Source of the DNA: a bacterium | GTDB taxonomy: Bacteria; Patescibacteriota; Minisyncoccia; Phycocordibacterales; Phycocordibacteraceae | Length of the DNA: 64,000 nucleotides | Direction of reading: 5' to 3' | NCBI GenBank assembly: GCA_021778295.1 | Contig: JAJYCP010000002.1 | Span: forward strand, 3,027 to 67,026 | The notes under the pieces: model-generated | What the model saw: only the letters and a program-made list of their open reading frames with translations | Told to the model about the DNA's origin: nothing | Databases searched by the model: none | Translations under genes and position numbers: made by a program | Shown: one piece after another, positions 1 through 64,000 of the stretch | Layout of the letters: each line of letters begins with the position of its first letter | Numbering within the stretch: the stretch's first letter is position 1

Positions 1-176
1 GTGTCTTCAACACTGTTGCCGAATTTCTCCTCCAATTCCATGAGTTCTTTCTGCACCTCCTGATACCTCTCGGCGGGATTCTTTTGCCCAAAACCCTCGC
101 GCCAGCGGAGTTCGGAAGCGCGAGCATCTGAAACGCGCATCTCGCGCGGTGACTTTCCCATGCGTTCCATAGACAT
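1..176 (-). CDS. hypothetical protein, N-terminal part only (runs off the window start)
   Basis: Absent from the ORF track because it has no stop in the window. The minus-strand frame from ATG at 176 reads MSMERMGKSPREMRVSDARASELRWREGFGQKNPAERYQEVQKELMELEEKFGNSVED with G/C-rich third positions. The alternative track ORF 7..303 is Arg-rich and overlaps a tRNA. The start is uncertain because the frame stays open upstream. Confidence 0.3.
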   Translation of the reverse strand, partial: MSMERMGKSPREMRVSDARASELRWREGFGQKNPAERYQEVQKELMELEEKFGNSVED

Positions 177-242
177 ACGCTTCGTATAGTAGTCGAGATG
201 CACGGGCAGTGCAATCACGGCGTTGTAGACGCATGGTTTTTC

Positions 243-318
243 TGGAGCCGGAGCTCGGGATTGAACCGAGGACCCCGTCATTACGAATGACGTGCTCTAC
301 CAACTGAGCTACTCCGGC
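243..318 (-). tRNA. tRNA-Thr (anticodon CGT), CCA encoded
   Basis: The reverse complement gives GCCGGAG-TAGCTCAGTTGGTAGAGC-ACGTCA-TTCGTAA-TGACG...GGTTCAATCC...CTCCGGC-T-CCA. This is a full cloverleaf with anticodon loop TT-CGT-AA. Confidence 0.9.
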
Positions 319-339
319 AAAGAGTGTCTAAGGAAATTA

Positions 340-795
340 TCATGACTTCTTCACTTGAGCTAGTAGCCGCCCTTCTAACGCTCGATTGCTTGCTATCCGA
401 GTCGGCCTTCCATTCCCTTTGTTTGAACCCGCATACGTCGGACTAAGCGCATCGCAATTGGGACACACAAGACGCAGATTCTCTTCAGCATTATTCCTCC
501 AGTTACCGTCGATGTGGTCGGCCACTAGCGGCACCACACCAGTCTTAACATTTGTCTCGGCCCATCCGCAGATACAGCACTTATTATTATATTTTCTGCG
601 CAGATAGCTCTTCACCGGGTCAGACACGACCCCTATTGAATTGAGTCCGGTCGTCTTCCCATTCCTCCAATTCTCGACATGCATCCGATGTTGAAACTCC
701 ATCTGGCACGCGTTACTGCAGTATGTATAGAACGCCCGTGCAGGTTCTTTCCCGCACACAGGACACATAGAGCGCGGCTTCTTTGGGTTCGACAT
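340..795 (-). CDS. HNH endonuclease (free-standing, homing-endonuclease-like)
   Basis: 151 aa with an N-terminal CPVC...C..C zinc-ribbon-like Cys pairs, plus CCICGW...ADHIDGNWRNNAEENLRLVCPNCD (H-N-H with flanking CxxC). Lies between two tRNA-Thr genes, and local GC looks lower than the surroundings. Confidence 0.8.
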   Translation of the reverse strand: MSNPKKPRSMCPVCGKEPARAFYTYCSNACQMEFQHRMHVENWRNGKTTGLNSIGVVSDPVKSYLRRKYNNKCCICGWAETNVKTGVVPLVADHIDGNWRNNAEENLRLVCPNCDALSPTYAGSNKGNGRPTRIASNRALEGRLLAQVKKS

Positions 796-905
796 TACTT
801 TACTTTATATTCTATCGAGTTGAAGACCGAAAAGAACTCTATTTCAGGTCGTATGTTGATAACTGAGTACCTATTGTACTCCGCCAGAACCTATTTCTCC
901 ACTTT

Positions 906-942
906 GGACTGACTTCGCACGCTTCGCGTGCGAAGTCAGTCC
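906..942. other. perfect 16-bp hairpin (GGACTGACTTCGCACG / CGTGCGAAGTCAGTCC, loop CTTCG)
   Basis: Read directly. It sits 4 nt downstream of the 3' end of the minus-strand tRNA-Thr(GGT). No U-tract follows on either strand, so it is not a canonical intrinsic terminator. Confidence 0.6.
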
Positions 943-946
943 AAAC

Positions 947-1022
947 TGGAGCCGAGAGTCGGGATTGAACCGACGACCTCATCCTTACCATGGATGTGCT
1001 CTACCAACTGAGCTATCTCGGC
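947..1022 (-). tRNA. tRNA-Thr (anticodon GGT), CCA encoded
   Basis: The reverse complement gives GCCGAGA-TAGCTCAGTTGGTAGAGC-ACATCC-ATGGTAA-GGATG...GGTTCAATCC...TCTCGGC-T-CCA. Confidence 0.9.
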
Positions 1023-1097
1023 TTAAGATACAAACGCATATTAGCCGAATTCACATATACTTTCAATTTATGTATAAAAACGTTATATACTCCCTCC

Positions 1098-1451
1098 ATG
1101 GAAGGTCTCACTCACTACGAGAAAGAGGAACGCCCGTGGGGGAATTTCGAGCGCTTCACGCTGAATGAAAAAACGACGGTAAAGATAGTGTCGGTCAACG
1201 CCAGCGAGTCTATCAGCCTGCAGACTCACGACCATCGCGACGAATTCTGGCATGTGATCAAAGGTTCCGGCGTGATGCGCATAGGAAACAAAGATAACGA
1301 TGCCAAAGAGGGCGATAATTTTTTTAGTCCGCGACACTCCGAACACCGCGTTACGGGCGGTCCAGGCGGGCTCGCTTTCCTTGAAATAGCATTCGGAGAT
1401 TTTGACGAAAATGACATCACCCGGCTGGAGGACCGGTACGGGCGCGCGTAG
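1098..1451 (+). CDS. cupin-domain protein (type II phosphomannose-isomerase C-terminal cupin-like)
   Basis: MEGLTHYEKEERPWGNFERF...SLQTHDHRDEFWHVIKGSG...G fits the cupin G-x5-H-x-H...E pattern. The start was moved to ATG 1098 because the track ORF 5' end overlaps the tRNA at 947..1022. Confidence 0.75.
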   Translation: MEGLTHYEKEERPWGNFERFTLNEKTTVKIVSVNASESISLQTHDHRDEFWHVIKGSGVMRIGNKDNDAKEGDNFFSPRHSEHRVTGGPGGLAFLEIAFGDFDENDITRLEDRYGRA

Positions 1452-1482
1452 TGTGGGTGCGTGGCCCCTGCGGGGCGTGCGC

Positions 1483-1503
1483 TTTGCGCGAGAGACGGGC
1501 TTG
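1483..1503. repeat. direct repeat of the tRNA-Asp 3' acceptor/T-stem segment
   Basis: TTTGCGCGAGAGACGGG(-)CTTG at 1483..1503 repeats 1659..1680, which is the 3' end of tRNA-Asp (minus strand). 17 of 17 nt are identical, followed by a 1-nt indel. Confidence 0.6.
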
Positions 1504-1662
1504 GTCAGGAGTAATTCGTTTGCCGTCGCAAACGAATTCTCACGACCCTGCCTCGCTAGGCTCGCTGCTGCTCGCCTATAGCTCCGGCGTTCAAGTCCCT
1601 TTCGGAGCTTCGCTCCGAACTCTCGCGCAAATGGAAAACGCCCCGAAGGGCGTCTCCGTTTG

Positions 1663-1736
1663 CGCGAGAGACGGGACTTGAACCCGCAACCTCCGCCGTG
1701 ACAGGGCGGCGCTCTAACCAGTTGAGCTACTCCCGC
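1663..1736 (-). tRNA. tRNA-Asp (anticodon GTC)
   Basis: The reverse complement gives GCGGGAG-TAGCTCAACTGGTTAGAGC-GCCGCC-CTGTCAC-GGCGG...GGTTCAAGTCC...CTCTCGC-G. CCA is not encoded. Confidence 0.9.
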
Positions 1737-1826
1737 AAGCGAGTGTTATCCTACCAAACTCCTTCCAAAATGTCGTGCGCGCAGAATCTTGCTCGTAGCT
1801 GAGTTGCTCACGACGGAATACTCCCG

Positions 1827-1903
1827 TGGTGCTGGCGGCAGGACTTGCACCTGCGACCTTAGGTTTATGAATCCTATGCTCTAACTGCCTGAGCTACGCC
1901 AGC
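1827..1903 (-). tRNA. tRNA with CAT anticodon (elongator Met or Ile2-type), CCA encoded
   Basis: The reverse complement gives GCTGGCG-TA-GCTC-AGGCAGTTA-GAGC-A-TAGGA-TTCATAA-ACCTA-AGGTC-GCAGG-TGCAAGT-CCTGC-CGCCAGC-A-CCA. The acceptor stem is fully paired, so it is not an initiator. Oddities are a T-loop reading TGC instead of TTC and an A31/A39 mismatch. Confidence 0.75.
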
Positions 1904-1952
1904 GGACGCACTCCACAGACACTAGCAAAAGCGCTCGTGAGAAACAATGCGC

Positions 1953-3737
1953 CTAATTCGCGCTCATGAAGCCGCCTGCCTGAATCTCCCATAGTTTTTT
2001 ATAAAGATTACTTTCCTGCGCAAGGAGTTCCCTATGCGAGCCGGAAAGGACGACCGCGCCCGCTTCCATCACAATGATGCGGTCCATTTTCATCACGGTC
2101 GACAAACGGTGCGCGATGGCAATGACGGTTTTGCCCTGCATAAGCCGCGTAAACGCATCTTGAATGAGCGACTCGGATTCGGAATCGAGACTCGATGTCG
2201 CCTCGTCAAGAACGAGAATCGGCGCGTTTTTGAGAATCGCCCGCGCGATCGCCACGCGCTGGCGCTCGCCGCCGGAAAGCTTTACGCCGCGTTCGCCGAC
2301 CATCGTCTCAAATCCTTCCGGATAGCGGCTGATAAACTCATCGCAGTGCGCTTGTCGCGCCGCTTCGAAAACTTCTTCGTCGGTCGCCCCTTGACGGCCA
2401 TAGCGGATGTTATCCATAAGCGAACGGTGAAAGAGCATCGGTTCTTGCGGAACGAACGCTATTGCAGCGCGCAGGCTCTCCTGAGTCACGCCGGCTATGT
2501 TCTGCCCGTCGATGCGGATGGCCCCGCTCGTAACATCGTACAGACGCAAGAGCAGTTTTGTGATGGTCGACTTCCCCGCACCGGAAGAACCGACCAGCGC
2601 CACTTTCTCATGCGGCGGTATGGAAAGGTCGAAATCAAGAAGCACCGCCTGATTGGCGTGATACTCGAAATGAACATGGTCAAAGACAATCGCTCCTTCG
2701 CCCACATGAAGAGGTTGCGCGCCCGCGACATCCTCAATTGCGTGCGACGTGTCGATAATATCGAGCATTTCAGTCGCATCGGCGAACGCGTCATAGAGCT
2801 GGCGCATGTTGCGCCCGATGCCCCAAATACGATTCATAAGGCCGAGAATGTAGATCTGGATAAGTACGAAATCTCCCACCGTCACGACACCCTGTTCCCA
2901 GAGCAGTACCGCGCCCGCAAGCAATGCCACCTCTATTCCGATGGCGAAAAGCCCCTGCACGCCGTAGACCCACGCATCGGCATCCCATGCGCGCTTTGTC
3001 GCCGCATACCAGCGTGCGACCGCGTCCCGAAACCGCATCTTCTCGTAGGGAGCGGCCGCGAAAGTGGTGATGGTCGAGTGGTTGAGCACCGTGTCGGAAA
3101 GGAAACCGGTTACCTTGCTATCTTCCTCGGTGCGCGCGGAGCGGAGCGGCTGGCGCCACAACACCATCCTGAACTGGATGTACACGAATGCGACCGTCCA
3201 TACGAAAAGCCCGGCGCCAAGCAGCACGCTCCGCGCCGAGAGTACGCCGATGACGCCGATTGCGAAAACAAAGGCGGGGAAAAAATTGAGCAGCAGGTTA
3301 TCGAGCACTTGTTCGAAGGAACGCGCGTAACGCGTTACGCGGCGCGTGAGCGTGCCGGTGAAGTTCGAAATGAAAAACTCATGCGCGTGGCCGAGCAGAT
3401 AACCGAAAGCGTTTTCATACAAATCGGCCATCACTTTCGCCTCCATGCGCCCGATCGAGAGCATGCGCACGCGTTGCCCGATCCACCCGACAAAATTTAC
3501 CGCAGCAAAAATGATGAGCACGACGAAAAGCGCTTGCACGGTGCCCGAAGAAGGCGTACCGCCGGAGAGCAGATCGATGAACTGCCGCAAATACAGCGGC
3601 GCGACGACCGCAGCCGCTTCAATACCGACTGTTGCGATGACCGCGATGCTTAAGGATTTCGGATAGACGAGTGCGGCTTTGCTGTATGCGCGCAACACAG
3701 GCCACACGCGTGCTGTTCTCTTCTTATCGGAAGGCAT
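1953..3737 (-). CDS. ABC transporter, fused permease/ATP-binding protein (MsbA/multidrug-exporter type)
   Basis: 594 aa. The N-terminal half is a six-helix type membrane domain. The C-terminal half carries Walker A GSSGAGKST, signature LSGGERQR and Walker B ILVLDEATS. Confidence 0.9.
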   Translation of the reverse strand: MPSDKKRTARVWPVLRAYSKAALVYPKSLSIAVIATVGIEAAAVVAPLYLRQFIDLLSGGTPSSGTVQALFVVLIIFAAVNFVGWIGQRVRMLSIGRMEAKVMADLYENAFGYLLGHAHEFFISNFTGTLTRRVTRYARSFEQVLDNLLLNFFPAFVFAIGVIGVLSARSVLLGAGLFVWTVAFVYIQFRMVLWRQPLRSARTEEDSKVTGFLSDTVLNHSTITTFAAAPYEKMRFRDAVARWYAATKRAWDADAWVYGVQGLFAIGIEVALLAGAVLLWEQGVVTVGDFVLIQIYILGLMNRIWGIGRNMRQLYDAFADATEMLDIIDTSHAIEDVAGAQPLHVGEGAIVFDHVHFEYHANQAVLLDFDLSIPPHEKVALVGSSGAGKSTITKLLLRLYDVTSGAIRIDGQNIAGVTQESLRAAIAFVPQEPMLFHRSLMDNIRYGRQGATDEEVFEAARQAHCDEFISRYPEGFETMVGERGVKLSGGERQRVAIARAILKNAPILVLDEATSSLDSESESLIQDAFTRLMQGKTVIAIAHRLSTVMKMDRIIVMEAGAVVLSGSHRELLAQESNLYKKLWEIQAGGFMSAN

Positions 3738-3779
3738 GGAAATGTCATGGTACCACTTTCGTCATGTTAAAGACGGGGT

Positions 3780-5288
3780 TCAGGCGAGACCGGGAAAATA
3801 ATCAGTCTTGATGGAGAAGCGAGAGACGCCGAGCGCGAGGAGCATGCGTTTTGTGCCCGACACCATGCCCGGCGGCCCGGAAAGATAAAAGAGACGTTCA
3901 CGATAATCGGGGATCTCGCGCGTAACGAGCGCCGCATCGATTGCCCCGGCATGCGCACCGGGCAGAAGAGGGGTTTCAGCTGTGAGCGCGTAGACGGTGC
4001 GCAAGCCCTCCCGCGCCGCCTGCGCGAAAACGTCCTGATATGCCACTTCGGGGGCGGTACGGCTCGCATAGAGCAATACCGCATCGCGCGATTCCCCGGA
4101 AGAAGAAAGATGCCGCGCCATGCTTGCAAACGGCGTTATTCCCACGCCGCCCGCAATAAATGCCAGTTTCTTCTTTTTGTCTTTCGGCAGAGTGAATTCT
4201 CCGGCAAGCGAGGAGGCGTGAATAATCCCTCCCCGCGGGAGGGCGCCGAGCGCGCGCTTGAACGCGCTTGGCGCTTCGTAGAAACGGACGCCGAGACGTA
4301 CGTTCTCGTCATGAGGCGCTGAGGCGATCGTGAAATAACGGCGATTGCCGCGGCTGTCGAACGGAACCTTTGCGAGCGTCCATTCCAGATACTGTCCGGG
4401 AGCGAAATCCAAACGGCGATCGGGCCGAAAGACAAATTCATAAATGCCGCGCGCAAGCTTGTGGCGCTCAATGAGCGTGAGCGTGTAACGCCTCTTCGGA
4501 CTCACTATATACGAGAACGCATTCCCGACGAGAAGCCCGAGCTCCGGCGAAAAATAAAATGAGCCCACATGGGCGGCGGGTGCGAAGAGCACGCCGACCA
4601 GTGCGCCGTAGACGATACGGTATCGCCGCGTCGGCGGCATGGTTAAAGGCTCGGTCAGCATCACAAACGCAAGGAAGAAAAATGCGGAGTGCAGGAGCGT
4701 TCCCTCAATTGCGATGAGAGGATTGAGCGACGTGAACGCGATGGTACCGAGCGCCGCGGCGCCAAAAGCGAGCACGAGATCGAAGCGACGCAGTTTGTAC
4801 ACGACGAGCACGCCGCCGAGGATGACGAGCGCCAAAAGCACGCTGTTCCCGCCGATCCACCAGGTTGCGGGAACTCCGAAGGCGAATGCCGAGAACACGG
4901 CGGCAAACGCCGCCGGGTTAAAGATGTGTTTCTTCTCAATCGAGAGAAGATACTTCGACGCCATCGCGACCGCGGCGATGGCTGCGAAAGCGGCAACACC
5001 GCCGGTACCGGTAATCGCAAGAGGTGAAAAGATGAGCGCGAGGATAAGCGCCGTAATGATGGCGGACTCGACATTGGTCGCCGCACCGAAAAATCGCGCA
5101 AGAATTTCATTGCTGATCCATGCCGCCGCAAGCAGCACACCAGTCGCATAAAGCAGGACAAGCGGCGCATACGGCAGCACACCGAGCGCGCCCAAAAGGA
5201 CTGCGGCGGCGAGAAGCGTGAGAAGGTAGTAGAGCACCAGCCGATACATCGTGGTGCGATCGATAAACGCTTTGAAGACCGCGATCAT
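3780..5288 (-). CDS. membrane oxidoreductase: RnfD/NqrB-like polytopic domain fused to an FNR-like FAD/NAD(P)-binding domain
   Basis: 502 aa. The N-terminal ~230 aa are multi-TM with a HIFNPAAF motif as in the NQR2/RnfD family. The C-terminal part has RRYFTIAS (FAD RxYS/T), GGVGITP (NAD(P) GGxGxxP) and SGPPGM. ATGA start/stop overlap with the upstream apbE. Confidence 0.7.
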   Translation of the reverse strand: MIAVFKAFIDRTTMYRLVLYYLLTLLAAAVLLGALGVLPYAPLVLLYATGVLLAAAWISNEILARFFGAATNVESAIITALILALIFSPLAITGTGGVAAFAAIAAVAMASKYLLSIEKKHIFNPAAFAAVFSAFAFGVPATWWIGGNSVLLALVILGGVLVVYKLRRFDLVLAFGAAALGTIAFTSLNPLIAIEGTLLHSAFFFLAFVMLTEPLTMPPTRRYRIVYGALVGVLFAPAAHVGSFYFSPELGLLVGNAFSYIVSPKRRYTLTLIERHKLARGIYEFVFRPDRRLDFAPGQYLEWTLAKVPFDSRGNRRYFTIASAPHDENVRLGVRFYEAPSAFKRALGALPRGGIIHASSLAGEFTLPKDKKKKLAFIAGGVGITPFASMARHLSSSGESRDAVLLYASRTAPEVAYQDVFAQAAREGLRTVYALTAETPLLPGAHAGAIDAALVTREIPDYRERLFYLSGPPGMVSGTKRMLLALGVSRFSIKTDYFPGLA

Positions 5289-6028
5289 GGCCTGGTAAGA
5301 GCGCCAAAACCGCTCGTCATGGTTGCGATGCCCTGTGCATCGATGACGTACCCCTCAAAACCAGGCAATGCTTCGACAAATGCGATGCCACCCTTCCCCA
5401 TCGCAAATGCCGCGGTCGCAAAACGATCCGCGTCGAGCACGTCGGGACCGATGACCGTCATGCTCACGATGTCGCGCAGCTCTTCCGCCGGCGCATGCGG
5501 GTTGTAAATGTGTGCGCCGCGAATGTAGGAGCCCGAGGTTGCGACGCCTTTACCGCGCGGATAGATGACTTTCACTATTTCATCGTGCGTGAACGGGTTC
5601 CTGATGCCGACACTCCACGCGCCGCCGTCCGGATTTTCCCCGCTCATTGCGATATCGCCGCCGGCGTTTACGAAAAAATGCTCGCACCCGCGCGCGGTGA
5701 GAAGTGTCGCGACATCGTGTATCGCCAACCCCTTTACGATGCCTGAGGGATCGATAGATCCGTCCGGACGACGGATATCGAAGTAGCCGTCGGTCTCCGA
5801 CTTCGTTCTTTCGGCAAGCGCGAGCACCTCGCGCATCGCTTCGCTCACATCCGCAGGCGCAATTTCGCCGCGGTTCATGCGGGAAACCTCGCTGTCATTT
5901 TTATACGGACTAAACCTCTCATCAACGGCGACCAGGTGCGCAAACGCTGCTTCAAGCGCATCCTGTGCGCTGTCGTGCGCGATTTCTATTTCTATGGGCA
6001 TGCCCATGATGAGGCGTGTCTCTCGCAT
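5285..6028 (-). CDS. apbE: FAD:protein FMN transferase (ApbE family), short form with no visible signal peptide
   Basis: 247 aa. IMGMPIEIEI..., FSPYKNDSEVSRMN, DGYFDIRRPDG.IDPSGIVKG and FFVNAGGDI are typical ApbE blocks. Confidence 0.85.
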   Translation of the reverse strand: MRETRLIMGMPIEIEIAHDSAQDALEAAFAHLVAVDERFSPYKNDSEVSRMNRGEIAPADVSEAMREVLALAERTKSETDGYFDIRRPDGSIDPSGIVKGLAIHDVATLLTARGCEHFFVNAGGDIAMSGENPDGGAWSVGIRNPFTHDEIVKVIYPRGKGVATSGSYIRGAHIYNPHAPAEELRDIVSMTVIGPDVLDADRFATAAFAMGKGGIAFVEALPGFEGYVIDAQGIATMTSGFGALTRP

Positions 6029-6034
6029 GCACGG

Positions 6035-6520
6035 CTAGCTTCGCGCTTTCCTAAGCGCTGAAGCGAGCGATTGCTGGAATGCCTGGCTCGTAAATGTCGC
6101 TCCGGAAATGCCGTTCACGTTTGCGCTTTGCGCAGAAATCGCCTCTTGGGTGAGCATCGGCATCACCTGTTCATTTATATAGGTCGAGGTTTGGTGGCCG
6201 TTTGGGAACAAGAGGAAGGAAACGTTGCTCAGAGCGCCGTTCTTAATCGTCGCTTGCACCTCCACCGGCCCGTAATACGCGTCTGCGATGCTCCCGGTAT
6301 AGGTACCATCCTTGTATCTACTCTGTGTGGCGACCGGCGCAGTCGACGGCGGCGGCGATGCGGCACCGCCTTGGGATGCGGATGGGATTGTCGTCCCGCC
6401 GCCGGCACCGGTGGCGTTTGTCGCTCCAAGAGCGGCGGGTGTGGTCACGCTCCCGGGGCGCAAAAACATGTACAAAACCGACGCCCCGACCAGGAATGAT
6501 GTTGCGAGAAGCTTTTTCAT
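6035..6520 (-). CDS. membrane-anchored FMN-binding domain protein (RnfG/NqrC-like flavinylation substrate)
   Basis: 161 aa with an N-terminal TM/signal (MKKLLATSFLVGASVLYMFL) and a low-complexity linker. The C-terminal FMN_bind domain carries the flavinylation-type motif GISGATFTS. Confidence 0.8.
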   Translation of the reverse strand: MKKLLATSFLVGASVLYMFLRPGSVTTPAALGATNATGAGGGTTIPSASQGGAASPPPSTAPVATQSRYKDGTYTGSIADAYYGPVEVQATIKNGALSNVSFLLFPNGHQTSTYINEQVMPMLTQEAISAQSANVNGISGATFTSQAFQQSLASALRKARS

Positions 6521-6656
6521 GAATATGACTATGTTGGTATATCTTTATTACTCCACACAGGGTACTTTCATTTCACATCGTTTGTTCTACTATGATACAT
6601 GTGTGTTCGGAAAGAAATATGAGTCTGCCGGTTACCACTCCATAACTCATTCCATT

Positions 6657-7142
6657 ATGCGTCCCCGAGAAGATCGTTCGTTTGCCGTTTTGCGTATCGT
6701 GTTCGGCTTCGTCTGGCTTATTGACGCGTATTTCAAGTGGAGTCCCGCATTTATCAACAATCTGACTTCGTATCTCACCGATGGAGCGCAAGGACAGGGT
6801 GCTCTGGTACAGGCCTGGATTAATCTTTGGGTGCAGGGGGTAAACGTTGAGCCTCATTTTTTCGCCATCACGGTTGCGGTCGCGGAAACGGCGATTGCGC
6901 TCGGCCTCATTTTTGGAGTTTTCAGTAAGATAACGATGACCGGCGGCATGCTGATGGCGCTTGTCATCTGGTCGACTGCCGAGGGATTTGGCGGCCCTTA
7001 CCAGCCGGGCTCGACCGATATCGGCGCGGCTATCATTTATTTCATCGTATTTGTCGCGCTCTGGCTCGGCAAGAGTTGGCGTTATTACAGCATCGACAAA
7101 CTGCTGCACGAAAAATACTCTTTCAGGATTGGGAGTTGGTAG
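6657..7142 (+). CDS. DoxX-like integral membrane protein
   Basis: MRPREDRSFAVLRIVFGFVWLIDAYFKW... with four predicted TM segments. The start was moved to ATG 6657, because the upstream part of track ORF 6312..7142 overlaps the opposite-strand FMN-binding gene. Confidence 0.55.
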   Translation: MRPREDRSFAVLRIVFGFVWLIDAYFKWSPAFINNLTSYLTDGAQGQGALVQAWINLWVQGVNVEPHFFAITVAVAETAIALGLIFGVFSKITMTGGMLMALVIWSTAEGFGGPYQPGSTDIGAAIIYFIVFVALWLGKSWRYYSIDKLLHEKYSFRIGSW

Positions 7143-7162
7143 CCGCTGATAGCGGGGCGTGC

Positions 7163-7178
7163 ATACCCATGGGGGTAT
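7163..7178. promoter_or_regulatory. candidate CsoR/CstR-type operator (inverted repeat ATACCC-ATGG-GGGTAT) overlapping a -10-like TATATGGTATGCT
   Basis: Perfect 6+6 inverted repeat around a G/C tract, 38 bp upstream of the CsoR-family gene start at 7216, immediately followed by a TATAT/TATGCT A/T box. Confidence 0.6.
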
Positions 7179-7215
7179 ATGGTATGCTGGGGTGAGTTAT
7201 TCCTAAACAGCACAT

Positions 7216-7476
7216 ATGCCTACCGATCTCATCGTTCGCTTGAACCGCATTGAAGGACAAGTACAGGCGCTTAGAAATGCGCTCGAGCGCGGCGTGACGG
7301 ACACTGACTGTGTACGAACGCTCTATCAGGTGAAAGCCGCCACAAACGCGCTCAAGCGCTTCGGCGAGGCGTTCACACACGAATATGCCAAGCGCTGCCT
7401 TGCAGAAAATACAGGCCGCGCGCGGCTTGCGCACCGTGTTGACGACATTATCAGCTCCGCCTTTGCTCTCTCGTAG
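7216..7476 (+). CDS. metal/persulfide-sensing transcriptional repressor, CsoR/RcnR/CstR (DUF156) family
   Basis: 86 aa. RLNRIEGQVQALRNALERG...DC..TLYQVKAATNALKRFGEAFTHEY..C is a typical helical-bundle CsoR-family sequence, with Cys at the sensing positions. Confidence 0.85.
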   Translation: MPTDLIVRLNRIEGQVQALRNALERGVTDTDCVRTLYQVKAATNALKRFGEAFTHEYAKRCLAENTGRARLAHRVDDIISSAFALS

Positions 7477-7479
7477 CGT

Positions 7480-7809
7480 ATGTTCGGCTTTTCACTCGGC
7501 CCCCAAAGCATACCCGTCACCGAAGCGTATGAACGTCTCGGTGCTGAAGGCCACGTACTGCTTGACGTGCGCACGCGAGAGGAAGTTCGCGCGGAAGGCA
7601 TTGCCGGCGCGCTGAATATACCGCTCGACCGTCTTGAAACCGAAGCGCCGCGTCTTACGCAATACGGTTCCATCCACGTCATCTGTCGTTCCGGCGGCCG
7701 CAGTTCCATGGCTACCGATCTCCTGCACGGTCTCGGCTTGAAGCAGGCGACAAATGTCACCGGCGGCATCATCGCGTGGCAGAAGGCCGGTCTTCCGGTC
7801 ACTCATTAA
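7480..7809 (+). CDS. single-domain rhodanese (sulfurtransferase)
   Basis: 109 aa. LLDVRTREE...IPL... and the active-site loop HVICRSGGRS. Confidence 0.85.
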   Translation: MFGFSLGPQSIPVTEAYERLGAEGHVLLDVRTREEVRAEGIAGALNIPLDRLETEAPRLTQYGSIHVICRSGGRSSMATDLLHGLGLKQATNVTGGIIAWQKAGLPVTH

Positions 7810-7821
7810 CACGAATGGCGT

Positions 7822-8490
7822 ATGGTCATCACCCAGCTCCGTTCTCCGCGCGGCTGTCTCTCCTACCTTGTGAGCGATGCGGCATCAAATGAAACGGCGC
7901 TGATTGATCCGTCGGAGGAAATCACCGCAGCCGCCTATCGCAGGCTGCTCGCGCAGCGCGGTCTCTCGCTCGTCTACATCATCGAAACGCATACGCATGC
8001 GGACCATGTGTCCTGTGCGGGCGCGCTGAAACAAGCAACGGGAGCAAAAATCATACGACACCGAGACGCGCCCTCGCAGGGGAAAGACAATGCGGTTGTC
8101 GGCGGAGAGGAATTCCCGCTCGGCGGATCCGTGCTTCGCATCCTCGCGACGCCCGGCCATACCAATGAAAGCATTTCAATAGGCGCAGGAGACGCCGTTT
8201 TCACCGGCGATGCGCTTCTCATCGGCGGAACCGGACGCACTGACTTCCAGCAGGGCGATAGTGCCGCGCTCTATGCGTCGCTCCACGAAACACTCGGCGC
8301 TCTCCCCGACGACACGATCGTATACCCCGCGCACGATTATAAAAATCAGAGCGCTTCGACAATCGGAGCGGAAAAATGCGACAACCCGCGCTTCGCGTTC
8401 GACCGCGAAACATTCATCCGCACTCTGGATGCCCATCATCCGCCGAAACCGGAACTGTTTGAACGCGCGATTTCCGAAAACAGCCGCTAG
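7822..8490 (+). CDS. MBL-fold hydrolase, persulfide dioxygenase (ETHE1/CstB-N)-like
   Basis: 222 aa. HTHADH metal motif, ATPGHT, GDALLIGGTGRTDF and YPAHDY match the glyoxalase-II/ETHE1 pattern. Sits in an operon with the CsoR-like and rhodanese genes. Confidence 0.75.
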   Translation: MVITQLRSPRGCLSYLVSDAASNETALIDPSEEITAAAYRRLLAQRGLSLVYIIETHTHADHVSCAGALKQATGAKIIRHRDAPSQGKDNAVVGGEEFPLGGSVLRILATPGHTNESISIGAGDAVFTGDALLIGGTGRTDFQQGDSAALYASLHETLGALPDDTIVYPAHDYKNQSASTIGAEKCDNPRFAFDRETFIRTLDAHHPPKPELFERAISENSR

Positions 8491-8945
8491 CCCCGGAACG
8501 AGTGGAATCGCTTTAGGAATTGCCACAGAGCTGTCGTGCTTGCCGCTGCGATAAGGAATGAACCGAGGATGTCGAGAGCGTGATGCACGCCGGCGAGAAC
8601 GCGGGATGCACCGATAAGAAATGCGAGGAACCACATGAACAACCCGAGAGGCATGCTGAAAGCCGTAATGAGCGCCGCGAGTGTTCCGGTAAGGAGCGCG
8701 TGATCCGAGGGGAATCCGTTGTCCGGCGCGTGGGGAAAGAGCGGCGTGGTATGGGAAACGACAAAGGGGCGCGGGTCATAGAACAGATGCCCGGCGAGGA
8801 CGCCGAGAAGATAACTGGTCGGGAGCACCAGCACGGAAAGTAGTATGAATTCTCTCCTTCTTTTCGTGAGAAGCCCGTATACGATGAACAGAACTACCGG
8901 CAGCAGGTACAGATAATTTGCGGTAAAAATGATGATGTGCGTCAT
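8487..8945 (-). CDS. PAP2-family phosphatase (undecaprenyl-diphosphatase type)
   Basis: 152 aa, multi-TM. Carries the three PAP2 motifs YDPRPF, FPSDHA and SRVLAGVHHALD. Confidence 0.85.
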   Translation of the reverse strand: MTHIIIFTANYLYLLPVVLFIVYGLLTKRRREFILLSVLVLPTSYLLGVLAGHLFYDPRPFVVSHTTPLFPHAPDNGFPSDHALLTGTLAALITAFSMPLGLFMWFLAFLIGASRVLAGVHHALDILGSFLIAAASTTALWQFLKRFHSFRG

Positions 8946-9082
8946 GGTTCTCCGAGTGTATCATATGAAATATCTTGGTACTTCCCGTTGTGCACCCGCC
9001 TCCCTTTCAATTTTCCCAGGAGACGTCATACTTTCGGCAGACGGCATGAAGAACATTACTAGCTAGCGGCCGTCGTTATCGT

Positions 9083-9310
9083 ATGAAAATACTCCACCAG
9101 ATTGCATTCGTGCTGACGATCATCGGGGCGCTCAACTGGGGTTTGGTCGGTCTTGGAGGTTTTGCCGGAGCTGATTGGAATGTCGTCCACGTTATACTTG
9201 GCGCGTCGCCATCGCTTGAGTGGACAGTCTATGTGCTCGTCGGCCTTTCCGCACTCTATCTTGCCTTTACCCACAAAAAGACCTGTACGATGTGCCCTGT
9301 TAAGATGTGA
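9083..9310 (+). CDS. DUF378-family small membrane protein
   Basis: 75 aa. IIGALNWGLVGLGG plus a second TM is the classic DUF378 signature. Confidence 0.8.
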   Translation: MKILHQIAFVLTIIGALNWGLVGLGGFAGADWNVVHVILGASPSLEWTVYVLVGLSALYLAFTHKKTCTMCPVKM

Positions 9311-9326
9311 GGAGAAATACGATGCA

Positions 9327-9362
9327 GATAAAACCGCCGCCTCGGCGGTTTTATCTTTCTGT
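9327..9362 (+). terminator. intrinsic terminator after the DUF378 gene
   Basis: GATAAAACCGCCG-CCTC-GGCGGTTTTATC followed by TTTCT. Confidence 0.6.
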
Positions 9363-9375
9363 TGGAAATGATATG

Positions 9376-9410
9376 AAATCCCTCTCGCGTGTGCGAGAGG
9401 GATTTTGTTT
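9376..9410. terminator. second hairpin (AAATCCCTCTCGC-GTGT-GCGAGAGGGATTT + TGTTT), possibly bidirectional
   Basis: 13-bp stem read directly. It lies between convergent genes 9083..9310 (+) and 9441..10013 (-). Confidence 0.5.
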
Positions 9411-9440
9411 GAGGAACGTTTGAACGCTAGGGCGAGGGAA

Positions 9441-10013
9441 TCAAAGTTTCGAAGCGTCCCAGTTGGGAACAAGGAGACGATGACTGCAATGCCAGAGAAT
9501 ATCACGATTGAGTGAAAAGCGCAGACACCATCGCATTTTGCTTTCGTCACGATAGATGCCCGTCAGTTCAACACCGTCTTTCTTGTTCTCGACGAAGAAG
9601 AAACTGGACCATCCGTCGGTAGGCATGCCGGTACGAAGCCCTTGTTGCGTTCGTTCCACCATGCATTCCACTTGTACCAAGGACATGGTGTGGCCGCGTT
9701 CCTTGAGGAGCTCCGCTGTTAATTTCATCGGCGTATCAACTGGCACGCCGAGCAGCGCCGCAACCCATTCAGCTTCTGTCACCACCCTGGTTGGCGTGAG
9801 TGCCGTGACAACGCAATCGGGCGTTTCCGGCTGATATGACAGGAGCCAACGGTTGAGATTGATGCTGCGCAACCCGTACTGCGGACCGTTGAAACATTGA
9901 TCAGTCGGTTTGCTAGGGAGCTTCGGAAGCTCTGTCGTTCCGACGGGGACAAACAAAGGTTGTGTCCGGATTGTCGTACTTAGTTTCTCTTCGACCGCAT
10001 TTTGTGTGGCCAT
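9441..10013 (-). CDS. hypothetical protein (no TM segment, no motif recognised)
   Basis: 190-aa ORF with coding-like composition. No family recognised by eye. Confidence 0.5.
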   Translation of the reverse strand: MATQNAVEEKLSTTIRTQPLFVPVGTTELPKLPSKPTDQCFNGPQYGLRSINLNRWLLSYQPETPDCVVTALTPTRVVTEAEWVAALLGVPVDTPMKLTAELLKERGHTMSLVQVECMVERTQQGLRTGMPTDGWSSFFFVENKKDGVELTGIYRDESKMRWCLRFSLNRDILWHCSHRLLVPNWDASKL

Positions 10014-10085
10014 GACAACTCTCCTCGAGGGATTGTCCGCGCCGGCCGGTGCGGGCGAAGCTCTCTGTCCGCAACGGAATCAAAG

Positions 10086-10102
10086 TGCTCTGCCGCAGAG
10101 CA
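10086..10102. promoter_or_regulatory. 17-bp palindrome TGCTCTGC-C-GCAGAGCA next to a TATATAT box (candidate operator/promoter of 9441..10013)
   Basis: Read directly. It lies 73-89 bp upstream of the minus-strand start at 10013. The 1-nt centre makes an RNA hairpin unlikely, so a protein-binding site is more plausible. Confidence 0.35.
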
Positions 10103-10158
10103 TATATATTCACCAGAACGTGTCAAGTTCTCAAAAAAATGGAAATTTTCTCGGTCTT

Positions 10159-11136
10159 TTAGCAGGAAACGTTTTGATCGACGGCTGTTGAATTCGCCAC
10201 ATACTGGACAAGCCAAATCGGACCGCCCGTGATGAAACTCGTATCGGTTGCACACGCATTTATCGCACTGACCAGGTTCGAAATACCTATGGGCATCCAC
10301 GCCGGGACGGAAACTGCTTGGCCGTTTATCGTTTGTGTCGGCACGAAATTGCTTCCCGCGATGTCGTTCCACATGCGCGCTACGGAATAGATGCCGGCAC
10401 GGACGCCTTGCGTATTGAGGTAATCAATCGCGCCTTGTATCGTTGCGTCGTTGACAGCTGTGTTCGGCGACCAGCTGTTTGCCTCTTCGATATCGATCCA
10501 CCAGAGCGCGGACGTGACGGCGTGATCCTTTGCGTACGCGTATGCGTCTTTCGCCGCATTAAAGCCGTAGTTGTATCCTCCGCAGGCCGTTGGTTCGGTG
10601 CCGGATGCACCGGGTGTCGGGCAGGATTTCGGAGTATCGATATTCCCCGCTACGGCGCTTCCATAGGGTGCGTTCAGGTTCATGTAGACGGTCGGTGCGA
10701 TGGCACCAACATGCGCCCAGGAGTACTCGGAAACCAGCCGGTCGTTATGCACGAAGGCCTTTCCGCCTGAAATACCGACGATGCCGAAACTGAAGTGCCC
10801 CGCCGGATATGAAAGCGCATTGTAGGAAAGGTCGAAGCCGATGTTGCTCGAGGGATAGGCGCTCCCAATCGGAGCAACATGCGGCGCGGGCGGCGGCTGC
10901 GAAGGGGCGGGCGGGTCTGAGACGCCTGCGCGACTGCCGGAAACGGGTGTCTGAGAAACTCCGAGCGCCTGCGTTACGAGAGCTACGGTCGACTGATCGA
11001 CATTGAATGCTTCCAGAAGCCCGATAATCGCCTGCACCTGCCCGGAGGAGAGCGTCGAAGCCGATGCCGCGGATGGCAAAGCAAAGCACGCGATGGCGAG
11101 CATGACCGACGTGATTTTGATTACTTTCGATTTCAT
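10159..11136 (-). CDS. secreted protein with a glycoside-hydrolase-like (GH25 / DUF1906-like) C-terminal domain
   Basis: Start moved to MKSKVIKITSVMLAIACFALPSAASA (signal peptide). A Pro-rich linker (PPAPSQPPPAPH) follows. The C-terminal domain carries FDLSYNALSY..GIVGISGG.., WWIDIEEANSW and GIYS, resembling lysozyme-like TIM-barrel families. Confidence 0.55.
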   Translation of the reverse strand: MKSKVIKITSVMLAIACFALPSAASASTLSSGQVQAIIGLLEAFNVDQSTVALVTQALGVSQTPVSGSRAGVSDPPAPSQPPPAPHVAPIGSAYPSSNIGFDLSYNALSYPAGHFSFGIVGISGGKAFVHNDRLVSEYSWAHVGAIAPTVYMNLNAPYGSAVAGNIDTPKSCPTPGASGTEPTACGGYNYGFNAAKDAYAYAKDHAVTSALWWIDIEEANSWSPNTAVNDATIQGAIDYLNTQGVRAGIYSVARMWNDIAGSNFVPTQTINGQAVSVPAWMPIGISNLVSAINACATDTSFITGGPIWLVQYVANSTAVDQNVSC

Positions 11137-11250
11137 AGCGGGTGCGGCGCAAATAGCCGTTCCTTCCAGTATAACGTATGAGACAACTGGTCGCATAAAA
11201 AATCAGGCGGAAGCTTTCGCTTCCGCCTGTCCCATGAAATGCGCACGGTT

Positions 11251-11598
11251 CTATACGCAAACGAGTCGCTCGAAACCTGTCCCATGTGCGACGACGGCGC
11301 TGCTACCGGCTGCTTTGCAGGATTGCGCAAAGATCATGTTCGAGCTTGACGCGGGCAGACCGGCCGACGCGGCGGTGGGCGTCATACCGCGTTTCAGTGC
11401 GGCAATCATCTCCGCGGCGCGCGGCGTGATGCGGATGTTTAACCGCGTTTGCGCGGCGCGCGGTGCCGGTGCTACGGCCAGGGCCAGTAGCATGAACAGC
11501 GCGGGAATGGCGAAACGGAAAAACTTCGCGCAGGAACTTTCGAAATCGCTACCATTGCCGTTCCTGGTAAGGGGAATGGGCTTTCTGTTTCGATTCAT
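11251..11598 (-). CDS. hypothetical small signal-anchored protein
   Basis: 115 aa. A basic N-terminus is followed by the hydrophobic stretch FAIPALFMLLALAVAPAP. No family recognised. Confidence 0.35.
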   Translation of the reverse strand: MNRNRKPIPLTRNGNGSDFESSCAKFFRFAIPALFMLLALAVAPAPRAAQTRLNIRITPRAAEMIAALKRGMTPTAASAGLPASSSNMIFAQSCKAAGSSAVVAHGTGFERLVCV

Positions 11599-11646
11599 AA
11601 AGAACTCCTCTCGTATGTCGTTGGATTACGAACCTAAGTGCGCCTC

Positions 11647-11679
11647 ATTGCCAGACGATTGCCAGACGATTGCCAGACG
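11647..11679. repeat. 3 x 11-bp perfect tandem repeat (ATTGCCAGACG)
   Basis: Read directly. Intergenic, 49-81 bp upstream of the minus-strand start at 11598. Confidence 0.9.
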
Positions 11680-11832
11680 ACTCAATTATAGAGTACCACT
11701 TATTACTGACTTCTGTCAAGTATTTTCGCCGTGCTGCCGACAATTAAATCCCTCATGGAATACGTTATGGATGCGCAAAGAATTTGCTTCACGATCTTCC
11801 TCGAGCTCAACAGCAGAACTAAAGTAGGTGCC

Positions 11833-11994
11833 TTATTTTAGGAATCTAAGGTAGAAAGCGATGGCCACTACAACGATGCCGACGTTCACCATGAGCCGCT
11901 CCCAGAAGTGGTTCCTAAAGAACAGCATATCGACACCAACCACGACGGCTATCATGACGACGAGGAAAATCGTGATTAGTACAGGTCTTGTCAT
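11833..11994 (-). CDS. hypothetical two-TM micro-protein
   Basis: MTRPVLITIFLVVMIAVVVGVDMLFFRNHFWERLMVNVGIVVVAIAFYLRFLK. The start was chosen at ATG 11994, but ATG 12036 is also possible. Confidence 0.4.
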   Translation of the reverse strand: MTRPVLITIFLVVMIAVVVGVDMLFFRNHFWERLMVNVGIVVVAIAFYLRFLK

Positions 11995-12053
11995 TACTTG
12001 AAATGATACTGCATCCCCGTGGCAGGATTCAAACATGCCTTGCGCACAGTCTC

Positions 12054-12476
12054 CTAGAGCACCTTGCAACCGACAAGCATGATGCCTTCGGGTATGCGTT
12101 TGGCTATTTCGCCTTCTGCGAGAGCGCGGATTGAATCGCCAACCGTAAGACTTGTGGTGGCGCTACCGATGTCACAATACGCCTTCGAAATGGAGCTGGT
12201 GAACTGTATTAGCGTGTCACCATTCTGCTGCGAAATGCCCGCCACGGTACCCGAGACGAGGAGTGTGCTCTCGCGCCAAAGACCGTAGAAGTTATCGGCA
12301 TTCATAGCTTGCAGCATCTGGTCGGGCGTCACCTGAGTGATGCGCAGAGTGTCGAGGGCGTACTTGTTGCCCCACAAAAAAAAGATGCCAGCGACGAGGA
12401 CAAGCGCGACTGCCCCAAGCACGATAAAGGATGAGTTGCGGGGTATGGTGATGTGCCTTTTATAACACCGATTCAA
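12054..12476 (-). CDS. hypothetical membrane-anchored protein (possible OB-fold-like ectodomain)
   Basis: 140 aa with one N-terminal TM (FIVLGAVALVLVAGIFFLW) and a soluble C-terminal domain. No confident family. Confidence 0.5.
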   Translation of the reverse strand: MNRCYKRHITIPRNSSFIVLGAVALVLVAGIFFLWGNKYALDTLRITQVTPDQMLQAMNADNFYGLWRESTLLVSGTVAGISQQNGDTLIQFTSSISKAYCDIGSATTSLTVGDSIRALAEGEIAKRIPEGIMLVGCKVL

Positions 12477-12547
12477 ATCTGTTGGTTACACTTTGGATTT
12501 CTCCGGAGAGCGCCCTACGTCCCTCATTCGTAATACAGAGTATACTC

Positions 12548-12796
12548 ATGAGCATGAAATTTGCTGATGGCGTGGTGCATCCGATGCCCGCAGATTTGCG
12601 GAAGGCACTGACGACTGACTCCAAGGCGGCCATGGTGTGGGAGGACATCACGCCGCTTGCGCGTAACGAGTGGATTTGTTGGGTTACGTCTGCAAAGAAA
12701 AAAGAGACTCGGAGCCATCGTATAGCGGTTGGTCTCGATAAAATGCACAAAGGCATGCGTCGTCCGTGCTGCTGGGCTGGTTGTCCGCATCGTTGA
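12548..12796 (+). CDS. YdeI/OmpD-associated (OmdA) family protein
   Basis: MSMKFADGVVHPMPADLRKAL...W.DITPLARNEWICWVTSAKKKETR..RI resembles the YdeI/DUF1801-C pattern. Confidence 0.65.
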   Translation: MSMKFADGVVHPMPADLRKALTTDSKAAMVWEDITPLARNEWICWVTSAKKKETRSHRIAVGLDKMHKGMRRPCCWAGCPHR

Positions 12797-12899
12797 ATAC
12801 GGCAGGAGCCCTCCCTCGTGAGAAAATAAGTGGTATCAGTAGTTATTGATATGCACACACCGTCTTCAGGATTCAAATTGCCGGGAGTATTCTTTTAGA

Positions 12900-13184
12900 A
12901 TGGCTGATATCCAGTTCGACGAAGAACAGCAATACTCGGCCAGCCGCTCCGAAGTAGCACAAAAGCCATTTCTTCTCCGTCTCGTGCTCTCGACTGGTCT
13001 CGTGCGCACCAGGCGGGGCGCTGAGTACGTGCTTATCGGTGCCATCCTCGCTTGTCTCGTGCTCACGGTTCTCATCCTCATCCATACCGGTAGCAGCGCT
13101 CCCGGCCTCTCGCCGGCAGACATACAACGCATCACGGACCTCCAGCAGGGCGTACGCCCTTCCGCACCACCCTATGGCCCGTGA
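12900..13184 (+). CDS. hypothetical single-TM protein, upstream partner of a pilin-like gene (paralog of 31994..32287)
   Basis: MADIQFDEEQQ... then the TM YVLIGAILACLVLTVLILI. It shares architecture and an N-terminal IxFDEE motif with 31994..32287, and overlaps the next gene by 11 nt. Confidence 0.55.
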   Translation: MADIQFDEEQQYSASRSEVAQKPFLLRLVLSTGLVRTRRGAEYVLIGAILACLVLTVLILIHTGSSAPGLSPADIQRITDLQQGVRPSAPPYGP

Positions 13185-13692
13185 CCGCGGCTTTACGCTC
13201 ATCGAGCTTCTTGTCGTCATTGCCATCATCGGTATCCTCTCCTCGGTCGTCCTGGCTGCACTCAACACCGCCCGCGGGAGGGCGAACGATGCCCGACGTC
13301 TCGCGGATATGCATTCAATCCAGGTCGCGCTTGAGCTCTACTACAGCAAGAACAACGCGTACCCGTACTCGAATAATTCCGGCTGCGGCGGATGGGAGTC
13401 AACCGGCAGCGACGCGACGAATGGCAATTTTATCGCCGCGCTCACAGCCGATGGCGACCTGCCCAAAGGCGTCCGGGATCCGAATCCAGGAACGGAAAAT
13501 TCCTGCGGTAACTATGCATACTATTACTACCCACCGAGCTATGCCGGCTGTGTGGAGGGGTTCTATGTGCTCGGTATTCGTACCACTGATGGGTACGGCG
13601 CGAGTCCATATCCCGGGAGTCCCGGTTGGAGCTGTCCGACCCGGAACTGGCAAGTCGAGTTCAGCTGGGTTACAGGCGGTTACGGACAGTAA
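13174..13692 (+). CDS. type IV pilin-like protein (N-terminal methylation motif), orphan copy
   Basis: MARDRG|FTLIELLVVIAIIGILSSVVLAALNTAR is a class III signal peptide plus hydrophobic helix. The C-terminal domain has four Cys. Confidence 0.8.
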   Translation: MARDRGFTLIELLVVIAIIGILSSVVLAALNTARGRANDARRLADMHSIQVALELYYSKNNAYPYSNNSGCGGWESTGSDATNGNFIAALTADGDLPKGVRDPNPGTENSCGNYAYYYYPPSYAGCVEGFYVLGIRTTDGYGASPYPGSPGWSCPTRNWQVEFSWVTGGYGQ

Positions 13693-13848
13693 ATGTGCCG
13701 ACCCGGCTTGGGGCGCGGGGCCATACCATAATGGAGGGATACGCTATCGCTATCTACGGCACTTCGGGATAATTTACAGACATGAGGACCGGAATCGGAC
13801 TGAAAATATGTTGCCCGCGTTAAAAACGGTACGGGATCGAAATCAATT

Positions 13849-14220
13849 CTATTTTTTCTCAAATTCAAGACAGACCGAATTGATGCAGTAACGCTTTCCT
13901 CCCTTTTCTGCTGGACCATCATCAAAAACGTGACCGAGATGCGCACCACACGTCTTGCAGAGAACCTCAGTCCGTGACATTCCGAGACTGGGGTCTTCTT
14001 TTAAAACAACGTGCTCAAGATTCGCTGGATCGGTAAAGCTCGGCCAGCCAGTGCCAGAATCAAACTTTGTATCAGACGAGAAAAGTTCGGTGCCGCAAAT
14101 CGCACATTTATATATTCCTTTCTCGTGATTGTTCACAAACGCGCCCATAAACGGAGCTTCTGTTCCGCCTTGTCGCGCAACACGTCGAAGTTCTGGCGAG
14201 AGTTCATTATCTTTTTTCAT
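13849..14220 (-). CDS. msrB: peptide-methionine (R)-S-oxide reductase
   Basis: GIYKCAICGTELFSSDTKFDSGTGWPSF...VLCKTCGAHLGHVFDDGP...RYCINS. Start moved to ATG 14220. Confidence 0.9.
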   Translation of the reverse strand: MKKDNELSPELRRVARQGGTEAPFMGAFVNNHEKGIYKCAICGTELFSSDTKFDSGTGWPSFTDPANLEHVVLKEDPSLGMSRTEVLCKTCGAHLGHVFDDGPAEKGGKRYCINSVCLEFEKK

Positions 14221-14224
14221 AACA

Positions 14225-14764
14225 TTATTGATTATTTTTAAGTAACTCGGCAAATTCTTTCTGCACCTTTTCCACTTTCGGGCTGATGACAAGCTGACAA
14301 TATGCCGCTTCGGGATGATGTGCGAAGTAGTCACGATGATAATTCTCAGCTTTGTAAAACGTTCCGAGTGGCTTTACCTCGGTCACGACAGGACTCCCTT
14401 CCTTTGTGGATTCCTCAATCTCGCGAATAAAGGCTTCGGCTTCTTCTTTCTGCTTCGGTGTGGTGTAGAGGATAGTGGATCGATACTGCGTGCCGATATC
14501 GTTCCCTTGCCGATTGGGCGTTGTTGGATCGTGAGACGCAAAAAAGACGGTCATAAGCGTACGGAATGACACTTGTGCCGGATCATATTCTATTCGCGTC
14601 ACTTCGGCGTGGCCAGTGAGACCGGTAGATACCTCGTCATACGTTGGGTTGGGCTTGTTCCCGCCCGCGTAGCCAGGCATCACGTATGTGACACCTTTGA
14701 GCATTTTGAAAACCGCCTCGGTGCACCAAAAACATCCTCCGCCAAAGATTGCGACTTCGGTCAT
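14225..14764 (-). CDS. msrA: peptide-methionine (S)-S-oxide reductase
   Basis: MTEVAIFGGGCFWCTEAVF...GYAGG...PTYDEV.TGLTGHAEV..I.YDP..VSF..L..VFF..HDPTT.NRQGNDIGTQYRS. Start moved to ATG 14764. Confidence 0.9.
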   Translation of the reverse strand: MTEVAIFGGGCFWCTEAVFKMLKGVTYVMPGYAGGNKPNPTYDEVSTGLTGHAEVTRIEYDPAQVSFRTLMTVFFASHDPTTPNRQGNDIGTQYRSTILYTTPKQKEEAEAFIREIEESTKEGSPVVTEVKPLGTFYKAENYHRDYFAHHPEAAYCQLVISPKVEKVQKEFAELLKNNQ

Positions 14765-15029
14765 ATTCCAAGTATAGCGTGTCAGGACAAACACTCGACA
14801 GTGCAACGATGAGTCGCGTGTTGCCGGGCCCATAAACGGACCGAAGATTTCGTGATGTATATCCTCGATTGCCATTTCCTGTCCCCTTCGGGGAACCGAT
14901 GTATACGTTGGTTTTAGCCAGTTCGATTCCTGCGCCCCTGTTCGGAATCGGATCAATTTTGCTGTGATTGCGACACGAAAAGGTCCCAAATACGAGAAAA
15001 GGAATCGAACTGGAGATATGGTGTATATG

Positions 15030-15071
15030 CTGAAAACGCAAAAACCACTTTCGTGGTTTTTGCGTTTTCAG
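15030..15071 (-). terminator. 19-bp perfect hairpin (CTGAAAACGCAAAAACCAC-TTTC-GTGGTTTTTGCGTTTTCAG) downstream of the intron-containing tRNA
   Basis: Read directly, with U-rich arms. A smaller hairpin (GGACACC-TTTCAG-GGTGTCC, 15109..15128) lies directly after the tRNA 3' end. Confidence 0.55.
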
Positions 15072-15134
15072 GACCGTGTCGGTCTTGAACTGATTTTCGA
15101 TGCCCGCTGGACACCTTTCAGGGTGTCCGACCTT

Positions 15135-15546
15135 GTTGCGGGGGCCGGAATCGAACCGGCGTCTGGAGGTTCTTTTACACCTGCTGTTTCCAACTGGAAT
15201 GGACTATACCACAATCCCATAAGGACTCTCCCATTATAGTCTCTGAACCTTTCCAGTCTCACTTTCCAGAGTTGCTTTTGCTCGGACTATACGTCCTCGC
15301 TTCCGCACTCTGTTGTTCGCCTCCCCCATAAGAATGGGGGGAACCCCCGATAAATGAAACTAGACTTGGCTGCTGATTGCCGAATCTTCTTGTTTTTTAG
15401 GCGTTCGCGCTCATCCTTTCGGATCACGCTGTAGCACAAGAAGCTCTAACGGTATTCCAGCAATTTAGAGAGTTTTTCCACTATCCGTTACCGGATAGGG
15501 TCACGTTTTCACATGAGCCTCCCGAGGTACCTCTCCTCTACCCCGC
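15135..15546 (-). tRNA. initiator tRNA-fMet (anticodon CAT) interrupted by a group I intron; exons 15512..15546 and 15135..15170
   Basis: The joined exons give A-GCGGGG-TA-GAGG-AGAGGTA-CCTC-G-GGAGG-CTCAT|AA-CCTCC-AGAC-GCCGG-TTCGATT-CCGGC-CCCCGCA-A, a full cloverleaf. The 3' half CCGGCCCCCGCAA equals the E. coli tRNA-fMet 3' end. The 1:72 mismatch (A x A) and A11:U24 are initiator hallmarks. CCA is not encoded. Confidence 0.8.
15171..15511 (-). ncRNA. group I intron (IC3-like, no ORF) in the anticodon loop of tRNA-fMet
   Basis: The 5' exon ends in U (CAU|) and intron nt 9-11 GUG can pair with CAU including a G.U pair (P1). Other elements: P2 CUAUCCG-GUAA-CGGAUAG (GNRA loop); P3 CUCUCU/GGAGAG; J3/4 AAA; P4 UUGCUG/CAGCAG followed by AGCCAAG; GGAAUACCGUUAG (compare GGGAAACCUAAG of IC3 introns); CAGAGACUAUA...UAUAGUC (P7). 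The last intron nucleotide is G. Confidence 0.75.
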
Positions 15547-15601
15547 TACGGGCAAGTATAGGAAATTCCCGATGACAACGCAACTGTACCAAAAAACGCT
15601 C

Positions 15602-16186
15602 CTAAATGATTTTGAATTCGCGGAAGACGGACTCGTAGCGGGCGAGGGTGCGGCGGGCGAGCGTTTCGGAAAGAGCGAAAGCGGAACCTTCATGCGCTAT
15701 CTGGTTGCGCACTTTGTGCGCCTCCCACGCATCCTGGAGCGTATTGAAATCTGCCGGTTCGACTGCTTTAAGCTTCTCACCGACGCCCTCGCCCGCATAT
15801 CCCTGTTCGGTGAGCATGTCGTCAAGCATGATATCGGCCTCGATAATCGCCTCGCGCCACGCGCTTGCATTTGCGCCGTTCCCGAGCGATTCGATGTGCA
15901 GCCAGCGCCGGTTCATGCCGCCCTCCGCCTCCGGTGCAAGAAGCAGCGTGCCGTACTGTTCCTCTTCGCGCTCACGAAGCTCGAAAAGACGTATCATCGC
16001 ATACACGATGACGAAAAGTCCTATGACCGAGAGCGCGTAGCCGACGATGATGATCCAGAGCCAAAGGTGTGTGAGAAAAGTCTGAAACACCGAATAGTCC
16101 GCCGACCCATGCGCGCCATAGAAAAGATCGTAGATGAGGCGGAAAAAATACTCGACGTTTATCTGCGTAGCGGGAGTGGTGGACAT
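15602..16186 (-). CDS. hypothetical membrane protein with a DUF4145-like C-terminal helical domain
   Basis: 194 aa with two N-terminal TMs (LWLWIIIVGYALSVIGLFVIVYAMI). The C-terminal part WEAHKVRNQIAHEG resembles the RN..AH motif of DUF4145. Confidence 0.5.
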   Translation of the reverse strand: MSTTPATQINVEYFFRLIYDLFYGAHGSADYSVFQTFLTHLWLWIIIVGYALSVIGLFVIVYAMIRLFELREREEEQYGTLLLAPEAEGGMNRRWLHIESLGNGANASAWREAIIEADIMLDDMLTEQGYAGEGVGEKLKAVEPADFNTLQDAWEAHKVRNQIAHEGSAFALSETLARRTLARYESVFREFKII

Positions 16187-16210
16187 CGCTTTCAGTATAG
16201 ACGAGATGCG

Positions 16211-17644
16211 CTAGGCGCCGCGTGCTTTCTCCACTGTAGCGCCGAGGGCAAAAAGCGCGTCCTCCGTCTGGTGCGGCGCGGTTAAATGCAGGCCGACAGG
16301 CAATTGTTTTCCTGTACGCTCCACGAAACCCATCGGAACGGAGAGCGCCGGCATACCGGTAAGGTTCGCAGTCGCCGTGAAAATGTCTTCGAGATACATC
16401 GAGAGCGGATCGCTCTTTTCACCGAGAGCGAATGCCGGCGACGGCGTCGTCGGGAAAGCGATGATATCGGTTTTTTCAAACGCTTTTTCGTATTCGCGGC
16501 GCAACACGCGGCGTGCGGCGTCCGCTTTGTAGTAATACGCGTCGATGTAGCCGGAGGACAGCACGAAGGTGCCGAGCAAAATGCGACGAAGCGTTTCTTC
16601 CCCAAACCCGCTCGTGCGCGAGAGAAGGTAGTCGTCGAGCAGTGTCTCGCCGCGCACTGCGTGCCCGTAACGGATACCGTCAAGCCGCGCAAGGTTGGTC
16701 GAGACTTCCGCAGGCATGAGCACGTAATACGCCGCGAGCGCGTAGGCGCTCATCGGCAACTCTAGGTCGATAAGCGTATGTCCGGCGTCTTTCAGCTGCT
16801 CCAGTGTCGCATCAAATGCGACGCGTACGTCGGCATCAACGCCTTTCTCCAGAAGGTGCCGCGGTACGCCGATACGGAATTTCTCCGGAATGCCGCGTGC
16901 CGGATAGAGACCGGCGGGAATCGTCGTCGCGTCAAGGGGATCGCGCCCGACAATCGTCTCGTAGAGAAAGCGGGCATCCTCCACTGTTTTTGTGAGAGGG
17001 CCTATCTGGTCGAGCGAGGAGCCCATCGCTATGAGTCCCGAACGCGAGACGGCGCCGTAGGTCGGTTTCAGTCCCACCAGTCCGGTGTGCGCGGCCGGCT
17101 GACGAATGGAGCCGCCGGTGTCCGAGCCGAGCGCCGCAATAGCGAGGTGCGCGGCAACGACGGCGGCGGAGCCGCCGGAAGAGCCGCCGGGCACACGGTG
17201 CGTATCATGCGGATTTTTTGTCGGACCATACGCGGAATGCTCGGTGGAAGAACCCATCGCGAACTCGTCCATGTTGGTGCGCCCGAGGAAAAGCGCCCCT
17301 GCCTCTTTCAGCTTCTTCACGACAGTCGCATCGTAGGTCGCGCGATAATTCTCAAGCATCCTTGAGCCGGCGCTCGCAATCTTTCCTTCTATCAGAATAT
17401 TGTCCTTCATCGCGAGCGGGATGCCGCAGAGAAGCGGCGCGGCGGAGCCGTCGGTATCGATGCGCTTTTGGGCGGCGGCAATCGCCGCATCATCGGCGTC
17501 AAAAATTTCAAGAAATGCGTTCAGTTCCGGATTGCGCGCGGCCGCGGCGGCCGCGCACGCGTCCCACAGCGCGCGTACGGTGAATTCTCGCGCGCGCAGC
17601 GCGCGGGCCGCTTCCGCTATCGTCAGTTCATTTAGTTTAGCCAT
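16211..17644 (-). CDS. gatA: Asp-tRNA(Asn)/Glu-tRNA(Gln) amidotransferase subunit A
   Basis: 477 aa with the amidase signature GGSSGGSAAVVA and the ...KDNI... block. Overlaps gatC by 8 nt. Confidence 0.95.
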   Translation of the reverse strand: MAKLNELTIAEAARALRAREFTVRALWDACAAAAAARNPELNAFLEIFDADDAAIAAAQKRIDTDGSAAPLLCGIPLAMKDNILIEGKIASAGSRMLENYRATYDATVVKKLKEAGALFLGRTNMDEFAMGSSTEHSAYGPTKNPHDTHRVPGGSSGGSAAVVAAHLAIAALGSDTGGSIRQPAAHTGLVGLKPTYGAVSRSGLIAMGSSLDQIGPLTKTVEDARFLYETIVGRDPLDATTIPAGLYPARGIPEKFRIGVPRHLLEKGVDADVRVAFDATLEQLKDAGHTLIDLELPMSAYALAAYYVLMPAEVSTNLARLDGIRYGHAVRGETLLDDYLLSRTSGFGEETLRRILLGTFVLSSGYIDAYYYKADAARRVLRREYEKAFEKTDIIAFPTTPSPAFALGEKSDPLSMYLEDIFTATANLTGMPALSVPMGFVERTGKQLPVGLHLTAPHQTEDALFALGATVEKARGA

Positions 17645-17933
17645 GGTGGATGACTTGCTTCACCGAAAGCGCGTCGCCCTCGCGTGCCGGAAATTGCGCG
17701 GCAAGCTTTTCGGTATAGGCGCCTCCTTTGTGCGGCGTACCGTCCGCGCGCATGACATTGCGCAGCGGCGACTTCTCTTTCTCAGAACTCTGTTTGATGT
17801 CAAGCGCCTCAAGCTGTCCGACGTATGCGAGAATCGCATCGAATTCACTCGCAAATTTGGCGAGTTCTCCGTCGGGCAGAGAGATGCGCGCGAGGGCCGC
17901 GAGTTTCTTCACGTCTTCTGTCGTTGCCATCAC
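17637..17933 (-). CDS. gatC: Asp-tRNA(Asn)/Glu-tRNA(Gln) amidotransferase subunit C
   Basis: 98 aa. VKKLAALARISL.DGELAKFASEFDAILAYVGQL..LD is typical GatC. Lies directly upstream of gatA. Confidence 0.9.
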   Translation of the reverse strand: MMATTEDVKKLAALARISLPDGELAKFASEFDAILAYVGQLEALDIKQSSEKEKSPLRNVMRADGTPHKGGAYTEKLAAQFPAREGDALSVKQVIHHG

Positions 17934-17942
17934 CGCACTCTA

Positions 17943-19967
17943 TCACGCCCTCAGCTTCTTGAGGAACTCCGCCTCTTCAACGATCGGAACGCCAAGCCGC
18001 CGTGCCCGATCGAGCTTCGAGCCCGCGGCTTCTCCAACAACGACAAAGGACGTTTTCGATGAAACCGTCGCGGCCGCTTTGCCGCCCGCCCTCCGCACGG
18101 CTGTCTCGGCTTCTTCGCGCGAGAGGGTTTTGAGCGTGCCGGTAACGACAACGGTCTGTCCGGTGAGCGGGCCTTTTGGCGGCGCGATGACCTTGCGAAT
18201 GACGAGATGCTTCTCAAGACGAGCAAGGAGCGCGCGGTTGCCTTTATCCGCACACCACGCGGCGACCGCACCCCCGATAATGGGACCGATGCCATCGGTG
18301 CGCACGAGCACTTCCTCGCGTGCCGCGGCAAGTGCGGCAAGCGTCTTAAAACGAGCCGCGAGAAGGAACGCGGTCTCTTCGCCCACATGCGGGATCCCGA
18401 GACCGACAAGCAGCCGGTCGAGCGCCACGTTCTCGGACGTTTTTATCGCTTTGATCAGCTTGTTCGCTTTCGTCTCTTCAAAACCTTCGAGTCCGAGCAG
18501 CTCGTCTTTAGTCAGGTCGAATATATCGTCGAAATCGGAAATGAGATCGTGCTCCATGAGCAGTCGTACCGTCTTCTTTCCCATGCCCTCGATATCAAGC
18601 GCGCTTTTACCGGCGAAATGGATGAGCCGCCGCGCCTGCTGTTCGAAAGAACCCGCCTCTTTGCACCGGTGCGCCGCCTCCCCTTTCACGCGTTCGATGC
18701 TTCCATCGCCTCCGCACAATGCCGAATGCGTCGGGAAATGCCATGCTTTCGCGCCCTGCGGACGCAACTCCTTCACGACCGAGACTATCTCGGGGATGAC
18801 GTCGCCCGCTTTCTGCAAGATGACGGTATCGCCGACGCGAATATCTTTTTCTTTTATGAAATCCTCGTTGTGAAGCGTCGCGCGGGCAACGATGGTGCCC
18901 GCAACCGCCACGCTGCGCACATGCGCGATTGGCGTGAGCTTCCCCGTGCGCCCGACCTGGAGCGTTATGTTTTCGATTACCGTCTCGACCTGCTCCGGCG
19001 GAAATTTGTATGCGATGCCGAAGCGCGGCGCTTTACCGGTATAGCCGAGCGACTCCTGTACCCTTCTTGACTCGACCTTGAGCACGATGCCGTCAATCTG
19101 ATAGTCGACTGTCTCGCGCGGCGTCAAAGATCCCGAGCGAAGCGAGGGACTCCCTTTCCACTTTCGCCAGTACGCAAAAACCTCTTCGAGCGAGTCGGCG
19201 TGCTCGTGTTCCCGGTTGACGGGCAAACCGAGCGCCGCGAGGTAGGCGAGCTCATCGCTCTGGGTCTCGGGAAATGCTTCCGTGGTCGCCGCAAGGTCGT
19301 ATACGAAGACGCCGAGCGGGCGTCCTGCCGCGACGTTCGGATCAAGCTGGCGAATGGAACCGGCGGCGGCGTTACGGGGATTCGCAAAAAGCGGCTCGCC
19401 GAGCTCTCGGCGCGCGGCGTTCAGATTCGCAAAGCCGGAGCGCGCGAGGTACACCTCGCCCTCAGCGACGAGATCAACGGGGCGTGCAAGACGTTTCGGT
19501 ACTTCGGAAATCGTGCGGATGTTATGCGTCACGTCTTCGCCGACCACGCCGTCACCGCGCGTCGCTGCGGTGATGAGTATGCCTTTCTCGTAGGTAAAGA
19601 CGATTTTGAGACCGTCTATCTTGAGTTCAAGGTCGTAGGAAGGGATCGCGCCGCTCGCTTTGCGCACGCGAGCGTCAAACGCGCGAACATCTTCTTCCGT
19701 AAAGGCATCGTTGAAAGACCACTGCGGGACCGCGTGGCGGACTTTTTTAAGGAACGGTACGGGCGCGCCTGCGACAACTTGCGTCGGCGAGTCGGGTGTT
19801 ACGAGCTCGGGGTATCGCTCTTCGAGCTGTGCGAGCTCGTATTTGAGCGAATCGAGCGCATCGCTCGACACCAGCGACACGTCTTGCTCGTGCTGAAGTG
19901 CACGGTATTTCGTTATCGCAGAGCGAAGTTTCGCCACACGCGCCCTCGTTTTCCGTGGAACAGCCAT
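17943..19967 (-). CDS. ligA: NAD-dependent DNA ligase
   Basis: YDLELKIDG (adenylation KxDG), a Zn-finger Cys cluster (CGG...C), HhH repeats and a C-terminal BRCT (TGQTVVVTGTL). Start moved to ATG 19967, which removes the overlap with the upstream gene. Confidence 0.95.
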   Translation of the reverse strand: MAVPRKTRARVAKLRSAITKYRALQHEQDVSLVSSDALDSLKYELAQLEERYPELVTPDSPTQVVAGAPVPFLKKVRHAVPQWSFNDAFTEEDVRAFDARVRKASGAIPSYDLELKIDGLKIVFTYEKGILITAATRGDGVVGEDVTHNIRTISEVPKRLARPVDLVAEGEVYLARSGFANLNAARRELGEPLFANPRNAAAGSIRQLDPNVAAGRPLGVFVYDLAATTEAFPETQSDELAYLAALGLPVNREHEHADSLEEVFAYWRKWKGSPSLRSGSLTPRETVDYQIDGIVLKVESRRVQESLGYTGKAPRFGIAYKFPPEQVETVIENITLQVGRTGKLTPIAHVRSVAVAGTIVARATLHNEDFIKEKDIRVGDTVILQKAGDVIPEIVSVVKELRPQGAKAWHFPTHSALCGGDGSIERVKGEAAHRCKEAGSFEQQARRLIHFAGKSALDIEGMGKKTVRLLMEHDLISDFDDIFDLTKDELLGLEGFEETKANKLIKAIKTSENVALDRLLVGLGIPHVGEETAFLLAARFKTLAALAAAREEVLVRTDGIGPIIGGAVAAWCADKGNRALLARLEKHLVIRKVIAPPKGPLTGQTVVVTGTLKTLSREEAETAVRRAGGKAAATVSSKTSFVVVGEAAGSKLDRARRLGVPIVEEAEFLKKLRA

Positions 19968-19996
19968 ATATCGCCCACTATAGCAGTCCGGGGATT

Positions 19997-20521
19997 CTAG
20001 TAGTGGGCGCTGATGCCGCGGGACACGAAGCGCGTTCCTCCGGGACTTGCCACCGTAGCGCACGAAACATTGTAGCCTTGCGAGAAGAGATATGTCGTGC
20101 CGGCACCGAGCGCCGGCTTATAGACCGTCACATCCGCACAATGCGCTCCCGAATCGAGCGAGAGGCGCGTGGCGATGACCCACTGGCTTGAAGTATAGGA
20201 GAGCACGGTCGCAGAGACCGGCGCAGTGGTACCACAGGACATGAGGGGCGCTGTGGTGGTCGCGGTTGGAGGATAGGCGAAGAGATTCTGCTGCTGATCG
20301 GCATACAAGGCGCATTCAAGCGCGCTGTCGGCGGCATAAAACGCATACTGGGATTCGATGGCCGAAGAAGCGAGCACTTGTTGCTTGTACGCAAGAGAGC
20401 CGAGCGTGAGACCGATACTCAACATCACCGACATGAAAATGAGAGCCATGAGGAGCGCGAACCCTCGTCGAGACGCAGAGGGGCGCGTTTGCGCGATGTT
20501 ATTTTTGTTTTTCATTGCCAT
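19997..20521 (-). CDS. minor pilin-like protein (PilX-like hydrophobic N-terminus)
   Basis: MAMKNKNNIAQTRPSASRRGFALLMALIFMSVMLSIGLTLGSLAY... Last gene of the pseudopilin run. Start moved to ATG 20521. Confidence 0.6.
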   Translation of the reverse strand: MAMKNKNNIAQTRPSASRRGFALLMALIFMSVMLSIGLTLGSLAYKQQVLASSAIESQYAFYAADSALECALYADQQQNLFAYPPTATTTAPLMSCGTTAPVSATVLSYTSSQWVIATRLSLDSGAHCADVTVYKPALGAGTTYLFSQGYNVSCATVASPGGTRFVSRGISAHY

Positions 20522-21282
20522 GACGTAAGGTGGTCCATTACCGTAACCGTGTACGGGATACCGTGGAAACTCCACGTCACAGTCGAGACGATGCGCTCCT
20601 CGGTAGAAGAGACCGTGAACGCTTGTATCGTGCGCGTGAACGGCTGCAGTACCGCGCCATTGCCGCTCTGCTCGGTGTAGTAGTTCGTCGTGCCGTTGTT
20701 CGCGAGATAGAGTGGCGTACAAGCGCTGCCGGTACAAGGGCTGAGTGAGAAACCGCTTCCGGTGCCCATCGGAAGCGTCGGATCGAGCGTGCAGGTCATC
20801 GAACGGCATTGGGTAATGGCCGCGCTGTCCGTGCCGGTAAGAAAGTCGGTCCAGGCGGCGCTTGAGGTGTTTGTACCGCCCGCCTGATACGCGAGGAGAT
20901 ATTCATCATCGCGCATAGCGCGCACGTACTCGACGCCTTCTTGTGCGAGATAGGAAGCGGTGAGCTGGTAGCGTGCGCCTTCTGCGGCAACGATAGCGCG
21001 ATCCGCGCCGAACAAAGGCCCCGCAACCGCAAGCGCAAGGATGCTCACGGCAATCATGGCTTCGATAAGCGTGAAGCCGCGGAGCTGGATTTGCTCCCTG
21101 AAGCTTATTTCAAAACTCCCGCGAAGGGTATGCGGCAGAAAGGAGTACGCCGTCTTTTTCTGCTGAAAAAGCGGCTCGCTCTCGCCCCGTCGGGCTCCGA
21201 GAGCCTCTTTCTGCCGCATACCCTTCGCGTCGCCGGAAGGTTTGAGATGGGTTTCAGACTCGTAGAGTGTTTTCATACTCAT
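20512..21282 (-). CDS. type IV minor pilin-like protein with a repeat-element-encoded extended leader
   Basis: Mature part G|FTLIEAMIAVSILALAVAGPLF. ATG 21282 overlaps the stop of the upstream pilin gene (ATGA). Residues ~9-62 of the leader are encoded by the MITE-like repeat at 21098..21257. No ATG/GTG/TTG exists in frame between the repeat and the G|F cleavage motif. Confidence 0.65.
   Translation of the reverse strand: MSMKTLYESETHLKPSGDAKGMRQKEALGARRGESEPLFQQKKTAYSFLPHTLRGSFEISFREQIQLRGFTLIEAMIAVSILALAVAGPLFGADRAIVAAEGARYQLTASYLAQEGVEYVRAMRDDEYLLAYQAGGTNTSSAAWTDFLTGTDSAAITQCRSMTCTLDPTLPMGTGSGFSLSPCTGSACTPLYLANNGTTNYYTEQSGNGAVLQPFTRTIQAFTVSSTEERIVSTVTWSFHGIPYTVTVMDHLTSWQ
21098..21257 (-). 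repeat. MITE-like palindromic repeat, copy 1 (left terminus degenerate)
   Basis: ...ATTTCAAAACTCCCGCGAAGGGTATGCGGCAGAAAGG...CCTCTTTCTGCCGCATACCCTTCGCG...GTTTGAGATGGGTTTCAG aligns along its full length with 45639..45796, 41131..41274 (inverted) and 53310..53468 (inverted core). Confidence 0.85.
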
Positions 21283-21797
21283 ATGTCGGAGCCGCGCATC
21301 GTCGCGCCGGTCTCAATGGTAAACGGTTCTGTTTTCCCCGGGCCGGAAGAGACGGTGCCCGAAACGATGATGGTAACGCGCGCTTGTTGGTAATCGGTCG
21401 GCGCCGGATGCGTACCAAACGCATAGAACGTCAAGGACGAAATAGTCACCGAGGGGTCGGTAAGCGTGCTTGCCGTATTGCCCGTCATTTTTTGGACCGC
21501 GGATCCGACGAGACTGTAGGTGACCGGCGTTCCGTTATCGTCCACGAGAGAAAAACTGCTCGCGCCATTTGGACAATCGCCCAGGCCGCCGCAGTTATAG
21601 TTCGTTCCGGTACGGATGCTGCGCGTCATGCTCTCAAGGGCGAAAGAAAGGTTGTCGATACCGGTGGAAATTGCCTGCGCTTGCCGATTGGCGCCGATCA
21701 GAATGAGGTAGGCGCCCGAAGCCAGCAGCATAATAAGCGAAAAGAGTCCCATCGCGACAATGAGTTCGATAAGCGTGTAGCCTTTGGAGCGGATCAT
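21279..21797 (-). CDS. type IV minor pilin-like protein
   Basis: MIRSKG|YTLIELIVAMGLFSLIMLLASGAYL. ATGA overlap with the upstream gene (start 21797; ATG 21803 is an alternative). Confidence 0.8.
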   Translation of the reverse strand: MIRSKGYTLIELIVAMGLFSLIMLLASGAYLILIGANRQAQAISTGIDNLSFALESMTRSIRTGTNYNCGGLGDCPNGASSFSLVDDNGTPVTYSLVGSAVQKMTGNTASTLTDPSVTISSLTFYAFGTHPAPTDYQQARVTIIVSGTVSSGPGKTEPFTIETGATMRGSDI

Positions 21798-22459
21798 GGG
21801 CATGAGAGGGCGGTCGCGTTTATTTCTCCCGACGCGCCCACTGAAACGAAACGCGAACCGCCCTGCGGGGAGGAAAGAGTGAGGCATGCTTGCGTTACGG
21901 GAGATGACGCTGAATACGCGCCATTTACGCTCATGAACGGATCGGGGTTCGGACGCGAGAAAATAATATCGAGCGTCGAGAGCGCTTGGTTGCCGGAATT
22001 CGCGCACGACCACGACAGCGTGTTCGGCGTATAGGCGCAGAAATCACTCACTGTAATACCGTTCCCGAGCGTATAGCCGGTAACTTTCTCGCCCTGATTC
22101 GCCTCATATACGCAGTCGCCCGGGCGGGCGTTCGGAGAGGTCGGGTCGGCGATCGGGTGACAGCTTGTGGAGGAGGGCGGCGGGTAGGTGTCGGCAAAAA
22201 GCGTAAAGGAACCCGGCGTCGCTTTTTGGAAATCAAGGCCATATCCTGCGTTTGCTACGGTCCCGGCCACGCGATTGCCCAGGCCATACGTCTCGGCGCT
22301 GCGGAGCGTGAGCGCCACATCGTATGCGGTATTCGCAAGGATGAGCGTTTTATTGAAAGAGCTTTGGCTGGTCAGCACGACTGCGGTGATGATGATCATA
22401 ATCGCCAACACGACCAAAAGTTCGATTAGCGTAAAGCCACGATGATGAGAGGGTTCCAT
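21794..22459 (-). CDS. type IV minor pilin-like protein (GspH/FimT-like)
   Basis: MEPSHHRG|FTLIELLVVLAIMIIITAVVLTSQSSF. Confidence 0.8.
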   Translation of the reverse strand: MEPSHHRGFTLIELLVVLAIMIIITAVVLTSQSSFNKTLILANTAYDVALTLRSAETYGLGNRVAGTVANAGYGLDFQKATPGSFTLFADTYPPPSSTSCHPIADPTSPNARPGDCVYEANQGEKVTGYTLGNGITVSDFCAYTPNTLSWSCANSGNQALSTLDIIFSRPNPDPFMSVNGAYSASSPVTQACLTLSSPQGGSRFVSVGASGEINATALSCP

Positions 22460-23187
22460 TGAGTAAAGTACATGAGGAGGAAACCGGCGGCGAGGAAGGG
22501 TGCAAACGGTACCTCAACTCCCATTCTAGAACCTCGCGGTCTCCGTGCCAACACGACTATCCCTATAACCGCGCCGATCCAAAACGATGCAATGAACCCG
22601 GCGGGCGCGGCGGGGCCCGTAAGGAGCGCGAGACCGAACACAAATGGCGCGTCGGCGAGTCCCATCGCCCGTCCGCGCGAGAAGAAGTTGATGAGCGCCA
22701 AAAAGAGCGCGAAAGCGCCGGCGACCATAAGCGAGACGCCCAGCGCGCTCGTATCGTCCGCCAGGAAAAACCCCGCACAAGCGCTCGCAAGGACGAACGC
22801 TCCGAGGAGCGCGAACGGGAGTATCTGATGAGCAAGGTCGTAGAGGACGAGTGCGAGGAGCATCGAAAGCGAGAGGAGCATGAACGGCAGTGCGGCGGTA
22901 AAACCGATCTTGAGATATGCAAGCGCGAAAAGCCCTCCCAAGAGAAATTCCGCGAGGGGTCCGAGAAGTGAGAGGCGCGCGCTACAGCACCGCGCGCGGG
23001 CGCCAAGCGCGACGTACGAGATGATCGGGAAGAGTGACAATACCGAAAGCGGCGTGCCGCAGGCATCGCAACGGGAGCGTCCCGTGAGAAAACTCTGGCC
23101 GGTATGGAGACGCGCGACAAGCACGCCGAGGAAACTCGCTACGATAGCTCCGAGCACAAAAAATGAGATCGCAACAAGAAAAAGCAT
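22426..23187 (-). CDS. pilD: prepilin peptidase (A24 family)
   Basis: 253 aa, polytopic. N-terminal Cys pair region SRCDACGTPL...ISY, with conserved Asp-containing loops (LVLYDLAH, GLADAPF). Confidence 0.85.
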   Translation of the reverse strand: MLFLVAISFFVLGAIVASFLGVLVARLHTGQSFLTGRSRCDACGTPLSVLSLFPIISYVALGARARCCSARLSLLGPLAEFLLGGLFALAYLKIGFTAALPFMLLSLSMLLALVLYDLAHQILPFALLGAFVLASACAGFFLADDTSALGVSLMVAGAFALFLALINFFSRGRAMGLADAPFVFGLALLTGPAAPAGFIASFWIGAVIGIVVLARRPRGSRMGVEVPFAPFLAAGFLLMYFTQWNPLIIVALR

Positions 23188-23201
23188 GCATGCATCATAA
23201 C

Positions 23202-23230
23202 AGAAGCCCGCGGCACAGCCGCGGGCTTCT
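23202..23230 (-). terminator. hairpin between the major pilin gene and pilD (attenuator/terminator candidate)
   Basis: AGAAGCCCGCGG-CACAG-CCGCGGGCTTCT, a 12-bp GC-rich stem 21 nt downstream of the pilin stop. Confidence 0.5.
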
Positions 23231-23250
23231 TACGCGCGCACCGAAAAGAT

Positions 23251-23703
23251 TTATTGACAGGCCGTGAGAGTGCCGAGTGCGGCGGTTTCTTGCTTTGCGG
23301 TGCCGGTCGAGTCGACGCACCAGTACGTACCGCTTACTGCCGTCAACTGAGCCGATACCGCATAGGCAGACGGTGTGCTGTTACACACAACGTTTGCGGC
23401 TGCGCCCGAGGCATTCTGAGCACCCGTAACAGCCTTAACAATAGTCGCATCAGACCAGAGAGTGCCCGTCGTCGCGGCGCAGGAAGCCGATTGGGCTGCG
23501 CCATAGCTGTTGGCGCCTGCACCGCCGTAGTAGATCTCGGCCTGAGTCTGGATGGTCGAGAGGTCGGATTGGATAGCAGCGTCGTTGCCTTTCTGGCGGG
23601 CGGTGTTGAGCGAAGCGAGCACGACCGCTGAGAGGATGCCGATGATGGCGATCACGACGAGAAGTTCGATGAGGGTGAAACCTTGGGAACGATTTTTGTA
23701 CAT
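23251..23703 (-). CDS. pilA: type IV pilin (probable major pilin)
   Basis: MYKNRSQG|FTLIELLVVIAIIGILSAVVLASLNTARQKGNDAAIQSDL... 150 aa with a C-terminal Cys pair. Sits directly downstream of pilC and is followed by a hairpin. Confidence 0.85.
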   Translation of the reverse strand: MYKNRSQGFTLIELLVVIAIIGILSAVVLASLNTARQKGNDAAIQSDLSTIQTQAEIYYGGAGANSYGAAQSASCAATTGTLWSDATIVKAVTGAQNASGAAANVVCNSTPSAYAVSAQLTAVSGTYWCVDSTGTAKQETAALGTLTACQ

Positions 23704-23812
23704 AATATGTTGTATGCGGCTAATAGCACCATTGTACGCCTAGAGAGGTCTGCTTAGGAACAGAGGTGTGGATAGTTTCTCCGACACCGTTTTGCGGGGT
23801 TAAGGCCGACTA

Positions 23813-25018
23813 CTATATTGCTCCGGCCAGATTATAAATCGGGAGCAATACCGCGGCCAAGAGCGTACCTACGCCCACGCCCAAGAGGACTATCATGATA
23901 GGTTCGATGAGACCGACGAGCGTATCGACCGCATTGCTCACTTCACGGTTGTAGAATTTGGCGAGCGTAATGAGGATTTTCCCGAGCTCGCCGGTTTCTT
24001 CGCCGACTTTCGTCATTGCGACCATGATACCCGGCATTTCCGGGTGCTTGCCGAAAGCATCGGATATCGAGGACCCCCCTTTCACATCCGCGGTCACTTC
24101 AGAAAGTATCTTTGCATAGACGGAATTGCCCACGACAGATGCCGAGATATCGAGCGCTTGGACAACCGAAACCCCGGAAATGAGCATGGTGGAGAAATTG
24201 TCTGCGATGCGCGCAAGGTAGAGTTTTTTGTAGAGATCGCCGACATAGGGCACCGAAATTTTCAGACCGTCGAGAATGAGCTTGCCGCGTTCGGTCTTCC
24301 CAAGCTGCCACACGTAGAAACCGAGCGCGACAAGCGCGATGAGCAGGAAGATGCCGTAGTTGACAAGAAAATTTGAGAAGCCGATGACAATACGGGTATA
24401 AAGCGGCACGGGTTGCCCGGAATCGATGAGGACGGCGCTTATTTTCGGAATGACAAGCGTGAGCATGAGCGCCATCACGCCGAAGAACACTGCGATGACA
24501 AATGCGGGATAGATGAGCGCATTCTCAGCCTTGCTCATGACATCATAGGAGCGATCAAGATAGTCGGCGAGGTAAATGAACGTTTCCGACAATTTGCCCG
24601 ACTCCTCTCCCGCACGGACCATGTTTACGTAGAACGGCGCGAAGACTTTTGGGTGGCGGGCGAGCGCTTTGCTTATCGGGCTTCCGCCCTGGATGTCATC
24701 ACCGACCGTAGAAAGAACGGCCGCGAGTTTTTTATTGTCGACTTCGGCGGCGAGGAGGCGGAAGACGCGCAGCGCGGAGACCTGTGCCTCAAACAGGGTT
24801 GATATCTGCCGCGAAAGGATGACGATTTCTTTGTTGGAAATCCGGTTGAACAATGGGATTTCAAGCTCGAGCAATGAACGTTTTTCCGAAGACTCAATGA
24901 CCGATATGATGAGATTGCGCCGCTGGAGCGAGGAAACCGCGACTTCCTGAGAGGGAGCCTCGATGGTCCCTTCCCGTTCGTGCCCGTCCTGGTCGATCGC
25001 TCGGTATTTGAAGAGCAT
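23813..25018 (-). CDS. pilC: type IV pilus platform protein (GspF/PilC family)
   Basis: 401 aa with two T2SS-F repeats and three TM segments (e.g. ...LSRQISTLFEAQVS...VGEETGELGKIL). Confidence 0.9.
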   Translation of the reverse strand: MLFKYRAIDQDGHEREGTIEAPSQEVAVSSLQRRNLIISVIESSEKRSLLELEIPLFNRISNKEIVILSRQISTLFEAQVSALRVFRLLAAEVDNKKLAAVLSTVGDDIQGGSPISKALARHPKVFAPFYVNMVRAGEESGKLSETFIYLADYLDRSYDVMSKAENALIYPAFVIAVFFGVMALMLTLVIPKISAVLIDSGQPVPLYTRIVIGFSNFLVNYGIFLLIALVALGFYVWQLGKTERGKLILDGLKISVPYVGDLYKKLYLARIADNFSTMLISGVSVVQALDISASVVGNSVYAKILSEVTADVKGGSSISDAFGKHPEMPGIMVAMTKVGEETGELGKILITLAKFYNREVSNAVDTLVGLIEPIMIVLLGVGVGTLLAAVLLPIYNLAGAI

Positions 25019-25023
25019 AGTTT

Positions 25024-26085
25024 TTAGAGATAGCGTTCAAAAGTTTTCGGATCCATCGCGTGCTCGTAGGCATGCTCGACCGTCACCTCGCCCCGGTGCA
25101 CGAGATCCGCAAGCATACGATCAAGGTCGATCATGCCTTCCTGCGAAGAAGTTTGGATGACCGCGCTTATCTCGTGAGTCTGCGCTTCCCGGATAAGGTT
25201 CGCCACTGCGTTGTTGTTAATCAGAAGTTCGTATGCCGGAATGAGCCCGCCGGACACCCGCGGAATGAGCCGCTGGGAGAAAATACCCGCGAGAGAACCA
25301 GCCAGCTGCACGCGAACCTGTCCCTGCTGTTCGGATGGGAACATGTCGATGATACGATCGATGGTCTGTGCGGCGTTGTTGGTATGGAGGGTGGAAAAGA
25401 CCAGGTGGCCGGTCTCGGCGGCGGTCACCGCCGAAGAGATGGTCTCGTAATCGCGCATCTCGCCGACCATGATGACATCGACGTCCTCGCGGAAGGCGCT
25501 CTGGAGCGCCGTGCCGAAATCCGGTGCATCGATATGGACTTCGCGCTGATGGATGAGGGACTTTTTCGGCGTAAAAAGGTATTCCACCGGATCCTCGATG
25601 GTGAGGATGTGCTCTGCGCGCGAATCATTGATGCGGTTTATCATCGCAGCGAGCGTCGTTGATTTGCCCTGCCCCACCGGCCCCACAACAAGGAAGAATC
25701 CTTGCTCGCGTTGCGTAAAGACTTCGAGCACGGAAGGCAGGTTGAGTTCGGTAAAAGTGCGGACAGCATGCGGTATGAGCCGGAACGCCAAAGCGGTCCC
25801 GCCCTGCACGCGGTAGCCGTTCACGCGGAAACGCATGTCCGCCCGGTGCGCATAGGAAAGGTCGATGGTCTGATTCTTCTGAAATGAATCCCACCGCTCC
25901 GGAGGCACGATGCTTTTGAGCATCGCTTCAGTCTCCTCAGCGGTGAACGCGGGATATTTGGTAAGAGGAATCAATGTACTGGAAACACGGATTACCGGCG
26001 ATCCGCCGGCAAAAAGATGCAGGTCGGAGCCGCCTTCGGTAACAACGATATTGAGAAGCTCCTCGAGACGTTTTTCGGCAGCCAT
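25024..26085 (-). CDS. pilT: type IV pilus retraction ATPase (PilT family)
   Basis: GSDLHL, Walker A GPVGQGKST, Asp box ILTIEDPVEY, Walker B DVIMVGEMRD and His box TGHLVFSTLHT. Start moved to ATG 26085. Confidence 0.9.
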   Translation of the reverse strand: MAAEKRLEELLNIVVTEGGSDLHLFAGGSPVIRVSSTLIPLTKYPAFTAEETEAMLKSIVPPERWDSFQKNQTIDLSYAHRADMRFRVNGYRVQGGTALAFRLIPHAVRTFTELNLPSVLEVFTQREQGFFLVVGPVGQGKSTTLAAMINRINDSRAEHILTIEDPVEYLFTPKKSLIHQREVHIDAPDFGTALQSAFREDVDVIMVGEMRDYETISSAVTAAETGHLVFSTLHTNNAAQTIDRIIDMFPSEQQGQVRVQLAGSLAGIFSQRLIPRVSGGLIPAYELLINNNAVANLIREAQTHEISAVIQTSSQEGMIDLDRMLADLVHRGEVTVEHAYEHAMDPKTFERYL

Positions 26086-26089
26086 ATGA

Positions 26090-26497
26090 TCAGCGCGGCT
26101 CTTCCGCGCGGGATGTGCTCGTTTCAATGATGCGCACGGTCTCGGCTAGCACTTCAGAAGGAATAGCGGATGCTTTGATGATGTAGCCGTCGGCAACGAG
26201 TTCTTTTGATTTCTCGAAATCGGAATCTTGGCCCTGATTCGAGAGGATGATAATCTTCGCGCCTTTCGCGAGACCTTCCTTTCGTATCGTTTCGAGCGTT
26301 TCAAAACCGTTCATGCCGGGCATGATGATGTCGAGCAGGATGGCGTCGGGCGTGACCGCGCCTTCTTTGCGCAGCGCGGCGAGGAGATCTTCGCCGCCGC
26401 CAAACGCGCTCACTTCGTGACCGGCATTCTTGAACTTAACGGCATAGAGATCAAGCAAGAATCTGTCATCATCAACGAGATACACGCGGTATGCCAT
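26090..26497 (-). CDS. stand-alone response-regulator receiver domain (CheY-like)
   Basis: 135 aa. VYLVDDD...ILLDIIMPGMNGFE...KIIILSN...K has the acidic pocket, a phospho-acceptor Asp (LLDI), and T/S and K positions present. No output domain. Confidence 0.85.
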   Translation of the reverse strand: MAYRVYLVDDDRFLLDLYAVKFKNAGHEVSAFGGGEDLLAALRKEGAVTPDAILLDIIMPGMNGFETLETIRKEGLAKGAKIIILSNQGQDSDFEKSKELVADGYIIKASAIPSEVLAETVRIIETSTSRAEEPR

Positions 26498-26523
26498 ATG
26501 CTACTCAGTATACCGCATGCGTA

Positions 26524-28296
26524 TCAGGCACTATCCCCTGCGGAGAAGAGTTCTCCACCGAGCGTATTCACCTCCTCAAAAGGAATCTGGCCCGCGAGCG
26601 CCTTCACAATGGCGTCTTCGCGCATCGTGAGCATGCCGCCCAAGCGCGCGGCGGCGTAGATATTTTCCTCGACCGGCGCTTTGAGCACGACCTGTTCGAT
26701 CTTCTTGTCCATACGCAATATTTCGAAGACGGCCATGCGCCCCCGCGTACCATTTGGGCATTCCTGCGTCGGACTAGCGTGATAAAACTCCTTGAAAGGC
26801 GGCAATTTTTTGCGATACTCCTGCGGTAAATCCGCAAATTGCCGATCGAGAAACTCTTTGACGCTGTCCGTAATCGCGAAAGGCTTGCCCGCACCCGTAC
26901 AGAGTTTTTGCACGAGACGCTGGCCGATGACCGCGACCAGCGTCGGTGCGACAAGGAAAGGATCGACGCCCATGTCGATGAGCCTCGGGATTGCGCCGGC
27001 GGCGGTATTGGTATGGATGGTGGAAAAAACGAGATGGCCGGTGAGCGCCGCTTGCACGGCGAGCGCCGCAGTCTCTTTATCGCGGATTTCTCCGACCATG
27101 ATGACGTCCGGGTCTTGGCGCAACACGGAACGGAGCCCGCTCGCGAACGTATAGCCTATTTCAGGACGCACCTGGCTCTGCGCGACTCCAGGAATCTCGT
27201 ATTCGACGGGATCTTCGAGCGAGACGACGTTTGCGGTCTCGCGATCAAGTTCGGAGAGCATCGCGAAAAGTGTCGTTGATTTCCCCGAACCGGTCGGTCC
27301 GGCGATGAGGATGATACCGTACGGAACTTTCATCATGCCGCGAACCACGGCGAGCTGTCCCTCGGTGAGTCCGATCGACTCCAGAGATGCGGTAGCGGCT
27401 GACTGATCGAGAATACGCATCACGACCTTTTCGCCGAATTCCGTCGGAAAGGTGGAGACGCGGAAATCAATACGGCGTTTCTCGACAACCGCCGAGAAAC
27501 GTCCGTCCTGCGGCTTTCTTTTCTCGTCGAGACGCAACTTTGCGAGTATCTTCACGCGCGCTACAACCGCTTCGTGCATTTTCGCCGGAAGTTCCAAAGA
27601 CGTGTGCAGATCGCCGTCCGTACGGAAACGAACGCGCGTCTTGCCCGGCGATGGTTCGATGTGAATATCGGATGCATGTCCCTCAATGGCGTAGCGCAAT
27701 ATCGTCGAGACGATTTTCGTCACCGGTGCATCCTCTTTCAAAACCTCATGCGCGCCCGTGAGAACTAGCGGTTTGTCGTCGAGGACAGACTCCAGCCCGG
27801 ATGGAGCGGCGGGGGCGGCCGGCGGGGGCTTGGTGGTTGTCTCATATTCGGAAAGCGCACTGCCAATCTCGCCCGAAAGGTTTTGGTATGCATTCAATAC
27901 GCGATCAAAATCCTGTTTTGTGATAAGAAAAATCTTGTAGGGCACGCCGGTTTGCCCCGAGATGAACTGCAATGCGTCGAGCGCTTCGATGTTGTCGGGA
28001 TCGATAATACCCACTTCAAGCGCGCCATCCACCAGGTCGAGCGGTACGAATCCGTAATGGCGCGCGGAGTCTATCGGAATATAGCTGAGCGCTTCTTCGG
28101 CGGCGGGAGGATCGCCGAGTATGCGCGTCGGGAGCCCGTAGGTTTCTCCCGCGGCGGCAAGCGCATCTTTCAGAGAGATGCCGTGTTCGGCGAGCGCACT
28201 TTCCAGAGGGATTTTTTTTGCGAGCGCGGCTTCGACTGCCGCACGGTCGGTCGAAGAGAGGAGCCCTTTATCAAGAAGCAATCCGAGAAGATTCAT
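26524..28296 (-). CDS. pilB: type IV pilus assembly ATPase (GspE/PilB family)
   Basis: 590 aa. N-terminal T2SSE_N repeats, Walker A GPTGSGKST, LEDPVEY, VIMVGEIRD and TGHLVFSTIHT. Confidence 0.9.
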   Translation of the reverse strand: MNLLGLLLDKGLLSSTDRAAVEAALAKKIPLESALAEHGISLKDALAAAGETYGLPTRILGDPPAAEEALSYIPIDSARHYGFVPLDLVDGALEVGIIDPDNIEALDALQFISGQTGVPYKIFLITKQDFDRVLNAYQNLSGEIGSALSEYETTTKPPPAAPAAPSGLESVLDDKPLVLTGAHEVLKEDAPVTKIVSTILRYAIEGHASDIHIEPSPGKTRVRFRTDGDLHTSLELPAKMHEAVVARVKILAKLRLDEKRKPQDGRFSAVVEKRRIDFRVSTFPTEFGEKVVMRILDQSAATASLESIGLTEGQLAVVRGMMKVPYGIILIAGPTGSGKSTTLFAMLSELDRETANVVSLEDPVEYEIPGVAQSQVRPEIGYTFASGLRSVLRQDPDVIMVGEIRDKETAALAVQAALTGHLVFSTIHTNTAAGAIPRLIDMGVDPFLVAPTLVAVIGQRLVQKLCTGAGKPFAITDSVKEFLDRQFADLPQEYRKKLPPFKEFYHASPTQECPNGTRGRMAVFEILRMDKKIEQVVLKAPVEENIYAAARLGGMLTMREDAIVKALAGQIPFEEVNTLGGELFSAGDSA

Positions 28297-28311
28297 TACT
28301 CATTATTCCGC

Positions 28312-28614
28312 TCACATCCCGCTGACCCCTGAAATCGGAGCGAACGGGTCGGAACGGCCGGTGGATTCCGGAGAAACCGGCGTCGTAAGATCAACCAGTG
28401 CGTTGAAACGCGGGTCTGAAAAGATACTGGTGTTGAAGGAGATCGGTTGAAGCTCATTGGCGAGAACCTGGAAACGCGTTTGTGCCTGGCTCTTCGACGT
28501 GCTCACTGAGAGCGGCGGCTGATTCCCCGTTCCGGTGAAGAAATACCAGTAGGCGGCTGCTGCTGCGATGAGCGCGATAATGATTATGATGACGGTATTG
28601 GAATTAAGTTTCAT
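28312..28614 (-). CDS. hypothetical membrane-anchored pilus-locus protein
   Basis: MKLNSNTVIIIIIALIAAAAAYWYFF then a soluble tail. Position corresponds to pilP-like genes, but no similarity was recognised. Confidence 0.5.
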   Translation of the reverse strand: MKLNSNTVIIIIIALIAAAAAYWYFFTGTGNQPPLSVSTSKSQAQTRFQVLANELQPISFNTSIFSDPRFNALVDLTTPVSPESTGRSDPFAPISGVSGM

Positions 28615-28619
28615 AGGGA

Positions 28620-29171
28620 TTAGCGCAGCCAATAGAGGCGTAGCGTCATTTGATAGGTATAAATACCGGTATCGGATCCCTTTACAAGGAGATCACGGAC
28701 ATCGAGAAGACGCTGGCTCCTCTCGACCCCGTTCAGGAAGGCCTGGAATGCGGCATAGGTCCCGGACGCGGAAAGCGAGAGATCGACCGAACCCACCGGA
28801 TTTGCGGAAGACGGTACCGCGCCGCTTGCGGTACCCGAAGAATTCGCCGTGCTCCTGACGTCGATATTGGAAAGCGAGAGCCCGGAACGCGCGGCGAGCG
28901 CATTCAGGTCAAGGATAATCCCGACATTGTCGACGGAATCGGGCAGGAAGGTTGCAAGCCGCGTGAGATCCGTCGGATCTATCGCGTTGCGCGCGGCGAT
29001 AAGCGTGTTCTGTTGCGCGGCGTATGCGCTTGCCGCGGCAAGCGCCTGGTTGTCAGAAGCGATAGCGGCTTGCGTAAGAGCTATCCCGCCGGTCCACGTC
29101 GGATGAACATAGCCGAAGAAAATACCGATGGAAACAAAAAGCGCGAGAAGCGGCAGGATACGGTTGTTCAT
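28620..29171 (-). CDS. pilO: PilO-like pilus assembly protein
   Basis: 183 aa with an N-terminal TM, a coiled region and a C-terminal ferredoxin-like part (YAAFQAFLNGVERS.RLLDV). Follows the pilN-like gene with a 4-nt overlap. Confidence 0.6.
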   Translation of the reverse strand: MNNRILPLLALFVSIGIFFGYVHPTWTGGIALTQAAIASDNQALAAASAYAAQQNTLIAARNAIDPTDLTRLATFLPDSVDNVGIILDLNALAARSGLSLSNIDVRSTANSSGTASGAVPSSANPVGSVDLSLSASGTYAAFQAFLNGVERSQRLLDVRDLLVKGSDTGIYTYQMTLRLYWLR

Positions 29172-29821
29172 GGCAATGTGGTGCTCGCCGAACTTCCTTG
29201 CGGGAGTCCCGAAGCGGGTACTGTGGTGGAAGCGTATGCGGTCGGCAAAAAGGCAATGAGTTTCGGATCAAGCGTTGCGGCCAGTGCGAAAGATACGGCG
29301 TTATTCTTACTGCTCACGACGATGTTTGAGAAAATAGCGTTCTTTATGCCGCCGTCCGCGGCAAAATCGGCGGAGGCGGCCGCGAGAGCGTTGAAACTCT
29401 TGGCGACGCCGGTGCCTTCGACGTTTGCCGTCCCGGTGCTATCAAACCAGAGGTGGAGCGAAGAGAAACGGACGGTCGTGGGCATGACGGTCTGAAGCAG
29501 CGTGAAAAATCTTGAGAATGCGACGTGATTCCCCAGGAGCGTTTCTCCCGACGCGAGACGGTTGTGCAATCGTACAAAATTTTCGACGGTCGTCGGATCG
29601 ACTCCTGCTTCGGCTTTTGCAAGCTCGGTGTCCTTTGCGGACTGTGTCGCGACAAGAATGCGGCCATAGAGGAAGACGCCGATGGCAAGCACGAAGACTA
29701 TGACGAGAACTCCGTAAGCGAAGAAGCCGAAAGCGCCGGAATAATCGGCGCGAAACCGACGAGTCGATGCAGACGCCTCATGAGGAACGAACGAAGTCGG
29801 TATCGTTGGGGGAAGAGCCAT
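29168..29821 (-). CDS. pilN: PilN-like pilus assembly protein
   Basis: 217 aa. A cytoplasmic N-terminal peptide, one TM (AYGVLVIVFVLAIGVFLY), then a periplasmic-type domain. Sits directly downstream of pilM. Confidence 0.55.
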   Translation of the reverse strand: MALPPTIPTSFVPHEASASTRRFRADYSGAFGFFAYGVLVIVFVLAIGVFLYGRILVATQSAKDTELAKAEAGVDPTTVENFVRLHNRLASGETLLGNHVAFSRFFTLLQTVMPTTVRFSSLHLWFDSTGTANVEGTGVAKSFNALAAASADFAADGGIKNAIFSNIVVSSKNNAVSFALAATLDPKLIAFLPTAYASTTVPASGLPQGSSASTTLP

Positions 29822-29889
29822 TTCCCTTTTAGTATACGCTACTCATACAAGTCCCAAGCGCGCTACGTGTGCAAAACTTTCCCCCGCGC

Positions 29890-30966
29890 TCACACTTCTT
29901 GGAGCTTACGCAACGCGAGACCCACGGCAACCGCGAATTCAGGTCCGATCCCCTCGAGCACCGGACGCATGAACGCGGGCGCTTCGGTCTTCGCGAAAGG
30001 ATTCGCGATACGTACGTCGATCGAGAAGATGCTCTTTGCATATGCGTCAAGCGCTTTGGTGACGCCGCCGCCGCCCGTAAGCACGATTGCGGTAATGGAT
30101 TTCTTGTGCGCTGTTTCGTATTGTATGAGAACGCGGCGTGCTTCCGAGAAAATACGCGAGAAGACCAGTTCGGGAGAATCGGAAGCAGGACTGGTCCCAA
30201 GTCCTTCTTCTTTCTTCAGCGCTTCAGCGCGCGCGAGAGATACGTTGCTTGAAACCGCAATGGCGCGGGTAATGTCCTGCCCCCCGGCGCTTATGGTATG
30301 CGACAGCGCGACGACTCCGTGCTCGACCACGTATGTTTTTGTCGAAGCGGCGCCGATGTCGAGCACCATGACCGGTTTTACCGGCTCGTCGATTGCCGCG
30401 CGAATGGTGCTGAAGATCTCAATCTCGTAAAAGCTCGCGGCAAGATGCGCCCCTGCGACAACGCTCTGCAGGAACTTCAATTCATCGTTATGGACGGCCA
30501 CGATAAGCACGGAAACCTTGTCCCGCGGCGCGGCGCTCTCCGAAGGAGTTTCCTCCGGCACGATGAACCAATCGAGCTGCACTTCAGAGATCGGCACGGG
30601 AATGTATTTCCGAGCCTCGAGTTCAATGATGGTTTTTTGTTCTTTCGGATTCTTGCGGTACGGCAACTCAACGAGCGTGAGCAGGGAACGCGCGAATGGT
30701 ATCGAGACGCCGCAGTTTTTTGTCGTCACCTTCGCTTCGCGTATCAGATCTTTCAGCGTCTCGGTAACCTGTTCGGCGGAAAGATTCATCGCCTGTCCCA
30801 CTTCCGCACCGCCGTAGGGGCCGAGCGCAAGTTCGCCGTACGTCTCGAGAACGACCTGCCCCTGCTTCTTTCGCAATTGCACGACTTTCAGAGACGACGA
30901 ACCGATATCGATACCAAGTACGCTCTCTTCTTTCTTCTTCGCAAAGAGATCGGTAAGGAATGACAT
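29890..30966 (-). CDS. pilM: type IV pilus assembly ATPase-fold protein PilM (actin-like)
   Basis: 358 aa. VLGIDIGSSSLKVVQL, VLDIGAASTK and GGG..ITRAI are typical PilM/FtsA-like blocks. Confidence 0.85.
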   Translation of the reverse strand: MSFLTDLFAKKKEESVLGIDIGSSSLKVVQLRKKQGQVVLETYGELALGPYGGAEVGQAMNLSAEQVTETLKDLIREAKVTTKNCGVSIPFARSLLTLVELPYRKNPKEQKTIIELEARKYIPVPISEVQLDWFIVPEETPSESAAPRDKVSVLIVAVHNDELKFLQSVVAGAHLAASFYEIEIFSTIRAAIDEPVKPVMVLDIGAASTKTYVVEHGVVALSHTISAGGQDITRAIAVSSNVSLARAEALKKEEGLGTSPASDSPELVFSRIFSEARRVLIQYETAHKKSITAIVLTGGGGVTKALDAYAKSIFSIDVRIANPFAKTEAPAFMRPVLEGIGPEFAVAVGLALRKLQEV

Positions 30967-30980
30967 GCGACAATACTACC

Positions 30981-31601
30981 ATGGATATCCGGCGTCTTCT
31001 CGACATTCTGTTTCCTCCGCGCGTGGACGAAACCGCGCTACGCGACATTTCAAATGACGATTTTCTCGCGTTCCTCGCGCCGCAGGTGGCACGGGGAACG
31101 CGGCCGGAAACTGTTGCACTTCTCCCTTTTTCCGCTCGCCCTGTGCGTGCGGCCGTCCATGAGGCCAAGTACCATCGGAATGAAAAAGCTTTTCACCTGC
31201 TCGCGGAGACGTTGGAAGAATATTTGCGCGATGGCGACCAGTGGCCGGCGCATAAATGTTCGATCGTACCCATACCGCTCGGCGCGCTCCGGCAAAAAGA
31301 GCGCGGCTACAACCAAGTCGAGGAAATCGCGTTGCGCGCTATAAAAAATCTCCCTGGTTTTCAGATTGAAACCACGCTTCTCGTGCGTACGCGCGAGACC
31401 GCTTCGCAGGTCTCCCTTCCCCGCCGGAAGCGGGAGGAGAATATGCGCGGTGCCTTCAAGGCCTTGCACAGCGTCAATCCCTCCCATACGTACCTACTCC
31501 TCGACGACGTCCTCACCACCGGCGCCACGCTCCAAGCGGCAATTGATGCGCTCAGAGCGGCCGGTGCCGTTACTATCATTCCGCTCGCCCTCGCTCACTA
31601 A
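30981..31601 (+). CDS. comF: ComF-family phosphoribosyltransferase-like competence protein
   Basis: PRPP-binding loop YLLLDDVLTTGATL plus RGYNQ and LVR.R.T..Q. The alternative ATG at 30960 would overlap the pilM start. Confidence 0.8.
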   Translation: MDIRRLLDILFPPRVDETALRDISNDDFLAFLAPQVARGTRPETVALLPFSARPVRAAVHEAKYHRNEKAFHLLAETLEEYLRDGDQWPAHKCSIVPIPLGALRQKERGYNQVEEIALRAIKNLPGFQIETTLLVRTRETASQVSLPRRKREENMRGAFKALHSVNPSHTYLLLDDVLTTGATLQAAIDALRAAGAVTIIPLALAH

Positions 31602-31622
31602 ATTTGCTACTGTGTCCCTCAC

Positions 31623-31709
31623 GGAGACGTGGCTGAGTGGTCGAAAGCACCTCGCTGCTAATGAGGCAGGGGAGAAATCCTCTCGTGGGTTCAAATCCCA
31701 CCGTCTCCG
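31623..31709 (+). tRNA. tRNA-Ser (anticodon GCT), long variable arm
   Basis: GGAGACG-TG-GCTGAGTGGTCGAAAGC-ACCTCG-CTGCTAA-TGAGG-CAGGGGAGAAATCCTCTC-GTGGGTTCAAATCCCAC-CGTCTCC-G. Confidence 0.9.
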
Positions 31710-31993
31710 CAATGATTCGCGAAGCCAGCTGGGAGCTGGCTGAGTGAAGCATCATTGCAAGAGATTCGGGAGATTCGAAGGTCGGAGCGCGCGACCAAAG
31801 TTTCTTATGAGCGGAGCGAATTAGAAACTTGGAAGTACTCTTGTGGTGAGGGCGCGAGGCGGGGTAGCGCAAATTTCCAGCAGGAAATTATGCGTGACCA
31901 AATCCATCCCTCTCCGCTTGAGTCCGTGAAAGCGGAGAGGGGTGTTATCCACCCTGTTGCCGCAGTCTTAGCTGTATCTGTTATCCTTAGGTC

Positions 31994-32287
31994 ATGAGTG
32001 GTGAGATAGTCTTTGATGAGGAAGAGACGGGCGGTTCGGTAAGAAATTCTGACATTGCGTCGGGCACGTCTGGAGGCATGTCTGCCTGGTTAGTGAAGCA
32101 CCGGATAGCGAAAAATGACGAGCAAGCGAAGTATTTTATGCTTGGTTTTGTCATTGTCGCAGCTGCACTGGCAATAATTATTGTCGTATTTTTTGGTAAC
32201 GGTTCATCTAATCCCACTCCTGCAAGTCAGATACAATCGGATATGCTCCGTATGCAAACGGAGCATTTCAATGCTCCAACTCCATGA
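31994..32287 (+). CDS. hypothetical single-TM protein, upstream partner of a pilin-like gene (paralog of 12900..13184)
   Basis: MSGEIVFDEEETG... then the TM YFMLGFVIVAAALAIIIVVFF. ATGA overlap with the pilin-like gene. Confidence 0.55.
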   Translation: MSGEIVFDEEETGGSVRNSDIASGTSGGMSAWLVKHRIAKNDEQAKYFMLGFVIVAAALAIIIVVFFGNGSSNPTPASQIQSDMLRMQTEHFNAPTP

Positions 32288-32790
32288 ATTCCAGAGCACG
32301 AAATGGATTCACTCTTATCGAATTGCTGGTTGTCATTACGATTATTGGACTCCTGTCAGCTGTGGTGCTTGTGTCGCTTAATACCGCGCGCGCAAAAGCT
32401 CGTGACGCTCAGAGAAAAGAAGAGATGCTTTCTATACAACAGGCACTGCAGTTATACGCAAACGATCATAACGGATCGTACCCGGTTTCAAGCGGGTGGA
32501 ACGGATACGGGGTTGGCAATTGTGGCGGATTAGCGGGAACGTTAACCGGCGCTTCTGGATATATTCCAAATTTGGCACCTACATACATATCGGTATTGCC
32601 GGTTGACCCGAGTTTTGTGGCGCAATCTTGTGCCGGGTATATTTACAATTCCGATGGAACCAACTACAAATTCTTAGACCATGTGTTACCGGAAAGCTAC
32701 CCGTCGGTGAACCAAACCTTTTATGACCCTGTGCGTCCGACGTGGGCGTGGATGATATGCAGCGGAGAGCCCGCGTGCTCTACATGGTAA
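32284..32790 (+). CDS. type IV pilin-like protein, orphan copy
   Basis: MNSRARNG|FTLIELLVVITIIGLLSAVVLVSLNTARAKARDAQR. The local GC is visibly lower than the window average. Confidence 0.8.
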   Translation: MNSRARNGFTLIELLVVITIIGLLSAVVLVSLNTARAKARDAQRKEEMLSIQQALQLYANDHNGSYPVSSGWNGYGVGNCGGLAGTLTGASGYIPNLAPTYISVLPVDPSFVAQSCAGYIYNSDGTNYKFLDHVLPESYPSVNQTFYDPVRPTWAWMICSGEPACSTW

Positions 32791-32815
32791 TTCATTAGCG
32801 CATTCCGGTTATTTT

Positions 32816-32989
32816 TCAGAGTACGCCGGTCATTTTGGCGAGTTTGAAACCGATATAGATGCCGACGAAGCCGCCGATGGCGCTCCAGATAGTGTAGGAG
32901 AAGAAGTCGCCGTTCCAGAAATACGGTAACGCGCCGCCGATGGTTGAACCGACGAACATTCCGCCCCAGATGAGTGACTTGCTGCTCAT
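32816..32989 (-). CDS. hypothetical 57-aa two-TM protein (below the ORF-track length cutoff)
   Basis: My own translation: MSSKSLIWGGMFVGSTIGGALPYFWNGDFFSYTIWSAIGGFVGIYIGFKLAKMTGVL*. The Gly-zipper-rich sequence resembles GlsB/YeaQ/YmgE-type small membrane proteins. Confidence 0.45.
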   Translation of the reverse strand: MSSKSLIWGGMFVGSTIGGALPYFWNGDFFSYTIWSAIGGFVGIYIGFKLAKMTGVL

Positions 32990-33024
32990 ATAATAAAAGT
33001 AGAAACAGTGCTTACGAGTGTAGC

Positions 33025-33783
33025 ATGTCGGGTATACTACGCCTCATGCCGTCGGCACACATACTACTCATCGCAGCCGCTCCGCTCTTTGCGCCGGCGC
33101 TGATTGCTCTTGTCGCCGTTCTTATTCTGTTTCTTATGCGACCGCGCCGTTTCTACTTCGTCCGTCACGGCGAGACACTCCTGAACGCCGCGCATATCCG
33201 CCAAGGCTCGGAAGGTGGCCTCTCCGAGAGAGGAAGGCTCCAGACCAAACGCGTCGGACGGTACCTTACACGCTTTCCTATCACCCGCATCATCGCAAGC
33301 CCCTACGAACGCGCAAAAGAAACTGCGGATACCATCAACCACTATCTCAATGTGCCGATTCGTTACTCAAAGCTTTTGGCGGAGCGCCGGAATCCGAGCG
33401 AGATCATCGGCAAACGCGATGACGATCCCGAGGTCATTCGCATCGTCGATCAGATGGACCGCGCGTACCATGACGATACGTATCGCTACTCGGACGAGGA
33501 AAATTTCGAGGATTTGAAAAAGCGGGCGCGGCGGGCACTTTCGTTCCTTGCCCGCCAAAGCGCGCGCGACACCTGCGTGGTGACGCACAGCATCTTTTTG
33601 AAAATGCTCATCGCTTATCTTCTCTACCGCAAACGCCTCCATGCCGCCGATTACGTGAAGCTTTCGTTCTTCAACGCCTCGGACAATGCAAACATCACGG
33701 TGTGCGAATTCCATCCGTGGAAGCTCTTTTCAAGCACGCGCGGCTGGGAGGTCTTGAGCTACAACGAGACGCCGGGAGAATAA
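33025..33783 (+). CDS. histidine phosphatase family protein (phosphoglycerate-mutase-like) with an N-terminal TM anchor
   Basis: FYFVRHGETLLN (RHG catalytic motif), ...SPYERAKETA... and VVTHS. Start moved to ATG 33025. Confidence 0.8.
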   Translation: MSGILRLMPSAHILLIAAAPLFAPALIALVAVLILFLMRPRRFYFVRHGETLLNAAHIRQGSEGGLSERGRLQTKRVGRYLTRFPITRIIASPYERAKETADTINHYLNVPIRYSKLLAERRNPSEIIGKRDDDPEVIRIVDQMDRAYHDDTYRYSDEENFEDLKKRARRALSFLARQSARDTCVVTHSIFLKMLIAYLLYRKRLHAADYVKLSFFNASDNANITVCEFHPWKLFSSTRGWEVLSYNETPGE

Positions 33784-33790
33784 ATAATAG

Positions 33791-33824
33791 AAACAGCGCG
33801 GCGCCCGCAGGCGCCGCGCTGTTT
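33791..33824. terminator. bidirectional terminator hairpin between convergent genes
   Basis: AAACAGCGCGGCGCC-CGCA-GGCGCCGCGCTGTTT, a 15-bp perfect stem with A/T runs on both sides. Confidence 0.7.
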
Positions 33825-33840
33825 CAGTATCAATGCGGAT

Positions 33841-35487
<1,647 letters not shown>

Positions 35488-35510
35488 TTAGTGTTATGTG
35501 ATGATAATGG

Positions 35511-35816
35511 TTATTTCAAGACTCCCAGAACGCCGGATTCCGAGAGGATGTAGTACTCCTGTCCTTCAATTTTTACCTCGTCGTAGCCGTATTTGCTGAA
35601 GAGAACCGTATCGCCCACTTTTACCTGCATCGGTAGACGCTTACCGTCCTCATATTTGCCCGGGCCGACCGCGACCACGCTCCCTTGAGCGGGTTTTTCC
35701 TTATCGACTGTCTCCGGAATGATGATGCCGGAAGCGAGCATCTTTTCTCCTTCCTTCCCCGAGGGCATCACTACGATGCGGTCGCCAAGCGGCACGAGTG
35801 AAAGTTTCTTCGCCAT
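35511..35816 (-). CDS. groS: co-chaperonin GroES
   Basis: 101 aa. L.PLGDRIVV...GIIIPET...G.VVAVGPG...VGD.VLF.KY. Confidence 0.95.
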   Translation of the reverse strand: MAKKLSLVPLGDRIVVMPSGKEGEKMLASGIIIPETVDKEKPAQGSVVAVGPGKYEDGKRLPMQVKVGDTVLFSKYGYDEVKIEGQEYYILSESGVLGVLK

Positions 35817-35934
35817 AATCCCTATATATAAATGGATAATTCTCCCTTACGCCCTGTGGGCAGAGTATAGAGAAACCGTCGTCCACAAGCAAGTTGCGCG
35901 ACCGTATCCAGTCGTGGTATCCTCAGACGCACAG

Positions 35935-36174
35935 ATGGAGGCACTCGTATCGGCATTGCCGTACGCGGAAATCATCCTCGGAATTCTTCTCATCGTCGGC
36001 ATCGTGCTTCAACAGCGCGGTGCGACCCTCGGGGGAGCCTTCGGAGGCGATAATTTCGCGTCGACTTTTTACAAGCGCAGAGGCGCCGAAAAGTTTTTAT
36101 TCAACGCAACTATCGCTATTGCGGTTATCCTCGTACTCGCGGCCATAGCGAACTTCCTTCTTTCTGGGTTATGA
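35935..36174 (+). CDS. secG: preprotein translocase subunit SecG
   Basis: 79 aa. ILGILLIVGIVLQQRGATLGGAFGG...FLFNATIAIAVILVLAAI. Start moved to ATG 35935. Confidence 0.75.
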   Translation: MEALVSALPYAEIILGILLIVGIVLQQRGATLGGAFGGDNFASTFYKRRGAEKFLFNATIAIAVILVLAAIANFLLSGL

Positions 36175-37925
36175 CCCGTACGAACGGTTCTCGTTCTCGC
36201 GAATACGTCGCGCGGTGGCGAGAACGGTTTGCGCGGAAACATACCGTCCGCGTGTTTGAATTCTTGAGAGAACGTGTTCGCGCCGCTTCGCCGAGCGATC
36301 GCAGCATGTTTTACCTGCTTGCGATTCTCGTCGGCATTGCGTCGATTTCGAGCCTGTACGCGCTCGAACAATCTCTGCTTGTCCGCGTACCCAGTTACGG
36401 CGGCACGCTCGTTGAGGGCGAGGTGGGAAGTCCGCGATTCATAAATCCTCTTCTTGCCATCAGCGACGCCGACCGCGACCTCTCCGCGCTCACGTATGCC
36501 GGCCTCATGGGCCTCTCAGGCACCGGAACGCTCGTACCGGTGCTCGCAAAAAGTTACAGCATATCCCCCGATGGGAAAACGTACACCTTCATCTTGCGCA
36601 AAGACGCGAAATTCTCCGACGGCACGCCCGTCACGGCGGCTGATGTCGTCTTCACGGTGAACGAAGCGCAAAACTCTGGGCTCAAAAGTCCGGAATACGC
36701 GGACTGGTCCGGCGTTAACGTGCTCGCGGTCGACCAGCGTACCGTACGCTTTACGCTCGCGAAACCGTATGAACCGTTTCTCGGATTGACGACCTTGGGC
36801 ATCCTCCCCGCGCACCTCTGGCAGAATATCTCAAGCGAAGAGTTTCCCTTTTCCAATCTTGAAACGAATCCCGTGGGAGCCGGACCGTTCAAGATTGCGA
36901 GTATCTCGCGCGATGCTTCCGGACTCATTCAAAGCGTATCGCTCGCCGAGAATCCGTACTATGTGTTCGGCCGGCCTTATCTCGACGGCATCCGCTTCAA
37001 TTTCTATTCGCGTACCGAAGATCTCGCGAGTGCGCTTGCAAGCGGCGCCGTCGAGAGCGCGTATGGCGTGAGCGGCAAGGGCGCGCTGACCGCTCCCTAC
37101 GCGCGCATTTTCGGCGTGTTCTGGAACCCGAGCGAGAACCCGGTCTATGCGCGTCTTGAAGTACGCAAAGCGCTCTCGCTCGCGCTTGATCGGAACGCCA
37201 TCATCAAGTCGGTGTTGGGCGGTTATGCGACCGCGATTATGGGGCCGGTGCCGCCCGGAGGGTCCGTGAAGCAGGTGGCAATCCCCGAGTCGAAAAATCC
37301 GACCGCGACGGCCGCACAGGTGCTCGAGGCGGCCGGATGGGTGTACGACGGCAATGCGCGCGTCTGGAAGAATGCAAGCGCGAAACAAACGCTCGGCACG
37401 ATCACCATACGCACGTCGAATGTTCCTGAATTGAAGAACGTCGCAAGCGCCGTCAAGACCTATTGGGAGAGGCTTGGCATTCCGGTCAATATCGAGCTGT
37501 ACCAACCGGGTGATCTTTCGCAGAACGTCATACGGCCGCGCAAATATGAAGCGCTCCTCTACGGCATGGTCGTCGGCCGCGATGAAGACCTTTACGCCTT
37601 TTGGGATTCTCAGGAACGGAATGATCCCGGGCTCAATATCGCGCTCTATGCGAACAAGACCGTCGATACGCTGCTTGAAGAGGCGCGTAGTTCCAATGAC
37701 CAAGCGCTCCGCGCGGCCGATCTTCAAAAAATCGAGGATATCGTCGCCGCGGATTATCCTGCAGCGTTCATCTATGCACCGGATTTCACCTACACGGTAC
37801 CGAACGATCTCAAGGGCGTCGTGCTCCCGCAGATCGTCACCCCCGCGGATCGTTTCGCGACAGTCGCGCGTTGGTACCGTTCAACCGACGCGGTGTGGCC
37901 TTTCTTTGCGCAGCAGAAACACTAG
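36171..37925 (+). CDS. ABC-type substrate-binding protein, family 5 (peptide/nickel type), TM-anchored
   Basis: 584 aa with an N-terminal TM (MFYLLAILVGIASISSLYAL) and SBP_bac_5-like blocks (TYTFILRKDAKFSDGTPVTAADVVFT). ATGA overlap with secG. No permease or ATPase genes are adjacent. Confidence 0.8.
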   Translation: MTRTNGSRSREYVARWRERFARKHTVRVFEFLRERVRAASPSDRSMFYLLAILVGIASISSLYALEQSLLVRVPSYGGTLVEGEVGSPRFINPLLAISDADRDLSALTYAGLMGLSGTGTLVPVLAKSYSISPDGKTYTFILRKDAKFSDGTPVTAADVVFTVNEAQNSGLKSPEYADWSGVNVLAVDQRTVRFTLAKPYEPFLGLTTLGILPAHLWQNISSEEFPFSNLETNPVGAGPFKIASISRDASGLIQSVSLAENPYYVFGRPYLDGIRFNFYSRTEDLASALASGAVESAYGVSGKGALTAPYARIFGVFWNPSENPVYARLEVRKALSLALDRNAIIKSVLGGYATAIMGPVPPGGSVKQVAIPESKNPTATAAQVLEAAGWVYDGNARVWKNASAKQTLGTITIRTSNVPELKNVASAVKTYWERLGIPVNIELYQPGDLSQNVIRPRKYEALLYGMVVGRDEDLYAFWDSQERNDPGLNIALYANKTVDTLLEEARSSNDQALRAADLQKIEDIVAADYPAAFIYAPDFTYTVPNDLKGVVLPQIVTPADRFATVARWYRSTDAVWPFFAQQKH

Positions 37926-37989
37926 CTATTTCCGTACGGGTTTTCTTTTATTTATTAATTTTGCAAGCCCGAGTAACTAACCAATCGTT

Positions 37990-39912
37990 ATGAATCCATC
38001 ACCAGCACCTGCACCAGCACCCGCCTCGCCGTACCCGCGATCGAACCCAAAGCGCGATGCGCAATCGAGCCATAACCACCCTCCGAAACGTTTCGAGCGA
38101 GGAGGGCGTCCATCCGGACGCGGCGCGGCCCGTCCGGGCGGCGCAACGCGGCGTATCCAAAGAATCCTGCGCCGTCCTACCGCGATGCCTGCGCGCGCGA
38201 GCCGCACCGCGGACTATTTCCCCGAGCCGGCGGGAGCAAATACCGTCCGCATTATCCCGCTCGGCGGCGCGGAAGAGGTCGGCCGCAACATGATCGCGGT
38301 TGAAGTCGGCGCGACCGGCGATATTCTCGTCTTTGACGCCGGTTTTCAGTTCGTTTCCGAAGACACGTCTCCGGGCGTCGATTACATCCTCCCCAATACG
38401 CGGTATCTTGAAAAAAATGCGGCGCGCGTGAAAGGCGTCATCATCACGCACGGGCATCTCGATCATATCGGCGGCATTCCGTTCATCCTCCCGCGTTTCG
38501 GCACGCCGCCCATTTACACGCAGAATCTCACTTCGGTAATGATCGCCCGCCGCCAGGAAGAATATCCGGACGTGCCGAAATCTGAAATGATCGTCGTCGA
38601 GGCCGGCCAGACCATGACGATCGGCTCAACCCGGGTGAAATTCTTCCCGGTCACCCACTCGATACCCGATTCGATGGGTGCTTCAATCGAAACTCCCCAC
38701 GGCAACGTCGTCATCTCAGGCGACCTGAAACTCGACCACGACGGCACGACCCCGTCCGAACGCGAGTTCAAAACCTGGGGCGAGATCGGCAAAGATAAAA
38801 ACATCTTCCTCATTGCAGACTCGACCAATGCCGAGAAAGACGGTTTTTCCATCCCCGAAGTACGCGTCATCCAGACACTCGAAGATATCATCAAGACCGT
38901 CTCGGGACGGCTTATCATTGGCACGTTCGCTTCGCAATTCGAACGCATGATCCACATCATGGAGGCGGCGGAAAAATACAATAAGAAAATAGTCCTTGAG
39001 GGCCGTTCCATAAAAACCAATCTCGAGATAGCCGAGAAAACCGGCCTTTTGAAAGTCAATAAGGATACGTTCATTCAGGCGCAAGATGTCGGCAATTATC
39101 CGCCCGATAAGATCGTCATCCTCTCGACCGGTGCGCAAGGCGAAGAATTCGCCGGACTCATGCGCATTGCCACGCGACAGCACAAATACATCAGTCTGAA
39201 CGAGCGCGATACCATCGTGCTCTCCTCGTCTGTCATTCCCGGCAATGAGATTGCCGTGCAGAAATTGAAAGACAATCTCTACCGCCACAACGTGACGCTC
39301 ATCCACTACCGCTCGAGCGACGTGCACTCAACCGGTCACGGCAATACCGGCGAACTTGTCTGGATCAACAAGCAGGTGCACCCGAAGTTCTTCATGCCGG
39401 GGTACGGCTATCGTTCGATGACGACCTGTCATGCGAAAGCCGTCGAACAGTCCGGATTTCCGAAAGAAAACATTGTCATTGCGGACAACGGTACGGTCAT
39501 CGATATCGAGGACGGAGAACGAATGAACATCCATAAGCAGCGCGTGCCGTCCGCGCCCATGGTGGTGGACGGCTTCACCATCGGCGACATGCAGGAAGTC
39601 GTCATCCGCGACCGCCAGTCGCTCGCGAAGGACGGCATGTTCGTCATCATCGCAAACGTGAATCTGAAAACCGGAAAGCTCCGGAAGTCGCCCGATATCA
39701 TCAGCCGCGGGTTTATCTATCTGCGTGAATCGCAGAATCTCTTGAATGAGGCGCGCATCCTTATTAAGAAGACGATTGAGGATTCAACCCGCAATATGAA
39801 TCCCATCGACCTTGATTATGTAAAGAATACGCTCACCGATGTGATCGCCGGATTCCTCTTTACCAGAACGAATAAGGCGCCGATGGTGATTCCCGTGCTC
39901 ATCGGGATGTAA
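37990..39912 (+). CDS. rnj: ribonuclease J (MBL/beta-CASP) with a ~85-aa Pro/Arg-rich N-terminal extension
   Basis: IPLGGAEEVGRNM, THGHLDHIGG, GDLKLD and HSTGHG (motif C region). 640 aa. Confidence 0.9.
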   Translation: MNPSPAPAPAPASPYPRSNPKRDAQSSHNHPPKRFERGGRPSGRGAARPGGATRRIQRILRRPTAMPARASRTADYFPEPAGANTVRIIPLGGAEEVGRNMIAVEVGATGDILVFDAGFQFVSEDTSPGVDYILPNTRYLEKNAARVKGVIITHGHLDHIGGIPFILPRFGTPPIYTQNLTSVMIARRQEEYPDVPKSEMIVVEAGQTMTIGSTRVKFFPVTHSIPDSMGASIETPHGNVVISGDLKLDHDGTTPSEREFKTWGEIGKDKNIFLIADSTNAEKDGFSIPEVRVIQTLEDIIKTVSGRLIIGTFASQFERMIHIMEAAEKYNKKIVLEGRSIKTNLEIAEKTGLLKVNKDTFIQAQDVGNYPPDKIVILSTGAQGEEFAGLMRIATRQHKYISLNERDTIVLSSSVIPGNEIAVQKLKDNLYRHNVTLIHYRSSDVHSTGHGNTGELVWINKQVHPKFFMPGYGYRSMTTCHAKAVEQSGFPKENIVIADNGTVIDIEDGERMNIHKQRVPSAPMVVDGFTIGDMQEVVIRDRQSLAKDGMFVIIANVNLKTGKLRKSPDIISRGFIYLRESQNLLNEARILIKKTIEDSTRNMNPIDLDYVKNTLTDVIAGFLFTRTNKAPMVIPVLIGM

Positions 39913-39967
39913 TCCTGTAAACGAAAACGCGACTCGCCTCTCTGGCGAGTCGCGTTTTTGGCGTGGT

Positions 39968-41134
39968 ATGCTCGACGCGATGCGCCCTCGTGTTATTCTT
40001 GCTGTCGGGAATTTTTTCTTTTCGCTTTTCGCGACTCTTATCGTCTATATCCTGCTTCCCTACCTCTCCTCATTCATGCCGGAGGCGTATGCCGGACTTG
40101 TAATCGCTCTCGGCGCTCTCGGCGCGGTTCTATTTTTCCCCTATCTCCCGCGTTTGGTTGCGCGTTATGGCGCGCAACAGCTCGCGCTTGTATTTGCAAT
40201 CGCGGAAATGGTCGCACTCTTCGCGCTTGCGGCATCTCCCGGCGCTATCGCCGGCATCCTGCTTATCGCCGTCACCGTAGCACTCCAGCCTTTTCTGTAC
40301 TATGAACTTGATCTGCTCCTTGAAGCGACCATCGCGCAGGAGGGTACGACCGGCCGCGTGCGGGCGACTTTCCTCACCGCATGGAACATCGCGGCGCTTG
40401 CGGCGCCGCTTCTTATGGGTGCGCTTCTCGCGCATTCAAATGACTACAGCCGGGTATTCCTGGCCGCTTCAGCGGCGCTCGTACCGTTTATCGTCCTCTT
40501 TGCCGCCCGCTCCCTCCCTAAAGGTAAACCCCCAAAACTATCACGCATGCGCGACGCATTCTTTTGCGTGTTACATGACCGTGATCTCGCATCGGTTACG
40601 TTCGCTCATTTTCTCTTGTATCTCTTTTACGTTTGGACGCCGCTCTACGTTCCGGTGTATCTCCACGATGCGCTTGGCATACCCTGGTCAAGCCTTGGCA
40701 AAATGTTCTCGATAATGCTCATACCCTATGTGCTCGTCGAATATCCGGCGGGGTGGATCGCCGATCGGTTTCTCGGCGACAAAGAGCTCATGTTTGCAGG
40801 ATTTCTCATTGCGGGCGGCGCACTCGCTTCACTGGGCGTGCTCTCCACGGCTTCTCCGCTCATCCTGATTCTCGGTATCCTTATCGTTTCGCGCATCGGT
40901 GCGGCACTCGTTGAAAGCATGACCGAAATACATTTTTTCCGGCGCGTCTCCGAACAAGACGTGAATTCGGTGAATATATTCCGCGGTATCTGGCCCTTGG
41001 CGGATCTTGTCGCGCCGATCGTGGGAAGTTTTATTCTTTTTTTCGGTAATTATCAAATCCTCTTCGTACTCACCGGCGGGTTCATCGCCATCGTCGGTGT
41101 GGCAACGACACTCTTCATAAAAGATTTCCGCTAG
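39968..41134 (+). CDS. MFS transporter
   Basis: 388 aa with about 12 TM segments and a typical MFS hydrophobic periodicity. Its stop TAG lies inside the CTAG terminus of repeat copy 2. Confidence 0.8.
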   Translation: MLDAMRPRVILAVGNFFFSLFATLIVYILLPYLSSFMPEAYAGLVIALGALGAVLFFPYLPRLVARYGAQQLALVFAIAEMVALFALAASPGAIAGILLIAVTVALQPFLYYELDLLLEATIAQEGTTGRVRATFLTAWNIAALAAPLLMGALLAHSNDYSRVFLAASAALVPFIVLFAARSLPKGKPPKLSRMRDAFFCVLHDRDLASVTFAHFLLYLFYVWTPLYVPVYLHDALGIPWSSLGKMFSIMLIPYVLVEYPAGWIADRFLGDKELMFAGFLIAGGALASLGVLSTASPLILILGILIVSRIGAALVESMTEIHFFRRVSEQDVNSVNIFRGIWPLADLVAPIVGSFILFFGNYQILFVLTGGFIAIVGVATTLFIKDFR

Positions 41135-41274
41135 GGTGGTCCGTCTCAACTCCCGTTCGGGCATGCGGCAGAAAGAGGCTTACGGAGCCCGACGGGGCGA
41201 GTACGAGCCGCTTTTTGAGCACAAAAAGACGGCGTACTCCTTTCTGCCGCATGCCCGAGTGGGAGGGGTTCTAG
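41131..41274. repeat. MITE-like palindromic repeat, copy 2 (inverted relative to copies 1 and 3)
   Basis: CTAGGGTGGTCCGTCTCAAC...GCATGCGGCAGAAAGAGG...CCTTTCTGCCGCATGC...GGGGTTCTAG. Flanked by CTAG at both ends. Fills the gap between two convergent genes exactly. Confidence 0.85.
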
Positions 41275-42083
41275 TCCGCGAGCGCGTACCGGCTCCTCTG
41301 CGCGCGAATCAGCCCTTCCGCGCAAAGCGCATCGAGAGCACGCGCGACCTGCGCGCGCCGGAGCGGCCCGAGTAACCCTGTAAGACGTACGCCCGTCGCG
41401 CTTCCGCGAGCGAGTTCCCGGAGGATTGCTCCGCGCGCCTCGCGCAGAGACCCTGTAAACTTCGTCTGTTTTATATAGTGCCGGCTCCGCGCATTGTGCG
41501 AGATACCCGAACGTTTCAAGTAAGCGCCATAGTCCATGAGTGCGCTGTACCATTCCCTCGCTCTGCCGGTAGGCAACACCTCCGTAAGGATGCGTTCTAT
41601 CTCCGTATCGGAAACGTTTTCTCTTTTCGGGAAGAAATGATGCAGAATGGCCGTGCGGATGTTCGTTTCCACTACGATGACATCGTGGTTGTAGGCGAAC
41701 GCCGCAATAGCACGGGCGGTATAGGGCCCGATACCCGGCAATGTTTCGAGTTCGCGCGCGGTGCGCGGCACTGCGCGCACCGCGATTTCTTTTGCCGCTT
41801 TGTGCAGCATGCTCGCCCGGCGATTATAGCCGAGTCCTTGCCAGCTTTTGAGAACTTCAGAGAGTGGCGCTGCGGCAAGCACGTGTACCGTTGGAAACTT
41901 TTTGATGAATGCCGCATAGAATGGCAGCACACGTTCCACCTGCGTCTGCTGCAACATGATTTCAGAGACGAGTATCCGGTACGGATTATGCGTTGTGCGC
42001 CACGGCAGCGTATGCCGTCCCCGTGCGCGATAGTACCGCCACACCAGCGCTCTAAATTTCGTAAACGACATCTTTGCGTTCAA
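41271..42083 (-). CDS. HhH-GPD DNA glycosylase, MutY-like N-terminal domain without Fe-S Cys motif, wHTH-like C-terminus
   Basis: HTLPWR.T.NPYRILVSEIMLQQTQV.RV...F...FP, LGYNRRA and LPGIGPYTARAI. There is no C-x6-C-x2-C-x5-C motif anywhere and no NUDIX-like C-terminal domain. Confidence 0.7.
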   Translation of the reverse strand: MNAKMSFTKFRALVWRYYRARGRHTLPWRTTHNPYRILVSEIMLQQTQVERVLPFYAAFIKKFPTVHVLAAAPLSEVLKSWQGLGYNRRASMLHKAAKEIAVRAVPRTARELETLPGIGPYTARAIAAFAYNHDVIVVETNIRTAILHHFFPKRENVSDTEIERILTEVLPTGRAREWYSALMDYGAYLKRSGISHNARSRHYIKQTKFTGSLREARGAILRELARGSATGVRLTGLLGPLRRAQVARALDALCAEGLIRAQRSRYALAD

Positions 42084-42741
42084 CGACTATTTTCCAACCG
42101 CGCCTTTTTGCGTGCGCGTAGAGCGCGCCGTTCGGGTTGAATGCGATGGCCGTTTCAACCGACTCAAGAAGAGGAATGTCGCTCTCCGTGTCCCCGACGC
42201 CGATCGAACCCTCAAACGTCAGACCTTCTTTGCGCATCGCCCTCTGCAGTATCGCCGATTTGTTTTGGATGAGATCGCCGTCCTCGACGTCGCCCGTAAA
42301 GTTTCCGGAGGGGCCCGAAGTAAAGAAAAATCCATAGACCTTATCGAATCCCGCCTCATAGCCGAACCCGTCGGCGATAAATTTCGGCGAATGCGAGATG
42401 GCGAGGAGATAATAACCCTTTCCTTTCAGATCTTTGATAAGGTCGCGCGTGTAGCGATAGACACGGTTCTTTTTTTCCTCGATAATTTCTCCGGCGGCGT
42501 CTGCCACTGCCGCAAACGGAACTCCTTTTATCTGTTTTTGGAAGACTTCAACGACTTTATCGACATACGCTTGATAATCGCCTTCCCGGTCAAGCCAGCG
42601 TGCGCGTTCCCTCTCGTAGAGCGCGCGTGATTCCTCCGGGAATATTCCTTTTTCAATGAGACGCTCGACGAGTTCGAGAGTCAGAGATGAGCGGAATACC
42701 GTCCCGTCAATGTCGAAAGCGGCTACCGGACGTTTTTCCAT
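42052..42741 (-). CDS. HAD-superfamily hydrolase (subfamily IB, phosphoserine-phosphatase-like)
   Basis: AAFDIDGTVF (DxDGT), ...AISHSP..., and GVGDTESDIPLL. Confidence 0.8.
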   Translation of the reverse strand: MEKRPVAAFDIDGTVFRSSLTLELVERLIEKGIFPEESRALYERERARWLDREGDYQAYVDKVVEVFQKQIKGVPFAAVADAAGEIIEEKKNRVYRYTRDLIKDLKGKGYYLLAISHSPKFIADGFGYEAGFDKVYGFFFTSGPSGNFTGDVEDGDLIQNKSAILQRAMRKEGLTFEGSIGVGDTESDIPLLESVETAIAFNPNGALYAHAKRRGWKIVVERKDVVYEI

Positions 42742-42762
42742 GCCGCCATAGTACCTTACTTC

Positions 42763-43434
42763 TTATGTCGCCTTCGGCCACCGCCGGGCGGCTGGCGGCC
42801 AGAGCTTCGTCAAGGGGTGCGCCGCACACTCGTGCGGACGGGCGGGACATACGTACCGGCCATAGAGGACGAGACCGTTATTTACGTACTTCCAGTCTCT
42901 TTTCGGTATGAGCGCTTCGAGATCCTTCGATATGTTCGTCAGGTCATCGGCATCGGTAAGGTCGAAACGCTTCGCGAAACGCTTTACGTGCGTATCGGTG
43001 GGGATACCCTCCCAGATACCGTACAGCTCGCCGAGGACGACGTGCGCCGTCTTGTAACCGACGCCCGGCAATTCGGTAAGCTCTGCGGCGGTCTGCGGGA
43101 TGGTACCGTCATATTTTTTATTGATCATTTTCGCCGCTTCGATAATCGCCTTCGCTTTGGTACGGAAAAACGGAATGGATGAGATTTCTTGCGCAAAAAC
43201 GGCGGGTTTTGCACGTGCGAAATCAAGCGGGGTTTTATATTTTTTGAAAAGCGTCCCGGTCAACTTGTTAACCGCTTTATCGGTGCACTGGGCGGAGAGG
43301 ATGACCGCGGCGACACACTGAAACGGCGTCCGGTATACGAGCTCGCTTGCGGGCTCCGGATACGCTTTTTTCAGATACGCAACGATTTCCCGGGCGCGCT
43401 CCTTCCGCCCCGCGCGCGAGGAATATCCGTTCAT
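42763..43434 (-). CDS. nth: endonuclease III family glycosylase/lyase with a degenerate Fe-S motif
   Basis: ILSAQCTD..VN, HhH LPGVGYKTAHVV and DTHV. The C-terminus reads C-PARPHE-C-AA-H-PLTKL-W where Nth has C-x6-C-x2-C-x5-C. Confidence 0.8.
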   Translation of the reverse strand: MNGYSSRAGRKERAREIVAYLKKAYPEPASELVYRTPFQCVAAVILSAQCTDKAVNKLTGTLFKKYKTPLDFARAKPAVFAQEISSIPFFRTKAKAIIEAAKMINKKYDGTIPQTAAELTELPGVGYKTAHVVLGELYGIWEGIPTDTHVKRFAKRFDLTDADDLTNISKDLEALIPKRDWKYVNNGLVLYGRYVCPARPHECAAHPLTKLWPPAARRWPKAT

Positions 43435-43904
43435 GCGCCGAGCGCCTTGAGGTCGGCAATGACTTCGGCGGCATGCGTCTCGGGTTTCACCTTCTCATAC
43501 ACTTTGGCGATAGTGAGCGACGGGTCGATAAGGAATGAGGTGCGGTTTGTGCCCATATAGGTTTTCCCCATAAATTTCTTTTCCCCGAACACACCGTACC
43601 TGCCGACCACCTCCTTGTGCACATCGGAAAGAAGCGTGAAAGGGAGCGCATACGCGTCGGCGAACTTTTTGTGGCTCGCAACGCTGTCGGTCGAAACGCC
43701 GAGCACTATTGCCCCGATATCTTTAAAATCTTTGAACTGGTCACGGATGGCGCACGCTTCGATAGTGCAGCCCGGGGTGTCGTCCTTCGGATAGAAATAC
43801 AAGAGTACCCACTTCCCCGCGTATCCGCCGAGCGTGTGTTCCTTTCCTTCTTGGTCGCTGAGCGTAAAGCGCGGCGCTGGTGAGCCGATTTCGGGCATTT
43901 TCAT
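43431..43904 (-). CDS. bcp: thiol peroxidase (Bcp-type peroxiredoxin)
   Basis: WVLLYFYPKDDTPGCTIEAC, GVS.DS..SHKKF and LPFTLLSD. Confidence 0.9.
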   Translation of the reverse strand: MKMPEIGSPAPRFTLSDQEGKEHTLGGYAGKWVLLYFYPKDDTPGCTIEACAIRDQFKDFKDIGAIVLGVSTDSVASHKKFADAYALPFTLLSDVHKEVVGRYGVFGEKKFMGKTYMGTNRTSFLIDPSLTIAKVYEKVKPETHAAEVIADLKALGA

Positions 43905-43912
43905 CGCTCGTA

Positions 43913-45079
43913 TTATAGCATTTCAGGCGTATGTTCTTCGCGCGGGAACGCAAAATTAAAGAAAAGCAGCAGGAGCGTCCCGGCAGAGAAAAGAGTGAAG
44001 AAGAGCACAATGAGGGGGCCGACAAATGGTACGAGCACGATGAGCGAGAGCACGAGCATGCCGAGAACCCCGTCTCGCCAAAGCACGGTGACGCGTCCGG
44101 AGAAACGCCGCACCAGCACGCTGCCGAAAAGAATGCCCGCATACATGAGCGCGAGGAGCGCCATGAGGGCGTAGGCGAAAAGGAGCAAGAAAGCGAGACC
44201 GATGCCGACAAACGTAAGCGCGAGCATAAGGAAGAGGACCGGCGTGACGACAAACGCCGCAAAACCAAGCAGCATCGTCAGGAGAATGCTGCGCGGGCGC
44301 TCTCGATAGGCGCGTTCAGTAACCGCTTCTGCAAGCTTCGGGAAAAGTCCGGCCAAAAGACCCGCAAGAATGAGCGCGCCGAGAATGCGCACCAGCAGGA
44401 ACACACCCATGCTCACGAATGCGAGCGCGCGCGAAGCGCCGGAGTCCGGTATGTACGATGCATTTTTGTAGGTGACGCCGCCGAGTATCGTCGCAGACGC
44501 CGGAATCGTTGCGACGTCTGGCGCTTCGTAGGAGAGCTTACCGCGGATGATGGTGCCCGGTGCGAGCGTGAGATGGCCGCTTGTCGCGACGGTAACGTTG
44601 CCCGCGAAGTCGCCGGCGAGCGAAACGGTATTTCCATAAACGGTGACCGGGCCTGAAGCGCCGTTCAATAGGGCGGCGTTCGCAGCGACAACGAAGACAC
44701 TTCCCCCGGCATGGCCCGTGTCGTATACGGAGAAGCCGAAGGCAATAAGATCGCCGGCGACGGGTTTTTCAATGTTTACGCTTCCGCCGGCCGCGCGAAA
44801 ATCTCCGGAAATTTGCGCGCGCGAGCTTATTGAACCGGCAATGAGCAGCTCGTCGCCGGCGACCGGCGCTGCAGTAATAATCGAACCGCCAAAGGCTGAA
44901 AAATCTCCGGCGACCGGCGCGGTAAGTACGACCGAAACGCCGGTCGCATACACATTCCCCGGTGAAGAGCTTGCAACAAGCAGCGAATGCGCTCCGACAA
45001 AGGACGCGGGCGCACTTGCGGCAAGAGCGCCCGCAGGAAGGAGAAGAAAAGCGAGCAGGGGAATAAAAATGCGTTGCAT
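43913..45079 (-). CDS. hypothetical protein: signal peptide, bactofilin-like beta-helical repeats, C-terminal multi-TM domain
   Basis: Start moved to MQRIFIPLLAFLLLPAGALAASA. Repeats of the form V.G(D/N)..A.GGS(V/I) follow (VAGDFSAFGGSI, ISGDFRAAGGSV, VAGDLIAFGFSV, LAGDFAGNVTV). The last ~170 aa carry five or six TM segments. Confidence 0.55.
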   Translation of the reverse strand: MQRIFIPLLAFLLLPAGALAASAPASFVGAHSLLVASSSPGNVYATGVSVVLTAPVAGDFSAFGGSIITAAPVAGDELLIAGSISSRAQISGDFRAAGGSVNIEKPVAGDLIAFGFSVYDTGHAGGSVFVVAANAALLNGASGPVTVYGNTVSLAGDFAGNVTVATSGHLTLAPGTIIRGKLSYEAPDVATIPASATILGGVTYKNASYIPDSGASRALAFVSMGVFLLVRILGALILAGLLAGLFPKLAEAVTERAYRERPRSILLTMLLGFAAFVVTPVLFLMLALTFVGIGLAFLLLFAYALMALLALMYAGILFGSVLVRRFSGRVTVLWRDGVLGMLVLSLIVLVPFVGPLIVLFFTLFSAGTLLLLFFNFAFPREEHTPEML

Positions 45080-45086
45080 ACAAGTT

Positions 45087-45563
45087 TCAGGATGCGGGTG
45101 GCATCGAGAAATGCCGTGATGGCGGCGGCATGTGTTTTGTGGTCCCGCGTACCGGCTCAATAATGCTCGCAAAAACCATCATAAGGAGCGCGATGCCGGC
45201 CGAGGCAAGACAGTAGACGCAGAGTGCGCCAATGATGAACACTTGGACGAGCGTGAAGTAGAGCGATGCAATGACGCCGATGAACGCCATTCCCTGCAAA
45301 AAGCGGCGCAGGAGCCGGTCAAAAATAACAAGCTCGAGCGCGGCAAGAACAAAAATAATCCCGTAAAAAACAATGCCGTATACGGCGAGCGGGATACCAA
45401 AAAGATGCGAATACGGGCTTGTCGCAACTATGTTGCACCCTGAAAGATTGCTGATATTGCAGAGGAGCGGCGTTCCGCTCACCTCGTGTTGGGCGATATA
45501 GGAAGAATCCGCAAGACCGGCGAACGCGAGAAAAAGGATGCATACGACCCCGGCGCGTTTCAT
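45087..45563 (-). CDS. vitamin K epoxide reductase (VKOR) family protein
   Basis: 158 aa with four TMs. Loop Cys pair C...C (LLCNISNLSGC), SPYS.LFGIP and the active-site CVYC. Confidence 0.8.
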   Translation of the reverse strand: MKRAGVVCILFLAFAGLADSSYIAQHEVSGTPLLCNISNLSGCNIVATSPYSHLFGIPLAVYGIVFYGIIFVLAALELVIFDRLLRRFLQGMAFIGVIASLYFTLVQVFIIGALCVYCLASAGIALLMMVFASIIEPVRGTTKHMPPPSRHFSMPPAS

Positions 45564-45638
45564 ACCCCGTTACAATACGCGCCATCGTATCGGTGCACAA
45601 GGGCGCCGTGGGGAACGGAAAAACTGAGATCCGTTTTG

Positions 45639-45796
45639 CTAGAACCCCATTTCAAAACGCCGCTCGGGTATGCCGCAGGAAAGGTACGCCGTCTTTTTCT
45701 GCTGAAAAAGCGTCTCGCTCTCGCCTCGTCAGGCTCCGAGAGCCCTTTCCTGCGGCATACCCCTCGCGTCGCCTAGAGTTTTGAGATGGGGTCTAG
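45639..45796. repeat. MITE-like palindromic repeat, copy 3 (best-preserved; CTAG at both ends)
   Basis: CTAGAACCCCATTTCAAAAC-GCCGCTCGGGTATGCCGCAGGAAAGG-...-CCCTTTCCTGCGGCATACCCCTCGCG-...GTTTTGAGATGGGGTCTAG. Nested inverted repeats, intergenic. Confidence 0.9.
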
Positions 45797-45816
45797 ATGC
45801 CGTTTCGTATTACATC

Positions 45817-46233
45817 TTACATCTGGGGCTGTGGGCCTGAAGAGTGCACCGGCGGCATGACGTTTCGCATATCATCCTTGCCGTATTTCCCGGCGGCAAA
45901 TATAAGCACACCAACGATGAGATTGAGCCAGTTCGAAGCCCAATTCGTACCGGCAATGCCCAAGAGCGTCCCGCCGATAGCAGGGACAGTGAAGACCCCT
46001 ATGAGACCAAGGAGAAACGTGATTACGCCGATGAGTTTGAGCCATAGTACGGAACTCTCGCTGGCCCAAAAGGCGACCGCAAGCAAGATCGCGCCGAGAA
46101 TGATGTGGATGAGATTGTGCGCGCCGTCTGCTACGAATAGCGCATTGGCGCCAATGAGCGGATTTGAAATAAACCCGAGAAGCCCGAGGAGTACCAAGAT
46201 GGCACCGAATATGAGGGAGAGCGTTTTCGCCAT
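45817..46233 (-). CDS. DUF4383-like small membrane protein
   Basis: MAKTLSLIFGAILVLLGLLGFISNP....ADGAHNLIHIILGAILL with four TMs. ATG 46242 is an alternative start. Confidence 0.65.
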   Translation of the reverse strand: MAKTLSLIFGAILVLLGLLGFISNPLIGANALFVADGAHNLIHIILGAILLAVAFWASESSVLWLKLIGVITFLLGLIGVFTVPAIGGTLLGIAGTNWASNWLNLIVGVLIFAAGKYGKDDMRNVMPPVHSSGPQPQM

Positions 46234-46443
46234 ACAAGCCATTAGGCTGCTAAAGCGGCTCCGAAAGGCGGAGCGCTACGATAAAGCATACCCCTTTCAG
46301 GCAGGGAGAGGGCCGCACATGCCGCTGCCTGTGCATAATGATGATGCCATGTGACGACACGCGCGCGTCACAGGCGCGCGTGTAGCACCATTCGCGTTAT
46401 CTTCGGGAACCATAGAGCCGCTCACTAGGGGCGTCTGCAAAAG

Positions 46444-47328
46444 CTAGAAACTGGTCTCGTCAATGCTGCGAAGCTGCCGGTAAGGGCGAATGCCTTTGCA
46501 TATTTCACTGCGCGGCGTCGTGACGCTTCGTTCACTGGTGGACGCGAACAGCGGCGGGCGCGGCGGGGACGGCGTATGGAAGAAATTACCGAAAAAACCG
46601 TATCGAATCTCCCAAGGGAATACAAAACAAGCGTGGAAAGTTGAACTGGTCGCCGCGACGGGTACGCCGACGATACGGACAATGCCGCCGCGCAGAACGG
46701 CTGCAAAATCAGTATTGCGCAAGTCGCCGGCTTCGACTTGCCACAAATGTCCCTTAAAGTCACGGAGTGCGAAAGAAGTGTTATCCGGCGCAAGCGAGAT
46801 CACGCGCCCGCCTAAGAGGCCTTTTTCCGGTGCAAGCCACCAGGAGCGCTCTTCAACAAGGATGGGACGGTAAAAGGGCGGGTGGTCGCCAATCGCTTCC
46901 TCGATCTCGCCGCCAAGACCGCTCGCGTAAAGGGCGCTGCCCAGTACGAGAGAAGCGAGTACTGCACCGAGCGCGATGACGGCGAGTGAATAGCGATATC
47001 CATGTGCCGTCCGGCGTACATTTACATAACCGACGAGTATGAAGAGTATGAGGGCGCCCGCCCAGAGGAAGGGCGCTGCCTCAAGGAAAAAGGCGAGAAA
47101 GTTCGCGTGCGTGGCGGCTGAGAGACGCCAGTCAACGTTCTGGATATCGAAGAGCATCGCGGAAAATGCGAGCGCACTTAAAGCGACCGCGAACGCGCCG
47201 AATATCCAGAAAAAATAATTCTTGAATATGAATTCCCAGCGCGGGCGCGGAACAAGATGTTCGCCGCTAATACGTTCAAGTACCTTTTGGGCAAGCTGAT
47301 CGTCTTTATGGTCGTCGTGCATCATCAT
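46444..47328 (-). CDS. putative anti-sigma factor / membrane protein co-transcribed with the ECF sigma
   Basis: 294 aa. ATGA overlap with the sigma gene. A short cytoplasmic N-terminus, four or five TMs, then an extracytoplasmic C-terminal domain. Assigned by position only. Confidence 0.5.
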   Translation of the reverse strand: MMMHDDHKDDQLAQKVLERISGEHLVPRPRWEFIFKNYFFWIFGAFAVALSALAFSAMLFDIQNVDWRLSAATHANFLAFFLEAAPFLWAGALILFILVGYVNVRRTAHGYRYSLAVIALGAVLASLVLGSALYASGLGGEIEEAIGDHPPFYRPILVEERSWWLAPEKGLLGGRVISLAPDNTSFALRDFKGHLWQVEAGDLRNTDFAAVLRGGIVRIVGVPVAATSSTFHACFVFPWEIRYGFFGNFFHTPSPPRPPLFASTSERSVTTPRSEICKGIRPYRQLRSIDETSF

Positions 47329-47894
47329 GGTGAAAATGGTTCTGGAAGCGCCTCGCGCAGCGCCCGTTTTGCGCGATATAAGAGTGTTGAGACCGTCCCC
47401 GTTGGCACTTCGAGAATATCGGATATTTCGGCATATGACCGATCTTCAAAAAAACGGAGCGTGAGAACGTCGCGTTGCAAAGGCGTGAGCACCGTGAATG
47501 CCTTCGCGAGCTCCTCGCGTGAGAGCCGAAGCTCCGCCAGATGCGTTGTATCCGAATTCTCATCCCGCAATTCCGTCAGAAGCGTTTCGCTCCCTTCGTC
47601 GAGCACCACTTGCGGCCGCGCATGCCGGGAGCGGAAGAAACTCATCGCTTCATTGTGGGCAATACGATACATCCACGAGGAAAACGCGAGTGTCTGGTCG
47701 AAACTGTTGAGATTCCTGTATGCCTTGATAAAGGCATTCTGCAGGATATCTTCGCAATCTTCGTGGACGCCGACTCCCAGCCGTTCGAGATAGCGGGTGA
47801 GTTTCGCTTCATACCGTTCGATGAGGGGCGTAAACGCTTCTTTGTCGAGCAGCGTCCGGCGGACGATTTCTTCATCGGTCATCTCGGGCGGCAT
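47325..47894 (-). CDS. ECF-type RNA polymerase sigma-70 factor
   Basis: Region 2 DILQNAFIKAYRNLNSFD....FSSWMYRIAHNEAMSFFR. Region 4 SYAEISDILEVPTGTVSTLLYRAKRAL. Start moved to ATG 47894. Confidence 0.85.
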   Translation of the reverse strand: MPPEMTDEEIVRRTLLDKEAFTPLIERYEAKLTRYLERLGVGVHEDCEDILQNAFIKAYRNLNSFDQTLAFSSWMYRIAHNEAMSFFRSRHARPQVVLDEGSETLLTELRDENSDTTHLAELRLSREELAKAFTVLTPLQRDVLTLRFFEDRSYAEISDILEVPTGTVSTLLYRAKRALREALPEPFSP

Positions 47895-47966
47895 ACCCGC
47901 TATTCTAATACGCTTCTGGCATATCGCACGTTTCGCGCAAGAATTTGCTACACTGAAGCGGTTCAC

Positions 47967-48593
47967 ATGCCCCTTTCTCTCTTTCTTTCCCACCTTATCG
48001 GCGGCGCGATCGGCAGTTCGGTAACCTTGTCGCTCGTCATCATCCTCGGCACATTTATACTCGAGGATCCGACTACCGTCATCGTTGGCGTGCTCGCGGC
48101 CGACGGCACCATCGGAGTGCCTCTCGCGCTTCTTTCTCTCTATGCCGGCATCATACTCGGCGACATCGGTCTCTACTGTCTCGGATGGCTCGCAAGCACG
48201 CATCCCCGGCTCGGACGATATGTCGATCATGAGTTCGTCGCGCCATTTCGTACCTGGCTTGAAAGTCGGTATGTGCTCACTGTCTTTACGGCTCGGTTCA
48301 TTCCGGGCTCGCGACTTCCAACCTATACCGCAAGCGGTTTTTTCCGTTCGCCGCTCTCAACGTTCGTGCTCACGGCAATCGTCGCGACGTCGATGTGGAC
48401 AACTATACTTTTTTCAACTTCTTACTGGTTCGGGAATTTCACTTCAACGTGGATCGGTTCCGTGCGGTGGGGCGTCGCGCTCCTTTTCCTCCTGCTGCTC
48501 TTCTTTACCGGCCGTCATAACCTTCTCGCACGGCGCGCAAAAAAGAACGGATTGAATACGGGCGCGGACGCACGGGAGCACCGAGTACTATGA
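47967..48593 (+). CDS. DedA/VTT-domain family membrane protein
   Basis: ILEDPTTVIVGVLAADG and ARFIPGSRLPTYTASG are DedA signature regions. Start moved to ATG 47967. Confidence 0.75.
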   Translation: MPLSLFLSHLIGGAIGSSVTLSLVIILGTFILEDPTTVIVGVLAADGTIGVPLALLSLYAGIILGDIGLYCLGWLASTHPRLGRYVDHEFVAPFRTWLESRYVLTVFTARFIPGSRLPTYTASGFFRSPLSTFVLTAIVATSMWTTILFSTSYWFGNFTSTWIGSVRWGVALLFLLLLFFTGRHNLLARRAKKNGLNTGADAREHRVL

Positions 48594-49121
48594 CGCGCGT
48601 TCCAAGAGCGTGCCGAGCGCTTTCGCGAGCAGTTCTTTCGTCGAGTCGTTCGTGAGTTGCCCCGACGCATCAAAGAGCTCGGCGGCAGGCCCGAGATACA
48701 GTTCCGGCTGGCCGATGAGATTTGCGTCGAGATACGTCATGATTTGCTTCAAGTGGCTCTGTGCGACGGCAGTGCCGATCTTTCCTATCGAAACACCGGC
48801 GACGAGTACCGGCTTGCGGGCGAAAGAGTTTTGTCCGTACGGCCGGCTCAACCAATCAATAGCGTTCTTCAAGACGCCTGAAATCGAGCGATTGTACTCC
48901 GGCGTCGCGATGATGAGACCGTCGGCTGCATTTACCGCATCTTTGAGCGCCTGCGCGGCGGGGGGATACGCCGCTTCAAGATCGGAATTGTAGAGCGGCA
49001 GATCGCCGATACCTACCACTTCAATCTCCATGCCCGAGGGAGCAAGCTCCGCACATGCTCGTAGAAGCATCGTGTTGTAAGAATCCTTTCGCAAACTTCC
49101 TGAGAGGGCGACAATTTTCAT
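48588..49121 (-). CDS. NADPH-dependent FMN reductase family protein
   Basis: MKIVALSGSLRKDSYN...IIATPEYNRSISGVLKNAIDWLSRP. Confidence 0.85.
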   Translation of the reverse strand: MKIVALSGSLRKDSYNTMLLRACAELAPSGMEIEVVGIGDLPLYNSDLEAAYPPAAQALKDAVNAADGLIIATPEYNRSISGVLKNAIDWLSRPYGQNSFARKPVLVAGVSIGKIGTAVAQSHLKQIMTYLDANLIGQPELYLGPAAELFDASGQLTNDSTKELLAKALGTLLERAS

Positions 49122-49209
49122 AGCGGCATTCTGTTATGGTGTATGGGTTATACCGTACTCTATCCCTAGGGACTCGGAGGTGGGGATAACTTGCCGGTAT
49201 ACTAAACCG

Positions 49210-50127
49210 ATGAATCAGAAAATTATTCGCTCGGCGGTAGCGGCGGTGCTCACGTTTACCGCAGGCGGGGCGGGATACACGGCGGGGCATTCCGGCGGGG
49301 CACAGGGCGCCGCGCCGAGCATCCCCGCCGTCACCGTATCTGCGCCGCCTGCAGGCTCTACACGCGTCATCTATAGTCTTGACGCGAAACAAAATGACAA
49401 GGAGATCATCTCGCTCATCGATGCCGCAAAGAGCCGCATTTATTTCGCAATGTATGAGTTCACACTCAAAGATATCGCAGATGCTCTGGTCGCGGCGAAA
49501 GAGCGCGGCGTTGAAGTACGTGGACTCGTCGACGCCGGAGAGAGCGCGAACAGCTACGATAAGCCGATCATCAAAGAACTCGTTGCGGCCGGTATTCCCG
49601 TTAGAACCGAGAAACATGAGAGCGGGAACGGCATCATGCATATCAAAGCGATTGTCACCGACTCGGCGTATGCGCTCGGCAGTTATAACTGGACAAACTC
49701 CGCGACGACTTTGAACGATGAAATTCTTGAGATCGGTACGGATCCGACACTACGGCAAACGTACGAAAATATGTTGAGGCGTCTCTTTGACGCCTATAAA
49801 GGCACCAGCGCGGCCGCGGGAGCGGCCGCGCCCGTTTCTATCGGTGTCATCGGTTATGCCGACGCGGCCGCCCACATCGGTTCGGTTGCCTCGGTACGGG
49901 GCCGGCTCGTGAATACCTATGCTTCGACACGCGGTACTGTTTTTCTTGATTTTTGTACCGACTATAAAAATTGTCCGTTCTCGGGCGTCATCTTCGCCGA
50001 TGACGTAAAGAAATTTGGCGATCTTGCGCGCTATACCGGGACAGTCATCACCCTTACGGGTAAAATTTCTTCCTATCGGAACAAAGCGGAAATCATCCTC
50101 TCCAATCCCGGCCAGCTCTCAAAATAA
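49210..50127 (+). CDS. secreted phospholipase-D-family (Nuc-like) nuclease with a C-terminal OB-like domain
   Basis: Signal/TM MNQKIIRSAVAAVLTF. Single HKD motif MHIKAIVTD....GSYNW. Extra ~120-aa C-terminal domain. Start moved to ATG 49210. Confidence 0.7.
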   Translation: MNQKIIRSAVAAVLTFTAGGAGYTAGHSGGAQGAAPSIPAVTVSAPPAGSTRVIYSLDAKQNDKEIISLIDAAKSRIYFAMYEFTLKDIADALVAAKERGVEVRGLVDAGESANSYDKPIIKELVAAGIPVRTEKHESGNGIMHIKAIVTDSAYALGSYNWTNSATTLNDEILEIGTDPTLRQTYENMLRRLFDAYKGTSAAAGAAAPVSIGVIGYADAAAHIGSVASVRGRLVNTYASTRGTVFLDFCTDYKNCPFSGVIFADDVKKFGDLARYTGTVITLTGKISSYRNKAEIILSNPGQLSK

Positions 50128-50171
50128 GTTGTGTATCCTACACTCTTTATGCTATACTCCGGTCACTTCCA

Positions 50172-50738
50172 GTGGCTACAGATCGACTTCGCATAAATAA
50201 TGAGATCCGCGCGCAAGAATTGCGCGTCATCGGTGCGGAAGGAGAAAATCTCGGTATTCTCCAGCTTTCCGAGGCTCTGGAAGCGGCAAGGCGCGCCGGA
50301 CTTGATCTTATTGAGATTTCGCCTTCGGCGGTTCCACCCGTTGCGAAGATTACGGATTATGGTAAATTCGAATACGAGCGTAGTAAAAAAGAAAAGGTAG
50401 CGAAAGCAAAGGTCAAGATATCGGAGACCAAGGAGATCCAGATAAAGGTGGGTACCGGTGACAACGACATGCTCCTCAAGGCAAAAAAGGCGGCAGAGTG
50501 GCTCGCTGAAGGGCACCGAGTGCGCGCCGAGCTCTTCCTAAAAGGCCGCTATAAAGGCATGGGCGAGGAGTTTCTTAAGGAGCGCCTTGAGAAGTTCCTC
50601 CTGCGCATTCCCTATGCATATAAAGTCGCCGAACCGATTACGAGGAGTCCGAAAGGCTTCGCCGGCGTCATTGAGCGCGATCTTATCGCTCAGCAAAAAC
50701 GCGAGAAAGAACAGAAACAAAACGATGAAAACAAATAA
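50172..50738 (+). CDS. infC: translation initiation factor IF-3
   Basis: RIN.EIRA.ELRVIG..GE.LGI...EAL..A...GLDL.EI, with a non-ATG (GTG) start as is common for infC. Confidence 0.95.
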   Translation: MATDRLRINNEIRAQELRVIGAEGENLGILQLSEALEAARRAGLDLIEISPSAVPPVAKITDYGKFEYERSKKEKVAKAKVKISETKEIQIKVGTGDNDMLLKAKKAAEWLAEGHRVRAELFLKGRYKGMGEEFLKERLEKFLLRIPYAYKVAEPITRSPKGFAGVIERDLIAQQKREKEQKQNDENK

Positions 50739-50910
50739 ATCATATTCAAAAAGGATTCGCGTGACGCGCACGGGTAAACTGATTGCGCGTGCGAAAGGCC
50801 AGGACCATTTCAACGCAAAACAAAGCAGCGGGAAACGACGCTCAAAACGCCGGTCGGTTTCCCTCGCGCTCTCTGCGAAGGTCCGGCAACGTTTCCTTCC
50901 GGGCGCGTAA
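50725..50910 (+). CDS. rpmI: 50S ribosomal protein L35
   Basis: MKTNKSYSKRIRVTRTGKLIARAKGQDHF. Overlaps the end of infC. Confidence 0.9.
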   Translation: MKTNKSYSKRIRVTRTGKLIARAKGQDHFNAKQSSGKRRSKRRSVSLALSAKVRQRFLPGA

Positions 50911-50942
50911 TTAAATTAACCGTATTTAAATATTTATTTCGT

Positions 50943-51290
50943 ATGGCACGAGTGAAAGGGGGTGTGTTGGCGCAGAAACGCCGAAAGAATATTCTCGCGA
51001 GAGCGAAAGGCTACCGTGGTGTGCGTTCGAAGAAAGAGCGCTATGCGCACGAGGCGCTCCTGCACGCGGGTAAATATGCTTTTGCTCACCGCCGCGACAA
51101 GAAGACCGATTTCCGACAGCTTTGGATTGTCCGGCTGAACGCCGTCATTCGCGAAAGTGGCCATCCTTCCTACAGCGTTTTCATCAACAAGCTTAAAAAG
51201 AACGGCATTCTCCTTGATCGTAAGGTCCTCGCGACCGTCGCGGCCGAGCATCCCGAAATTTTCACACGCATAGCCGAACAGGTAGCATAA
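50943..51290 (+). CDS. rplT: 50S ribosomal protein L20
   Basis: MARVKGGVLAQKRRKNIL..AKGYRG......A.EA...A..YA...RR.KK..FR.LWI.R.NA. Confidence 0.95.
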   Translation: MARVKGGVLAQKRRKNILARAKGYRGVRSKKERYAHEALLHAGKYAFAHRRDKKTDFRQLWIVRLNAVIRESGHPSYSVFINKLKKNGILLDRKVLATVAAEHPEIFTRIAEQVA

Positions 51291-51398
51291 ACGTGTCCGC
51301 ATCCGGTAGCGGGTGATACGTTGCTTCTCCGGGGAAATACCGTATAATACGCAACGGTATTCGTGCGCTCCGCACTACGACAACGAGGAGAAGTGAGC

Positions 51399-51623
51399 AT
51401 GAACTGTTCAATTTGCAAGGGCGAAATGGGCGAGATGCACTATGCCATCCGCGATATGAAGCCGAGCGAGACATATTTCGAATGGCTGGGACGGCATCTT
51501 GTTTGTCTCTTTGCTTTTGGCCTGAAGAGCAGAAAGCACGCCACCATCATTCCCGTGTGTGACGAATGCGCGCGGGGACATCTGGCATGCAACATTGCCG
51601 GAAGGTCAGAGCATGTGGCATGA
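51399..51623 (+). CDS. hypothetical small Cys-rich (zinc-ribbon-like) protein
   Basis: MNCSICKGEM...PVCDECARGHLAC with two CxxC pairs. GAGGAG lies 9 nt upstream of the ATG. Confidence 0.45.
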   Translation: MNCSICKGEMGEMHYAIRDMKPSETYFEWLGRHLVCLFAFGLKSRKHATIIPVCDECARGHLACNIAGRSEHVA

Positions 51624-51695
51624 ATCCTGCGAGAAGCGCACGCCCAGCGTAAGCTGGAAACGGCGCTTTTCTTTTTTAATACAAAAGTTAAGTCC

Positions 51696-53087
51696 TTAGA
51701 CTTTCTTCACTGAGTCTTTAGTAATTTCCCATGTCTCCCCCACCTCGGGGACAATGGCGCGCTCGCCGAGATAGTCGTGAATACGCTGCGCAAGAAAACG
51801 TTCGGCGGAAGGCTCGCCGATGGCAGTGAAAATAGCCTTCGTGCGCTTCCCTGAAAGCGCCGCTTCGGCAAACTTGAGAAGCTCATCGCGATCAGCGTGC
51901 GCTGACCATCCTTCGAGGATTTCTACTTTTGCCCGCAGGCGCACGGCGTGGCCATTCAGGCGTACTGAGGACGCGCCCTCTGCCATACGCCGCCCCGGGC
52001 TTCCTGGGGCCTGGTAACCGACTATAACGAGGGTTGTGGAGGGATCAGGGAGGTGTTTCGCTTCCCAGAGGCCGATGCGGCCGCCGTGACTCATTCCTGC
52101 GCCGGCAATGATTATTTTCGGGTTGGGTGTTTTCTCTATTTCCCGCGACTCCGCGTGCGAAAGCGTTTTATGCAAAAACGGAAATTCAAAAAGGCTTTTT
52201 TCTTTCTTCATTTCTTCCTCGGCAGCGCTCTTGAAGTAGGTCGGCCCCCATTTCTCATACACTTCCGTCACGCGGATAGCGAGCGGCGAATCGAGAAAGA
52301 CCGGCACCTTCGGAAGTTCTCCCGCCGCGAAGAAATTGGAGAGTTCATAGAGCATAAGTTGCGTACGCTCGAGCGAAAAGGCGGGAATGAGCACCGTACC
52401 GCCTTTGCCGACGGCGCGCTTGAGCGTATCGCGCAGGAGCGCCACGCGTTCCTCGTGCGGCGGGTGGAGCCGGTCGCCGTAAACACTCTCCATGACAAGA
52501 GCGTCGGCGTCTGAGACCGGCTCCCAGTCGGGCAAGAGCGGAGAGGGTGAATTGCCAATATCGCCGGTAACTGCGACCGTGACTCCTTCTTCATCCTTGA
52601 TCCGTACGCTCGAGGAGCCGAGGATGTGGCCCGTAGGGCGCAAATAGCCGGTAAGCCCGGGCGTGATTTCTTTTTCCGTGTGGTACTCAAGCGTTTCGAA
52701 GAGCGCGAACGCCGCGCCGACATCCTGTTCCTCGTAGAGCGGCTCCGCTCCGCGACGCTCGGCATCCTGACGAAGGATGCCGACCGAATCGCGCAAAATG
52801 AGCTCGGCTATATCTTTCGTGGGAGGTGTCATAAAAATCTTTCCGCGAAAGCCGCGCCGAACGAGTTGTGGTATGCGTCCGACGTGGTCAAGATGCGCGT
52901 GTGTGAGAACAAGTGCGTCAATTGTTTTCACCTCATAGGGAAACGGTCCGTACACGCACGCTTCGCAGAAGTCGGCTCCTTGTTCAATGCCGCAATCGAC
53001 GAGAACTCGCCCGCGCGCTCCTTCGATTAAGAAATTCGAGCCGGTAACTTTCCCCGCGCCGCCATAGAAACTCAGCCGCAATGACAT
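51696..53087 (-). CDS. MBL-fold / beta-CASP RNA-metabolising hydrolase (CPSF73-like)
   Basis: 463 aa. FYGGAGKVTGSNFLIE, LTHAHLDHVGRIP, TGDIG and a C-terminal GWSAHADRDEL (beta-CASP motif C). Confidence 0.85.
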   Translation of the reverse strand: MSLRLSFYGGAGKVTGSNFLIEGARGRVLVDCGIEQGADFCEACVYGPFPYEVKTIDALVLTHAHLDHVGRIPQLVRRGFRGKIFMTPPTKDIAELILRDSVGILRQDAERRGAEPLYEEQDVGAAFALFETLEYHTEKEITPGLTGYLRPTGHILGSSSVRIKDEEGVTVAVTGDIGNSPSPLLPDWEPVSDADALVMESVYGDRLHPPHEERVALLRDTLKRAVGKGGTVLIPAFSLERTQLMLYELSNFFAAGELPKVPVFLDSPLAIRVTEVYEKWGPTYFKSAAEEEMKKEKSLFEFPFLHKTLSHAESREIEKTPNPKIIIAGAGMSHGGRIGLWEAKHLPDPSTTLVIVGYQAPGSPGRRMAEGASSVRLNGHAVRLRAKVEILEGWSAHADRDELLKFAEAALSGKRTKAIFTAIGEPSAERFLAQRIHDYLGERAIVPEVGETWEITKDSVKKV

Positions 53088-53101
53088 GCGTGCAATGTAC
53101 C

Positions 53102-53154
53102 ACGGCTCCGTACAAAATCCCGTCTCACTAAGACGGGATTTTGTACGGAGCCGT
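53102..53154. other. 24-bp perfect inverted repeat (ACGGCTCCGTACAAAATCCCGTCT-CACTA-AGACGGGATTTTGTACGGAGCCGT)
   Basis: Read directly. It begins 15 nt upstream of the minus-strand start codon at 53087 and is not repeated elsewhere in the window. Confidence 0.85.
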
Positions 53155-53309
53155 TCCCTGATGCAACTTTATTCTGCCAGGTGGGTGCCCGAATGGCGGC
53201 TATCGGATTTCCCTGCGGAATTCACCAAGCGTACCTGAATGCAAAGCTCCCGAAAATGAGGCAAGTTGCGTTTTTAAGAACGACTCCGGTACCAGTATAC
53301 TCTTTTTTT

Positions 53310-53468
53310 CTAAAACCATTTCAAAACCCCCGCTTCCCCGCGAGGGGTATGCGACAGAAAGAGGCTCTCGGAGCCCGACGGGGCGAGAGCGAGCCGCTTT
53401 TTCAGCAGAAAAAGACGGCGTACTCCTTTCTGTCGCATACCCGAGCGGGGGTTTGGAATTGGGTTCTA
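53310..53468. repeat. MITE-like palindromic repeat, copy 4
   Basis: CTAAAACCATTTCAAAAC...GGGGTATGCGACAGAAAGAGG...CCTTTCTGTCGCATACCC...GGAATTGGGTTCTAA. Its right terminus contains the ndk stop codon (CTA at 53466..53468). Confidence 0.85.
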
Positions 53469-54050
53469 ATCGCCGTGCCGTTTGTAGCGGTGGAGAGTGC
53501 TCTTCCCGAACCAGTGTTCGATTTCGTGCGCCGCCTCCTCGGGCGTCTCGGATGCATGAACGATGTTTGCGACCGCGCGTTTTTCGGCATTCGCGATGGC
53601 GGGAGAATCGTTAGAAAAATCTCCACGAATGGTACCCATATCGGCCTGATACGGCATCGTCGGACCGCAGATCTTGCGCACCATATCGACCGCATGCGTG
53701 CCCTCGACCACCATCTTCACCAGAGGAGCGGAGAGCATGTAATCGACGAGCCATTTCCGTATTTCGGGACCGATCTCTTCCGGCGCGGTCGTACCGAAAT
53801 CTTCCATCGCATCAAACTGATACTTTTCATAGGTAGCGAGCGTCTTCTCGCCGAGACGCTTCACCCATGCGGCATCCTTCGGGTAATGCGTATCGATCTG
53901 ATCAAACGTCGGCTGAAACATCTCGAGAGCGACGATCTTGAGATCGCGCTGCTCGAAACGCTTGATAATCTCGCCGACAAGGCCCTTCTTTACTCCGTCA
54001 GGCTTTATCATCACGTAGGTGCGCTCTTCTTTCGGATTCTTATGTGCCAT
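53466..54050 (-). CDS. ndk: nucleoside-diphosphate kinase (long form with an internal insertion)
   Basis: ERTYVMIKPDGV..GLVGEII.RFE...LKIVA and IRGDF......N.VHASE. 194 aa, against about 140-150 aa for typical Ndk. Confidence 0.85.
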   Translation of the reverse strand: MAHKNPKEERTYVMIKPDGVKKGLVGEIIKRFEQRDLKIVALEMFQPTFDQIDTHYPKDAAWVKRLGEKTLATYEKYQFDAMEDFGTTAPEEIGPEIRKWLVDYMLSAPLVKMVVEGTHAVDMVRKICGPTMPYQADMGTIRGDFSNDSPAIANAEKRAVANIVHASETPEEAAHEIEHWFGKSTLHRYKRHGD

Positions 54051-54079
54051 AATTTCAAAAATAAATAGCCGCGGAGCGG

Positions 54080-54844
54080 TTATCCGGTAATGATACGCGG
54101 TCCGTTCTTTTCAATCAAGATGGTGTGCTCGAAGTGCGCGGAGCGGGATCCGTCCTTGGTTTTGTACGTGTACCCGTCCGGAGCGAGGATGACCGCCGCC
54201 TTGCCGGCGCTTGAAATCGGCTCAAGCGCGAGCACCATGCCTTCCTTCAGTACCAAGCCTGTTCCCGCGCGCCCATAGTTGGGGATGAAAGGTTCTTCGT
54301 GCACGCGATCGCCGACGCCGTGCCCGCCGAGAGATTTCACGACCTTGAAACCCGCGCGCTCAATTGTCTCTGCGATGGCGTGCGAGATATCGCCGATATG
54401 ATTTCCGATGACGGCGCGCGCGATTCCCGCTTTGAGCGCTTCCTCGGTCGCGTACAAGAGCCGTTTCGTTTCATCATCCGTTTGTCCGACCGGCACGGTG
54501 ATCGCCGCATCGACGATGACGCCTTCATGCGCGAGACCGAGATCAAGCCCGACGATATCTCCTTTTTTCAGGATTTTTTTCGATTCGTTCGGGATGCCGT
54601 GCACGACTTCGTCGTTTATCGAGACACACAGCGTTGCCGGGTACGGGCGATGCGCGCCTTCGGGCGTATAGCCGAGAAACACCGGTTCATCAGCGCCCTC
54701 GCGGATGAGCTCTTCCGCCCTATCGTCGAGTTCTTCAGATGTCACTCCGGGCGCGACGGCACCACGGAGCGCGCGAAGCACGGCGGCGAGACGTTTCCCC
54801 GCTTCGATAAGATTCGCCCGTTCAGTGTCGTTCTTGATTATCAT
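54080..54844 (-). CDS. map: type I methionine aminopeptidase
   Basis: VHGIP, GDIV.LD.G......D.A.T, GH.IG, HG.G and EP are metal-ligand blocks. 254 aa. Confidence 0.95.
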   Translation of the reverse strand: MIIKNDTERANLIEAGKRLAAVLRALRGAVAPGVTSEELDDRAEELIREGADEPVFLGYTPEGAHRPYPATLCVSINDEVVHGIPNESKKILKKGDIVGLDLGLAHEGVIVDAAITVPVGQTDDETKRLLYATEEALKAGIARAVIGNHIGDISHAIAETIERAGFKVVKSLGGHGVGDRVHEEPFIPNYGRAGTGLVLKEGMVLALEPISSAGKAAVILAPDGYTYKTKDGSRSAHFEHTILIEKNGPRIITG

Positions 54845-55455
54845 GATAAGGACACGCGGGCGAGCGCCGCGCGAATATCCTTTGCAACCTGCTCCGGCAA
54901 CTGTTCGCCTTGTATGTCGACGAGCACGCCCGCTCTTCGGAACGTTTCCACCGCCGCTTCGGTATGCGCATAGTATTCTTTCAACCGTTCGCCGACGACC
55001 GCATCATCTTGCCGGCCCTCGGTTTCTTTACGGCCCGCGAGACGGCGATGCACTTCTTCATCAGATATGCGGATATCGAAAATTAAGAACGGCCGCGCGA
55101 GCCACGAGAGAGATTCGAGAATAAGTTCAGCCTCGGGCAGCTTACGGTTGAATCCGTCAAAGATGACGCTCGTGCCGTCCGGAAGCGCAAAAAGCGCCTT
55201 CTGAAAGAGATACATCGCGAACCAGTGCGGCGCAAGAAGCCCGGCCTCCATTTCGGACTTAATTTTCCGGCCGACTCTGGTATTGAGAGCGGCTATTCCC
55301 CGAAACTGCTGACCGGCTGAAATGACTGCCCAGCCGGTTGCCTGAGAAAGCAGCTTCGCTTGCGTGCCCTTGCCGCAACCCGGTTTTCCGATGAAGAAAA
55401 CGGTATGCGCTCCCTCATGACCTTCTGCGGAAGTGCTCTTGGAGTGCGTATCCAT
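54841..55455 (-). CDS. adk: adenylate kinase (short-lid type)
   Basis: FIGKPGCGKGTQA P-loop. Sits between secY and map, as in spc operons. ATGA overlap with map. Confidence 0.85.
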   Translation of the reverse strand: MDTHSKSTSAEGHEGAHTVFFIGKPGCGKGTQAKLLSQATGWAVISAGQQFRGIAALNTRVGRKIKSEMEAGLLAPHWFAMYLFQKALFALPDGTSVIFDGFNRKLPEAELILESLSWLARPFLIFDIRISDEEVHRRLAGRKETEGRQDDAVVGERLKEYYAHTEAAVETFRRAGVLVDIQGEQLPEQVAKDIRAALARVSLS

Positions 55456-55479
55456 CCGTCCACTCTAGCATTTTTAGTT

Positions 55480-56754
55480 TTAGTATTCCCGAAGCGAAAC
55501 TTGCGCATCGATCTTTTGAGCCAGATCAAGGGCTACCTGCACTGCGATAAGAAGCGCTGTTCCTCCCAATACCAATGTCGTGATGCCGGTAAGCCCTTGG
55601 ATGATTGAAGGGGCCACCGCGAGAAGGCCGAGGAAAGCGGCGCCCGGGAGCGTAACGCGGTTTACCACTTTCCCGATATATTCCTCGGTCTCGCGACCGG
55701 GACGTACTCCGGGGACGAACGCTCCCGTTTTTTGGAGATCCTCCGCGACACGGTGCGGCTCGAAGGTGACCGCGGTGTAGAAATAGGTAAAGAGTACGAC
55801 GAGCGTGAAGTATACGGCACCGTACTTCCACGGATTGGACAGGAAGGCGGTGTACCAGAGCGCCGCGCCGGAGGCGAACGAAATATGCGCAGCTGCAAGC
55901 ATTGAAAGCGCCATCTGCGGCAGAAGCAGGAGCGAAAGGGCGAAGATGATCGGGATCACACCTGCCTGCAGGAGGCGGATAGGGAGATATGTTGCTGCGC
56001 CCTGCGCGAGTGCCGCGCCGCGCACCTGTCGCGCATAGGCGATCGGTATCGAGCGCTCGGCATCGGACACGACAACGACCGCGTAAATCATCGCGAGCGC
56101 GAGAATAAGGAACGCGAGATAGCTGGGGATATTCGCGGCGGTGGAAGCGAAAATGGTCTCGGAAATTCCGGCGGGCACGCGCGAAAGGATACCGGCGAGA
56201 ATGATAAGTGAGACGCCGTTGCCGATACCGAATTCGGTGACGAGCTCGCCGATCCACATGAGGAGCATGGAGCCTGCCGCGACAAGCGTTATGTTCGCAA
56301 TGAGCGATACGGAATCCAAGCGCGCTATGACGCCCTGGTTTTCAAGAAGAAACAAGAAACCGACGGCCTGCAAAACGGCGATGGGGACGGTGAGAAGACG
56401 ACTCCATTCGATAAACTTCGCGCGCCCTGCTTCCCCTTCCTCAAAGTAAGCCTGCTTCACCTGCGGGAATATGATGGTACCGAGCTGCATGATTATCGAA
56501 GCGGTGATATAGGGGCCTACACCAAGCATGACTATCGAGAGCTGCGAAAGGCCGCCGCCCGAAAAAATATTCAGAAGGCCGAAAAATTGATTGTTCGCAA
56601 AGAACGCCGCGAGCGCGGCCTTGTTCACTCCCGGGATCGGCACTGCGGCAAGGAGGCGGAAAAGCGCGAGGGCCGCCGCAAGGAACAGGATGCGACGCCG
56701 TATCTCTGAGTCGCCGAAAGCGAGTTTTAATTTATGGACGAAAGAATTAAGCAT
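55480..56754 (-). CDS. secY: preprotein translocase subunit SecY
   Basis: About 424 aa with 10 TMs. Carries IFSGGGLSQLSI..LG..PYI.ASII.QL and GI.PG.RPG..T. Start moved to ATG 56754. Confidence 0.95.
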   Translation of the reverse strand: MLNSFVHKLKLAFGDSEIRRRILFLAAALALFRLLAAVPIPGVNKAALAAFFANNQFFGLLNIFSGGGLSQLSIVMLGVGPYITASIIMQLGTIIFPQVKQAYFEEGEAGRAKFIEWSRLLTVPIAVLQAVGFLFLLENQGVIARLDSVSLIANITLVAAGSMLLMWIGELVTEFGIGNGVSLIILAGILSRVPAGISETIFASTAANIPSYLAFLILALAMIYAVVVVSDAERSIPIAYARQVRGAALAQGAATYLPIRLLQAGVIPIIFALSLLLLPQMALSMLAAAHISFASGAALWYTAFLSNPWKYGAVYFTLVVLFTYFYTAVTFEPHRVAEDLQKTGAFVPGVRPGRETEEYIGKVVNRVTLPGAAFLGLLAVAPSIIQGLTGITTLVLGGTALLIAVQVALDLAQKIDAQVSLREY

Positions 56755-57199
56755 TGTGTGTGCCGCCGGCCCCGAGAATTGCGGCGCGGGCGACGGCAGA
56801 GAGCGCGCAGTTTTTGACCGTGAGCGCTTTCGTGAGCGCACCGGTGCCGAGTATCTTCACCGCAGGCGCGCGCCCTTTGGCGCGCCGCACAAGCCCCTTT
56901 GCAAGCAATGAAGCAGGAGAGACCGTCTCTCCGGCATTATATGCCATTTCGAGCGCCGCGATATTCACCGCTGAAACGTTCGTTTTATCCATCCGCACCG
57001 TGCGCGAACGATTCTTGCCGTGACCGCGACGTTTCGGGAGCTTTTTTATGAGATCGCGCGCTTCGGGACGGATTTTGTGCCCGGCGCGCGCAGTCTGTCC
57101 TTTCCCGCCATGACCGCTTGTTTTACCGCGCTTGCCACCGCGACCGACCGCTACGGACAGGCGACGTTTTGCGCGCGGAACGAGTGAATTGAGTTGCAT
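56747..57199 (-). CDS. rplO: 50S ribosomal protein L15
   Basis: RVGRGGKRGKTSGHGGKGQ.AR.G is the glycine-rich N-terminus typical of L15. Confidence 0.95.
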   Translation of the reverse strand: MQLNSLVPRAKRRLSVAVGRGGKRGKTSGHGGKGQTARAGHKIRPEARDLIKKLPKRRGHGKNRSRTVRMDKTNVSAVNIAALEMAYNAGETVSPASLLAKGLVRRAKGRAPAVKILGTGALTKALTVKNCALSAVARAAILGAGGTHNA

Positions 57200-57208
57200 A
57201 GGAAAATA

Positions 57209-57898
57209 TTACTGCGCGCTCCTCTGCTCGGGCAAGCGCAACTTTTTGAGCGCGGCGACCGTCGCGCGCGAGATGGTGAGTTTGTTTTTCGAACGTGTGT
57301 GGATTTTTGCCACGACGTCAGTAACGCCGCCGAGCTCGAGCACGGTGCGCATTGCCGAACCTGCGACGATCCCGCGGCCCTTTGAGGGAATGATCTCGAC
57401 CGTGGAAGAAGCATACTTTGCTTCCACCTGATGCGGAATCGAGCCTGAGGCCGTGCGGGCAATCGTAAAGAGATGTTTCTTCGCATCGCGTGTCGCTTTG
57501 TCTATGGCAAGCGCCGTATCGACCCCTTTCCCAAGTCCCACGCCCACGCGACCTTTTTTATCGCCAATGATGACCACGAGACTGAAACTGAAACGGCGAC
57601 CGCCCGCCATCACGCGCGCAACGCGCCGCGCATCTATGGTGACCTGCTCAAACTCTCCGCGCTCGCGCGGAGCGCGGGCTCGGGCGCCCCCGCGTGGCGC
57701 CCGCGAGCGCACCGGTCCCCTACCGCCTCGTTCGGGACGTGCATTTGCGGCAGGTAGCGGTTCTTCAGAAACGGGCTCGACGGACACGTTCCCGACAGCC
57801 GAAGCATCCGTCTCGACCGGACTTTCTACAGTAGAAGCTGCGGCGTCCACCGGCTGCTCCGTTTCCTGCTCCTGTGACAATTGTGTATCGTCGATCAT
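57209..57898 (-). CDS. rpsE: 30S ribosomal protein S5 with a ~80-aa acidic/low-complexity N-terminal extension
   Basis: Core V..I.R..RV..GGRRF.F...V..GD..G.VG.G.GK...V..AI.KA. Extension MIDDTQLSQEQETEQPVDAAAS.... Only a 9-nt gap to rplO, so no rpmD. Confidence 0.9.
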   Translation of the reverse strand: MIDDTQLSQEQETEQPVDAAASTVESPVETDASAVGNVSVEPVSEEPLPAANARPERGGRGPVRSRAPRGGARARAPRERGEFEQVTIDARRVARVMAGGRRFSFSLVVIIGDKKGRVGVGLGKGVDTALAIDKATRDAKKHLFTIARTASGSIPHQVEAKYASSTVEIIPSKGRGIVAGSAMRTVLELGGVTDVVAKIHTRSKNKLTISRATVAALKKLRLPEQRSAQ

Positions 57899-57903
57899 AA
57901 ATA

Positions 57904-58254
57904 TTAAAAAATGAGTCCGCCCGCGCGAGCTGCGTCCGCGAGCGCCTTAACCTGCCCGCCATAGCGATAGCCGCCACGATCAAAGACAATCGTGGTGATA
58001 CCGGTTGCCTGTGCTTTCCGTGCAATAGCCTCGCCGACCGATGCTGCCTGCAGGGATTGCGCGCCTTTAAACTCGCGCCCGTGCGCGGCAACGATGGTCT
58101 TGCCCGCTGTATCGTCAATGAGTTGCGCCGAGACGAAGCGGTTGCTCTTGAAGACCGCGAGGCGCGGGCGCGACGCGGTTCCTTTGACAAGCGCTCGGAT
58201 GCGAGTGCGGCGGCGAGCGCGTAGTTCTGTGTTTGTTTTTGATCCGTGATTCAT
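57904..58254 (-). CDS. rplR: 50S ribosomal protein L18
   Basis: R..R.R......RPRL.VF.SN......Q.IDD..G.T and FDRGGY.Y.G.V.ALA..AR..GL.F. Confidence 0.95.
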   Translation of the reverse strand: MNHGSKTNTELRARRRTRIRALVKGTASRPRLAVFKSNRFVSAQLIDDTAGKTIVAAHGREFKGAQSLQAASVGEAIARKAQATGITTIVFDRGGYRYGGQVKALADAARAGGLIF

Positions 58255-58264
58255 ATACAGAAAA

Positions 58265-58795
58265 TTAAGCGGCTTTCTTGCCTTGTTTGCGGCGGATTAC
58301 TTCGCCTTCGTAGCGAATACCCTTCCCCAGGTATGGCTCGGGCGGCTTCACGCGTCGTATGTTCGCCGCAAATTGCCCGAGTGACTCTTTGTTTATGCTT
58401 TCGATTTTTATGACGTTCTTCTCAACCGTCGCCGAGACATCCGCGGGTATCTTGAGCGCGACCGTGTGCGAGAAACCGACGGACAGGACGATATCGCTCC
58501 CTTTGACTTCGACACGGTAGCCGACACCTTCGAGAATGAGTTTCTTCACGTAGGGCGTTTCGACGCCGGCCATCATGTTTTTCACATGCGAAGCGAAAGT
58601 GCCGGTGAGCGCCTTGGCGAGGCGCGAGCGATCTTTCGGCACGACTGAGATGCCGCTCTCATCGACCGTGATGGCGACCGCGGGGTGTATGCGCTTGGTA
58701 AGCGCGCCTTTGGTGCCTTTCACAGAAAGTACTCCGTTCTCCACGAGAACTGCGGTTTTCCCTATCGTTATCGGCTTTTTTGCGAGGCGACTCAT
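58265..58795 (-). CDS. rplF: 50S ribosomal protein L6
   Basis: MSRLAKKPI.I, GVGYR...KG and PEPY.GKGI.Y.GE. Confidence 0.95.
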   Translation of the reverse strand: MSRLAKKPITIGKTAVLVENGVLSVKGTKGALTKRIHPAVAITVDESGISVVPKDRSRLAKALTGTFASHVKNMMAGVETPYVKKLILEGVGYRVEVKGSDIVLSVGFSHTVALKIPADVSATVEKNVIKIESINKESLGQFAANIRRVKPPEPYLGKGIRYEGEVIRRKQGKKAA

Positions 58796-58808
58796 AGTAG
58801 TATCCGTA

Positions 58809-59213
58809 TTACCAGATTTCGAAAAGCTCTTCGCCGCCGACCTTATTCTTGCGCGCCTCTCTATCCGAAATAATGCCGCTTGAGGAGGAAAGGATGCGCG
58901 CGCCGGTACCGCCCTTCACCCGATGCGCGGCCGTATGCGCCGCGTAGAGCCTCCGGCCGGGTTTACTCACGCGCTTCACGCCGCGCAATTTCGGGAGTCC
59001 GCGGTCGTCGTAGGCGAGCGTCACGGTAAACAGCTTCTTCACGCCTTCGCCTTCTTGCGTTTTCACTTCGACTGCGGAAAGGAAACCGAGTTCCTTCAGC
59101 TTCTTTGCAATGGCGAGAAGATGCCCGGAATATGGCACGCCGACGTCGCGCTTCCCGATGCGCGCGGCATTTTGCAGACGGATGATGAAATCGCCGACGC
59201 GGTCGCTTACCAT
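58809..59213 (-). CDS. rpsH: 30S ribosomal protein S8
   Basis: D.VGDF..R..NA, then the C-terminal G.GG.E.L...W. Confidence 0.95.
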
Positions 59214-59476
59214 GATGCTTTTTTAACGCCCGGGATTTTTCCCTCGCGCGCGAGCTCGCGGAACTGGATGCGCGAGAGCCCGAAGACGCGCATGTAACCG
59301 CGCGAACGACCGGAAATCGCACAACGGTTCTTGAGACGCACCGGCGAAGAGTTTCTCGGGAGCTTTTGGAGGCCCTCAAAATCACCAGTCAGCTTCAAAG
59401 CCGCACGCTTGACCGCGTACTTCTTCACGAGCTTCGCCTTTTTGGCGTATCGTGCTAGCTGGGATTTTTTTGCCAC
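59207..59476 (-). CDS. rpsN: 30S ribosomal protein S14 (long, non-zinc form)
   Basis: MAKKS...R..K....V.KY..KR and RCA.SGR.RG..R.FGLSRI.FRELA..G.IPGV.KASW. Confidence 0.95.
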
Positions 59477-59512
59477 AAAAAATAAAGCTCCGAGGAGCGT
59501 TGCTCCAGAGTA

Positions 59513-60064
59513 TCAGCGTTTTACGCTCGAGTCAACGATGAGCGGCAAACCGAGGTGGCGCAGAAACGCCTCGGCTTCGGCCTTGGTCGAGGCGGTGGTA
59601 ACGATGGTTATGGCGAGACCGAAGACATCTTTTAGATCCTCATCGCTCGTCTCCGGGAAAATAGTGTGTTCTTTAATCCCGATGGTGAGATTGCCCATCG
59701 CATCGATGGCGCTTGGGGCGAGGCCACGGAAATCGCGCGTACGCGGCAATGCGATGTGGATCAGCTTGTCGAGAAAATCGTACATCCGCGCGCCGCGCAG
59801 CGTCACCTGAAGCCCAACCGTATCGCCGGCGCGCACTTTGAAGGAAGCGATGGAGATGCGCGCAGCGCGTTGTGATGGTTTCTGTCCGGTAATTTTTGCG
59901 AGACGGTCCTCGATGAGCTCGAGCTGTTTCTTGTCGCGCTTCTTGCCCACGCCGGAAGAGACGATGACCTTGCTCACGCGCGGACTTCGCATCGGACTCG
60001 TATATCCGAATGTTTCCTTGAGCGCGAGGTAAGCGGCCTGCTGTCTTTGTTTGGTTATGGACAT
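59513..60064 (-). CDS. rplE: 50S ribosomal protein L5
   Basis: P.V.K.V...GVG and A.FK.R.GD..G..VTLRG..MY.FLD.L. Start moved to ATG 60064. Confidence 0.95.
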   Translation of the reverse strand: MSITKQRQQAAYLALKETFGYTSPMRSPRVSKVIVSSGVGKKRDKKQLELIEDRLAKITGQKPSQRAARISIASFKVRAGDTVGLQVTLRGARMYDFLDKLIHIALPRTRDFRGLAPSAIDAMGNLTIGIKEHTIFPETSDEDLKDVFGLAITIVTTASTKAEAEAFLRHLGLPLIVDSSVKR

Positions 60065-60071
60065 ATGCAAT

Positions 60072-60302
60072 TTATTTTCCTTTTGCTGATTCGACACGCA
60101 CAACGTTCGATACGTGAATCGGCCGTGGTCGCTCGGAAATATGGCCGACTTCGCCCGTACGGCCCTTGCGATGGCGTTTCGTAATTGCGACGCCTTCGAC
60201 GACGACCCTGTCTTCCCGCGGCAATGCGCGCAGGATAACGCCGGTCGCGCCTTTGTCCTTGCCTGAAATAATCCTCACCTTGTCTCCTTTTTTGACGTGC
60301 AT
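60072..60302 (-). CDS. rplX: 50S ribosomal protein L24
   Basis: MHVKKGDKVRIISGKDKGATGVI (KOW motif). Start moved to ATG 60302. Confidence 0.95.
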   Translation of the reverse strand: MHVKKGDKVRIISGKDKGATGVILRALPREDRVVVEGVAITKRHRKGRTGEVGHISERPRPIHVSNVVRVESAKGK

Positions 60303-60312
60303 ACGAAAATAA

Positions 60313-60690
60313 TTAGACGACTTCGGGCGCCAAAGAGACGATAGAGTGCCAGCCGCGCTCGGAAAGTTCGCGTGGAACGGGACCAAAGATTCGATTCCCT
60401 TTCGGGGCCATCTCCTTGCCCTGCTTCTCGACGATGACGACCGCATTCTCATCGAAACGTATGTACGAACCGTCTTTCCTTGCAAAGGGTTTCGTCTGCC
60501 GCACGACGACCGCGCGACAGATGTCCTTTTTTTTCACCGCCTTGCGCGGCTCGGCGGTCTGGATGGCAATGACGACCGTATCGCCGATGCGCGCATAGCG
60601 GCGTTTGGAACCGCCAAGCACCTTGAACACCCGTGCGATCTTTCCGCCTGAATTATCTGCGACCATGACGATGGATTGAGGCTGTAACAT
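60313..60690 (-). CDS. rplN: 50S ribosomal protein L14
   Basis: MLQPQSIVMVADNSGGK...R.A.IGD.VV. Start moved to ATG 60690. Confidence 0.95.
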   Translation of the reverse strand: MLQPQSIVMVADNSGGKIARVFKVLGGSKRRYARIGDTVVIAIQTAEPRKAVKKKDICRAVVVRQTKPFARKDGSYIRFDENAVVIVEKQGKEMAPKGNRIFGPVPRELSERGWHSIVSLAPEVV

Positions 60691-60691
60691 A

Positions 60692-60964
60692 CTAGTTTTT
60701 CGCGGTGGCGGGTGCATTCTTCGCACGAGCGATCACAAAATGCTTCAGTTTTGAAATCGGCCGTGTCGCGACGATGGTGACTTTATCGCCAACCTGAACC
60801 GTGTTCCCCGGATCGTGCGCAAGGTACTTCTTCGAGCGGATGAAATACTTCTTGTACTTCGGGTGCTTCACAAAGCGATCGACGCGGACTGTTGCCGTAT
60901 CTTTCATAGCCGTCCTTACGACGACGCCGGCAAATGACTGGGGACGAGGAGCGTGCTGTTCCAT
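60692..60964 (-). CDS. rpsQ: 30S ribosomal protein S17
   Basis: F.GVVV...M.DTATVRVDR...HPKY.K......K.. AHD and GD.V.I...RP.SK.K. Confidence 0.93.
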   Translation of the reverse strand: MEQHAPRPQSFAGVVVRTAMKDTATVRVDRFVKHPKYKKYFIRSKKYLAHDPGNTVQVGDKVTIVATRPISKLKHFVIARAKNAPATAKN

Positions 60965-60968
60965 AAGT

Positions 60969-61151
60969 TTAGGCGGCTCGGCGCGTCCGAGCATGCTGCT
61001 CGGTCAGCACGCGCGCGATAGTCTTGCGCAGCTTTTTTGGCGAGCTCGAATCTTTCGGGCGCGCCCCCGCAGCCGCAAAACGCTCCGTACGCAGGTGAGT
61101 ACGGGTATCGAGAAGGAGTTTCGCAAGCTCCTGATCCGTTTTGGTCGTCAT
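60969..61151 (-). CDS. rpmC: 50S ribosomal protein L29
   Basis: Assigned from its position between rplP and rpsQ, its helical Lys/Arg-rich ~60-aa product and KK.RK.IARV.T. ATG 61169 is an alternative start. Confidence 0.85.
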   Translation of the reverse strand: MTTKTDQELAKLLLDTRTHLRTERFAAAGARPKDSSSPKKLRKTIARVLTEQHARTRRAA

Positions 61152-61190
61152 AGTGTTCTTTTTTACCATAAAAATATAAAAAAGCAATAA

Positions 61191-61613
61191 TTAGTGTCGT
61201 GTGATAATTGATGTTTTGACCGGCAGTTTCATGCTCGCCTGGCGCAAATGGGCGCGCGCGATGCTTTCGGCGACGCCATCGATCTCGAAAAGCACGCGTC
61301 CCGGACGCACTTCAAATACATAGTGCTTCGGATCGCCCTTGCCGCTTCCCATGCCTACTTCCGCGGGCTTGGCGGTTACCGGCCTATCCGGAAAGATACG
61401 GATCCACAGCTTGCCTGTTTTTGCGGTTGCGCGAGTAAGAACTTTGCGCGCCGCTTCGATCTGATTGCTCGTCATGCGCGCGCTCGTGAGCGCTTTCAAA
61501 GCGAACGAACCGAAGACAATGGTCGTACCGCGGGTATCGGGACGGCTCAAGCGCTTCGCGCTTTTGCGCTGCGTTTGCCATTTGCGGTGTTTTACTTTTT
61601 TTGGAAATAACAT
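61191..61613 (-). CDS. rplP: 50S ribosomal protein L16
   Basis: MLFPKKVKHRK.Q, G...L.A......T..QIEAAR and W.R.FPD.P.T.KP.E..MG.GKG. Confidence 0.95.
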   Translation of the reverse strand: MLFPKKVKHRKWQTQRKSAKRLSRPDTRGTTIVFGSFALKALTSARMTSNQIEAARKVLTRATAKTGKLWIRIFPDRPVTAKPAEVGMGSGKGDPKHYVFEVRPGRVLFEIDGVAESIARAHLRQASMKLPVKTSIITRH

Positions 61614-61633
61614 ACAAAAATGTATACCCGGGA

Positions 61634-62338
61634 TTAGCCGCGGGCCGGTTCGCCCGAAGGCAGACGCACTGAAGTCTTCTTATCCTGATACACGTTCCCG
61701 CGATAAATCCATACCTTGATACCGATGACGCCGTACGGGAGATGCGCTACTTCATGTGCGAAGTCGATGTCGGCGCGAAACGTCTGCAGCGGAATACGCC
61801 CTTTTTTGAGCTCCTCCTTGCGGCTCATTTCCGCGCCGCCAAGCCTGCCAGAGACCGTGATGCGCACCCCTTCGACCTCGCGCGCCGCGATGACTTTTTC
61901 AACCGTTTGCTTCAACACGCGGCGGAATGGCATCCGCTTTTCAAGTCCCTCCGCGACCATGTAGGCAACCGCGGCGGCATCCGTTTCCGGCTGACGTACT
62001 TCGTTAATATCAAATTTGAGCGTGCGACGGTCTCCGGGTGCCACGCGGCGTATCGTCTCTGAGATTTCTTTCCGCAATTTCGTCGCATTCTCGCCCGAAC
62101 GGCCGATGACGAGACCCGGGCGCGATGTCGAAAGGATGACGCGCAGTTCGCTTTCCGAACGTTCGATTTCAATGCCGCTCGTGTAGGTCCCGCGCAGCCG
62201 TTTGGCAAGGAACCGGCGGATCGTCTCATCGATCTTGATATTCTCGCGATAGCTTTTCTTATCGCGCGCGAACCAGCGGCTTTTCCAGTCTCGGATGATA
62301 CCGAGACGGTGCGCGTAAGGATGTACGGTGTGCGTCAT
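61634..62338 (-). CDS. rpsC: 30S ribosomal protein S3
   Basis: HP...RLGI...W.S.WFA (KH domain) and GRL.GAEM.R.E....GR.PL.T..A.ID. Confidence 0.95.
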   Translation of the reverse strand: MTHTVHPYAHRLGIIRDWKSRWFARDKKSYRENIKIDETIRRFLAKRLRGTYTSGIEIERSESELRVILSTSRPGLVIGRSGENATKLRKEISETIRRVAPGDRRTLKFDINEVRQPETDAAAVAYMVAEGLEKRMPFRRVLKQTVEKVIAAREVEGVRITVSGRLGGAEMSRKEELKKGRIPLQTFRADIDFAHEVAHLPYGVIGIKVWIYRGNVYQDKKTSVRLPSGEPARG

Positions 62339-62345
62339 AAATAAT

Positions 62346-62666
62346 TTATGCGAGCGTCACCTTGACGCGGCTTTTGCGGCGACGGATGAGCGAGGCGCGG
62401 CCGAAAGCGCGGGGCATGTAGCGCTTCAGCGTGCCGGCACTCTCGACGGTTATTGCATGAACCGTCAATTCTTCGGGATTCTCGCCCTGGCGCTTCGCAT
62501 TCTCCGCGGCGCTCTTGATGAGTTTCGCGATAGGTTCTGCGGCGCGCTTCGGGAGAAATTTGAGCGCAACGAGGGCGGCGGGAATTTTCTTTCCCTTCAC
62601 AAGATCCGTAACGAGCCGCATCTTGCGCGGCGATTGGTTATGACTTTCAAGAGTTGCGTATGCCAT
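62346..62666 (-). CDS. rplV: 50S ribosomal protein L22
   Basis: SPRK.RLV.DL..GK....A...L.F..K.AA. Confidence 0.93.
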   Translation of the reverse strand: MAYATLESHNQSPRKMRLVTDLVKGKKIPAALVALKFLPKRAAEPIAKLIKSAAENAKRQGENPEELTVHAITVESAGTLKRYMPRAFGRASLIRRRKSRVKVTLA

Positions 62667-62669
62667 AGA

Positions 62670-63008
62670 TTACTTCTTTGCAGGGGATTCTTTTGCCGCT
62701 TTCGCTCCGGCAATCTCGGCCTGCTGTTTCTTCTGCTCAATCTCTTTCTGCATTTTACCGCCGTGGCGGATGAATTTTTTGGTCGGCGAGAACTCGCCGA
62801 GACGGTGCCCCACCATATCTTCAGAAACGAGCACTTCGATGTGCTGCTTGCCGTTGTGCACGCCGAAAGTAAAACCGACCATTTCCGGGCTTATCTGGCT
62901 TCTGCGCGCCCACGTGTTAATGACCCCGGCTGATGCCGGTTTTGCGTGGCTGACCTTCTTCAGGAGCTTTGCGTCCACGAAGGGTCCTTTTTTAAGTGAG
63001 CGTGCCAT
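62670..63008 (-). CDS. rpsS: 30S ribosomal protein S19 with a Lys/Ala/Glu-rich C-terminal tail
   Basis: [35 protein letters not shown].... and GH.LGEF.PT. Start moved to ATG 63008. Confidence 0.95.
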
Positions 63009-63106
63009 GTAAGCAATGAAAAGCCCGCGCAAGCGCGAGGTACCTGAAAGATACAGGAGCGGCGAGGAATCGTCAAACGAGCCCCGACTTTGTTACACTG
63101 TAGCGT

Positions 63107-63847
63107 ATGCGGAAAAATATTTTCGGTATTGCGGTCATCGGTATTGTCCTTGCCGGAATCGTCGTCTACGCCGCTATTCGGCCGATGCCCGTAAAGGCGC
63201 CGACGCCAGGGACAGGCACGCAATCGCGCATCCTTTTACCTGCGGGGGTATATACGGAGCAGTCGCCGGGCTATGCTATCGCCGCAAATTACCCCACCAC
63301 CACCCCCCTGGCGAGCGCCGCAAACGAAAAAGCCATTGCGCAGATACAGAGCTACATCGGCGATACGATTTCCCAGTTCAAAACCAAAGGGAACGTCGCA
63401 TACCCGCCTGGTGGCGCGAAACAAACGCTGCAAATCAAATATCTCGTTTCGTCTTCGCCTCGCACGGTGTCATACATCTTTACCGTCTATGAAAATACGC
63501 TCGGTGTGCACGGTAACCTGTTCTTTCATACGTTCACCTTTGATACGTCAACGGGCGCGGAACTCACGCTCGCCGATCTTTTCGCGCCGAATGCGGCATA
63601 TCTGGACACTCTTTCCGCAATCAGCCGCGCGCAGCTTCCAGGCGTCATAGGGAAAAATGCCGACATAGGCTTCATTACGCGCGGTACCACCCCTGAAGTG
63701 AAGAATTTCGAAAATTTCTTCATTGATAATGGTTATCTTGATATCCTTTTCGACCCGTACCAAGTCGCCCCGTATGCTCTTGGCCCTCAGACACTCCGCA
63801 TCCCCCTCGCTACGCTCGGGGCTATCCTGAATCCGCAATACCGTTAG
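63107..63847 (+). CDS. membrane-anchored DUF3298/DUF4163-like protein
   Basis: N-terminal TM IFGIAVIGIVLAGIVVYAA. The C-terminal part ...FFIDNGYLDILFDPYQVAPYALGPQTLRIPL is typical of DUF3298 ends. Its stop TAG lies inside a repeat-terminus-like TTAGAACCCC. Confidence 0.6.
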   Translation: MRKNIFGIAVIGIVLAGIVVYAAIRPMPVKAPTPGTGTQSRILLPAGVYTEQSPGYAIAANYPTTTPLASAANEKAIAQIQSYIGDTISQFKTKGNVAYPPGGAKQTLQIKYLVSSSPRTVSYIFTVYENTLGVHGNLFFHTFTFDTSTGAELTLADLFAPNAAYLDTLSAISRAQLPGVIGKNADIGFITRGTTPEVKNFENFFIDNGYLDILFDPYQVAPYALGPQTLRIPLATLGAILNPQYR

Positions 63848-63867
63848 AACCCCCTCAAACCCCCGCC
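63844..63867. repeat. solo terminus-like fragment of the MITE-like repeat
   Basis: TTAGAACCCCCTCAAACCCCCGCC resembles the terminus TTAGAACCCAATTCCAAACCCCCGC (reverse complement of the copy 4 end) and then diverges. Confidence 0.5.
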
Positions 63868-63930
63868 TCCCTCTACCAAGATAGCGTCTTCAAGATGTTA
63901 TCTTGGGAGATCGAGGAATCCGGCATATCG

Positions 63931-64000
63931 TTAGAACCCATTTCAAAACTCCAGGCGACGCGAGGGGTATGCCGCAGGAAAGGGCTCTCGGAGCCTGACG
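63931..64000. repeat. MITE-like palindromic repeat, copy 5 (truncated by the window end)
   Basis: TTAGAACCCATTTCAAAACTCCAGGCGACGCGAGGGGTATGCCGCAGGAAAGGGCTCTCGGAGCCTGACG matches the reverse complement of the right half of copy 3. Confidence 0.8.

Follow-up and report, generated by a model that had tools for sequence, protein, structure and literature searches.

An initiator-type tRNA gene split after the anticodon by a HEG-less group I intron in a Kaiserbacteria-like Patescibacteria bacterium

Group I introns of bacterial tRNA genes

[quoted passage not shown] As far as the same parts describe them, they are short, mostly HEG-less, located in the anticodon loop, preceded by U at the 5' splice site and ended by a G, and their genes are missed or miscalled by standard tRNA finders. 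The intron described here shares these traits but differs in its position, as none of the 22 cases lies at 36/37 of tRNA-fMet. Neither a tRNA-fMet intron at 36/37 nor a sequence of the present family occurs in the available parts of PMC13011429 and the Williams 2020 preprint, where initiator-tRNA introns are placed at 33/34 only. An initial annotation of this DNA had considered a group I intron notable in this lineage; with tRNA introns already published for the host phylum Patescibacteria, this was overstated.

Insertion at 36/37 is shared with the Azoarcus-type tRNA-Ile2 introns and with tRNA-Arg introns. The Azoarcus-type tRNA-Ile2(CAU) intron (Ile2.5Ug, IC3) has the same site, a GUG guide facing CAU and a U.G wobble. 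It also shares GNRA loops L2 and L9 with the present intron, and its compact P1-P9 layout is like that of the shortest members of the present family. Its host, however, is Ile2, whereas the host here is an initiator, and the present intron has P5a/b and P6 extensions in addition.

A cyanobacterial tRNA-fMet intron (fMet.2Ug, IC3) is placed at 33/34 in the accessible parts of PMC13011429 (section 8) and the Williams 2020 preprint. It had been cited in the initial annotation as a precedent; the intron does exist, but at 33/34 instead of 36/37. The kind of host gene is the same, and the supply of initiator would likewise need splicing. Some cyanobacterial tRNA-fMet introns encode a homing endonuclease, which has no counterpart in the window's intron or in the longest members of the 36/37 family. 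The 33/34 site, three bases upstream of 36/37, is occupied in 21 of 119 relatives (among the matches listed) by an intron of a different lineage, here termed class C, with the 3' end AGUCCAGACCACAAAC...GUAGUGGUAAG. This 3' end resembles the IC3 33/34 type, which contrasts with the report of no IC in the accessible part of PMC13011429.

The split tRNA gene

The window, i.e. the whole 64-kb stretch of DNA analysed, very probably carries on its minus strand the initiator tRNA(CAU) gene of a Kaiserbacteria-like Patescibacteria bacterium, split between U36 and A37 by a 341-nt HEG-less group I ribozyme intron. The features of the gene are as follows.

TTGCGT 15583..15578, 17-nt spacer, TATACT 15560..15555, minus strand: putative promoter, read from the sequence
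15547..15513, minus strand: exon 1, 35 nt, A1 to U36, AGCGGGGTAGAGGAGAGGTACCTCGGGAGGCTCAT; acceptor 5' strand, D arm with A11:U24, anticodon-stem 5' strand GGAGG, loop bases C-U-C-A-U
15512..15172, minus strand: intron, 341 nt, first base G, terminal (omega) G at 15172
15171..15136, minus strand: exon 2, A37 to discriminator A73, AACCTCC...CCCCGCAA; AA, CCUCC, 4-nt variable region AGAC, T arm GCCGG-UUCGAUU-CCGGC, acceptor 3' strand CCCCGCA

Directly 3' of exon 2 stands CAA, so CCA is not encoded. The 35 nt of exon 1 run straight into exon 2 in 69 intron-less relatives (among the matches listed), and the exact 3' half that makes up exon 2 was found at no fewer than 119 genome loci. When introns were allowed, ARAGORN placed a 341-nt intron behind CAU in a tRNA-Met(cat) of 72 bases; both in this mode and from the artificially spliced sequence, the joined exons form a 72-nt tRNA with a canonical cloverleaf. 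The Rfam model RF00028 (Intron_gpI) matches 15180..15524 on the minus strand with 58.6 bits, above its gathering score of 50 (E 2.7e-12, whole window), and the match covers model positions 1-253 of 253. Introns of relatives score 52-60 bits with the same model. The split gene was missed by both default ARAGORN and the Rfam tRNA model, and ARAGORN and Rfam found no second group I intron and no second tRNA-fMet in the 64-kb window. As default tRNA finders miss the gene, genomes of the group will seem to be without an initiator tRNA.

The ARAGORN and Rfam results agree with the initial annotation, which had described a tRNA(CAU) split by a group I intron straight after the anticodon, had expected standard tools to miss the gene and had named a search with a group I covariance model as a check. 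Its intron length of 341 nt was correct, while its exons, given as 15512..15546 and 15135..15170, were one base off at each of the two junctions.

The TATACT hexamer of the putative promoter ends 7 nt ahead of tRNA base 1. Of 113 distinct upstream regions of relatives, 78 have a TANNNT hexamer whose start lies at -15..-11, and a TTGC-N17-TATAAT arrangement is repeated at equal distance upstream of relatives' genes. From its position and its conservation in relatives, TTGCGT-N17-TATACT is probably the promoter of the split gene. The promoter scan made no call at this site because the first hexamer matches the consensus at only 3 of 6 bases. No promoter or terminator call from the scan of the window fitted the split gene, and an inverted repeat around 15032..15067, downstream of the gene, likewise drew no terminator call.

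Several features identify the tRNA as an initiator. Position 1:72 is A1xA72, without a Watson-Crick pair (ARAGORN drawing), the D stem GAGG/CCUC includes A11:U24, and the discriminator is A73. In E. coli the best match (78.4% identity over 71 nt) lies between argG and rimP, the position of the initiator tRNA gene metY. E. coli genomes have a median of four matching places each for this tRNA, equal to the E. coli initiator gene count. Three consecutive G:C pairs at 29-31:39-41 are typical of E. coli-type initiators, and a variant 29:41 pair is known in some natural initiator tRNAs. The anticodon stem of the split gene has A29:U41, G30:C40 and G31:C39 (ARAGORN), hence just two of the three G:C pairs. 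The A29:U41 pair is common to many related hosts; other hosts have all three G:C pairs. Among hosts of the intron family 1:72 is AxA, CxA or GxA, and U:A in some, and canonical initiators are found among them, e.g. CGCGGGG...TCGGGCTCAT / AACCCGA...CCCCGCAACCA. The other CAU tRNA of the window (1827..1903) is not an initiator, as it has G1:C72 and C11:G24. Both assignments, initiator for the split gene and non-initiator for the tRNA at 1827..1903, had already been made in the initial annotation.

Structure and relatives of the intron

Pairing was assessed in a diverse set (A2) of 31 intron-family members aligned with MAFFT, with 71 proposed pairs, and in a close set (A1) with an RNAalifold structure and 77 proposed pairs. 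The elements of the intron are listed below.

P1, 15499..15518, minus strand: G31, U33-U36 and intron G1 (15518, 15516..15512) with the guide CGUGAC-C (15505..15499)
P2 hairpin, 15481..15498, minus strand: 7 bp, GNRA loop GUAA
P3, CUCUC 15468..15472 with GGGAG 15228..15232, minus strand: 5 bp, from the RNAalifold and Rfam structures
P4-P5 domain, 15371..15462, minus strand: P4 UGCUGG 15462..15457 with UCAGCA 15376..15371, from RNAalifold on set A1
P5, 15452..15450 with 15382..15380, minus strand
P5a/b extension, 15443..15386, minus strand: ~58 nt, GAAA loop, A-rich bulge UAAAAA
P6, 15248..15369, minus strand: CC/GG closing pairs, stem 15364..15360 with 15256..15252
P6 branched extension, about 15359..15259, minus strand: ~95 nt, from the fold and a few compensatory changes
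P7, GACUAUA 15241..15235 with UAUAGUC 15208..15202, minus strand: perfect 7 bp, guanosine-binding helix
P8 hairpin, 15213..15227, minus strand: compensatory changes at 5 of 6 pairs
P9 hairpin, 15180..15197, minus strand: GAAA loop, followed by GUGUAAAAG to the terminal G at 15172

Helix pairing across the 31 relatives is far above chance, and covariation strongly supports the secondary structure. The proposed helices are paired in 96.5% of cells, compared with 38-45% when partners are slid by 1-3 columns; compensatory change occurs at 43 of 71 pairs, and the observed values were reached by none of 500 shuffles. Within the close set compensatory change is seen at 25 of 77 pairs. In P1, where GUG faces CAU, all 31 family members have the UG pair that forms the U36.G wobble at the 5' splice site, and a C32xC mismatch is conserved (Rfam alignment); in set A2 pair 9/26 changes from UA to CG, and pair 13/22 is AU, GC or GU. 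P2 has compensatory changes at all seven pairs, with 99.1% of cells paired. J3/4 is AAA, and CCAAG comes directly after P4. The P5a/b extension, which is missing from the shortest family members (188-220 nt), shows compensatory changes throughout P5a (8 of 8 pairs) and, in its distal part, at 6 of 8 pairs. The P6 stem covaries at 5 of 5 pairs; the P6 extension is present in set A1 only in the window, L001, L003, L017 and L092, i.e. the species and its closest intron-bearing relatives. P9 has compensatory changes at 6 of 6 pairs in the family and one AxA mismatch in this copy.

P3 is paired in 100% of cells, its 3' strand having been preset by the search pattern. The P7 5' strand and P3 3' strand (15228..15241) are unchanged in 28 genome copies and match the Rfam consensus R/S elements. 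Variation in P7 is limited to one of its seven pairs, which is A-U here and does not form in 12 of the 31 members. P3 and P7 add no independent evidence from covariation, as they are invariant, partly because the search pattern preset one strand of each. Inspection by eye gave no convincing P10 pairing. With regard to a homing endonuclease, the intron of the window holds only mechanical ORFs of up to 50 aa, and stop-free stretches in every long family member do not exceed 81 aa.

The intron features recorded in the initial annotation are present (U before the splice site, GUG guide, GNRA P2, J3/4 AAA, P7 and terminal G), as is the lack of an ORF. Its P3 exists as a helix, with CUCUC/GGGAG and five pairs in place of CUCUCU/GGAGAG. 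Covariation, which it suggested testing for P3-P9, is found in P1, P2, P4-P6, P8 and P9.

Its description of the intron as IC3-like, on the other hand, is not supported. An IC3 intron has a compact core without a P5abc-type extension; this one carries the ~58-nt P5a/b and ~95-nt P6 extensions, and a compact IC3-style layout is confined to the shortest family members. Compared with introns labelled in the accessible parts of PMC13011429, the family profile favours IA and IB2 over IC3. The highest scores, 62 and 51 bits, are those of IA introns, namely Patescibacteria tRNA-Asn 35/36 introns, the closest to this family's core. The IB2 introns of Actinomycetota tRNA-Lys(UUU) at 34/35, listed in the accessible part of Table S5 of PMC13011429, follow with 33 bits over family-profile positions 29-238, almost the whole length. 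They share the P4-P5 junction/extension signature GCUGGAAnACCnUUAGAGC ... GAUUnGGCAAUCAGCAG, and differ in phylum, host tRNA, insertion site and the P1-P2 and P9 regions. Introns labelled IC3 among those of PMC13011429 score only 15-23 bits, and an IA1-labelled Ile2 36/37 intron scores 17 bits (primary sequence). By sequence, the nearest published introns thus appear to be IA and IB2, which is only indicative of subgroup, and an IC3 assignment is not established.

The intron is real and belongs to a large HEG-less family that always occupies 36/37 of initiator-type tRNAs. Of the 119 sampled species that have this tRNA in the genome scan with the exon sequence (at least 119 loci), 27 carry the 36/37 family, 21 the class C intron at 33/34 and 69 an uninterrupted gene, all counted among the matches listed. 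ARAGORN in intron mode miscalls the class C gene as tRNA-Ser. Metagenomes add at least 93 loci with the 36/37 family. Where the host of the intron core could be resolved, in 93 cases with 57 distinct mature sequences, it is an initiator-type tRNA(CAU) without exception; the intron invariably comes after CAU, its 5' splice site is preceded by U and its last base is G. Junctions that ARAGORN had shifted were re-derived, after which 93 of 93 introns end in G before AACC.

The complete Kaiserbacteria chromosome OY969413.1 has one copy of the tRNA, and it is intron-split. Among the matches listed, no genome has two matches apart from two bins. One, SRP178908_co2_72 (L090, L109), has two intron-less copies. 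The other, WY4.bin53, would have one intron-bearing and one intron-less copy; it was rejected as bin contamination, as each copy has a separate adjacent gatA and the two are far apart on the GatA tree.

At this locus the gene of L079, the nearest relative in GatA (94.3% identity, among the matches listed), is free of an intron, and other relatives have the different intron at 33/34. The more two hosts differ in GatA, the more their introns differ (Mantel r 0.68, p about 5e-4), and the intron is kept in four independent assemblies of the host species. Viral contigs gave 0 matches to the invariant intron core, hence no sign of a phage reservoir. Inheritance of the 36/37 intron along with its host is mainly vertical, and loss or replacement is frequent.

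Splicing, alternative readings and consequences

Catalysis and accurate exon ligation would be expected from membership in the group I family. Transcription from the gene's own promoter would yield a precursor of about 415 nt, in which the guide GUGAC-C could pair with the last exon bases G-CUCAU as P1, with the U.G wobble at the splice site. The first attack, 3' of U36, would be made by a free guanosine held in P7. In the second step the P7 site would be filled by the intron's terminal G, and the released 3'-OH of U36 would attack on the 3' side of that G. Joining of the exons would enable the anticodon stem GGAGG/CCUCC to form, and CCA, not being encoded in the gene, would be added after splicing. 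It is plausible that the split gene is the sole initiator tRNA gene, in which case initiation would need splicing, as the initial annotation had pointed out.

Other readings of the locus can be weighed against this one. A reading of the ~410-nt interval as tmRNA, or as some other structured RNA, has a negligible probability and is rejected: the Rfam tmRNA model does give a weak match, but with 14.8 bits against a gathering score of 47 and over just 18 nt of the T arm, and ARAGORN calls no tmRNA, while the group I model and the spliced cloverleaf are both complete. The initial annotation had raised the tmRNA itself and had not preferred it. It is also very improbable that the spliced product is an elongator tRNA-Met or, as with the Azoarcus intron, a lysidine-modified tRNA-Ile2. 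The intron does share its insertion site and its GUG guide with the Azoarcus-type tRNA-Ile2 intron ('Ile2.5Ug' in the accessible part of the Williams 2020 preprint), and G29:C41 is missing from the anticodon stem. Against this stand the 1x72 mismatch, A11:U24 and the GCGGGG/CCCCGC acceptor stem with A73, which are like E. coli tRNA-fMet. The closest E. coli gene is metY, with four places per genome, fully canonical initiators occur among family hosts, and the window holds another CAU tRNA, with G1:C72, at 1827..1903.

It is likewise very improbable that the split gene is a decaying pseudogene with a dead intron and that another, uninterrupted gene of the genome supplies the initiator. The visible part of the genome is 64 kb, and the intron-less L079 at 94.3% GatA identity indicates that intron-less alleles circulate. 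Yet intron-less relatives with functional-looking genes have identical exons, the core is invariant, the helices are kept paired through compensatory changes, and all four independent assemblies of the species retain the intron; the gene is single-copy in intron-bearing relatives, including one complete chromosome, and its promoter-like site is at the same upstream distance as in relatives. Somewhat less remote, though still unlikely, is a real intron whose splicing in the cell needs a host protein (a chaperone or tRNA-binding enzyme) or specific conditions, with the precursor as a regulated bottleneck. Certain group I introns require proteins in vivo. At this locus P10 is not convincing by eye, G30, G31 and A29 are contested between P1 and the anticodon stem, and this copy has the P9 AxA mismatch and a large lineage-specific P6 extension. 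Set against these points are the full conservation of the catalytic core, three GNRA/GAAA loops and an A-rich bulge that are typical of self-stabilising peripheral contacts, the very reduced protein sets of Patescibacteria, and the in vitro self-splicing of other Patescibacteria tRNA introns given in the accessible part of PMC13011429. An initiator tRNA gene split by a group I ribozyme intron is the reading preferred here.

The published general picture of Patescibacteria tRNA introns, as far as the accessible parts of the sources present it, is unchanged; what is added is the combination of host tRNA and insertion site, together with prevalence figures. Only tentatively can a wider proposal be made, that the 36/37 introns are an undescribed, very widespread HEG-less lineage dedicated to the initiator tRNA across Patescibacteria, alternating, and never occurring together, with the unrelated 33/34 intron of the same single-copy gene. 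If true, about 40% of sampled Kaiserbacteria-like species (among the matches listed) must self-splice their sole initiator tRNA, and the statement in the accessible part of PMC13011429 that Patescibacteria tRNA introns are never IC would be qualified. Since the introns track host phylogeny yet are patchy at 94% GatA identity, introns would then often be lost precisely, or alleles replaced, with no endonuclease involved, perhaps by recombination across the invariant exons. The supply of initiator could also be tied to levels of guanosine nucleotide or Mg.

If the split gene is the sole initiator gene, all protein synthesis in a minimal-genome cell would hang on guanosine-using RNA catalysis, and the intron would be a possible control point. 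Two unrelated introns in one 7-nt loop of one essential gene, patchily distributed and without an endonuclease, may offer a natural system for the study of intron loss, gain and replacement.

The split gene and its product

An initiator tRNA gene split by a group I intron directly after the CAU anticodon, as proposed in the initial annotation, is real and was correctly read in its essentials. When introns are allowed, ARAGORN makes a single call, a tRNA-Met(cat) gene whose 72 bases are interrupted behind CAU by 341 nt of intron, and it recovers the identical cloverleaf from the artificially spliced sequence. The Rfam group I model, RF00028, aligns end to end at 15180..15524 on the minus strand, scoring 58.6 bits against a gathering threshold of 50 (E = 2.7e-12 for the window), and this is the sole group I match in the window. 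Neither default ARAGORN nor the Rfam tRNA model reports the split gene there, as had been anticipated for standard annotation. A tmRNA was considered for the same interval and rejected, its model scoring just 14.8 bits, confined to the T arm. The exons as first drawn were one base off at both junctions, while the other features described are present. The gene and its upstream region comprise:

15555..15583, minus strand: promoter-like site, TTGCGT, 17-nt spacer, TATACT, ending 7 nt before tRNA base 1
15547..15513, minus strand: exon 1, AGCGGGGTAGAGGAGAGGTACCTCGGGAGGCTCAT
15512..15172, minus strand: intron, 341 nt, G at both first and last base
15171..15136, minus strand: exon 2, AACCTCCAGACGCCGGTTCGATTCCGGCCCCCGCAA

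The promoter-like site is not called by a consensus scan. A TTGC-N17-TATAAT-like arrangement lies at the same distance upstream of tRNA-fMet in most relatives (regions of compared loci L007-L125). In these relatives 6-10 nt separate the end of the second hexamer from tRNA base 1, so that the primary transcript would begin with a leader of 0-3 nt. A 5' leader is probably all but absent from the precursor.

The spliced tRNA is well supported as an initiator. It carries the hallmarks A1xA72 and A11:U24, discriminator A73, and an acceptor stem (GCGGGG/CCCCGC) that is that of E. coli tRNA-fMet. The anticodon stem has G30:C40 and G31:C39, yet A29:U41 in place of the third G:C; the absence of G29:C41 is a lineage trait, common to many related hosts. 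Among 5,426 E. coli genomes the best match, 78.4% over 71 nt, lies between argG and rimP, the position of the initiator tRNA gene metY, with a median of four matching places per genome; E. coli has four initiator tRNA genes.

The window's other CAU tRNA (1827..1903, minus strand) pairs G1 with C72 and C11 with G24, so it is not an initiator, as first stated. The lowest position of its anticodon stem is an A31xA39 mismatch, and its T loop, UGCAAGU, has G55 where tRNAs almost universally carry U or pseudouridine. Both oddities also occur in orthologues of six related genomes (L010, L012, L051, L063, L070, L101), and the loop is restricted to that tRNA species among 166 distinct tRNAs from the compared loci and the window. 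Many initiator tRNAs of other Patescibacteria lineages, including metagenome hosts of the 36/37 intron (L126, L133, L135, L158, L163), combine the T loop UGCAAUU, again with G55, with a D loop AGUAGUA without the usual GG. This suggests, from sequence, that their D-loop/T-loop tertiary contact may be altered.

At 71 or more of the 119 genome loci compared, gatA is the neighbour of the tRNA gene. The window's GatA is 94% identical to that of two MAGs and 77-80% identical to that of named Kaiserbacteria. Contigs from the MAGs GCA_021834265.1 and GCA_027422565.1 encode exactly this protein, as do four ENA metagenome contigs, and the intron is present in 4/4 of the exact-GatA contigs that extend to the tRNA. 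A 194-aa ORF (15602..16186, minus strand) between gatA and the tRNA gene is conserved, being called as a gene in every contig of the species; it has no Pfam match and no link to the intron.

Structure and subgroup of the intron

The Rfam alignment, RNAalifold on 28 close copies and our own structure on 31 diverse copies agree on the following elements:

P1: exon G-CUCAU and intron G1 paired with guide CGUGAC-C, U36.G wobble at the 5' splice site
P2: 7 bp, loop GUAA
P3: CUCUC/GGGAG, with J3/4 AAA
P4: UGCUGG/UCAGCA
P5: continuing into a P5a/b extension bearing a GAAA loop and an A-rich bulge
P6: branched extension of ~95 nt
P7: GACUAUA/UAUAGUC
P8 and P9: P8 after P7; P9 with loop GAAA, then GUGUAAAAG up to the terminal G

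Across the 31 diverse members, 71 proposed pairs are standard in 96.5% of cells; sliding the 3' partners by one to three columns lowers this to 38-45%. Both-sided changes occur at 43 of the 71 pairs, the covariation score is 0.436 versus 0.07-0.085 in the slid versions, and none of 500 shuffles reaches any observed measure. Covariation is found at nearly every pair of P2, P5a, P6, P8 and P9 and at two pairs of P1. P3 and P7 are invariant, which speaks neither for nor against them since the search pattern fixed one strand of each. As a member of the group I family, the window intron would be expected to self-splice. It holds no ORF above 50 aa, only mechanical ones.

tRNA position 33 is near-universally U. 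In some hosts (metagenome loci L172 and L222 of the alignment) it is C, giving the loop CCCAUAA, and there the guide GUGGCC replaces GUGACC, a compensation by the intron. Some metagenome members (L207, L245, L223, L179) carry a structured P1-loop insertion of ~45 nt, and the 459-nt intron of L179 has large P5 and P6 insertions as well; none of the four contains an endonuclease-sized ORF.

The description of the intron as IC3-like is not established. In the shortest family members, where no P5 extension is present, the layout is the compact one seen in IC3 tRNA introns; the window copy does not share it. Compared with introns as labelled in the tables of Nakagawa et al. 2026 (PMC13011429), the family sequence profile scores 62 and 51 bits on IA introns of Patescibacteria tRNA-Asn at 35/36, 33 bits over nearly the full length of an IB2 intron of Actinomycetota tRNA-Lys, and 15-23 bits on several IC3 introns. 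The IB2 intron also has a P4-P5 junction signature in common with the family, and on these grounds the IC3-like label is not taken as established.

Distribution among genomes and metagenomes

Scanning genomes for the 3' exon, one genome per species, returned at least 119 loci. Among the matches listed, those with a named lineage are nearly all Patescibacteria (Paceibacterota or Parcubacteria, Kaiserbacteria, Yonathbacteria, Wolfebacteria, Nomurabacteria), with one Bacillota. These can be grouped into three classes. Class A, with tRNA-fMet uninterrupted, includes 69 species plus two cut at a contig end. Class B, with the window-type intron at 36/37, includes 27 species; its introns are typically 243-254 nt, and the P6 extension is limited to the window, its conspecifics, L017 and L092. 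Class C, whose tRNA-fMet is interrupted at 33/34 by an unrelated intron measuring 208-302 nt (GGCU\UGAAC...GGUAAG\CAUAACC, backslashes marking junctions), includes 21 species (L016, L020, L021, L028, L029, L031, L036, L037, L053, L057, L064, L067, L072, L086, L089, L093, L094, L099, L119, L123, L125). Four class C copies were scored and are group I at 51-70 bits. No locus among the matches listed carries both introns. At its 3' end the class C intron is similar to IC3 introns published for site 33/34 of CAU tRNAs; run in intron mode, ARAGORN mistakes the genes that contain it for tRNA-Ser(UGA). The Yonathbacteria locus L125, besides its 33/34 intron, has a tRNA-Asp(GUC) gene (4090..4384) interrupted at 35/36 by a group I intron of 220 nt, a type described by Nakagawa et al. 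2026 (PMC13011429).

In metagenomes, the invariant 21-nt intron core identified at least 120 loci, 93 of them resolvable. All 93 hosts are initiator-type tRNA(CAU), with the intron inserted behind CAU, a U preceding the splice site and G as the last intron base. Intron length ranges from 188 to 459 nt, and the mature tRNAs comprise 57 distinct sequences, some fully canonical (C1xA72 with a GGG/CCC anticodon stem). No endonuclease-sized ORF occurs in the metagenome members, and the core has zero matches in viral contigs.

[quoted passage not shown] The Williams 2020 preprint (10.1101/2020.01.27.920355) lists the classical bacterial types as Leu 34/35, Arg 36/37, fMet 33/34 and Ile2 36/37, adds 17 further types and, for metagenomic assemblies from unnamed phyla, gives a rate of 0.49 split tRNA genes per genome. 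Nakagawa et al. (PMC13011429) report 22 intron-bearing tRNA genes in 95 complete Patescibacteria genomes, none of the 22 being tRNA-fMet at 36/37; they report self-splicing of 35/36 introns in vitro and state that the IC type is absent among Patescibacteria tRNA introns. Among the rows compared from that survey's tables, none is for fMet at 36/37 and none has a sequence of this family. An initiator tRNA split at 36/37 by an intron of P5/P6-extended architecture is a combination not named in the text of the preprint or in the survey rows compared, nor is the alternation with a 33/34 intron, and the fMet 36/37 type may already be included in the Williams 2020 survey.

Descent, copy number and translation initiation

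On a GatA neighbour-joining tree, loci with no intron, with the 36/37 intron and with the 33/34 intron are mixed among one another. By GatA, the window's nearest among the matches listed are L079 (94.3%, intron-less) and L092 (94.1%, class B with the P6 extension). The L079 tRNA-fMet (7599..7669) is uninterrupted and lies in the same gene order as the window's gene at 15136..15547. Intron distance follows GatA distance in class B (Mantel r 0.68, p ~5e-4) and in class C (r 0.68, p ~0.03). This is most simply read as prolonged vertical inheritance in which the intron was precisely lost, or the allele replaced, many times, with no endonuclease involved.

Only two bins in the genome scan, among the matches listed, have two hits. 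WY4.bin53 (JAKAKH01) holds L020, with a 33/34 intron, and the intron-less L079; each locus includes a gatA of its own, and the two are widely separated on the tree. It was rejected as a two-initiator genome and is contaminated, since its two gatA-tRNA-fMet loci come from clearly different lineages. SRP178908_co2_72 has two intron-less copies, L090 and L109. A complete Kaiserbacteria chromosome has one hit alone, intron-split, among the matches listed. These data support a single-copy initiator gene at the level of the group, short of proof for the window's own genome. With a single-copy gene, splicing would be required, and translation initiation in the window's organism would thus depend on it.

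Follow-up and report, generated by a model that had tools for sequence, protein, structure and literature searches.

The window, that is, the whole 64-kb stretch of DNA analysed here, comes from an uncultured, ultrasmall member of the Paceibacteria/Kaiserbacteria part of the Patescibacteria and carries on its minus strand a gene for a PilV-like minor prepilin of 256 aa (20512..21282), defined by its ORF and by profile matches, with a predicted leader of residues 1-69 and a mature part of residues 70-256. The leader-coding region comprises 69 codons (21076..21282, minus strand), and the last of them, Gly69, occupies 21076-21078. The ATG of the ORF (21280-21282, minus strand) overlaps the TGA (21279-21281) of the upstream minor pilin gene (MPMIRSKG|YTLIE; 21279..21803, minus strand), such that the two form the ATGA at 21279-21282 already pointed out in the original prediction. 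The gene downstream is likewise coupled to the stop of the pilin ORF. Within 6 kb of the pilin gene lie genes for a PilD-like prepilin peptidase, PilC (T2SSF), an ATPase (T2SSE) and at least four pilins. The peptidase gene of the same cluster (22426..23187, minus strand) matched PF06750 with E = 8e-21, and PF01478 aligned with it full-length at 23 bits, under the cut-off of 26.5; this peptidase-domain score just below the Pfam threshold is a point against the long-leader reading discussed below.

The prepilin cleavage/N-methylation motif, RG|FTLIEAMIAVSILALAVAG (21019..21081, minus strand), was detected at residues 68-88 by both PF07963 (24 bits vs. a cut-off of 21.2) and TIGR02532 (19.7 bits vs. 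16.3), and cleavage is predicted at G69|F70 (...EQIQLRG|FTLIEAM). The sequence ...LRG|FTLIEAMIAVSILALAVAGPLF has the features of a class III signal peptide: it carries Gly at -1, Phe at +1 and Glu at +5, and a stretch of about 20 hydrophobic residues comes next. The mature pilin is expected to begin after Gly69 with FTLIEAMIAVSILALAVAGPLFGADR. The motif had been rightly placed far downstream of the start, but not at residue ~74, as Gly69 is the leader end. In the sibling pilins of the cluster, the motif begins at residues 4-5 (Pfam) or, in the one sibling scanned with TIGR02532, at residue 7. The pilin ORF also gave a weak match to TIGR02523 (PilV), and its 641 homologues bear the name prepilin or PilV in the sources they come from.

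The leader has a hydrophilic character (GRAVY -0.88) and a net charge of +4. In the AF2 model, it has no secondary structure (pLDDT ~42-53), and the mature part forms a long N-terminal helix from residue 72 (helices 72-87 and 90-134) and a beta-sheet head with pLDDT >90. A Foldseek search of this model against the PDB returned no match with E <=0.001, the best being phage coat proteins (E >0.03), which leaves the globular head, as modelled, unassigned to any solved minor pilin. Though hydrophilic, the 69-aa leader falls outside the described range of 6-26 aa (PMC4471445), and cleavage of a leader of this length by a prepilin peptidase is not reported in the reviews consulted. The leader length is an anomaly, and it gives no ground to doubt the pilin identity.

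The palindromic repeat in the leader-coding region

A MITE-like palindromic repeat of 160 nt, c21k (21098..21257, minus strand), lies inside the leader-coding region. It is preceded by codons 1-8 (MSMKTLYE) and the first base of codon 9 (21258..21282, minus strand) and followed by the flank GGAGCAAATCCAGCTCCGCGGC (...EQIQLRG; 21076..21097, minus strand). Five copies of the repeat family are present in the 64 kb, with a pairwise identity of 74-85%, terminal inverted repeats, lengths of 137-161 nt as extracted, and a chance expectation of 0 for the core match. Copy c41k (approximately 41131..41274, plus strand) is intergenic between convergent MFS and HhH-GPD genes, and its terminal CTAGs provide the stop codons of both (41132-41134 and 41271-41273, respectively). 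The terminal TAG of c53k (approximately 53310..53469, plus strand) is the stop of the NDK gene (53466-53468), c45k (approximately 45640..45796, minus strand) is located between divergent genes, and c64k (63932..64000, plus strand) is cut by the window end.

The ends of c21k are CTGAAACCC...TTCAG, with internal perfect arms of 23-27 nt around GGGTATGCGGCAGAAAG; the family termini are CTAGAACCCATYTCAAAAC / GTTTTGAAATGGGTTCTAG, with inner arms about the same center. Just as MITEs, these elements are shorter than 300 bp, carry no transposase, have terminal inverted repeats and occur as several dispersed copies. A TA (in CTAG, CTAA or TTAG) flanks each of the three complete intergenic copies on either side, as well as the one end of c64k that lies in the window; since this TA is inside a palindromic CTAG, a target-site duplication is indistinguishable from the inverted repeat. 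A terminal-repeat query for a partner autonomous IS over the 64-kb window matched only the short copies. No Rfam family covers the element, and a promoter/terminator scan over it revealed no promoter-like or terminator-like site, no T tract and no IHF site. The 206-nt RNA stretch containing c21k folds at -94.3 kcal/mol (z = -8.2), the arms of c21k being more perfectly complementary than those of the other copies. A hairpin of -94 kcal/mol within an ORF could hinder translation or attract RNase, which is another point against the long-leader reading.

The ORF does cross the whole repeat without a stop, as originally noticed. However, the repeat family is intrinsically stop-poor: the six frames of c53k contain 2 stops vs. 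6.3 expected (P about 0.006), five of the six being open, and c21k has 3 vs. 8.1 expected (P about 0.005). Hence, an open frame in a single copy is less remarkable than it sounds. The peptide said to be shared by the other copies is indeed open in c53k and c41k but not in c45k, which has stops in all six frames.

Alleles of the leader and selection on the mature pilin

We compared close relatives, defined by a mature part >90% identical to that of the window pilin. In L091/L092, the site is empty, and the ATGA-coupled start opens a leader of only 6 aa (MMNMKG|FTLIE). This supports the earlier proposal that the element inserted into a leader that tolerates it. Copies related to the family are present at this pilin site in sister lineages. 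L094 has a 69-aa leader with the element oriented as in the window but with its core in another frame: a +2 indel in the left arm is compensated by a -2 indel in the right one. In L010/L007, the whole element is inverted in place, giving a 67-aa leader, whereas L093 has suffered a 132-nt internal deletion that left only the element termini and a 25-aa leader. The L008 allele, which would suggest an intergenic element, was discarded, because it is on a 1.5-kb contig where a foreign upstream gene is joined at the element end; moreover, L094 carries the same allele on a 63.9-kb contig in the normal coupled arrangement. A metagenome scan for a 25-base pattern from the start of the mature part yielded one unrelated pilin and no close allele.

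The frame from the coupled ATG is open in every allele, four descendant alleles bearing an inversion, a deletion or compensating indels included. Since an in-place inversion preserves length and the family is stop-poor, the truly independent tests of frame maintenance are few, about three, corresponding to roughly (1/3)^3. The element is read as three different peptides across the alleles (two frames plus the opposite strand), and its core is also of different genomic subtypes: on our reading of the alignment, the L010 core resembles c41k, and the variant P0121 has the c41k-type TTAC. Thus, the leader peptide sequence itself appears to be unconstrained. What all alleles have in common is the leader character, with a GRAVY of -0.8 to -1.2, a net charge of +3 to +9, Arg at -2 and Gly at -1.

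The landing site probably was a slightly expanded leader already, such that the insertion would be nested. Besides the element, the empty L091 allele is missing ~35 nt of flank, including the flank that follows the repeat in the window, and this flank (21076..21097) is homologous to the 3′ end of an 84-nt "type A" leader module known from other Paceibacteria. A 74%-identical ortholog, L009, has an 18-aa leader from the ATGAGTATG start, which is conserved in the window, L009, L093, L094 and distant orthologs; the distant orthologs L014, L021 and L038, ATGA-coupled too, have a 5-aa MxMKG|F leader. Different 84-nt modules occupy prepilin leaders of other Paceibacteria in frame; of the "FTTKR" modules of this length found in ~80 orthologous loci, 9 of 9 were situated in prepilin leaders, in frame and stop-free. 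Long leaders without this repeat, named in advance as a finding against the insertion, do exist in orthologs (37-39 aa), but their inserts are other repeated in-frame modules, which broadens the interpretation rather than refuting it.

The mature-coding part gave a dN/dS of 0.05-0.07 at a dS of 0.31-0.67 for all pairs, including those of element-bearing and empty lineages, and its length of 561 nt is the same in five lineages, with no frameshift or stop. On terminal branches, synonymous and non-synonymous changes were 9:1 for the window, 6:0 for L010, 15:2 for L094, 8:1 for L093 and 24:1 for the empty lineage. The element-bearing lineages show no relaxation of purifying selection; such low values, the window branch included, indicate that the gene is not dead. 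Of the two reservations attached to the original prediction, inactivation of the gene is contradicted by these ratios (in the window and for the inverted allele alike), and an assembly error by the identical protein found on contigs of separate assemblies (see below).

Proposed translation and processing of the long leader

Taken together, the data are best accounted for if a MITE-like element landed in the leader of the pilin gene and is now translated as a long leader which the neighboring prepilin peptidase removes; we consider this scenario likely, with initiation at the coupled ATG and PilD cleavage of the long precursor as its presumed steps. Ahead of the cleavage site, in-frame ATG/GTG/TTG codons occur only 69, 67 and 48 codons upstream (from the start codon to Gly inclusive), in agreement with the early observation that the stretch from the repeat to G|F contains no such codon. 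The nearest of them, the ATG of Met22 in a repeat arm (21217..21219, minus strand), is the sole canonical start past codon 3. As the true start in general it was rejected, because the L094 and L010 alleles have it out of frame and the GAAGGG ahead of it is only ~1 nt away from the ATG. In L010, the coupled ATG is the only in-frame canonical start. Gene callers, for their part, have annotated near-identical genes with lengths from 198 to 256 aa.

Codon 59 (ATA, Ile59; 21106..21108, minus strand) deserves separate attention. The element consensus has ATG at this position, L094/L008 have GTG and L093 has ATG. The L094 GTG and the L093 ATG stand 11 codons before G|F; in these lineages, a short-leader start from the element terminus is possible and may represent the original mode, which also counts against the long-leader reading.

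Accordingly, the long frame could be incidental if the pilin starts near the cleavage site, at the element terminus, with a normal leader of 5-11 aa, although we regard this as unlikely. In the window, such a start would have to be the non-canonical ATA of codon 59, located seven bases after GGGAG, or the ATC of codon 65. In favor of this possibility, the consensus ATG is in frame exactly there (GAAATGGGG in c45k), the L094/L008 GTG has a GGGGGA 5 nt ahead, and a gene caller picked that GTG in L008. The GGGAG itself carries little weight, as Shine-Dalgarno-like motifs precede only 6 of the 46 gene starts in the window (a crude count based on longest-ORF starts). Against it, that codon is ATA in the window and GCG in L010, the latter offers no near-cognate alternative downstream, and both lineages are under strong purifying selection on the mature part; moreover, downstream initiation would not need the coupled ATG to stay in frame in every allele. 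Even less probable is that the insertion killed the gene and that what remains is a pseudogene or is no longer translated. This would fit the lack of a canonical start near the cleavage site, the very stable hairpin in frame and a leader beyond the described range (PMC4471445), but it is at odds with the 9 synonymous vs. 1 non-synonymous changes on the window branch, with the mature part intact in five lineages at a dS of 0.3-0.67, and with a downstream gene that relies on coupling to the stop of the pilin ORF.

Another explanation is that the element was co-opted as an RNA regulator, its hairpin attenuating, pausing or processing the operon mRNA and thereby adjusting how much of the downstream minor pilins is made. 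The extreme stability of the hairpin, the location of the element between coupled genes and the better complementarity of the window arms speak for such a role, as does the fact that Neisseria Correia elements are co-transcribed and processed. On the other hand, the empty-site and remnant alleles manage without the element, its orientation and subtype vary freely, and no terminator-like T tract was seen in the scan, making this role rather improbable; it is compatible with the long-leader scenario, as translation would open the hairpin. Finally, an assembly artefact or an invertible, phase-variable switch appears extremely improbable. A 160-nt repeat is longer than the k-mers of the assembler, L008 has the look of a chimera or recombinant exactly at the left end of the element, and both orientations occur in one sample (ERZ27237563). 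Nevertheless, separate ENA assemblies and NCBI MAGs contribute at least 10 contigs that encode the identical 256-aa protein, and the inverted allele is present on at least 8 contigs, one of 171 kb. The genes with either orientation differ by 35 synonymous substitutions (dS 0.31), thus indicating different lineages and not flips within one population. With both orientations open, the inversion would be no on/off switch, and an inverton was rejected because the orientations are fixed in separate lineages.

Returning to the translated-leader scenario, the course of events may be envisaged as follows. The pilin genes of the operon would be translationally coupled via ATGA overlaps, with ribosomes that finish the upstream pilin reinitiating at the overlapping ATG. 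They would then melt the hairpin of the ~160-nt, non-autonomous, palindromic element and yield a prepilin with a 69-residue N-terminal extension, hydrophilic, net-positive and disordered. Class III leaders are cytoplasmic under the positive-inside rule, and the active site of the peptidase is on the cytoplasmic face (PMC4471445, PMC10191384). If the leader likewise remains on the cytoplasmic side and is cut off there by the prepilin peptidase after the invariant Gly, the extension never has to cross the membrane, and the mature pilin would equal that of the empty-site strains. The insert would then only have to lack stops, be divisible by three in length and have a hydrophilic and basic character. 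With so few constraints, the leader may offer small mobile elements a safe harbor within an operon whose genes are tightly packed and overlap.

More tentatively, prepilin leaders of Paceibacteria may be a recurrent landing pad for small palindromic mobile elements evolved for read-through, with few stops and lengths divisible by three, both the 160-nt MITE and the 84-nt "FTTKR...G" modules, with leaders of ~70 residues still serving as peptidase substrates. The peptidase would then accept almost any N-terminal extension lying in the cytoplasm. Bolder still is the idea that the released, highly basic leader peptides or the hairpin RNAs are themselves functional.

Comparison with known elements and leaders

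The Correia elements of Neisseria (CREE) are abundant repeats of ~100-155 bp with terminal inverted repeats and TA flanks that give rise to hairpin co-transcripts; to our knowledge, they have not been described as a translated part of a leader. The TA flanks of the window copies are reminiscent of theirs, but no promoter or IHF site was found on the window element, unlike in CREE. Rickettsia palindromic elements (RPEs), ~100-150 bp long, are inserted in frame in coding genes, each family having a conserved open peptide (PMC10969869). Here, too, a palindromic mobile repeat sits in frame within a functional gene and the frame is retained, but no sequence relation is expected, the phylum is different, and sister lineages use three readings in place of a conserved peptide. 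In addition, the RPE segment stays in the mature protein, whereas the insert described here lies in a leader that is predicted to be cut off. Coxiella QMITE1/2 and intragenic ERIC and BOX elements overlap gene ends, adding residues or supplying stops (PMC5896051, PMC10969869). The window copies that supply TAG stops to the MFS, HhH-GPD and NDK genes act alike, while the QMITE, ERIC and BOX cases are C-terminal extensions or hypothetical ORFs. A term search of PMC10969869 and PMC5896051 found no MITE inside a signal peptide. In-frame MITEs are already known; the novelty lies in where this one sits, a class III signal peptide, and in how long the leader is.

Long leaders are described for type IVb pilins, for Flp1 (26 aa), for a pilin of S. 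sanguinis (18 aa) and for an archaellin (26 aa) (PMC4471445, PMC10191384, PMC12448462). They are likewise hydrophilic and end in Gly, and a dedicated aspartic peptidase cleaves them off at the cytoplasmic face. However, the predicted leaders of 67-69 aa reported here are ~2.6 times as long as the longest in those three sources and consist of mobile DNA, not of a conserved leader sequence.

If the precursor is processed, this would be the longest class III signal peptide by far, and the peptidase and SRP/Sec insertion would be largely indifferent to the sequence upstream of -2/-1. The empty, 25-aa, 67-aa and two distinct 69-aa alleles preceding an almost identical mature pilin represent a natural experiment in this respect. 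Such genes would be overlooked, or given a wrong start, by pilin predictors built to find the motif no more than ~30-40 residues into the protein. A central role in the host-attached life of Patescibacteria is attributed to type IV pili (PMC11623550, PMC10633639). The pilin described here suggests that mobile DNA can persist in the compact, overlapping operons of these ultrasmall bacteria, inside a peptide segment that is discarded.

A predicted long prepilin leader in a coupled pilus operon

The type IV pilus cluster (19997-26127, minus strand; GC about 56%) encodes an ATPase (25024-26127), PilC (23813-25018), a major-type pilin (23251-23703) and a PilD-like prepilin peptidase (22426-23187), followed by three pilin genes and a PilX-like gene, with LigA, GatC and GatA downstream. 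The PilD-like protein strongly matches the A24 N-terminal (methylase) domain; its peptidase domain aligned full length at 23 bits, below the Pfam cut-off of 26.5, and no NCBIfam model matched the protein, which is predicted to be a divergent prepilin peptidase. The 5′ end of the major-type pilin gene (23579-23691) shares a 113-nt inverted match (78%) with 13180-13292 at the ORF 13181-13891 on the opposite strand, suggesting that another pilin-like gene, at a distance of 10 kb, has the N-terminal coding region in common.

The minor prepilin gene (20512-21282, minus strand) has homologues annotated at source as prepilins of Candidatus Paceibacterota, Kaiserbacteria or Patescibacteria. Its ATG and the TGA of the upstream pilin gene overlap as ATGA, just as originally noticed, and its stop likewise overlaps the next gene's start in an ATGA-type arrangement. 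Since both ends overlap their neighbours, the operon appears to be translationally coupled throughout. Residues 68-88, with the prepilin motif RG|FTLIEAMIAV..., were matched by PF07963 as well as TIGR02532; for the sibling pilins, the Pfam match begins at residues 4-5. The predicted cleavage site lies after Gly69 instead of near residue 74, where it had been placed. In-frame ATG, GTG or TTG codons occur only 69, 67 and 48 codons ahead of this site, so that none separates it from the repeat, as had been noticed at the outset. Residues 9-62 derive from the 160-nt repeat at 21098-21257. At least 10 contigs, drawn from separate ENA assemblies and from NCBI MAGs, encode the identical 256-aa protein, with 0-1 DNA differences over 771 nt, and the assembly error considered earlier is therefore excluded. 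In the AF2 model of this allele, a disordered leader is followed by a confident pilin helix and head.

Structure and distribution of the repeat

In the repeat, an asymmetric core is bordered by inner near-perfect arms (GGGTATGCGGCAGAAAG) and, outside these, by terminal inverted repeats (CTAGAACCCATYTCAAAAC). Since it is small, bears terminal and inner inverted repeats and could not encode a transposase, it qualifies structurally as a MITE. No Rfam family matches it, and no partner IS was found in the window. A 206-nt RNA stretch with the repeat folds at -94 kcal/mol (z = -8.2). The four further copies in the window are all intergenic. Three of them are complete and have TA on both sides, within CTAG, CTAA or TTAG; the cut copy, at the end that is visible, likewise has a flanking TA, which may belong to a target-site duplication or to the inverted repeat. 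At 41131-41274 and 53310-53469, the terminal (C)TAG provides the stops of the flanking MFS, HhH-GPD and NDK genes, and the copy at 45640-45800 directly abuts the ATG of the ORF 45797-46354. Such an arrangement would fit insertion into stop codons at their TA. Stop codons are depleted in the repeat family, with 2 in six frames vs. 6.3 expected in the copy at 53310-53469 (P ~0.006) and 3 vs. 8.1 expected in the pilin copy; in the intergenic copy at 45640-45800, all six frames are closed.

Natural alleles and constraint on the pilin

Alleles were collected by a homologue search and cluster look-up, DNA retrieval and alignment; their mature parts are all >90% identical in protein. The empty site, sought among orthologous minor-pilin genes, was found in the loci L091 and L092, with a 6-aa leader ATATGATGAATATGAAAGGATTT (MMNMKG|F). 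L093 retains two element termini alone (leader MSMKTICEPRTHFKMDSEKQPRLRG|F, 25 aa). The element stands in orientation A in the window allele (69 aa) and in L094-L096, where the core is read in another frame (+2 nt in the left arm, -2 nt in the right arm; 69 aa), and is inverted as a whole in place in L010 and L007 (67 aa). A close allele, P0125 (NCBI MHB1769862.1), bears yet another insert (leader MKRFTQHQSSVRSVIDVRVAAASSKPNFGAG|F, 31 aa). In every allele examined as DNA, the coupled ATG is in frame with G|F and the reading is stop-free. Three unrelated peptide readings of the leader exist, and its sequence appears free to drift, only frame and openness being kept.

The four element-bearing lineages are about equidistant from one another (dS 0.31-0.40), with the empty lineage as their outgroup (dS 0.47-0.67). 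This argues that the insertion predates the split of these four, which later diverged through inversion, deletion and changes in the arms. The element cores match different genomic subtypes: as read from the alignment, the L010 core resembles the copy at 41131-41274, and P0121, a variant of the window allele, has the TTAC of that type. This suggests gene conversion from other copies. In a 1.5-kb megahit contig (L008:400-600), the left end of the repeat marks the exact point where an unrelated upstream gene joins the pilin; this pilin allele has its normal context in long contigs, and the junction probably stems from chimeric assembly or from recombination at the repeat.

For the 561-nt mature part, every pairwise comparison gave a dN/dS of 0.05-0.07. 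Lineage-unique codon changes (synonymous:non-synonymous) were 9:1 in the window allele, 6:0 in L010, 15:2 in L094, 8:1 in L093 and 24:1 in the empty L091. Constraint is thus unrelaxed in the window and L010 alleles, the two without any start near the cleavage site, and an inactivated gene, the alternative left by the original prediction, is therefore rejected.

Proposed translation and processing, and tolerance of leader inserts

The simplest and most likely model for the window allele is that ribosomes would re-initiate at the coupled ATGA and translate through the element, and that PilD would then remove the 69-aa leader. Prepilin leaders are cytoplasmic, in line with the positive-inside rule, and the peptidase, with its active site at the cytoplasmic face, cuts directly after the final Gly (PMC4471445, PMC10191384). 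By their composition, all the long leaders fit this picture, being hydrophilic (GRAVY -0.8 to -1.2) and net positive (+3 to +9), with R-G at the end. The chief alternative would be a start at the element terminus, near the cleavage site. The repeat-family consensus offers an ATG in frame, 11 codons ahead of G|F; L093 also has ATG at this point, and L094 has GTG there with GGGGGA five bases upstream. The codon is ATA in the window, where it may act as a weak non-canonical start, and GCG in L010, where the coupled ATG is the sole in-frame canonical start; a start at the terminus cannot explain L010. Shine-Dalgarno-like motifs are uncommon in the window.

Window-wide, of 46 gene starts, taken crudely from the longest ORFs, only 6 have such a motif ahead of them, and many genes have ATGA overlaps; initiation in this organism seems to depend little on Shine-Dalgarno motifs. 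Elsewhere, a full-length Rfam group I intron match (15144-15524, minus strand, 58.6 bits) lies 18 nt from a short tmRNA 3′-end match (model positions 346-363, E ~1e-3); ARAGORN found no tmRNA in the window, and an intron-interrupted ssrA gene may be located here.

In three distant orthologs (L014, L021 and L038), the leader is 5 aa long (MxMKG|F) and the ATGA coupling is the same, and several lineages have 37-39-aa leaders made of 84-nt modules. These modules (28 codons) start with FTTK(R/Q), end just ahead of a regenerated G|FT and are of two sequence types, ...NSDFSFANERREQ... and ...AERQT...EASAGR.AVRG. Leaders of two different prepilin genes in several Paceibacteria carry them, in places as tandem copies, the second gene being the one just after pilD (L011:1713-1802 and 2956-3045; L013:2926; L016:1620-1700 and 2977-3069; L018:2977-3078; L019:1428-1517 and 2839-3010; L025:2926). 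Among ~80 loci, the nine instances found all lie within prepilin leaders and keep the frame without any stop, and each contains a small hairpin in which some changes are compensatory. The modules may represent a leader-targeting mini-element family. The flank following the element in the window (GGAGCAAATCCAGCTCCGCGGC) shares homology with the type A module at its 3′ end, so the MITE probably landed inside an earlier module.

In-frame MITE insertions are already established, as RPEs, QMITEs and intragenic ERIC and BOX (PMC10969869, PMC5896051), whereas here the insert lies within a class III signal peptide that would be cleaved off. The predicted 67-69-aa leaders far exceed the range of 6-26 aa (PMC4471445), and also the 26 aa termed ‘unusually long’ in PMC12448462. 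This position of the insert and the predicted leader length appear to be new, and a natural allelic series further documents the tolerance of the insert.

Follow-up and report, generated by a model that had tools for sequence, protein, structure and literature searches.

How does a long palindrome come to be repeated among the genes of a compact bacterial chromosome, and as what does it persist there? This question is raised by a non-coding segment (copy c3) of a Patescibacteria contig, which the original prediction took for one copy of a MITE-like family, with a structured-RNA or terminator family as the alternative. The window, by which we mean the whole stretch of 64,000 nucleotides that was analysed, is a core chromosomal stretch that carries genes for an ABC transporter, the ligase LigA, an amidase, GroEL, RNase J and IF3, for the type IV pilus machinery (PilB/T/C/M and prepilin peptidase), and the SecY-Adk-Map genes with the ribosomal-protein/SecY cluster.

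Re-reading of the sequence and a repeat finder recovered all five predicted copies, in both orientations. The family occupies ~1.2% of the window. Four of its copies there are full length, a fifth is truncated by the window end, and a relic with an internal deletion is also present (Table 1). The orientation of the copies is unambiguous because the core is asymmetric, and nhmmer scored 130-170 bits in one sense and 20-40 bits in the other. A more sensitive HMM built from 34 copies found no further copies in the window; a weak match at 17402-17468 (E 0.024), within the amidase gene, was taken as chance. The copies had been called near-identical, which proved too strong a description: pairwise identity in the core is 82-97% among the window copies, and the outer arms are far more diverged. 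The CTAG/TTAG termini ascribed to the family are absent from c1, which ends in TGAA.../...TTCA, and one end of c2 is degenerate.

Table 1. Copies of the repeat in the window, parts of copy c3, and neighbouring features
Feature	Position	Strand	Remark
Pilin-like gene	20512-21282	-	N_methyl motif at aa 68-88; frame runs through c1
Copy c1	21098-21257	+	inside the pilin-like ORF, in the part coding for the leader peptide; termini without TAG
Second pilin-like gene	21279-21857		pilin-like gene 20512-21282 lies directly downstream of it
Prepilin peptidase gene	22426-23187		upstream in the same neighbourhood
Copy c2	41131-41274	-	between convergent MFS gene (+) and HhH-GPD glycosylase gene (-)
Stop codons in the terminal CTAGs of c2	41132-41134, 41271-41273		one for each of the two flanking genes; c2 fills the gap
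Copy c3	45639-45796	+	full length; flanked by divergent VKOR gene (start 45563, -) and unannotated + ORF
c3 outer arm, left (C-TA-GAACCCCATTTCAAAAC)	45639-45658	+	inverted-repeat match
c3 short spacer	45659-45665	+	anatomy
c3 inner arm, left (GGGTATGCCGCAGGAAAGG)	45666-45684	+	inverted-repeat match
c3 core hairpin 1 (GCCGTCTTTTTC-TGCT-GAAAAAGCG)	45688-45712	+	most conserved part of the family, and also the search pattern
c3 core hairpin 2 (GCTCTCG...CGAGAGC, 4-bp apical stem)	45717-45743	+	covarying pairs across the family
c3 inner arm, right (complement)	45744-45762	+	inverted-repeat match
c3 longer spacer (asymmetric bulge)	45763-45777	+	anatomy
c3 outer arm, right (complement), then TA	45778-45796	+	inverted-repeat match
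Empty site 1 (CTA-TGA)	48588-48593		abutting stop codons of FMN reductase gene (-) and VTT-domain gene (+)
Copy c4	53310-53469	-	right terminus supplies the ndk stop codon (53466-53468; nucleoside diphosphate kinase, -)
beta-CASP RNase gene		-	c4 sits 220 bp upstream of it
Relic (~82 bp)	63844-63925		internal deletion; counterpart full length in L009 (DBS1-3.bin101) and L029 (VFSW)
Relic, left terminus	63844-63871		includes the DUF3298 gene's stop codon (TAG, 63845-63847)
Relic, right end	63879-63925		from the ancestral copy, full length at the same stop codon in L009/L029
Copy c5	63931->64000	-	cut by window end; same subfamily as c3

Each element is a non-coding unit of 145-160 bp built as a nested palindrome, in which outer, terminal inverted repeats of 17-20 bp enclose an inner inverted repeat of 19 bp and this in turn encloses an asymmetric core of two hairpins. 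With a non-coding length under 300 bp and terminal inverted repeats the elements agree with bacterial MITEs. The outer and inner inverted repeats originally quoted occur in c3 without a mismatch, and chance does not account for them, as shuffled sequences give an expectation of 0.00-0.01 matches. The proposed folding into one long branched hairpin was likewise borne out. As RNA, c3 was predicted to reach -89 kcal/mol (z -9.8) on the + strand and -89.5 kcal/mol (z -9.2) on the - strand, c4 -88 kcal/mol (z -9.1) and c2 -77 kcal/mol (z -7.6); as DNA, c3 was predicted to reach -53 kcal/mol (z -10.4).

The family extends well beyond the window. An exact scan combined with nhmmer yielded 45 distinct copies from the window, six species-representative MAGs and the metagenome VFSW01, at least 40 of them outside the window in related Patescibacteria/Paceibacterota genomes and this one metagenome. 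When one genome per species was scanned for an exact hairpin 1, 26 loci were found in six Patescibacteria/Paceibacterota MAGs. DBS1-3.bin101 (JAKBHL01) has at least 21 copies and REEB12 (JAGWIS01) at least seven; WY4.bin53 (JAKAKH01), SMAG_U14349, clean656 and an SRR29175778 bin have one each. All these counts are lower bounds, as loci were seeded only by copies with an exact 23-25-mer. The metagenome collection gave nine loci, all of the single project VFSW01. No viral contig matched the core pattern; by this search the family is not phage-borne. The window is ~90% identical to, and collinear with, both JAKBHL010000011.1 (DBS1-3.bin101) and WY4.bin53, and it is ~83% identical to a VFSW contig; this collinearity made site-by-site comparison possible. 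The comparison revealed that the presence or absence of copies differs between related genomes, with some copies specific to DBS1-3.bin101. The elements are thus dispersed and multicopy with variable site occupancy, again as in MITEs. Further evidence of copying comes from three different loci (L031, L032 and L035) whose elements share one private 58-nt insertion, located in the hairpin 2 loop.

We found no description of such repeats in the literature on Patescibacteria/CPR as far as it could be searched. Rfam gave no match on the elements when the whole window was searched at gathering thresholds, and none at E<=10 for the c3 region (45600-45840), so a match to a described ncRNA family, which would have spoken against the original prediction, did not appear. 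The family is a previously undescribed one of a known type, namely a bacterial MITE of ERIC/Correia-like form.

Two pairs of empty and filled sites define what is inserted. At the first site, the window reads GAGTAC-TA-TGACG (48582-48593) where the TA belongs to a TAG stop codon and no intergenic base separates the two convergent genes, and DBS1-3.bin101 (L014:1265-1417) reads GAGTAC-CA-[GATC...GGGTTC]-TA-GGACG, where the element ends are GATCATTTC...GATGGGTTC. At the second, a VFSW contig (L030) is empty, CATTC-TA-ACCATT, and its filled counterpart (L021:2688-2836) reads CATTC-TA-[TAACTC...GGGTTC]-TA-ACCATT, with the ends TAACTCATTTC...GATGGGTTC. The second pair is a perfect TA duplication, and TA duplication at these two independent sites is characteristic of MITEs and of IS630-type insertion. 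The inserted unit is the whole 145-160 bp including the outer repeats, and the element proper runs from GAAC to GTTC. We had also considered that the outer palindrome might be a host target for a smaller inner unit, which was rejected since both clean empty sites are without outer repeats. A 4-bp YTAR duplication of the IS5-like kind fits empty site 1 worse than a TA duplication does. A further DBS copy (L014:3561-3700) is without counterpart at window positions 46337-46444, where the sequences are not cleanly comparable. Together with the terminal inverted repeats and the variable presence of copies, the two pairs bear out the idea of a MITE-like mobile unit. The CTAG preference originally suggested stems in part from the element: the flanks are YTAR-like, the two empty sites read CTAT and CTAA, and the G of CTAG is contributed by the element as its terminal base.

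The insertion sites coincide to a large extent with stop codons. A TA(G/A)(A/G) terminus was present at 38 of 59 evaluable ends, in all but one of the 38 preceded by C or T. About half of the termini (~27 ends) serve as stop codon for an ORF that enters the element and has 90 codons or more, and many copies lie between convergent genes; within the window, both ends of c2, one end of c4 (ndk) and the relic (DUF3298 gene) are such cases. The first base of the element is G and its last is C, so that on either strand a TA followed by the terminal G rebuilds TAG. A gene whose TAA or TAG stop is hit in the TA thus stays intact. CTAG itself is 7.6-fold depleted in the window (32 occurrences versus 243 expected), with GATC, GTAC and CATG near expectation, and 166 YTAR sites occur in the 64 kb, many CTAG/YTAR sites being at gene ends. 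Permissive YTAR sites are therefore few and concentrated at gene ends. From this pattern we infer that selection, perhaps along with a preference for YTAR, would filter insertions to stop codons.

Among the copies examined, c1 is the only one that is convincingly intragenic. In three genomes, the pilin frame runs from an ATG overlapping the upstream stop codon (ATGA) through the element to ...RGFTLIE. In the window this gives a leader of 68 aa with c1 in frame; in DBS1-3.bin101 the frame is open though the element is inverted, and in WY4.bin53 it is open in a different internal frame. Both end TAGs have been lost in all three genomes, which have the derived termini TGAA.../...TTTCAG in common. 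The chance of an open frame through an element is ~1/3, and the occurrence of three different open in-frame states is suggestive of selection, though no proof of it. Most of the homologues listed, with lengths of 185-220 aa, match over ~3/4 of the query. Among those that were read, several have a short leader, for example MNSKLQF directly before GFTLIE, and the REEB12 orthologue, with MTRTLHMSTK before GFTLIE, is without the element. In public data the pilin-like gene is called at 181-256 aa, the window's protein occurs in identical form (P0001, 67-kb contig), and WY4-type sequences (P0003) also have a GTG start inside the outer arm.

To describe pairing across the family, RNAalifold was applied to 34 aligned copies. 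The consensus comprises 31 pairs over the inner stem, hairpin 1 and hairpin 2; 96.5% of the stem cells are paired, and 15 of the 31 pairs have changed on both sides. None of 500 shuffles reached these values, and sliding the partner positions lowered pairing to 37-53%. The inner stem can diverge with the core retained, as in L025 (GAAGGACGGCGGC.../...GCCGCCGTCCTTC) and L012 (GCATGCTGCGAGAAAG/CTTTCTCGCAGCATGC). In the distant genomes generally (L005, L012, L024 and L025), a core and a stem of other sequence are present and there are no recognisable outer repeats. Conservation drops from the centre outward. Identity within genomes is 0.91-0.99 for the asymmetric core, where hairpin 1 served as the search pattern so that its own conservation cannot be judged. 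For hairpin 2 it is 0.91 within and 0.80 between genomes, for the inner stem 0.87-0.91 and 0.68-0.71, and for the outer arms and spacers ~0.5 in both comparisons. As for the strand, two fixed G.U positions favour one, and 16 A.C versus 5 G.U cells together with one common A.C position favour the other; picking an RNA strand from this asymmetry was abandoned as the signals are contradictory. The compensatory changes that the original prediction proposed to look for are thus present, but they do not separate selection on RNA from selection on DNA, because both strands form the same helices.

Orientation turned out to be unstable. At five of seven shared sites it differs between genomes with collinear flanks (c1 versus L007, c2 versus L013, c3 versus L014:4306-4445, L015 versus L031, and L019 versus L033); it is the same for c1 versus L017, L009 versus L029 and L011 versus L034. 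L012 of REEB12 was not used as a counterpart of c2 in position, since it is surrounded by different genes. The asymmetric spacers flip along with the core, which places the inversion breakpoints in the outer arms. After insertion the element behaves as a palindrome. The cores of L007 and L017, both at the pilin site, are 96% identical and yet inverted relative to each other, and the best reading of the flip at this site is that an ancestral copy was inverted in situ. Copies within a genome are 0.89-0.93 identical, as against 0.74-0.87 between genomes, even at shared sites. Since copies resemble the other copies of their own genome more than their counterparts at the same site, copy-to-copy conversion or replacement is needed. 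Sites also turn over directly. What had been taken for a solo terminus at 63844-63867 is indeed a terminus, but it is the left end of the ~82-bp relic and not a solo one, and c5 is a second insertion a few bases beyond that relic.

We regard as the best explanation, with a probability of about 0.6, that the repeats are non-autonomous, MITE-like transposons of Paceibacteria-type CPR bacteria that duplicate TA on insertion and later evolve as a DNA palindrome. The whole unit would be inserted by a TA-specific DDE transposase supplied in trans, most likely of the IS630/Tc1-mariner type. In a compact, CTAG-poor genome, surviving insertions would mainly be those in the TA of stop codons, where TAG is rebuilt and the gene is unharmed, and c1 may be tolerated as an in-frame part of a prepilin leader peptide that is cleaved off. 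Recombination between the arms, or template switching, could then invert the interior, and gene conversion or replacement between copies in either orientation could account for the homogeneity within genomes. Conversion between arms would produce changes that look compensatory. An effect of the 3'-end hairpin on transcripts, if any, would be a by-product exerted in both orientations. As originally stated, the window holds no recognisable transposase: none was found among the 45 window ORFs scanned against Pfam, seven of which had no match. In the window plus 35 loci (370 kb) there was no parent element with matching ends (GAACCCATTTCAAAAC) or a transposase, and no solo outer repeat at up to 3 mismatches.

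Some of the data sit uneasily with transposition by a DDE enzyme. The outer repeats, where such a transposase would be expected to bind, are the least conserved part of the element even within a genome (~0.5), and the distant genomes keep the core and a changed stem without outer repeats, which is not what the neutral decay of a simple MITE predicts. This retention hints at selection on the core or at another mode of spread. A host-retained, ERIC/REP-like element acting at the RNA level, where a 3' hairpin stabilises or terminates transcripts both ways and a mobile origin is secondary, would explain it. It would also fit with most copies beginning exactly at a stop codon, many of them between convergent genes, with the extent of pairing and compensatory change that no shuffle equalled, and with sites occupied across genomes that are just 80% identical. 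We nevertheless consider this unlikely. Relative to the flanking genes the elements point both ways, with flips at orthologous sites, two gene starts flank c3 and a coding region contains c1, the G.U and A.C mismatches favour neither strand, and arm-to-arm conversion in a DNA palindrome yields equal covariation without selection on RNA. Rfam gave no match, and a scan of 40900-46100 for intrinsic terminators found no hairpin with U-tract in c2 or c3, the total number of sites being at the level of shuffled sequence. The mixed orientation, the flips at five of seven shared sites and the contradictory wobbles are not those of a strand-specific structured ncRNA, and the structured-RNA or terminator family named as the alternative in the original prediction is not supported as a strand-specific RNA. 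Mobilisation in folded single-stranded form, by an enzyme that recognises hairpins (REPIN/RAYT-like, another HUH enzyme or a novel one) and reads those of the core, would agree with a core more conserved than the ends, with pairing kept as the stem sequence varies, and with units of core and stem in the distant genomes. It is nonetheless very improbable given that in each of the two clean insertions the outer repeats are part of the insert and TA is duplicated, that the element is no doublet of one REP unit and its two core hairpins differ, and that no Y1/HUH gene was found among the window ORFs scanned; REPIN/RAYT and IS200/IS605-type elements are not known to make a duplication and insert beside a fixed tetranucleotide. 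It is conceivable, if quite improbable, that the conserved and covarying core of two hairpins, within a stem free to vary in sequence, is the actual functional unit, a DNA or RNA module that a putative dedicated CPR enzyme recognises, copies, replaces and inverts at fixed sites next to stop codons. If true, this would be a new mode of maintaining a palindromic element, beyond cut-and-paste and passive recombination. As to the class of transposase, IS5/IS427-type elements can also yield TA/YTAR flanks.

The differences in orientation have two further possible sources. Repeated insertion into a few YTAR stop-codon sites could mimic some inversions, and it is possible, though rather unlikely, that the differences arose when subfamilies specific to each genome inserted independently at the same small set of permissive TA sites. 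The scarcity of such sites (32 CTAG and 166 YTAR in 64 kb, many at gene ends), the mere 75% identity of c3 to its positional counterpart L014:4306-4445, which belongs to a different subfamily, and the relic that adjoins a fresh copy at 63844-64000 all point this way. The pilin site does not, as its TAG-less termini are common to three genomes although the DBS1-3.bin101 copy is inverted, and as the L007 and L017 cores are nearly identical in spite of their opposite orientation; moreover, 4 of ~7 sites in the syntenic stretch are shared versus ~1 expected by a rough estimate. Recurrent insertion into scarce sites probably explains some, but not all, of the differences. That the inversions are instead artefacts of assembling palindromes from low-coverage metagenomes is hardly credible, even with DBS1-3.bin101 contigs whose names give a coverage of ~3x. 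The perfect arms do not exceed 20-26 nt, which is shorter than the usual final assembly k-mers, and the inverted segment includes the asymmetric spacers. Inversions were seen between several independent assemblies, and each of the two pilin-leader versions was assembled independently on 7-8 contigs.

CPR/Patescibacteria genomes are very small and generally held to be poor in mobile DNA. A MITE-like palindrome of the kind proposed here would illustrate how a selfish element can persist in a compact genome: it lands on stop codons and rebuilds them, it can be absorbed into a cleaved leader peptide, and as a long palindrome it keeps pairing, flips and stays homogeneous within the genome. Four features are notable: ends that rebuild stop codons, a copy living in frame within a prepilin leader, inversions that are frequent, and copies that evolve in concert in a genome of very small size. 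The original prediction had not included the overlap with stop codons, the in-frame copy in the pilin leader, the orientation flips or the relic. In practice, the repeats can be expected to cause mis-called ORFs and start codons, they may break or confuse metagenome assemblies, and they are useful as strain or lineage markers in the Paceibacteria-type group.

Among known palindromic repeats, REP/REPIN-RAYT systems resemble the family in being abundant extragenic palindromes at gene ends that evolve in concert within a genome. A REPIN (in part after PMC2817692) consists of a single short REP, present as an inverted doublet and carrying a conserved head tetranucleotide; REPINs are associated with a RAYT gene and are not known to duplicate their target. 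The present core, in contrast, is asymmetric, with two different hairpins, insertion duplicates TA, and the window ORFs scanned include no RAYT; the family does not belong to this group. Closest in form and function are ERIC/YPAL, RUP and Correia elements and, for c1, the Rickettsia palindromic elements (RPE), although by sequence the family is a member of none of them. The 127-bp, MITE-like ERIC/YPAL elements of enterobacteria are also imperfect palindromes over their whole length with a conserved centre, and they too are intergenic within operons and occur in both orientations. They insert at TA and are co-transcribed with neighbouring genes (in part after PMC2229807). Unlike them, the present family has about half of its ends on stop codons and an interior that flips at orthologous sites, has no claimable orientation-dependent effect on RNA, and lives in another phylum without any relation in sequence.

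With RUP of Streptococcus pneumoniae, other IS630-derived MITEs and IS630 itself (target CTAG), the family shares the TA duplication and YTAR-like flanks, and with RUP and the IS630-derived MITEs the small non-coding unit with terminal inverted repeats (PMC2229807 for RUP). The parent of RUP is known and has matching ends (IS630-Spn1), whereas that of the present family was not found in 370 kb; moreover, its ends are its least conserved part, and its nested palindrome encloses a structured core. Correia elements of Neisseria are ~100-160 bp long, with terminal inverted repeats and a TA target, as in the present family. They form hairpins in transcripts, and some variants are fused to ORFs (PMC2229807). 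Correia elements differ in having an IHF site and promoter elements and in not being palindromic over their full length, and there is no sequence similarity. RPE, finally, are palindromic repeats tolerated in frame inside protein genes. Most copies of the present family are intergenic, and the one convincing intragenic copy sits in a stretch that cleavage is expected to remove from the protein; in frame within its prepilin leader, c1 is nevertheless like an RPE.

In one related locus (L009, DBS1-3.bin101), the right arm of the main MITE-like element is the host site of a second, different MITE-like element of ~150 bp, which is bounded by 28-bp terminal inverted repeats (CTTTGAATTAGGAAACTCCATTTGCGAC / GTCGCAAATGGAGTTTCCTAATTCAAAG) and has GAGATA on each flank. 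A mini-hairpin of ~25-30 nt, which reads TCTCCTAAGATGACATCTTAGGAGA or, in a variant form, CCAAGAT..ATCTTGG, was found to be repeated within the right arm of several main elements, as well as at places where partial main elements join, and may represent a third, very small palindromic insert. Insertions also occur in the hairpin 2 loop: one of 58 nt (CACCACAGGAGTACTTCCAAGTTTCTAATTCGCTTCGCTCATAAGAAACTTTGGTCGCAT) is identical in three copies of the main element that lie at separate loci of a single metagenome (VFSW01), and at L023 a different, AT-rich hairpin is inserted at a similar place. Finally, a core-like sequence at L027 contains both hairpins, with hairpin 1 altered to TTGTATTTTTCTGCTGAAAAATCAG, and no recognizable inner or outer stem was observed around it. 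This may be a decayed copy of the main element, or the core in another context.

Locations of the inserts and other features (window coordinates unless a locus is named)
Feature	Location	Strand
Second MITE-like element	L009:1640-1790	
Mini-hairpin or variant	63879-63910; L013:855-882; L016:2380-2406; L020:7867-7892; L009:1600-1622	
58-nt insertion	L031:11286-11345; L032:4321-4380; L035:974-1033	
Core-like sequence	L027:3964-4023	
Pilin-like gene	20512-21282	-
Prepilin motif	13180-13292; 22373-22441; 23579-23691; 60562-60603	
26-nt inverted repeat	897-951	
Adjoining tRNA gene	950-1022	
Cluster of four tRNA genes	246-1903	-
Group I intron	15172-15512	-

Over the whole window, CTAG was observed 32 times against 243 expected (7.6-fold too rare), and many of the remaining CTAGs are positioned at gene ends. 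TTAG, CTAA and TTAA were 2.5- to 6-fold too rare, and the counts of GATC, GTAC and CATG were close to expectation.

In seven homologues of the pilin-like protein from other Paceibacteria (P0007, P0009, P0020, P0036, P0048, P0059 and P0067), the leader is longer, with between one and three copies of a module resembling GFTTKR..SQKRNSDFSFANERREQ. This part of the leader may therefore have taken up other repeat sequences as well, or the gene starts may be mis-called there. A coding motif for the prepilin N-terminus (RGFTLIELLVVIAI) is common to several genes in the window, and the repeat finder listed its sites as 70-78% inverted repeats. These were rejected as members of the main-element family, being the starts of paralogous pilin-like genes.

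Within the cluster of four tRNA genes, a near-perfect inverted repeat (26 nt, 96% complementary, 3-nt loop) directly adjoins one of the genes. Elsewhere in the window, an apparent tRNA gene with the anticodon CAU is split by a group I intron, which matches Rfam RF00028 at 58.6 bits. The sequence ...GGGAGGCTCAT closes the 5' exon, the T-arm GGTTCGA is present in the 3' exon, and ARAGORN made no tRNA call for this split gene. Precisely the 341 intron bases are absent from the orthologue in WY4.bin53 (L017), which is therefore an intron-less allele.
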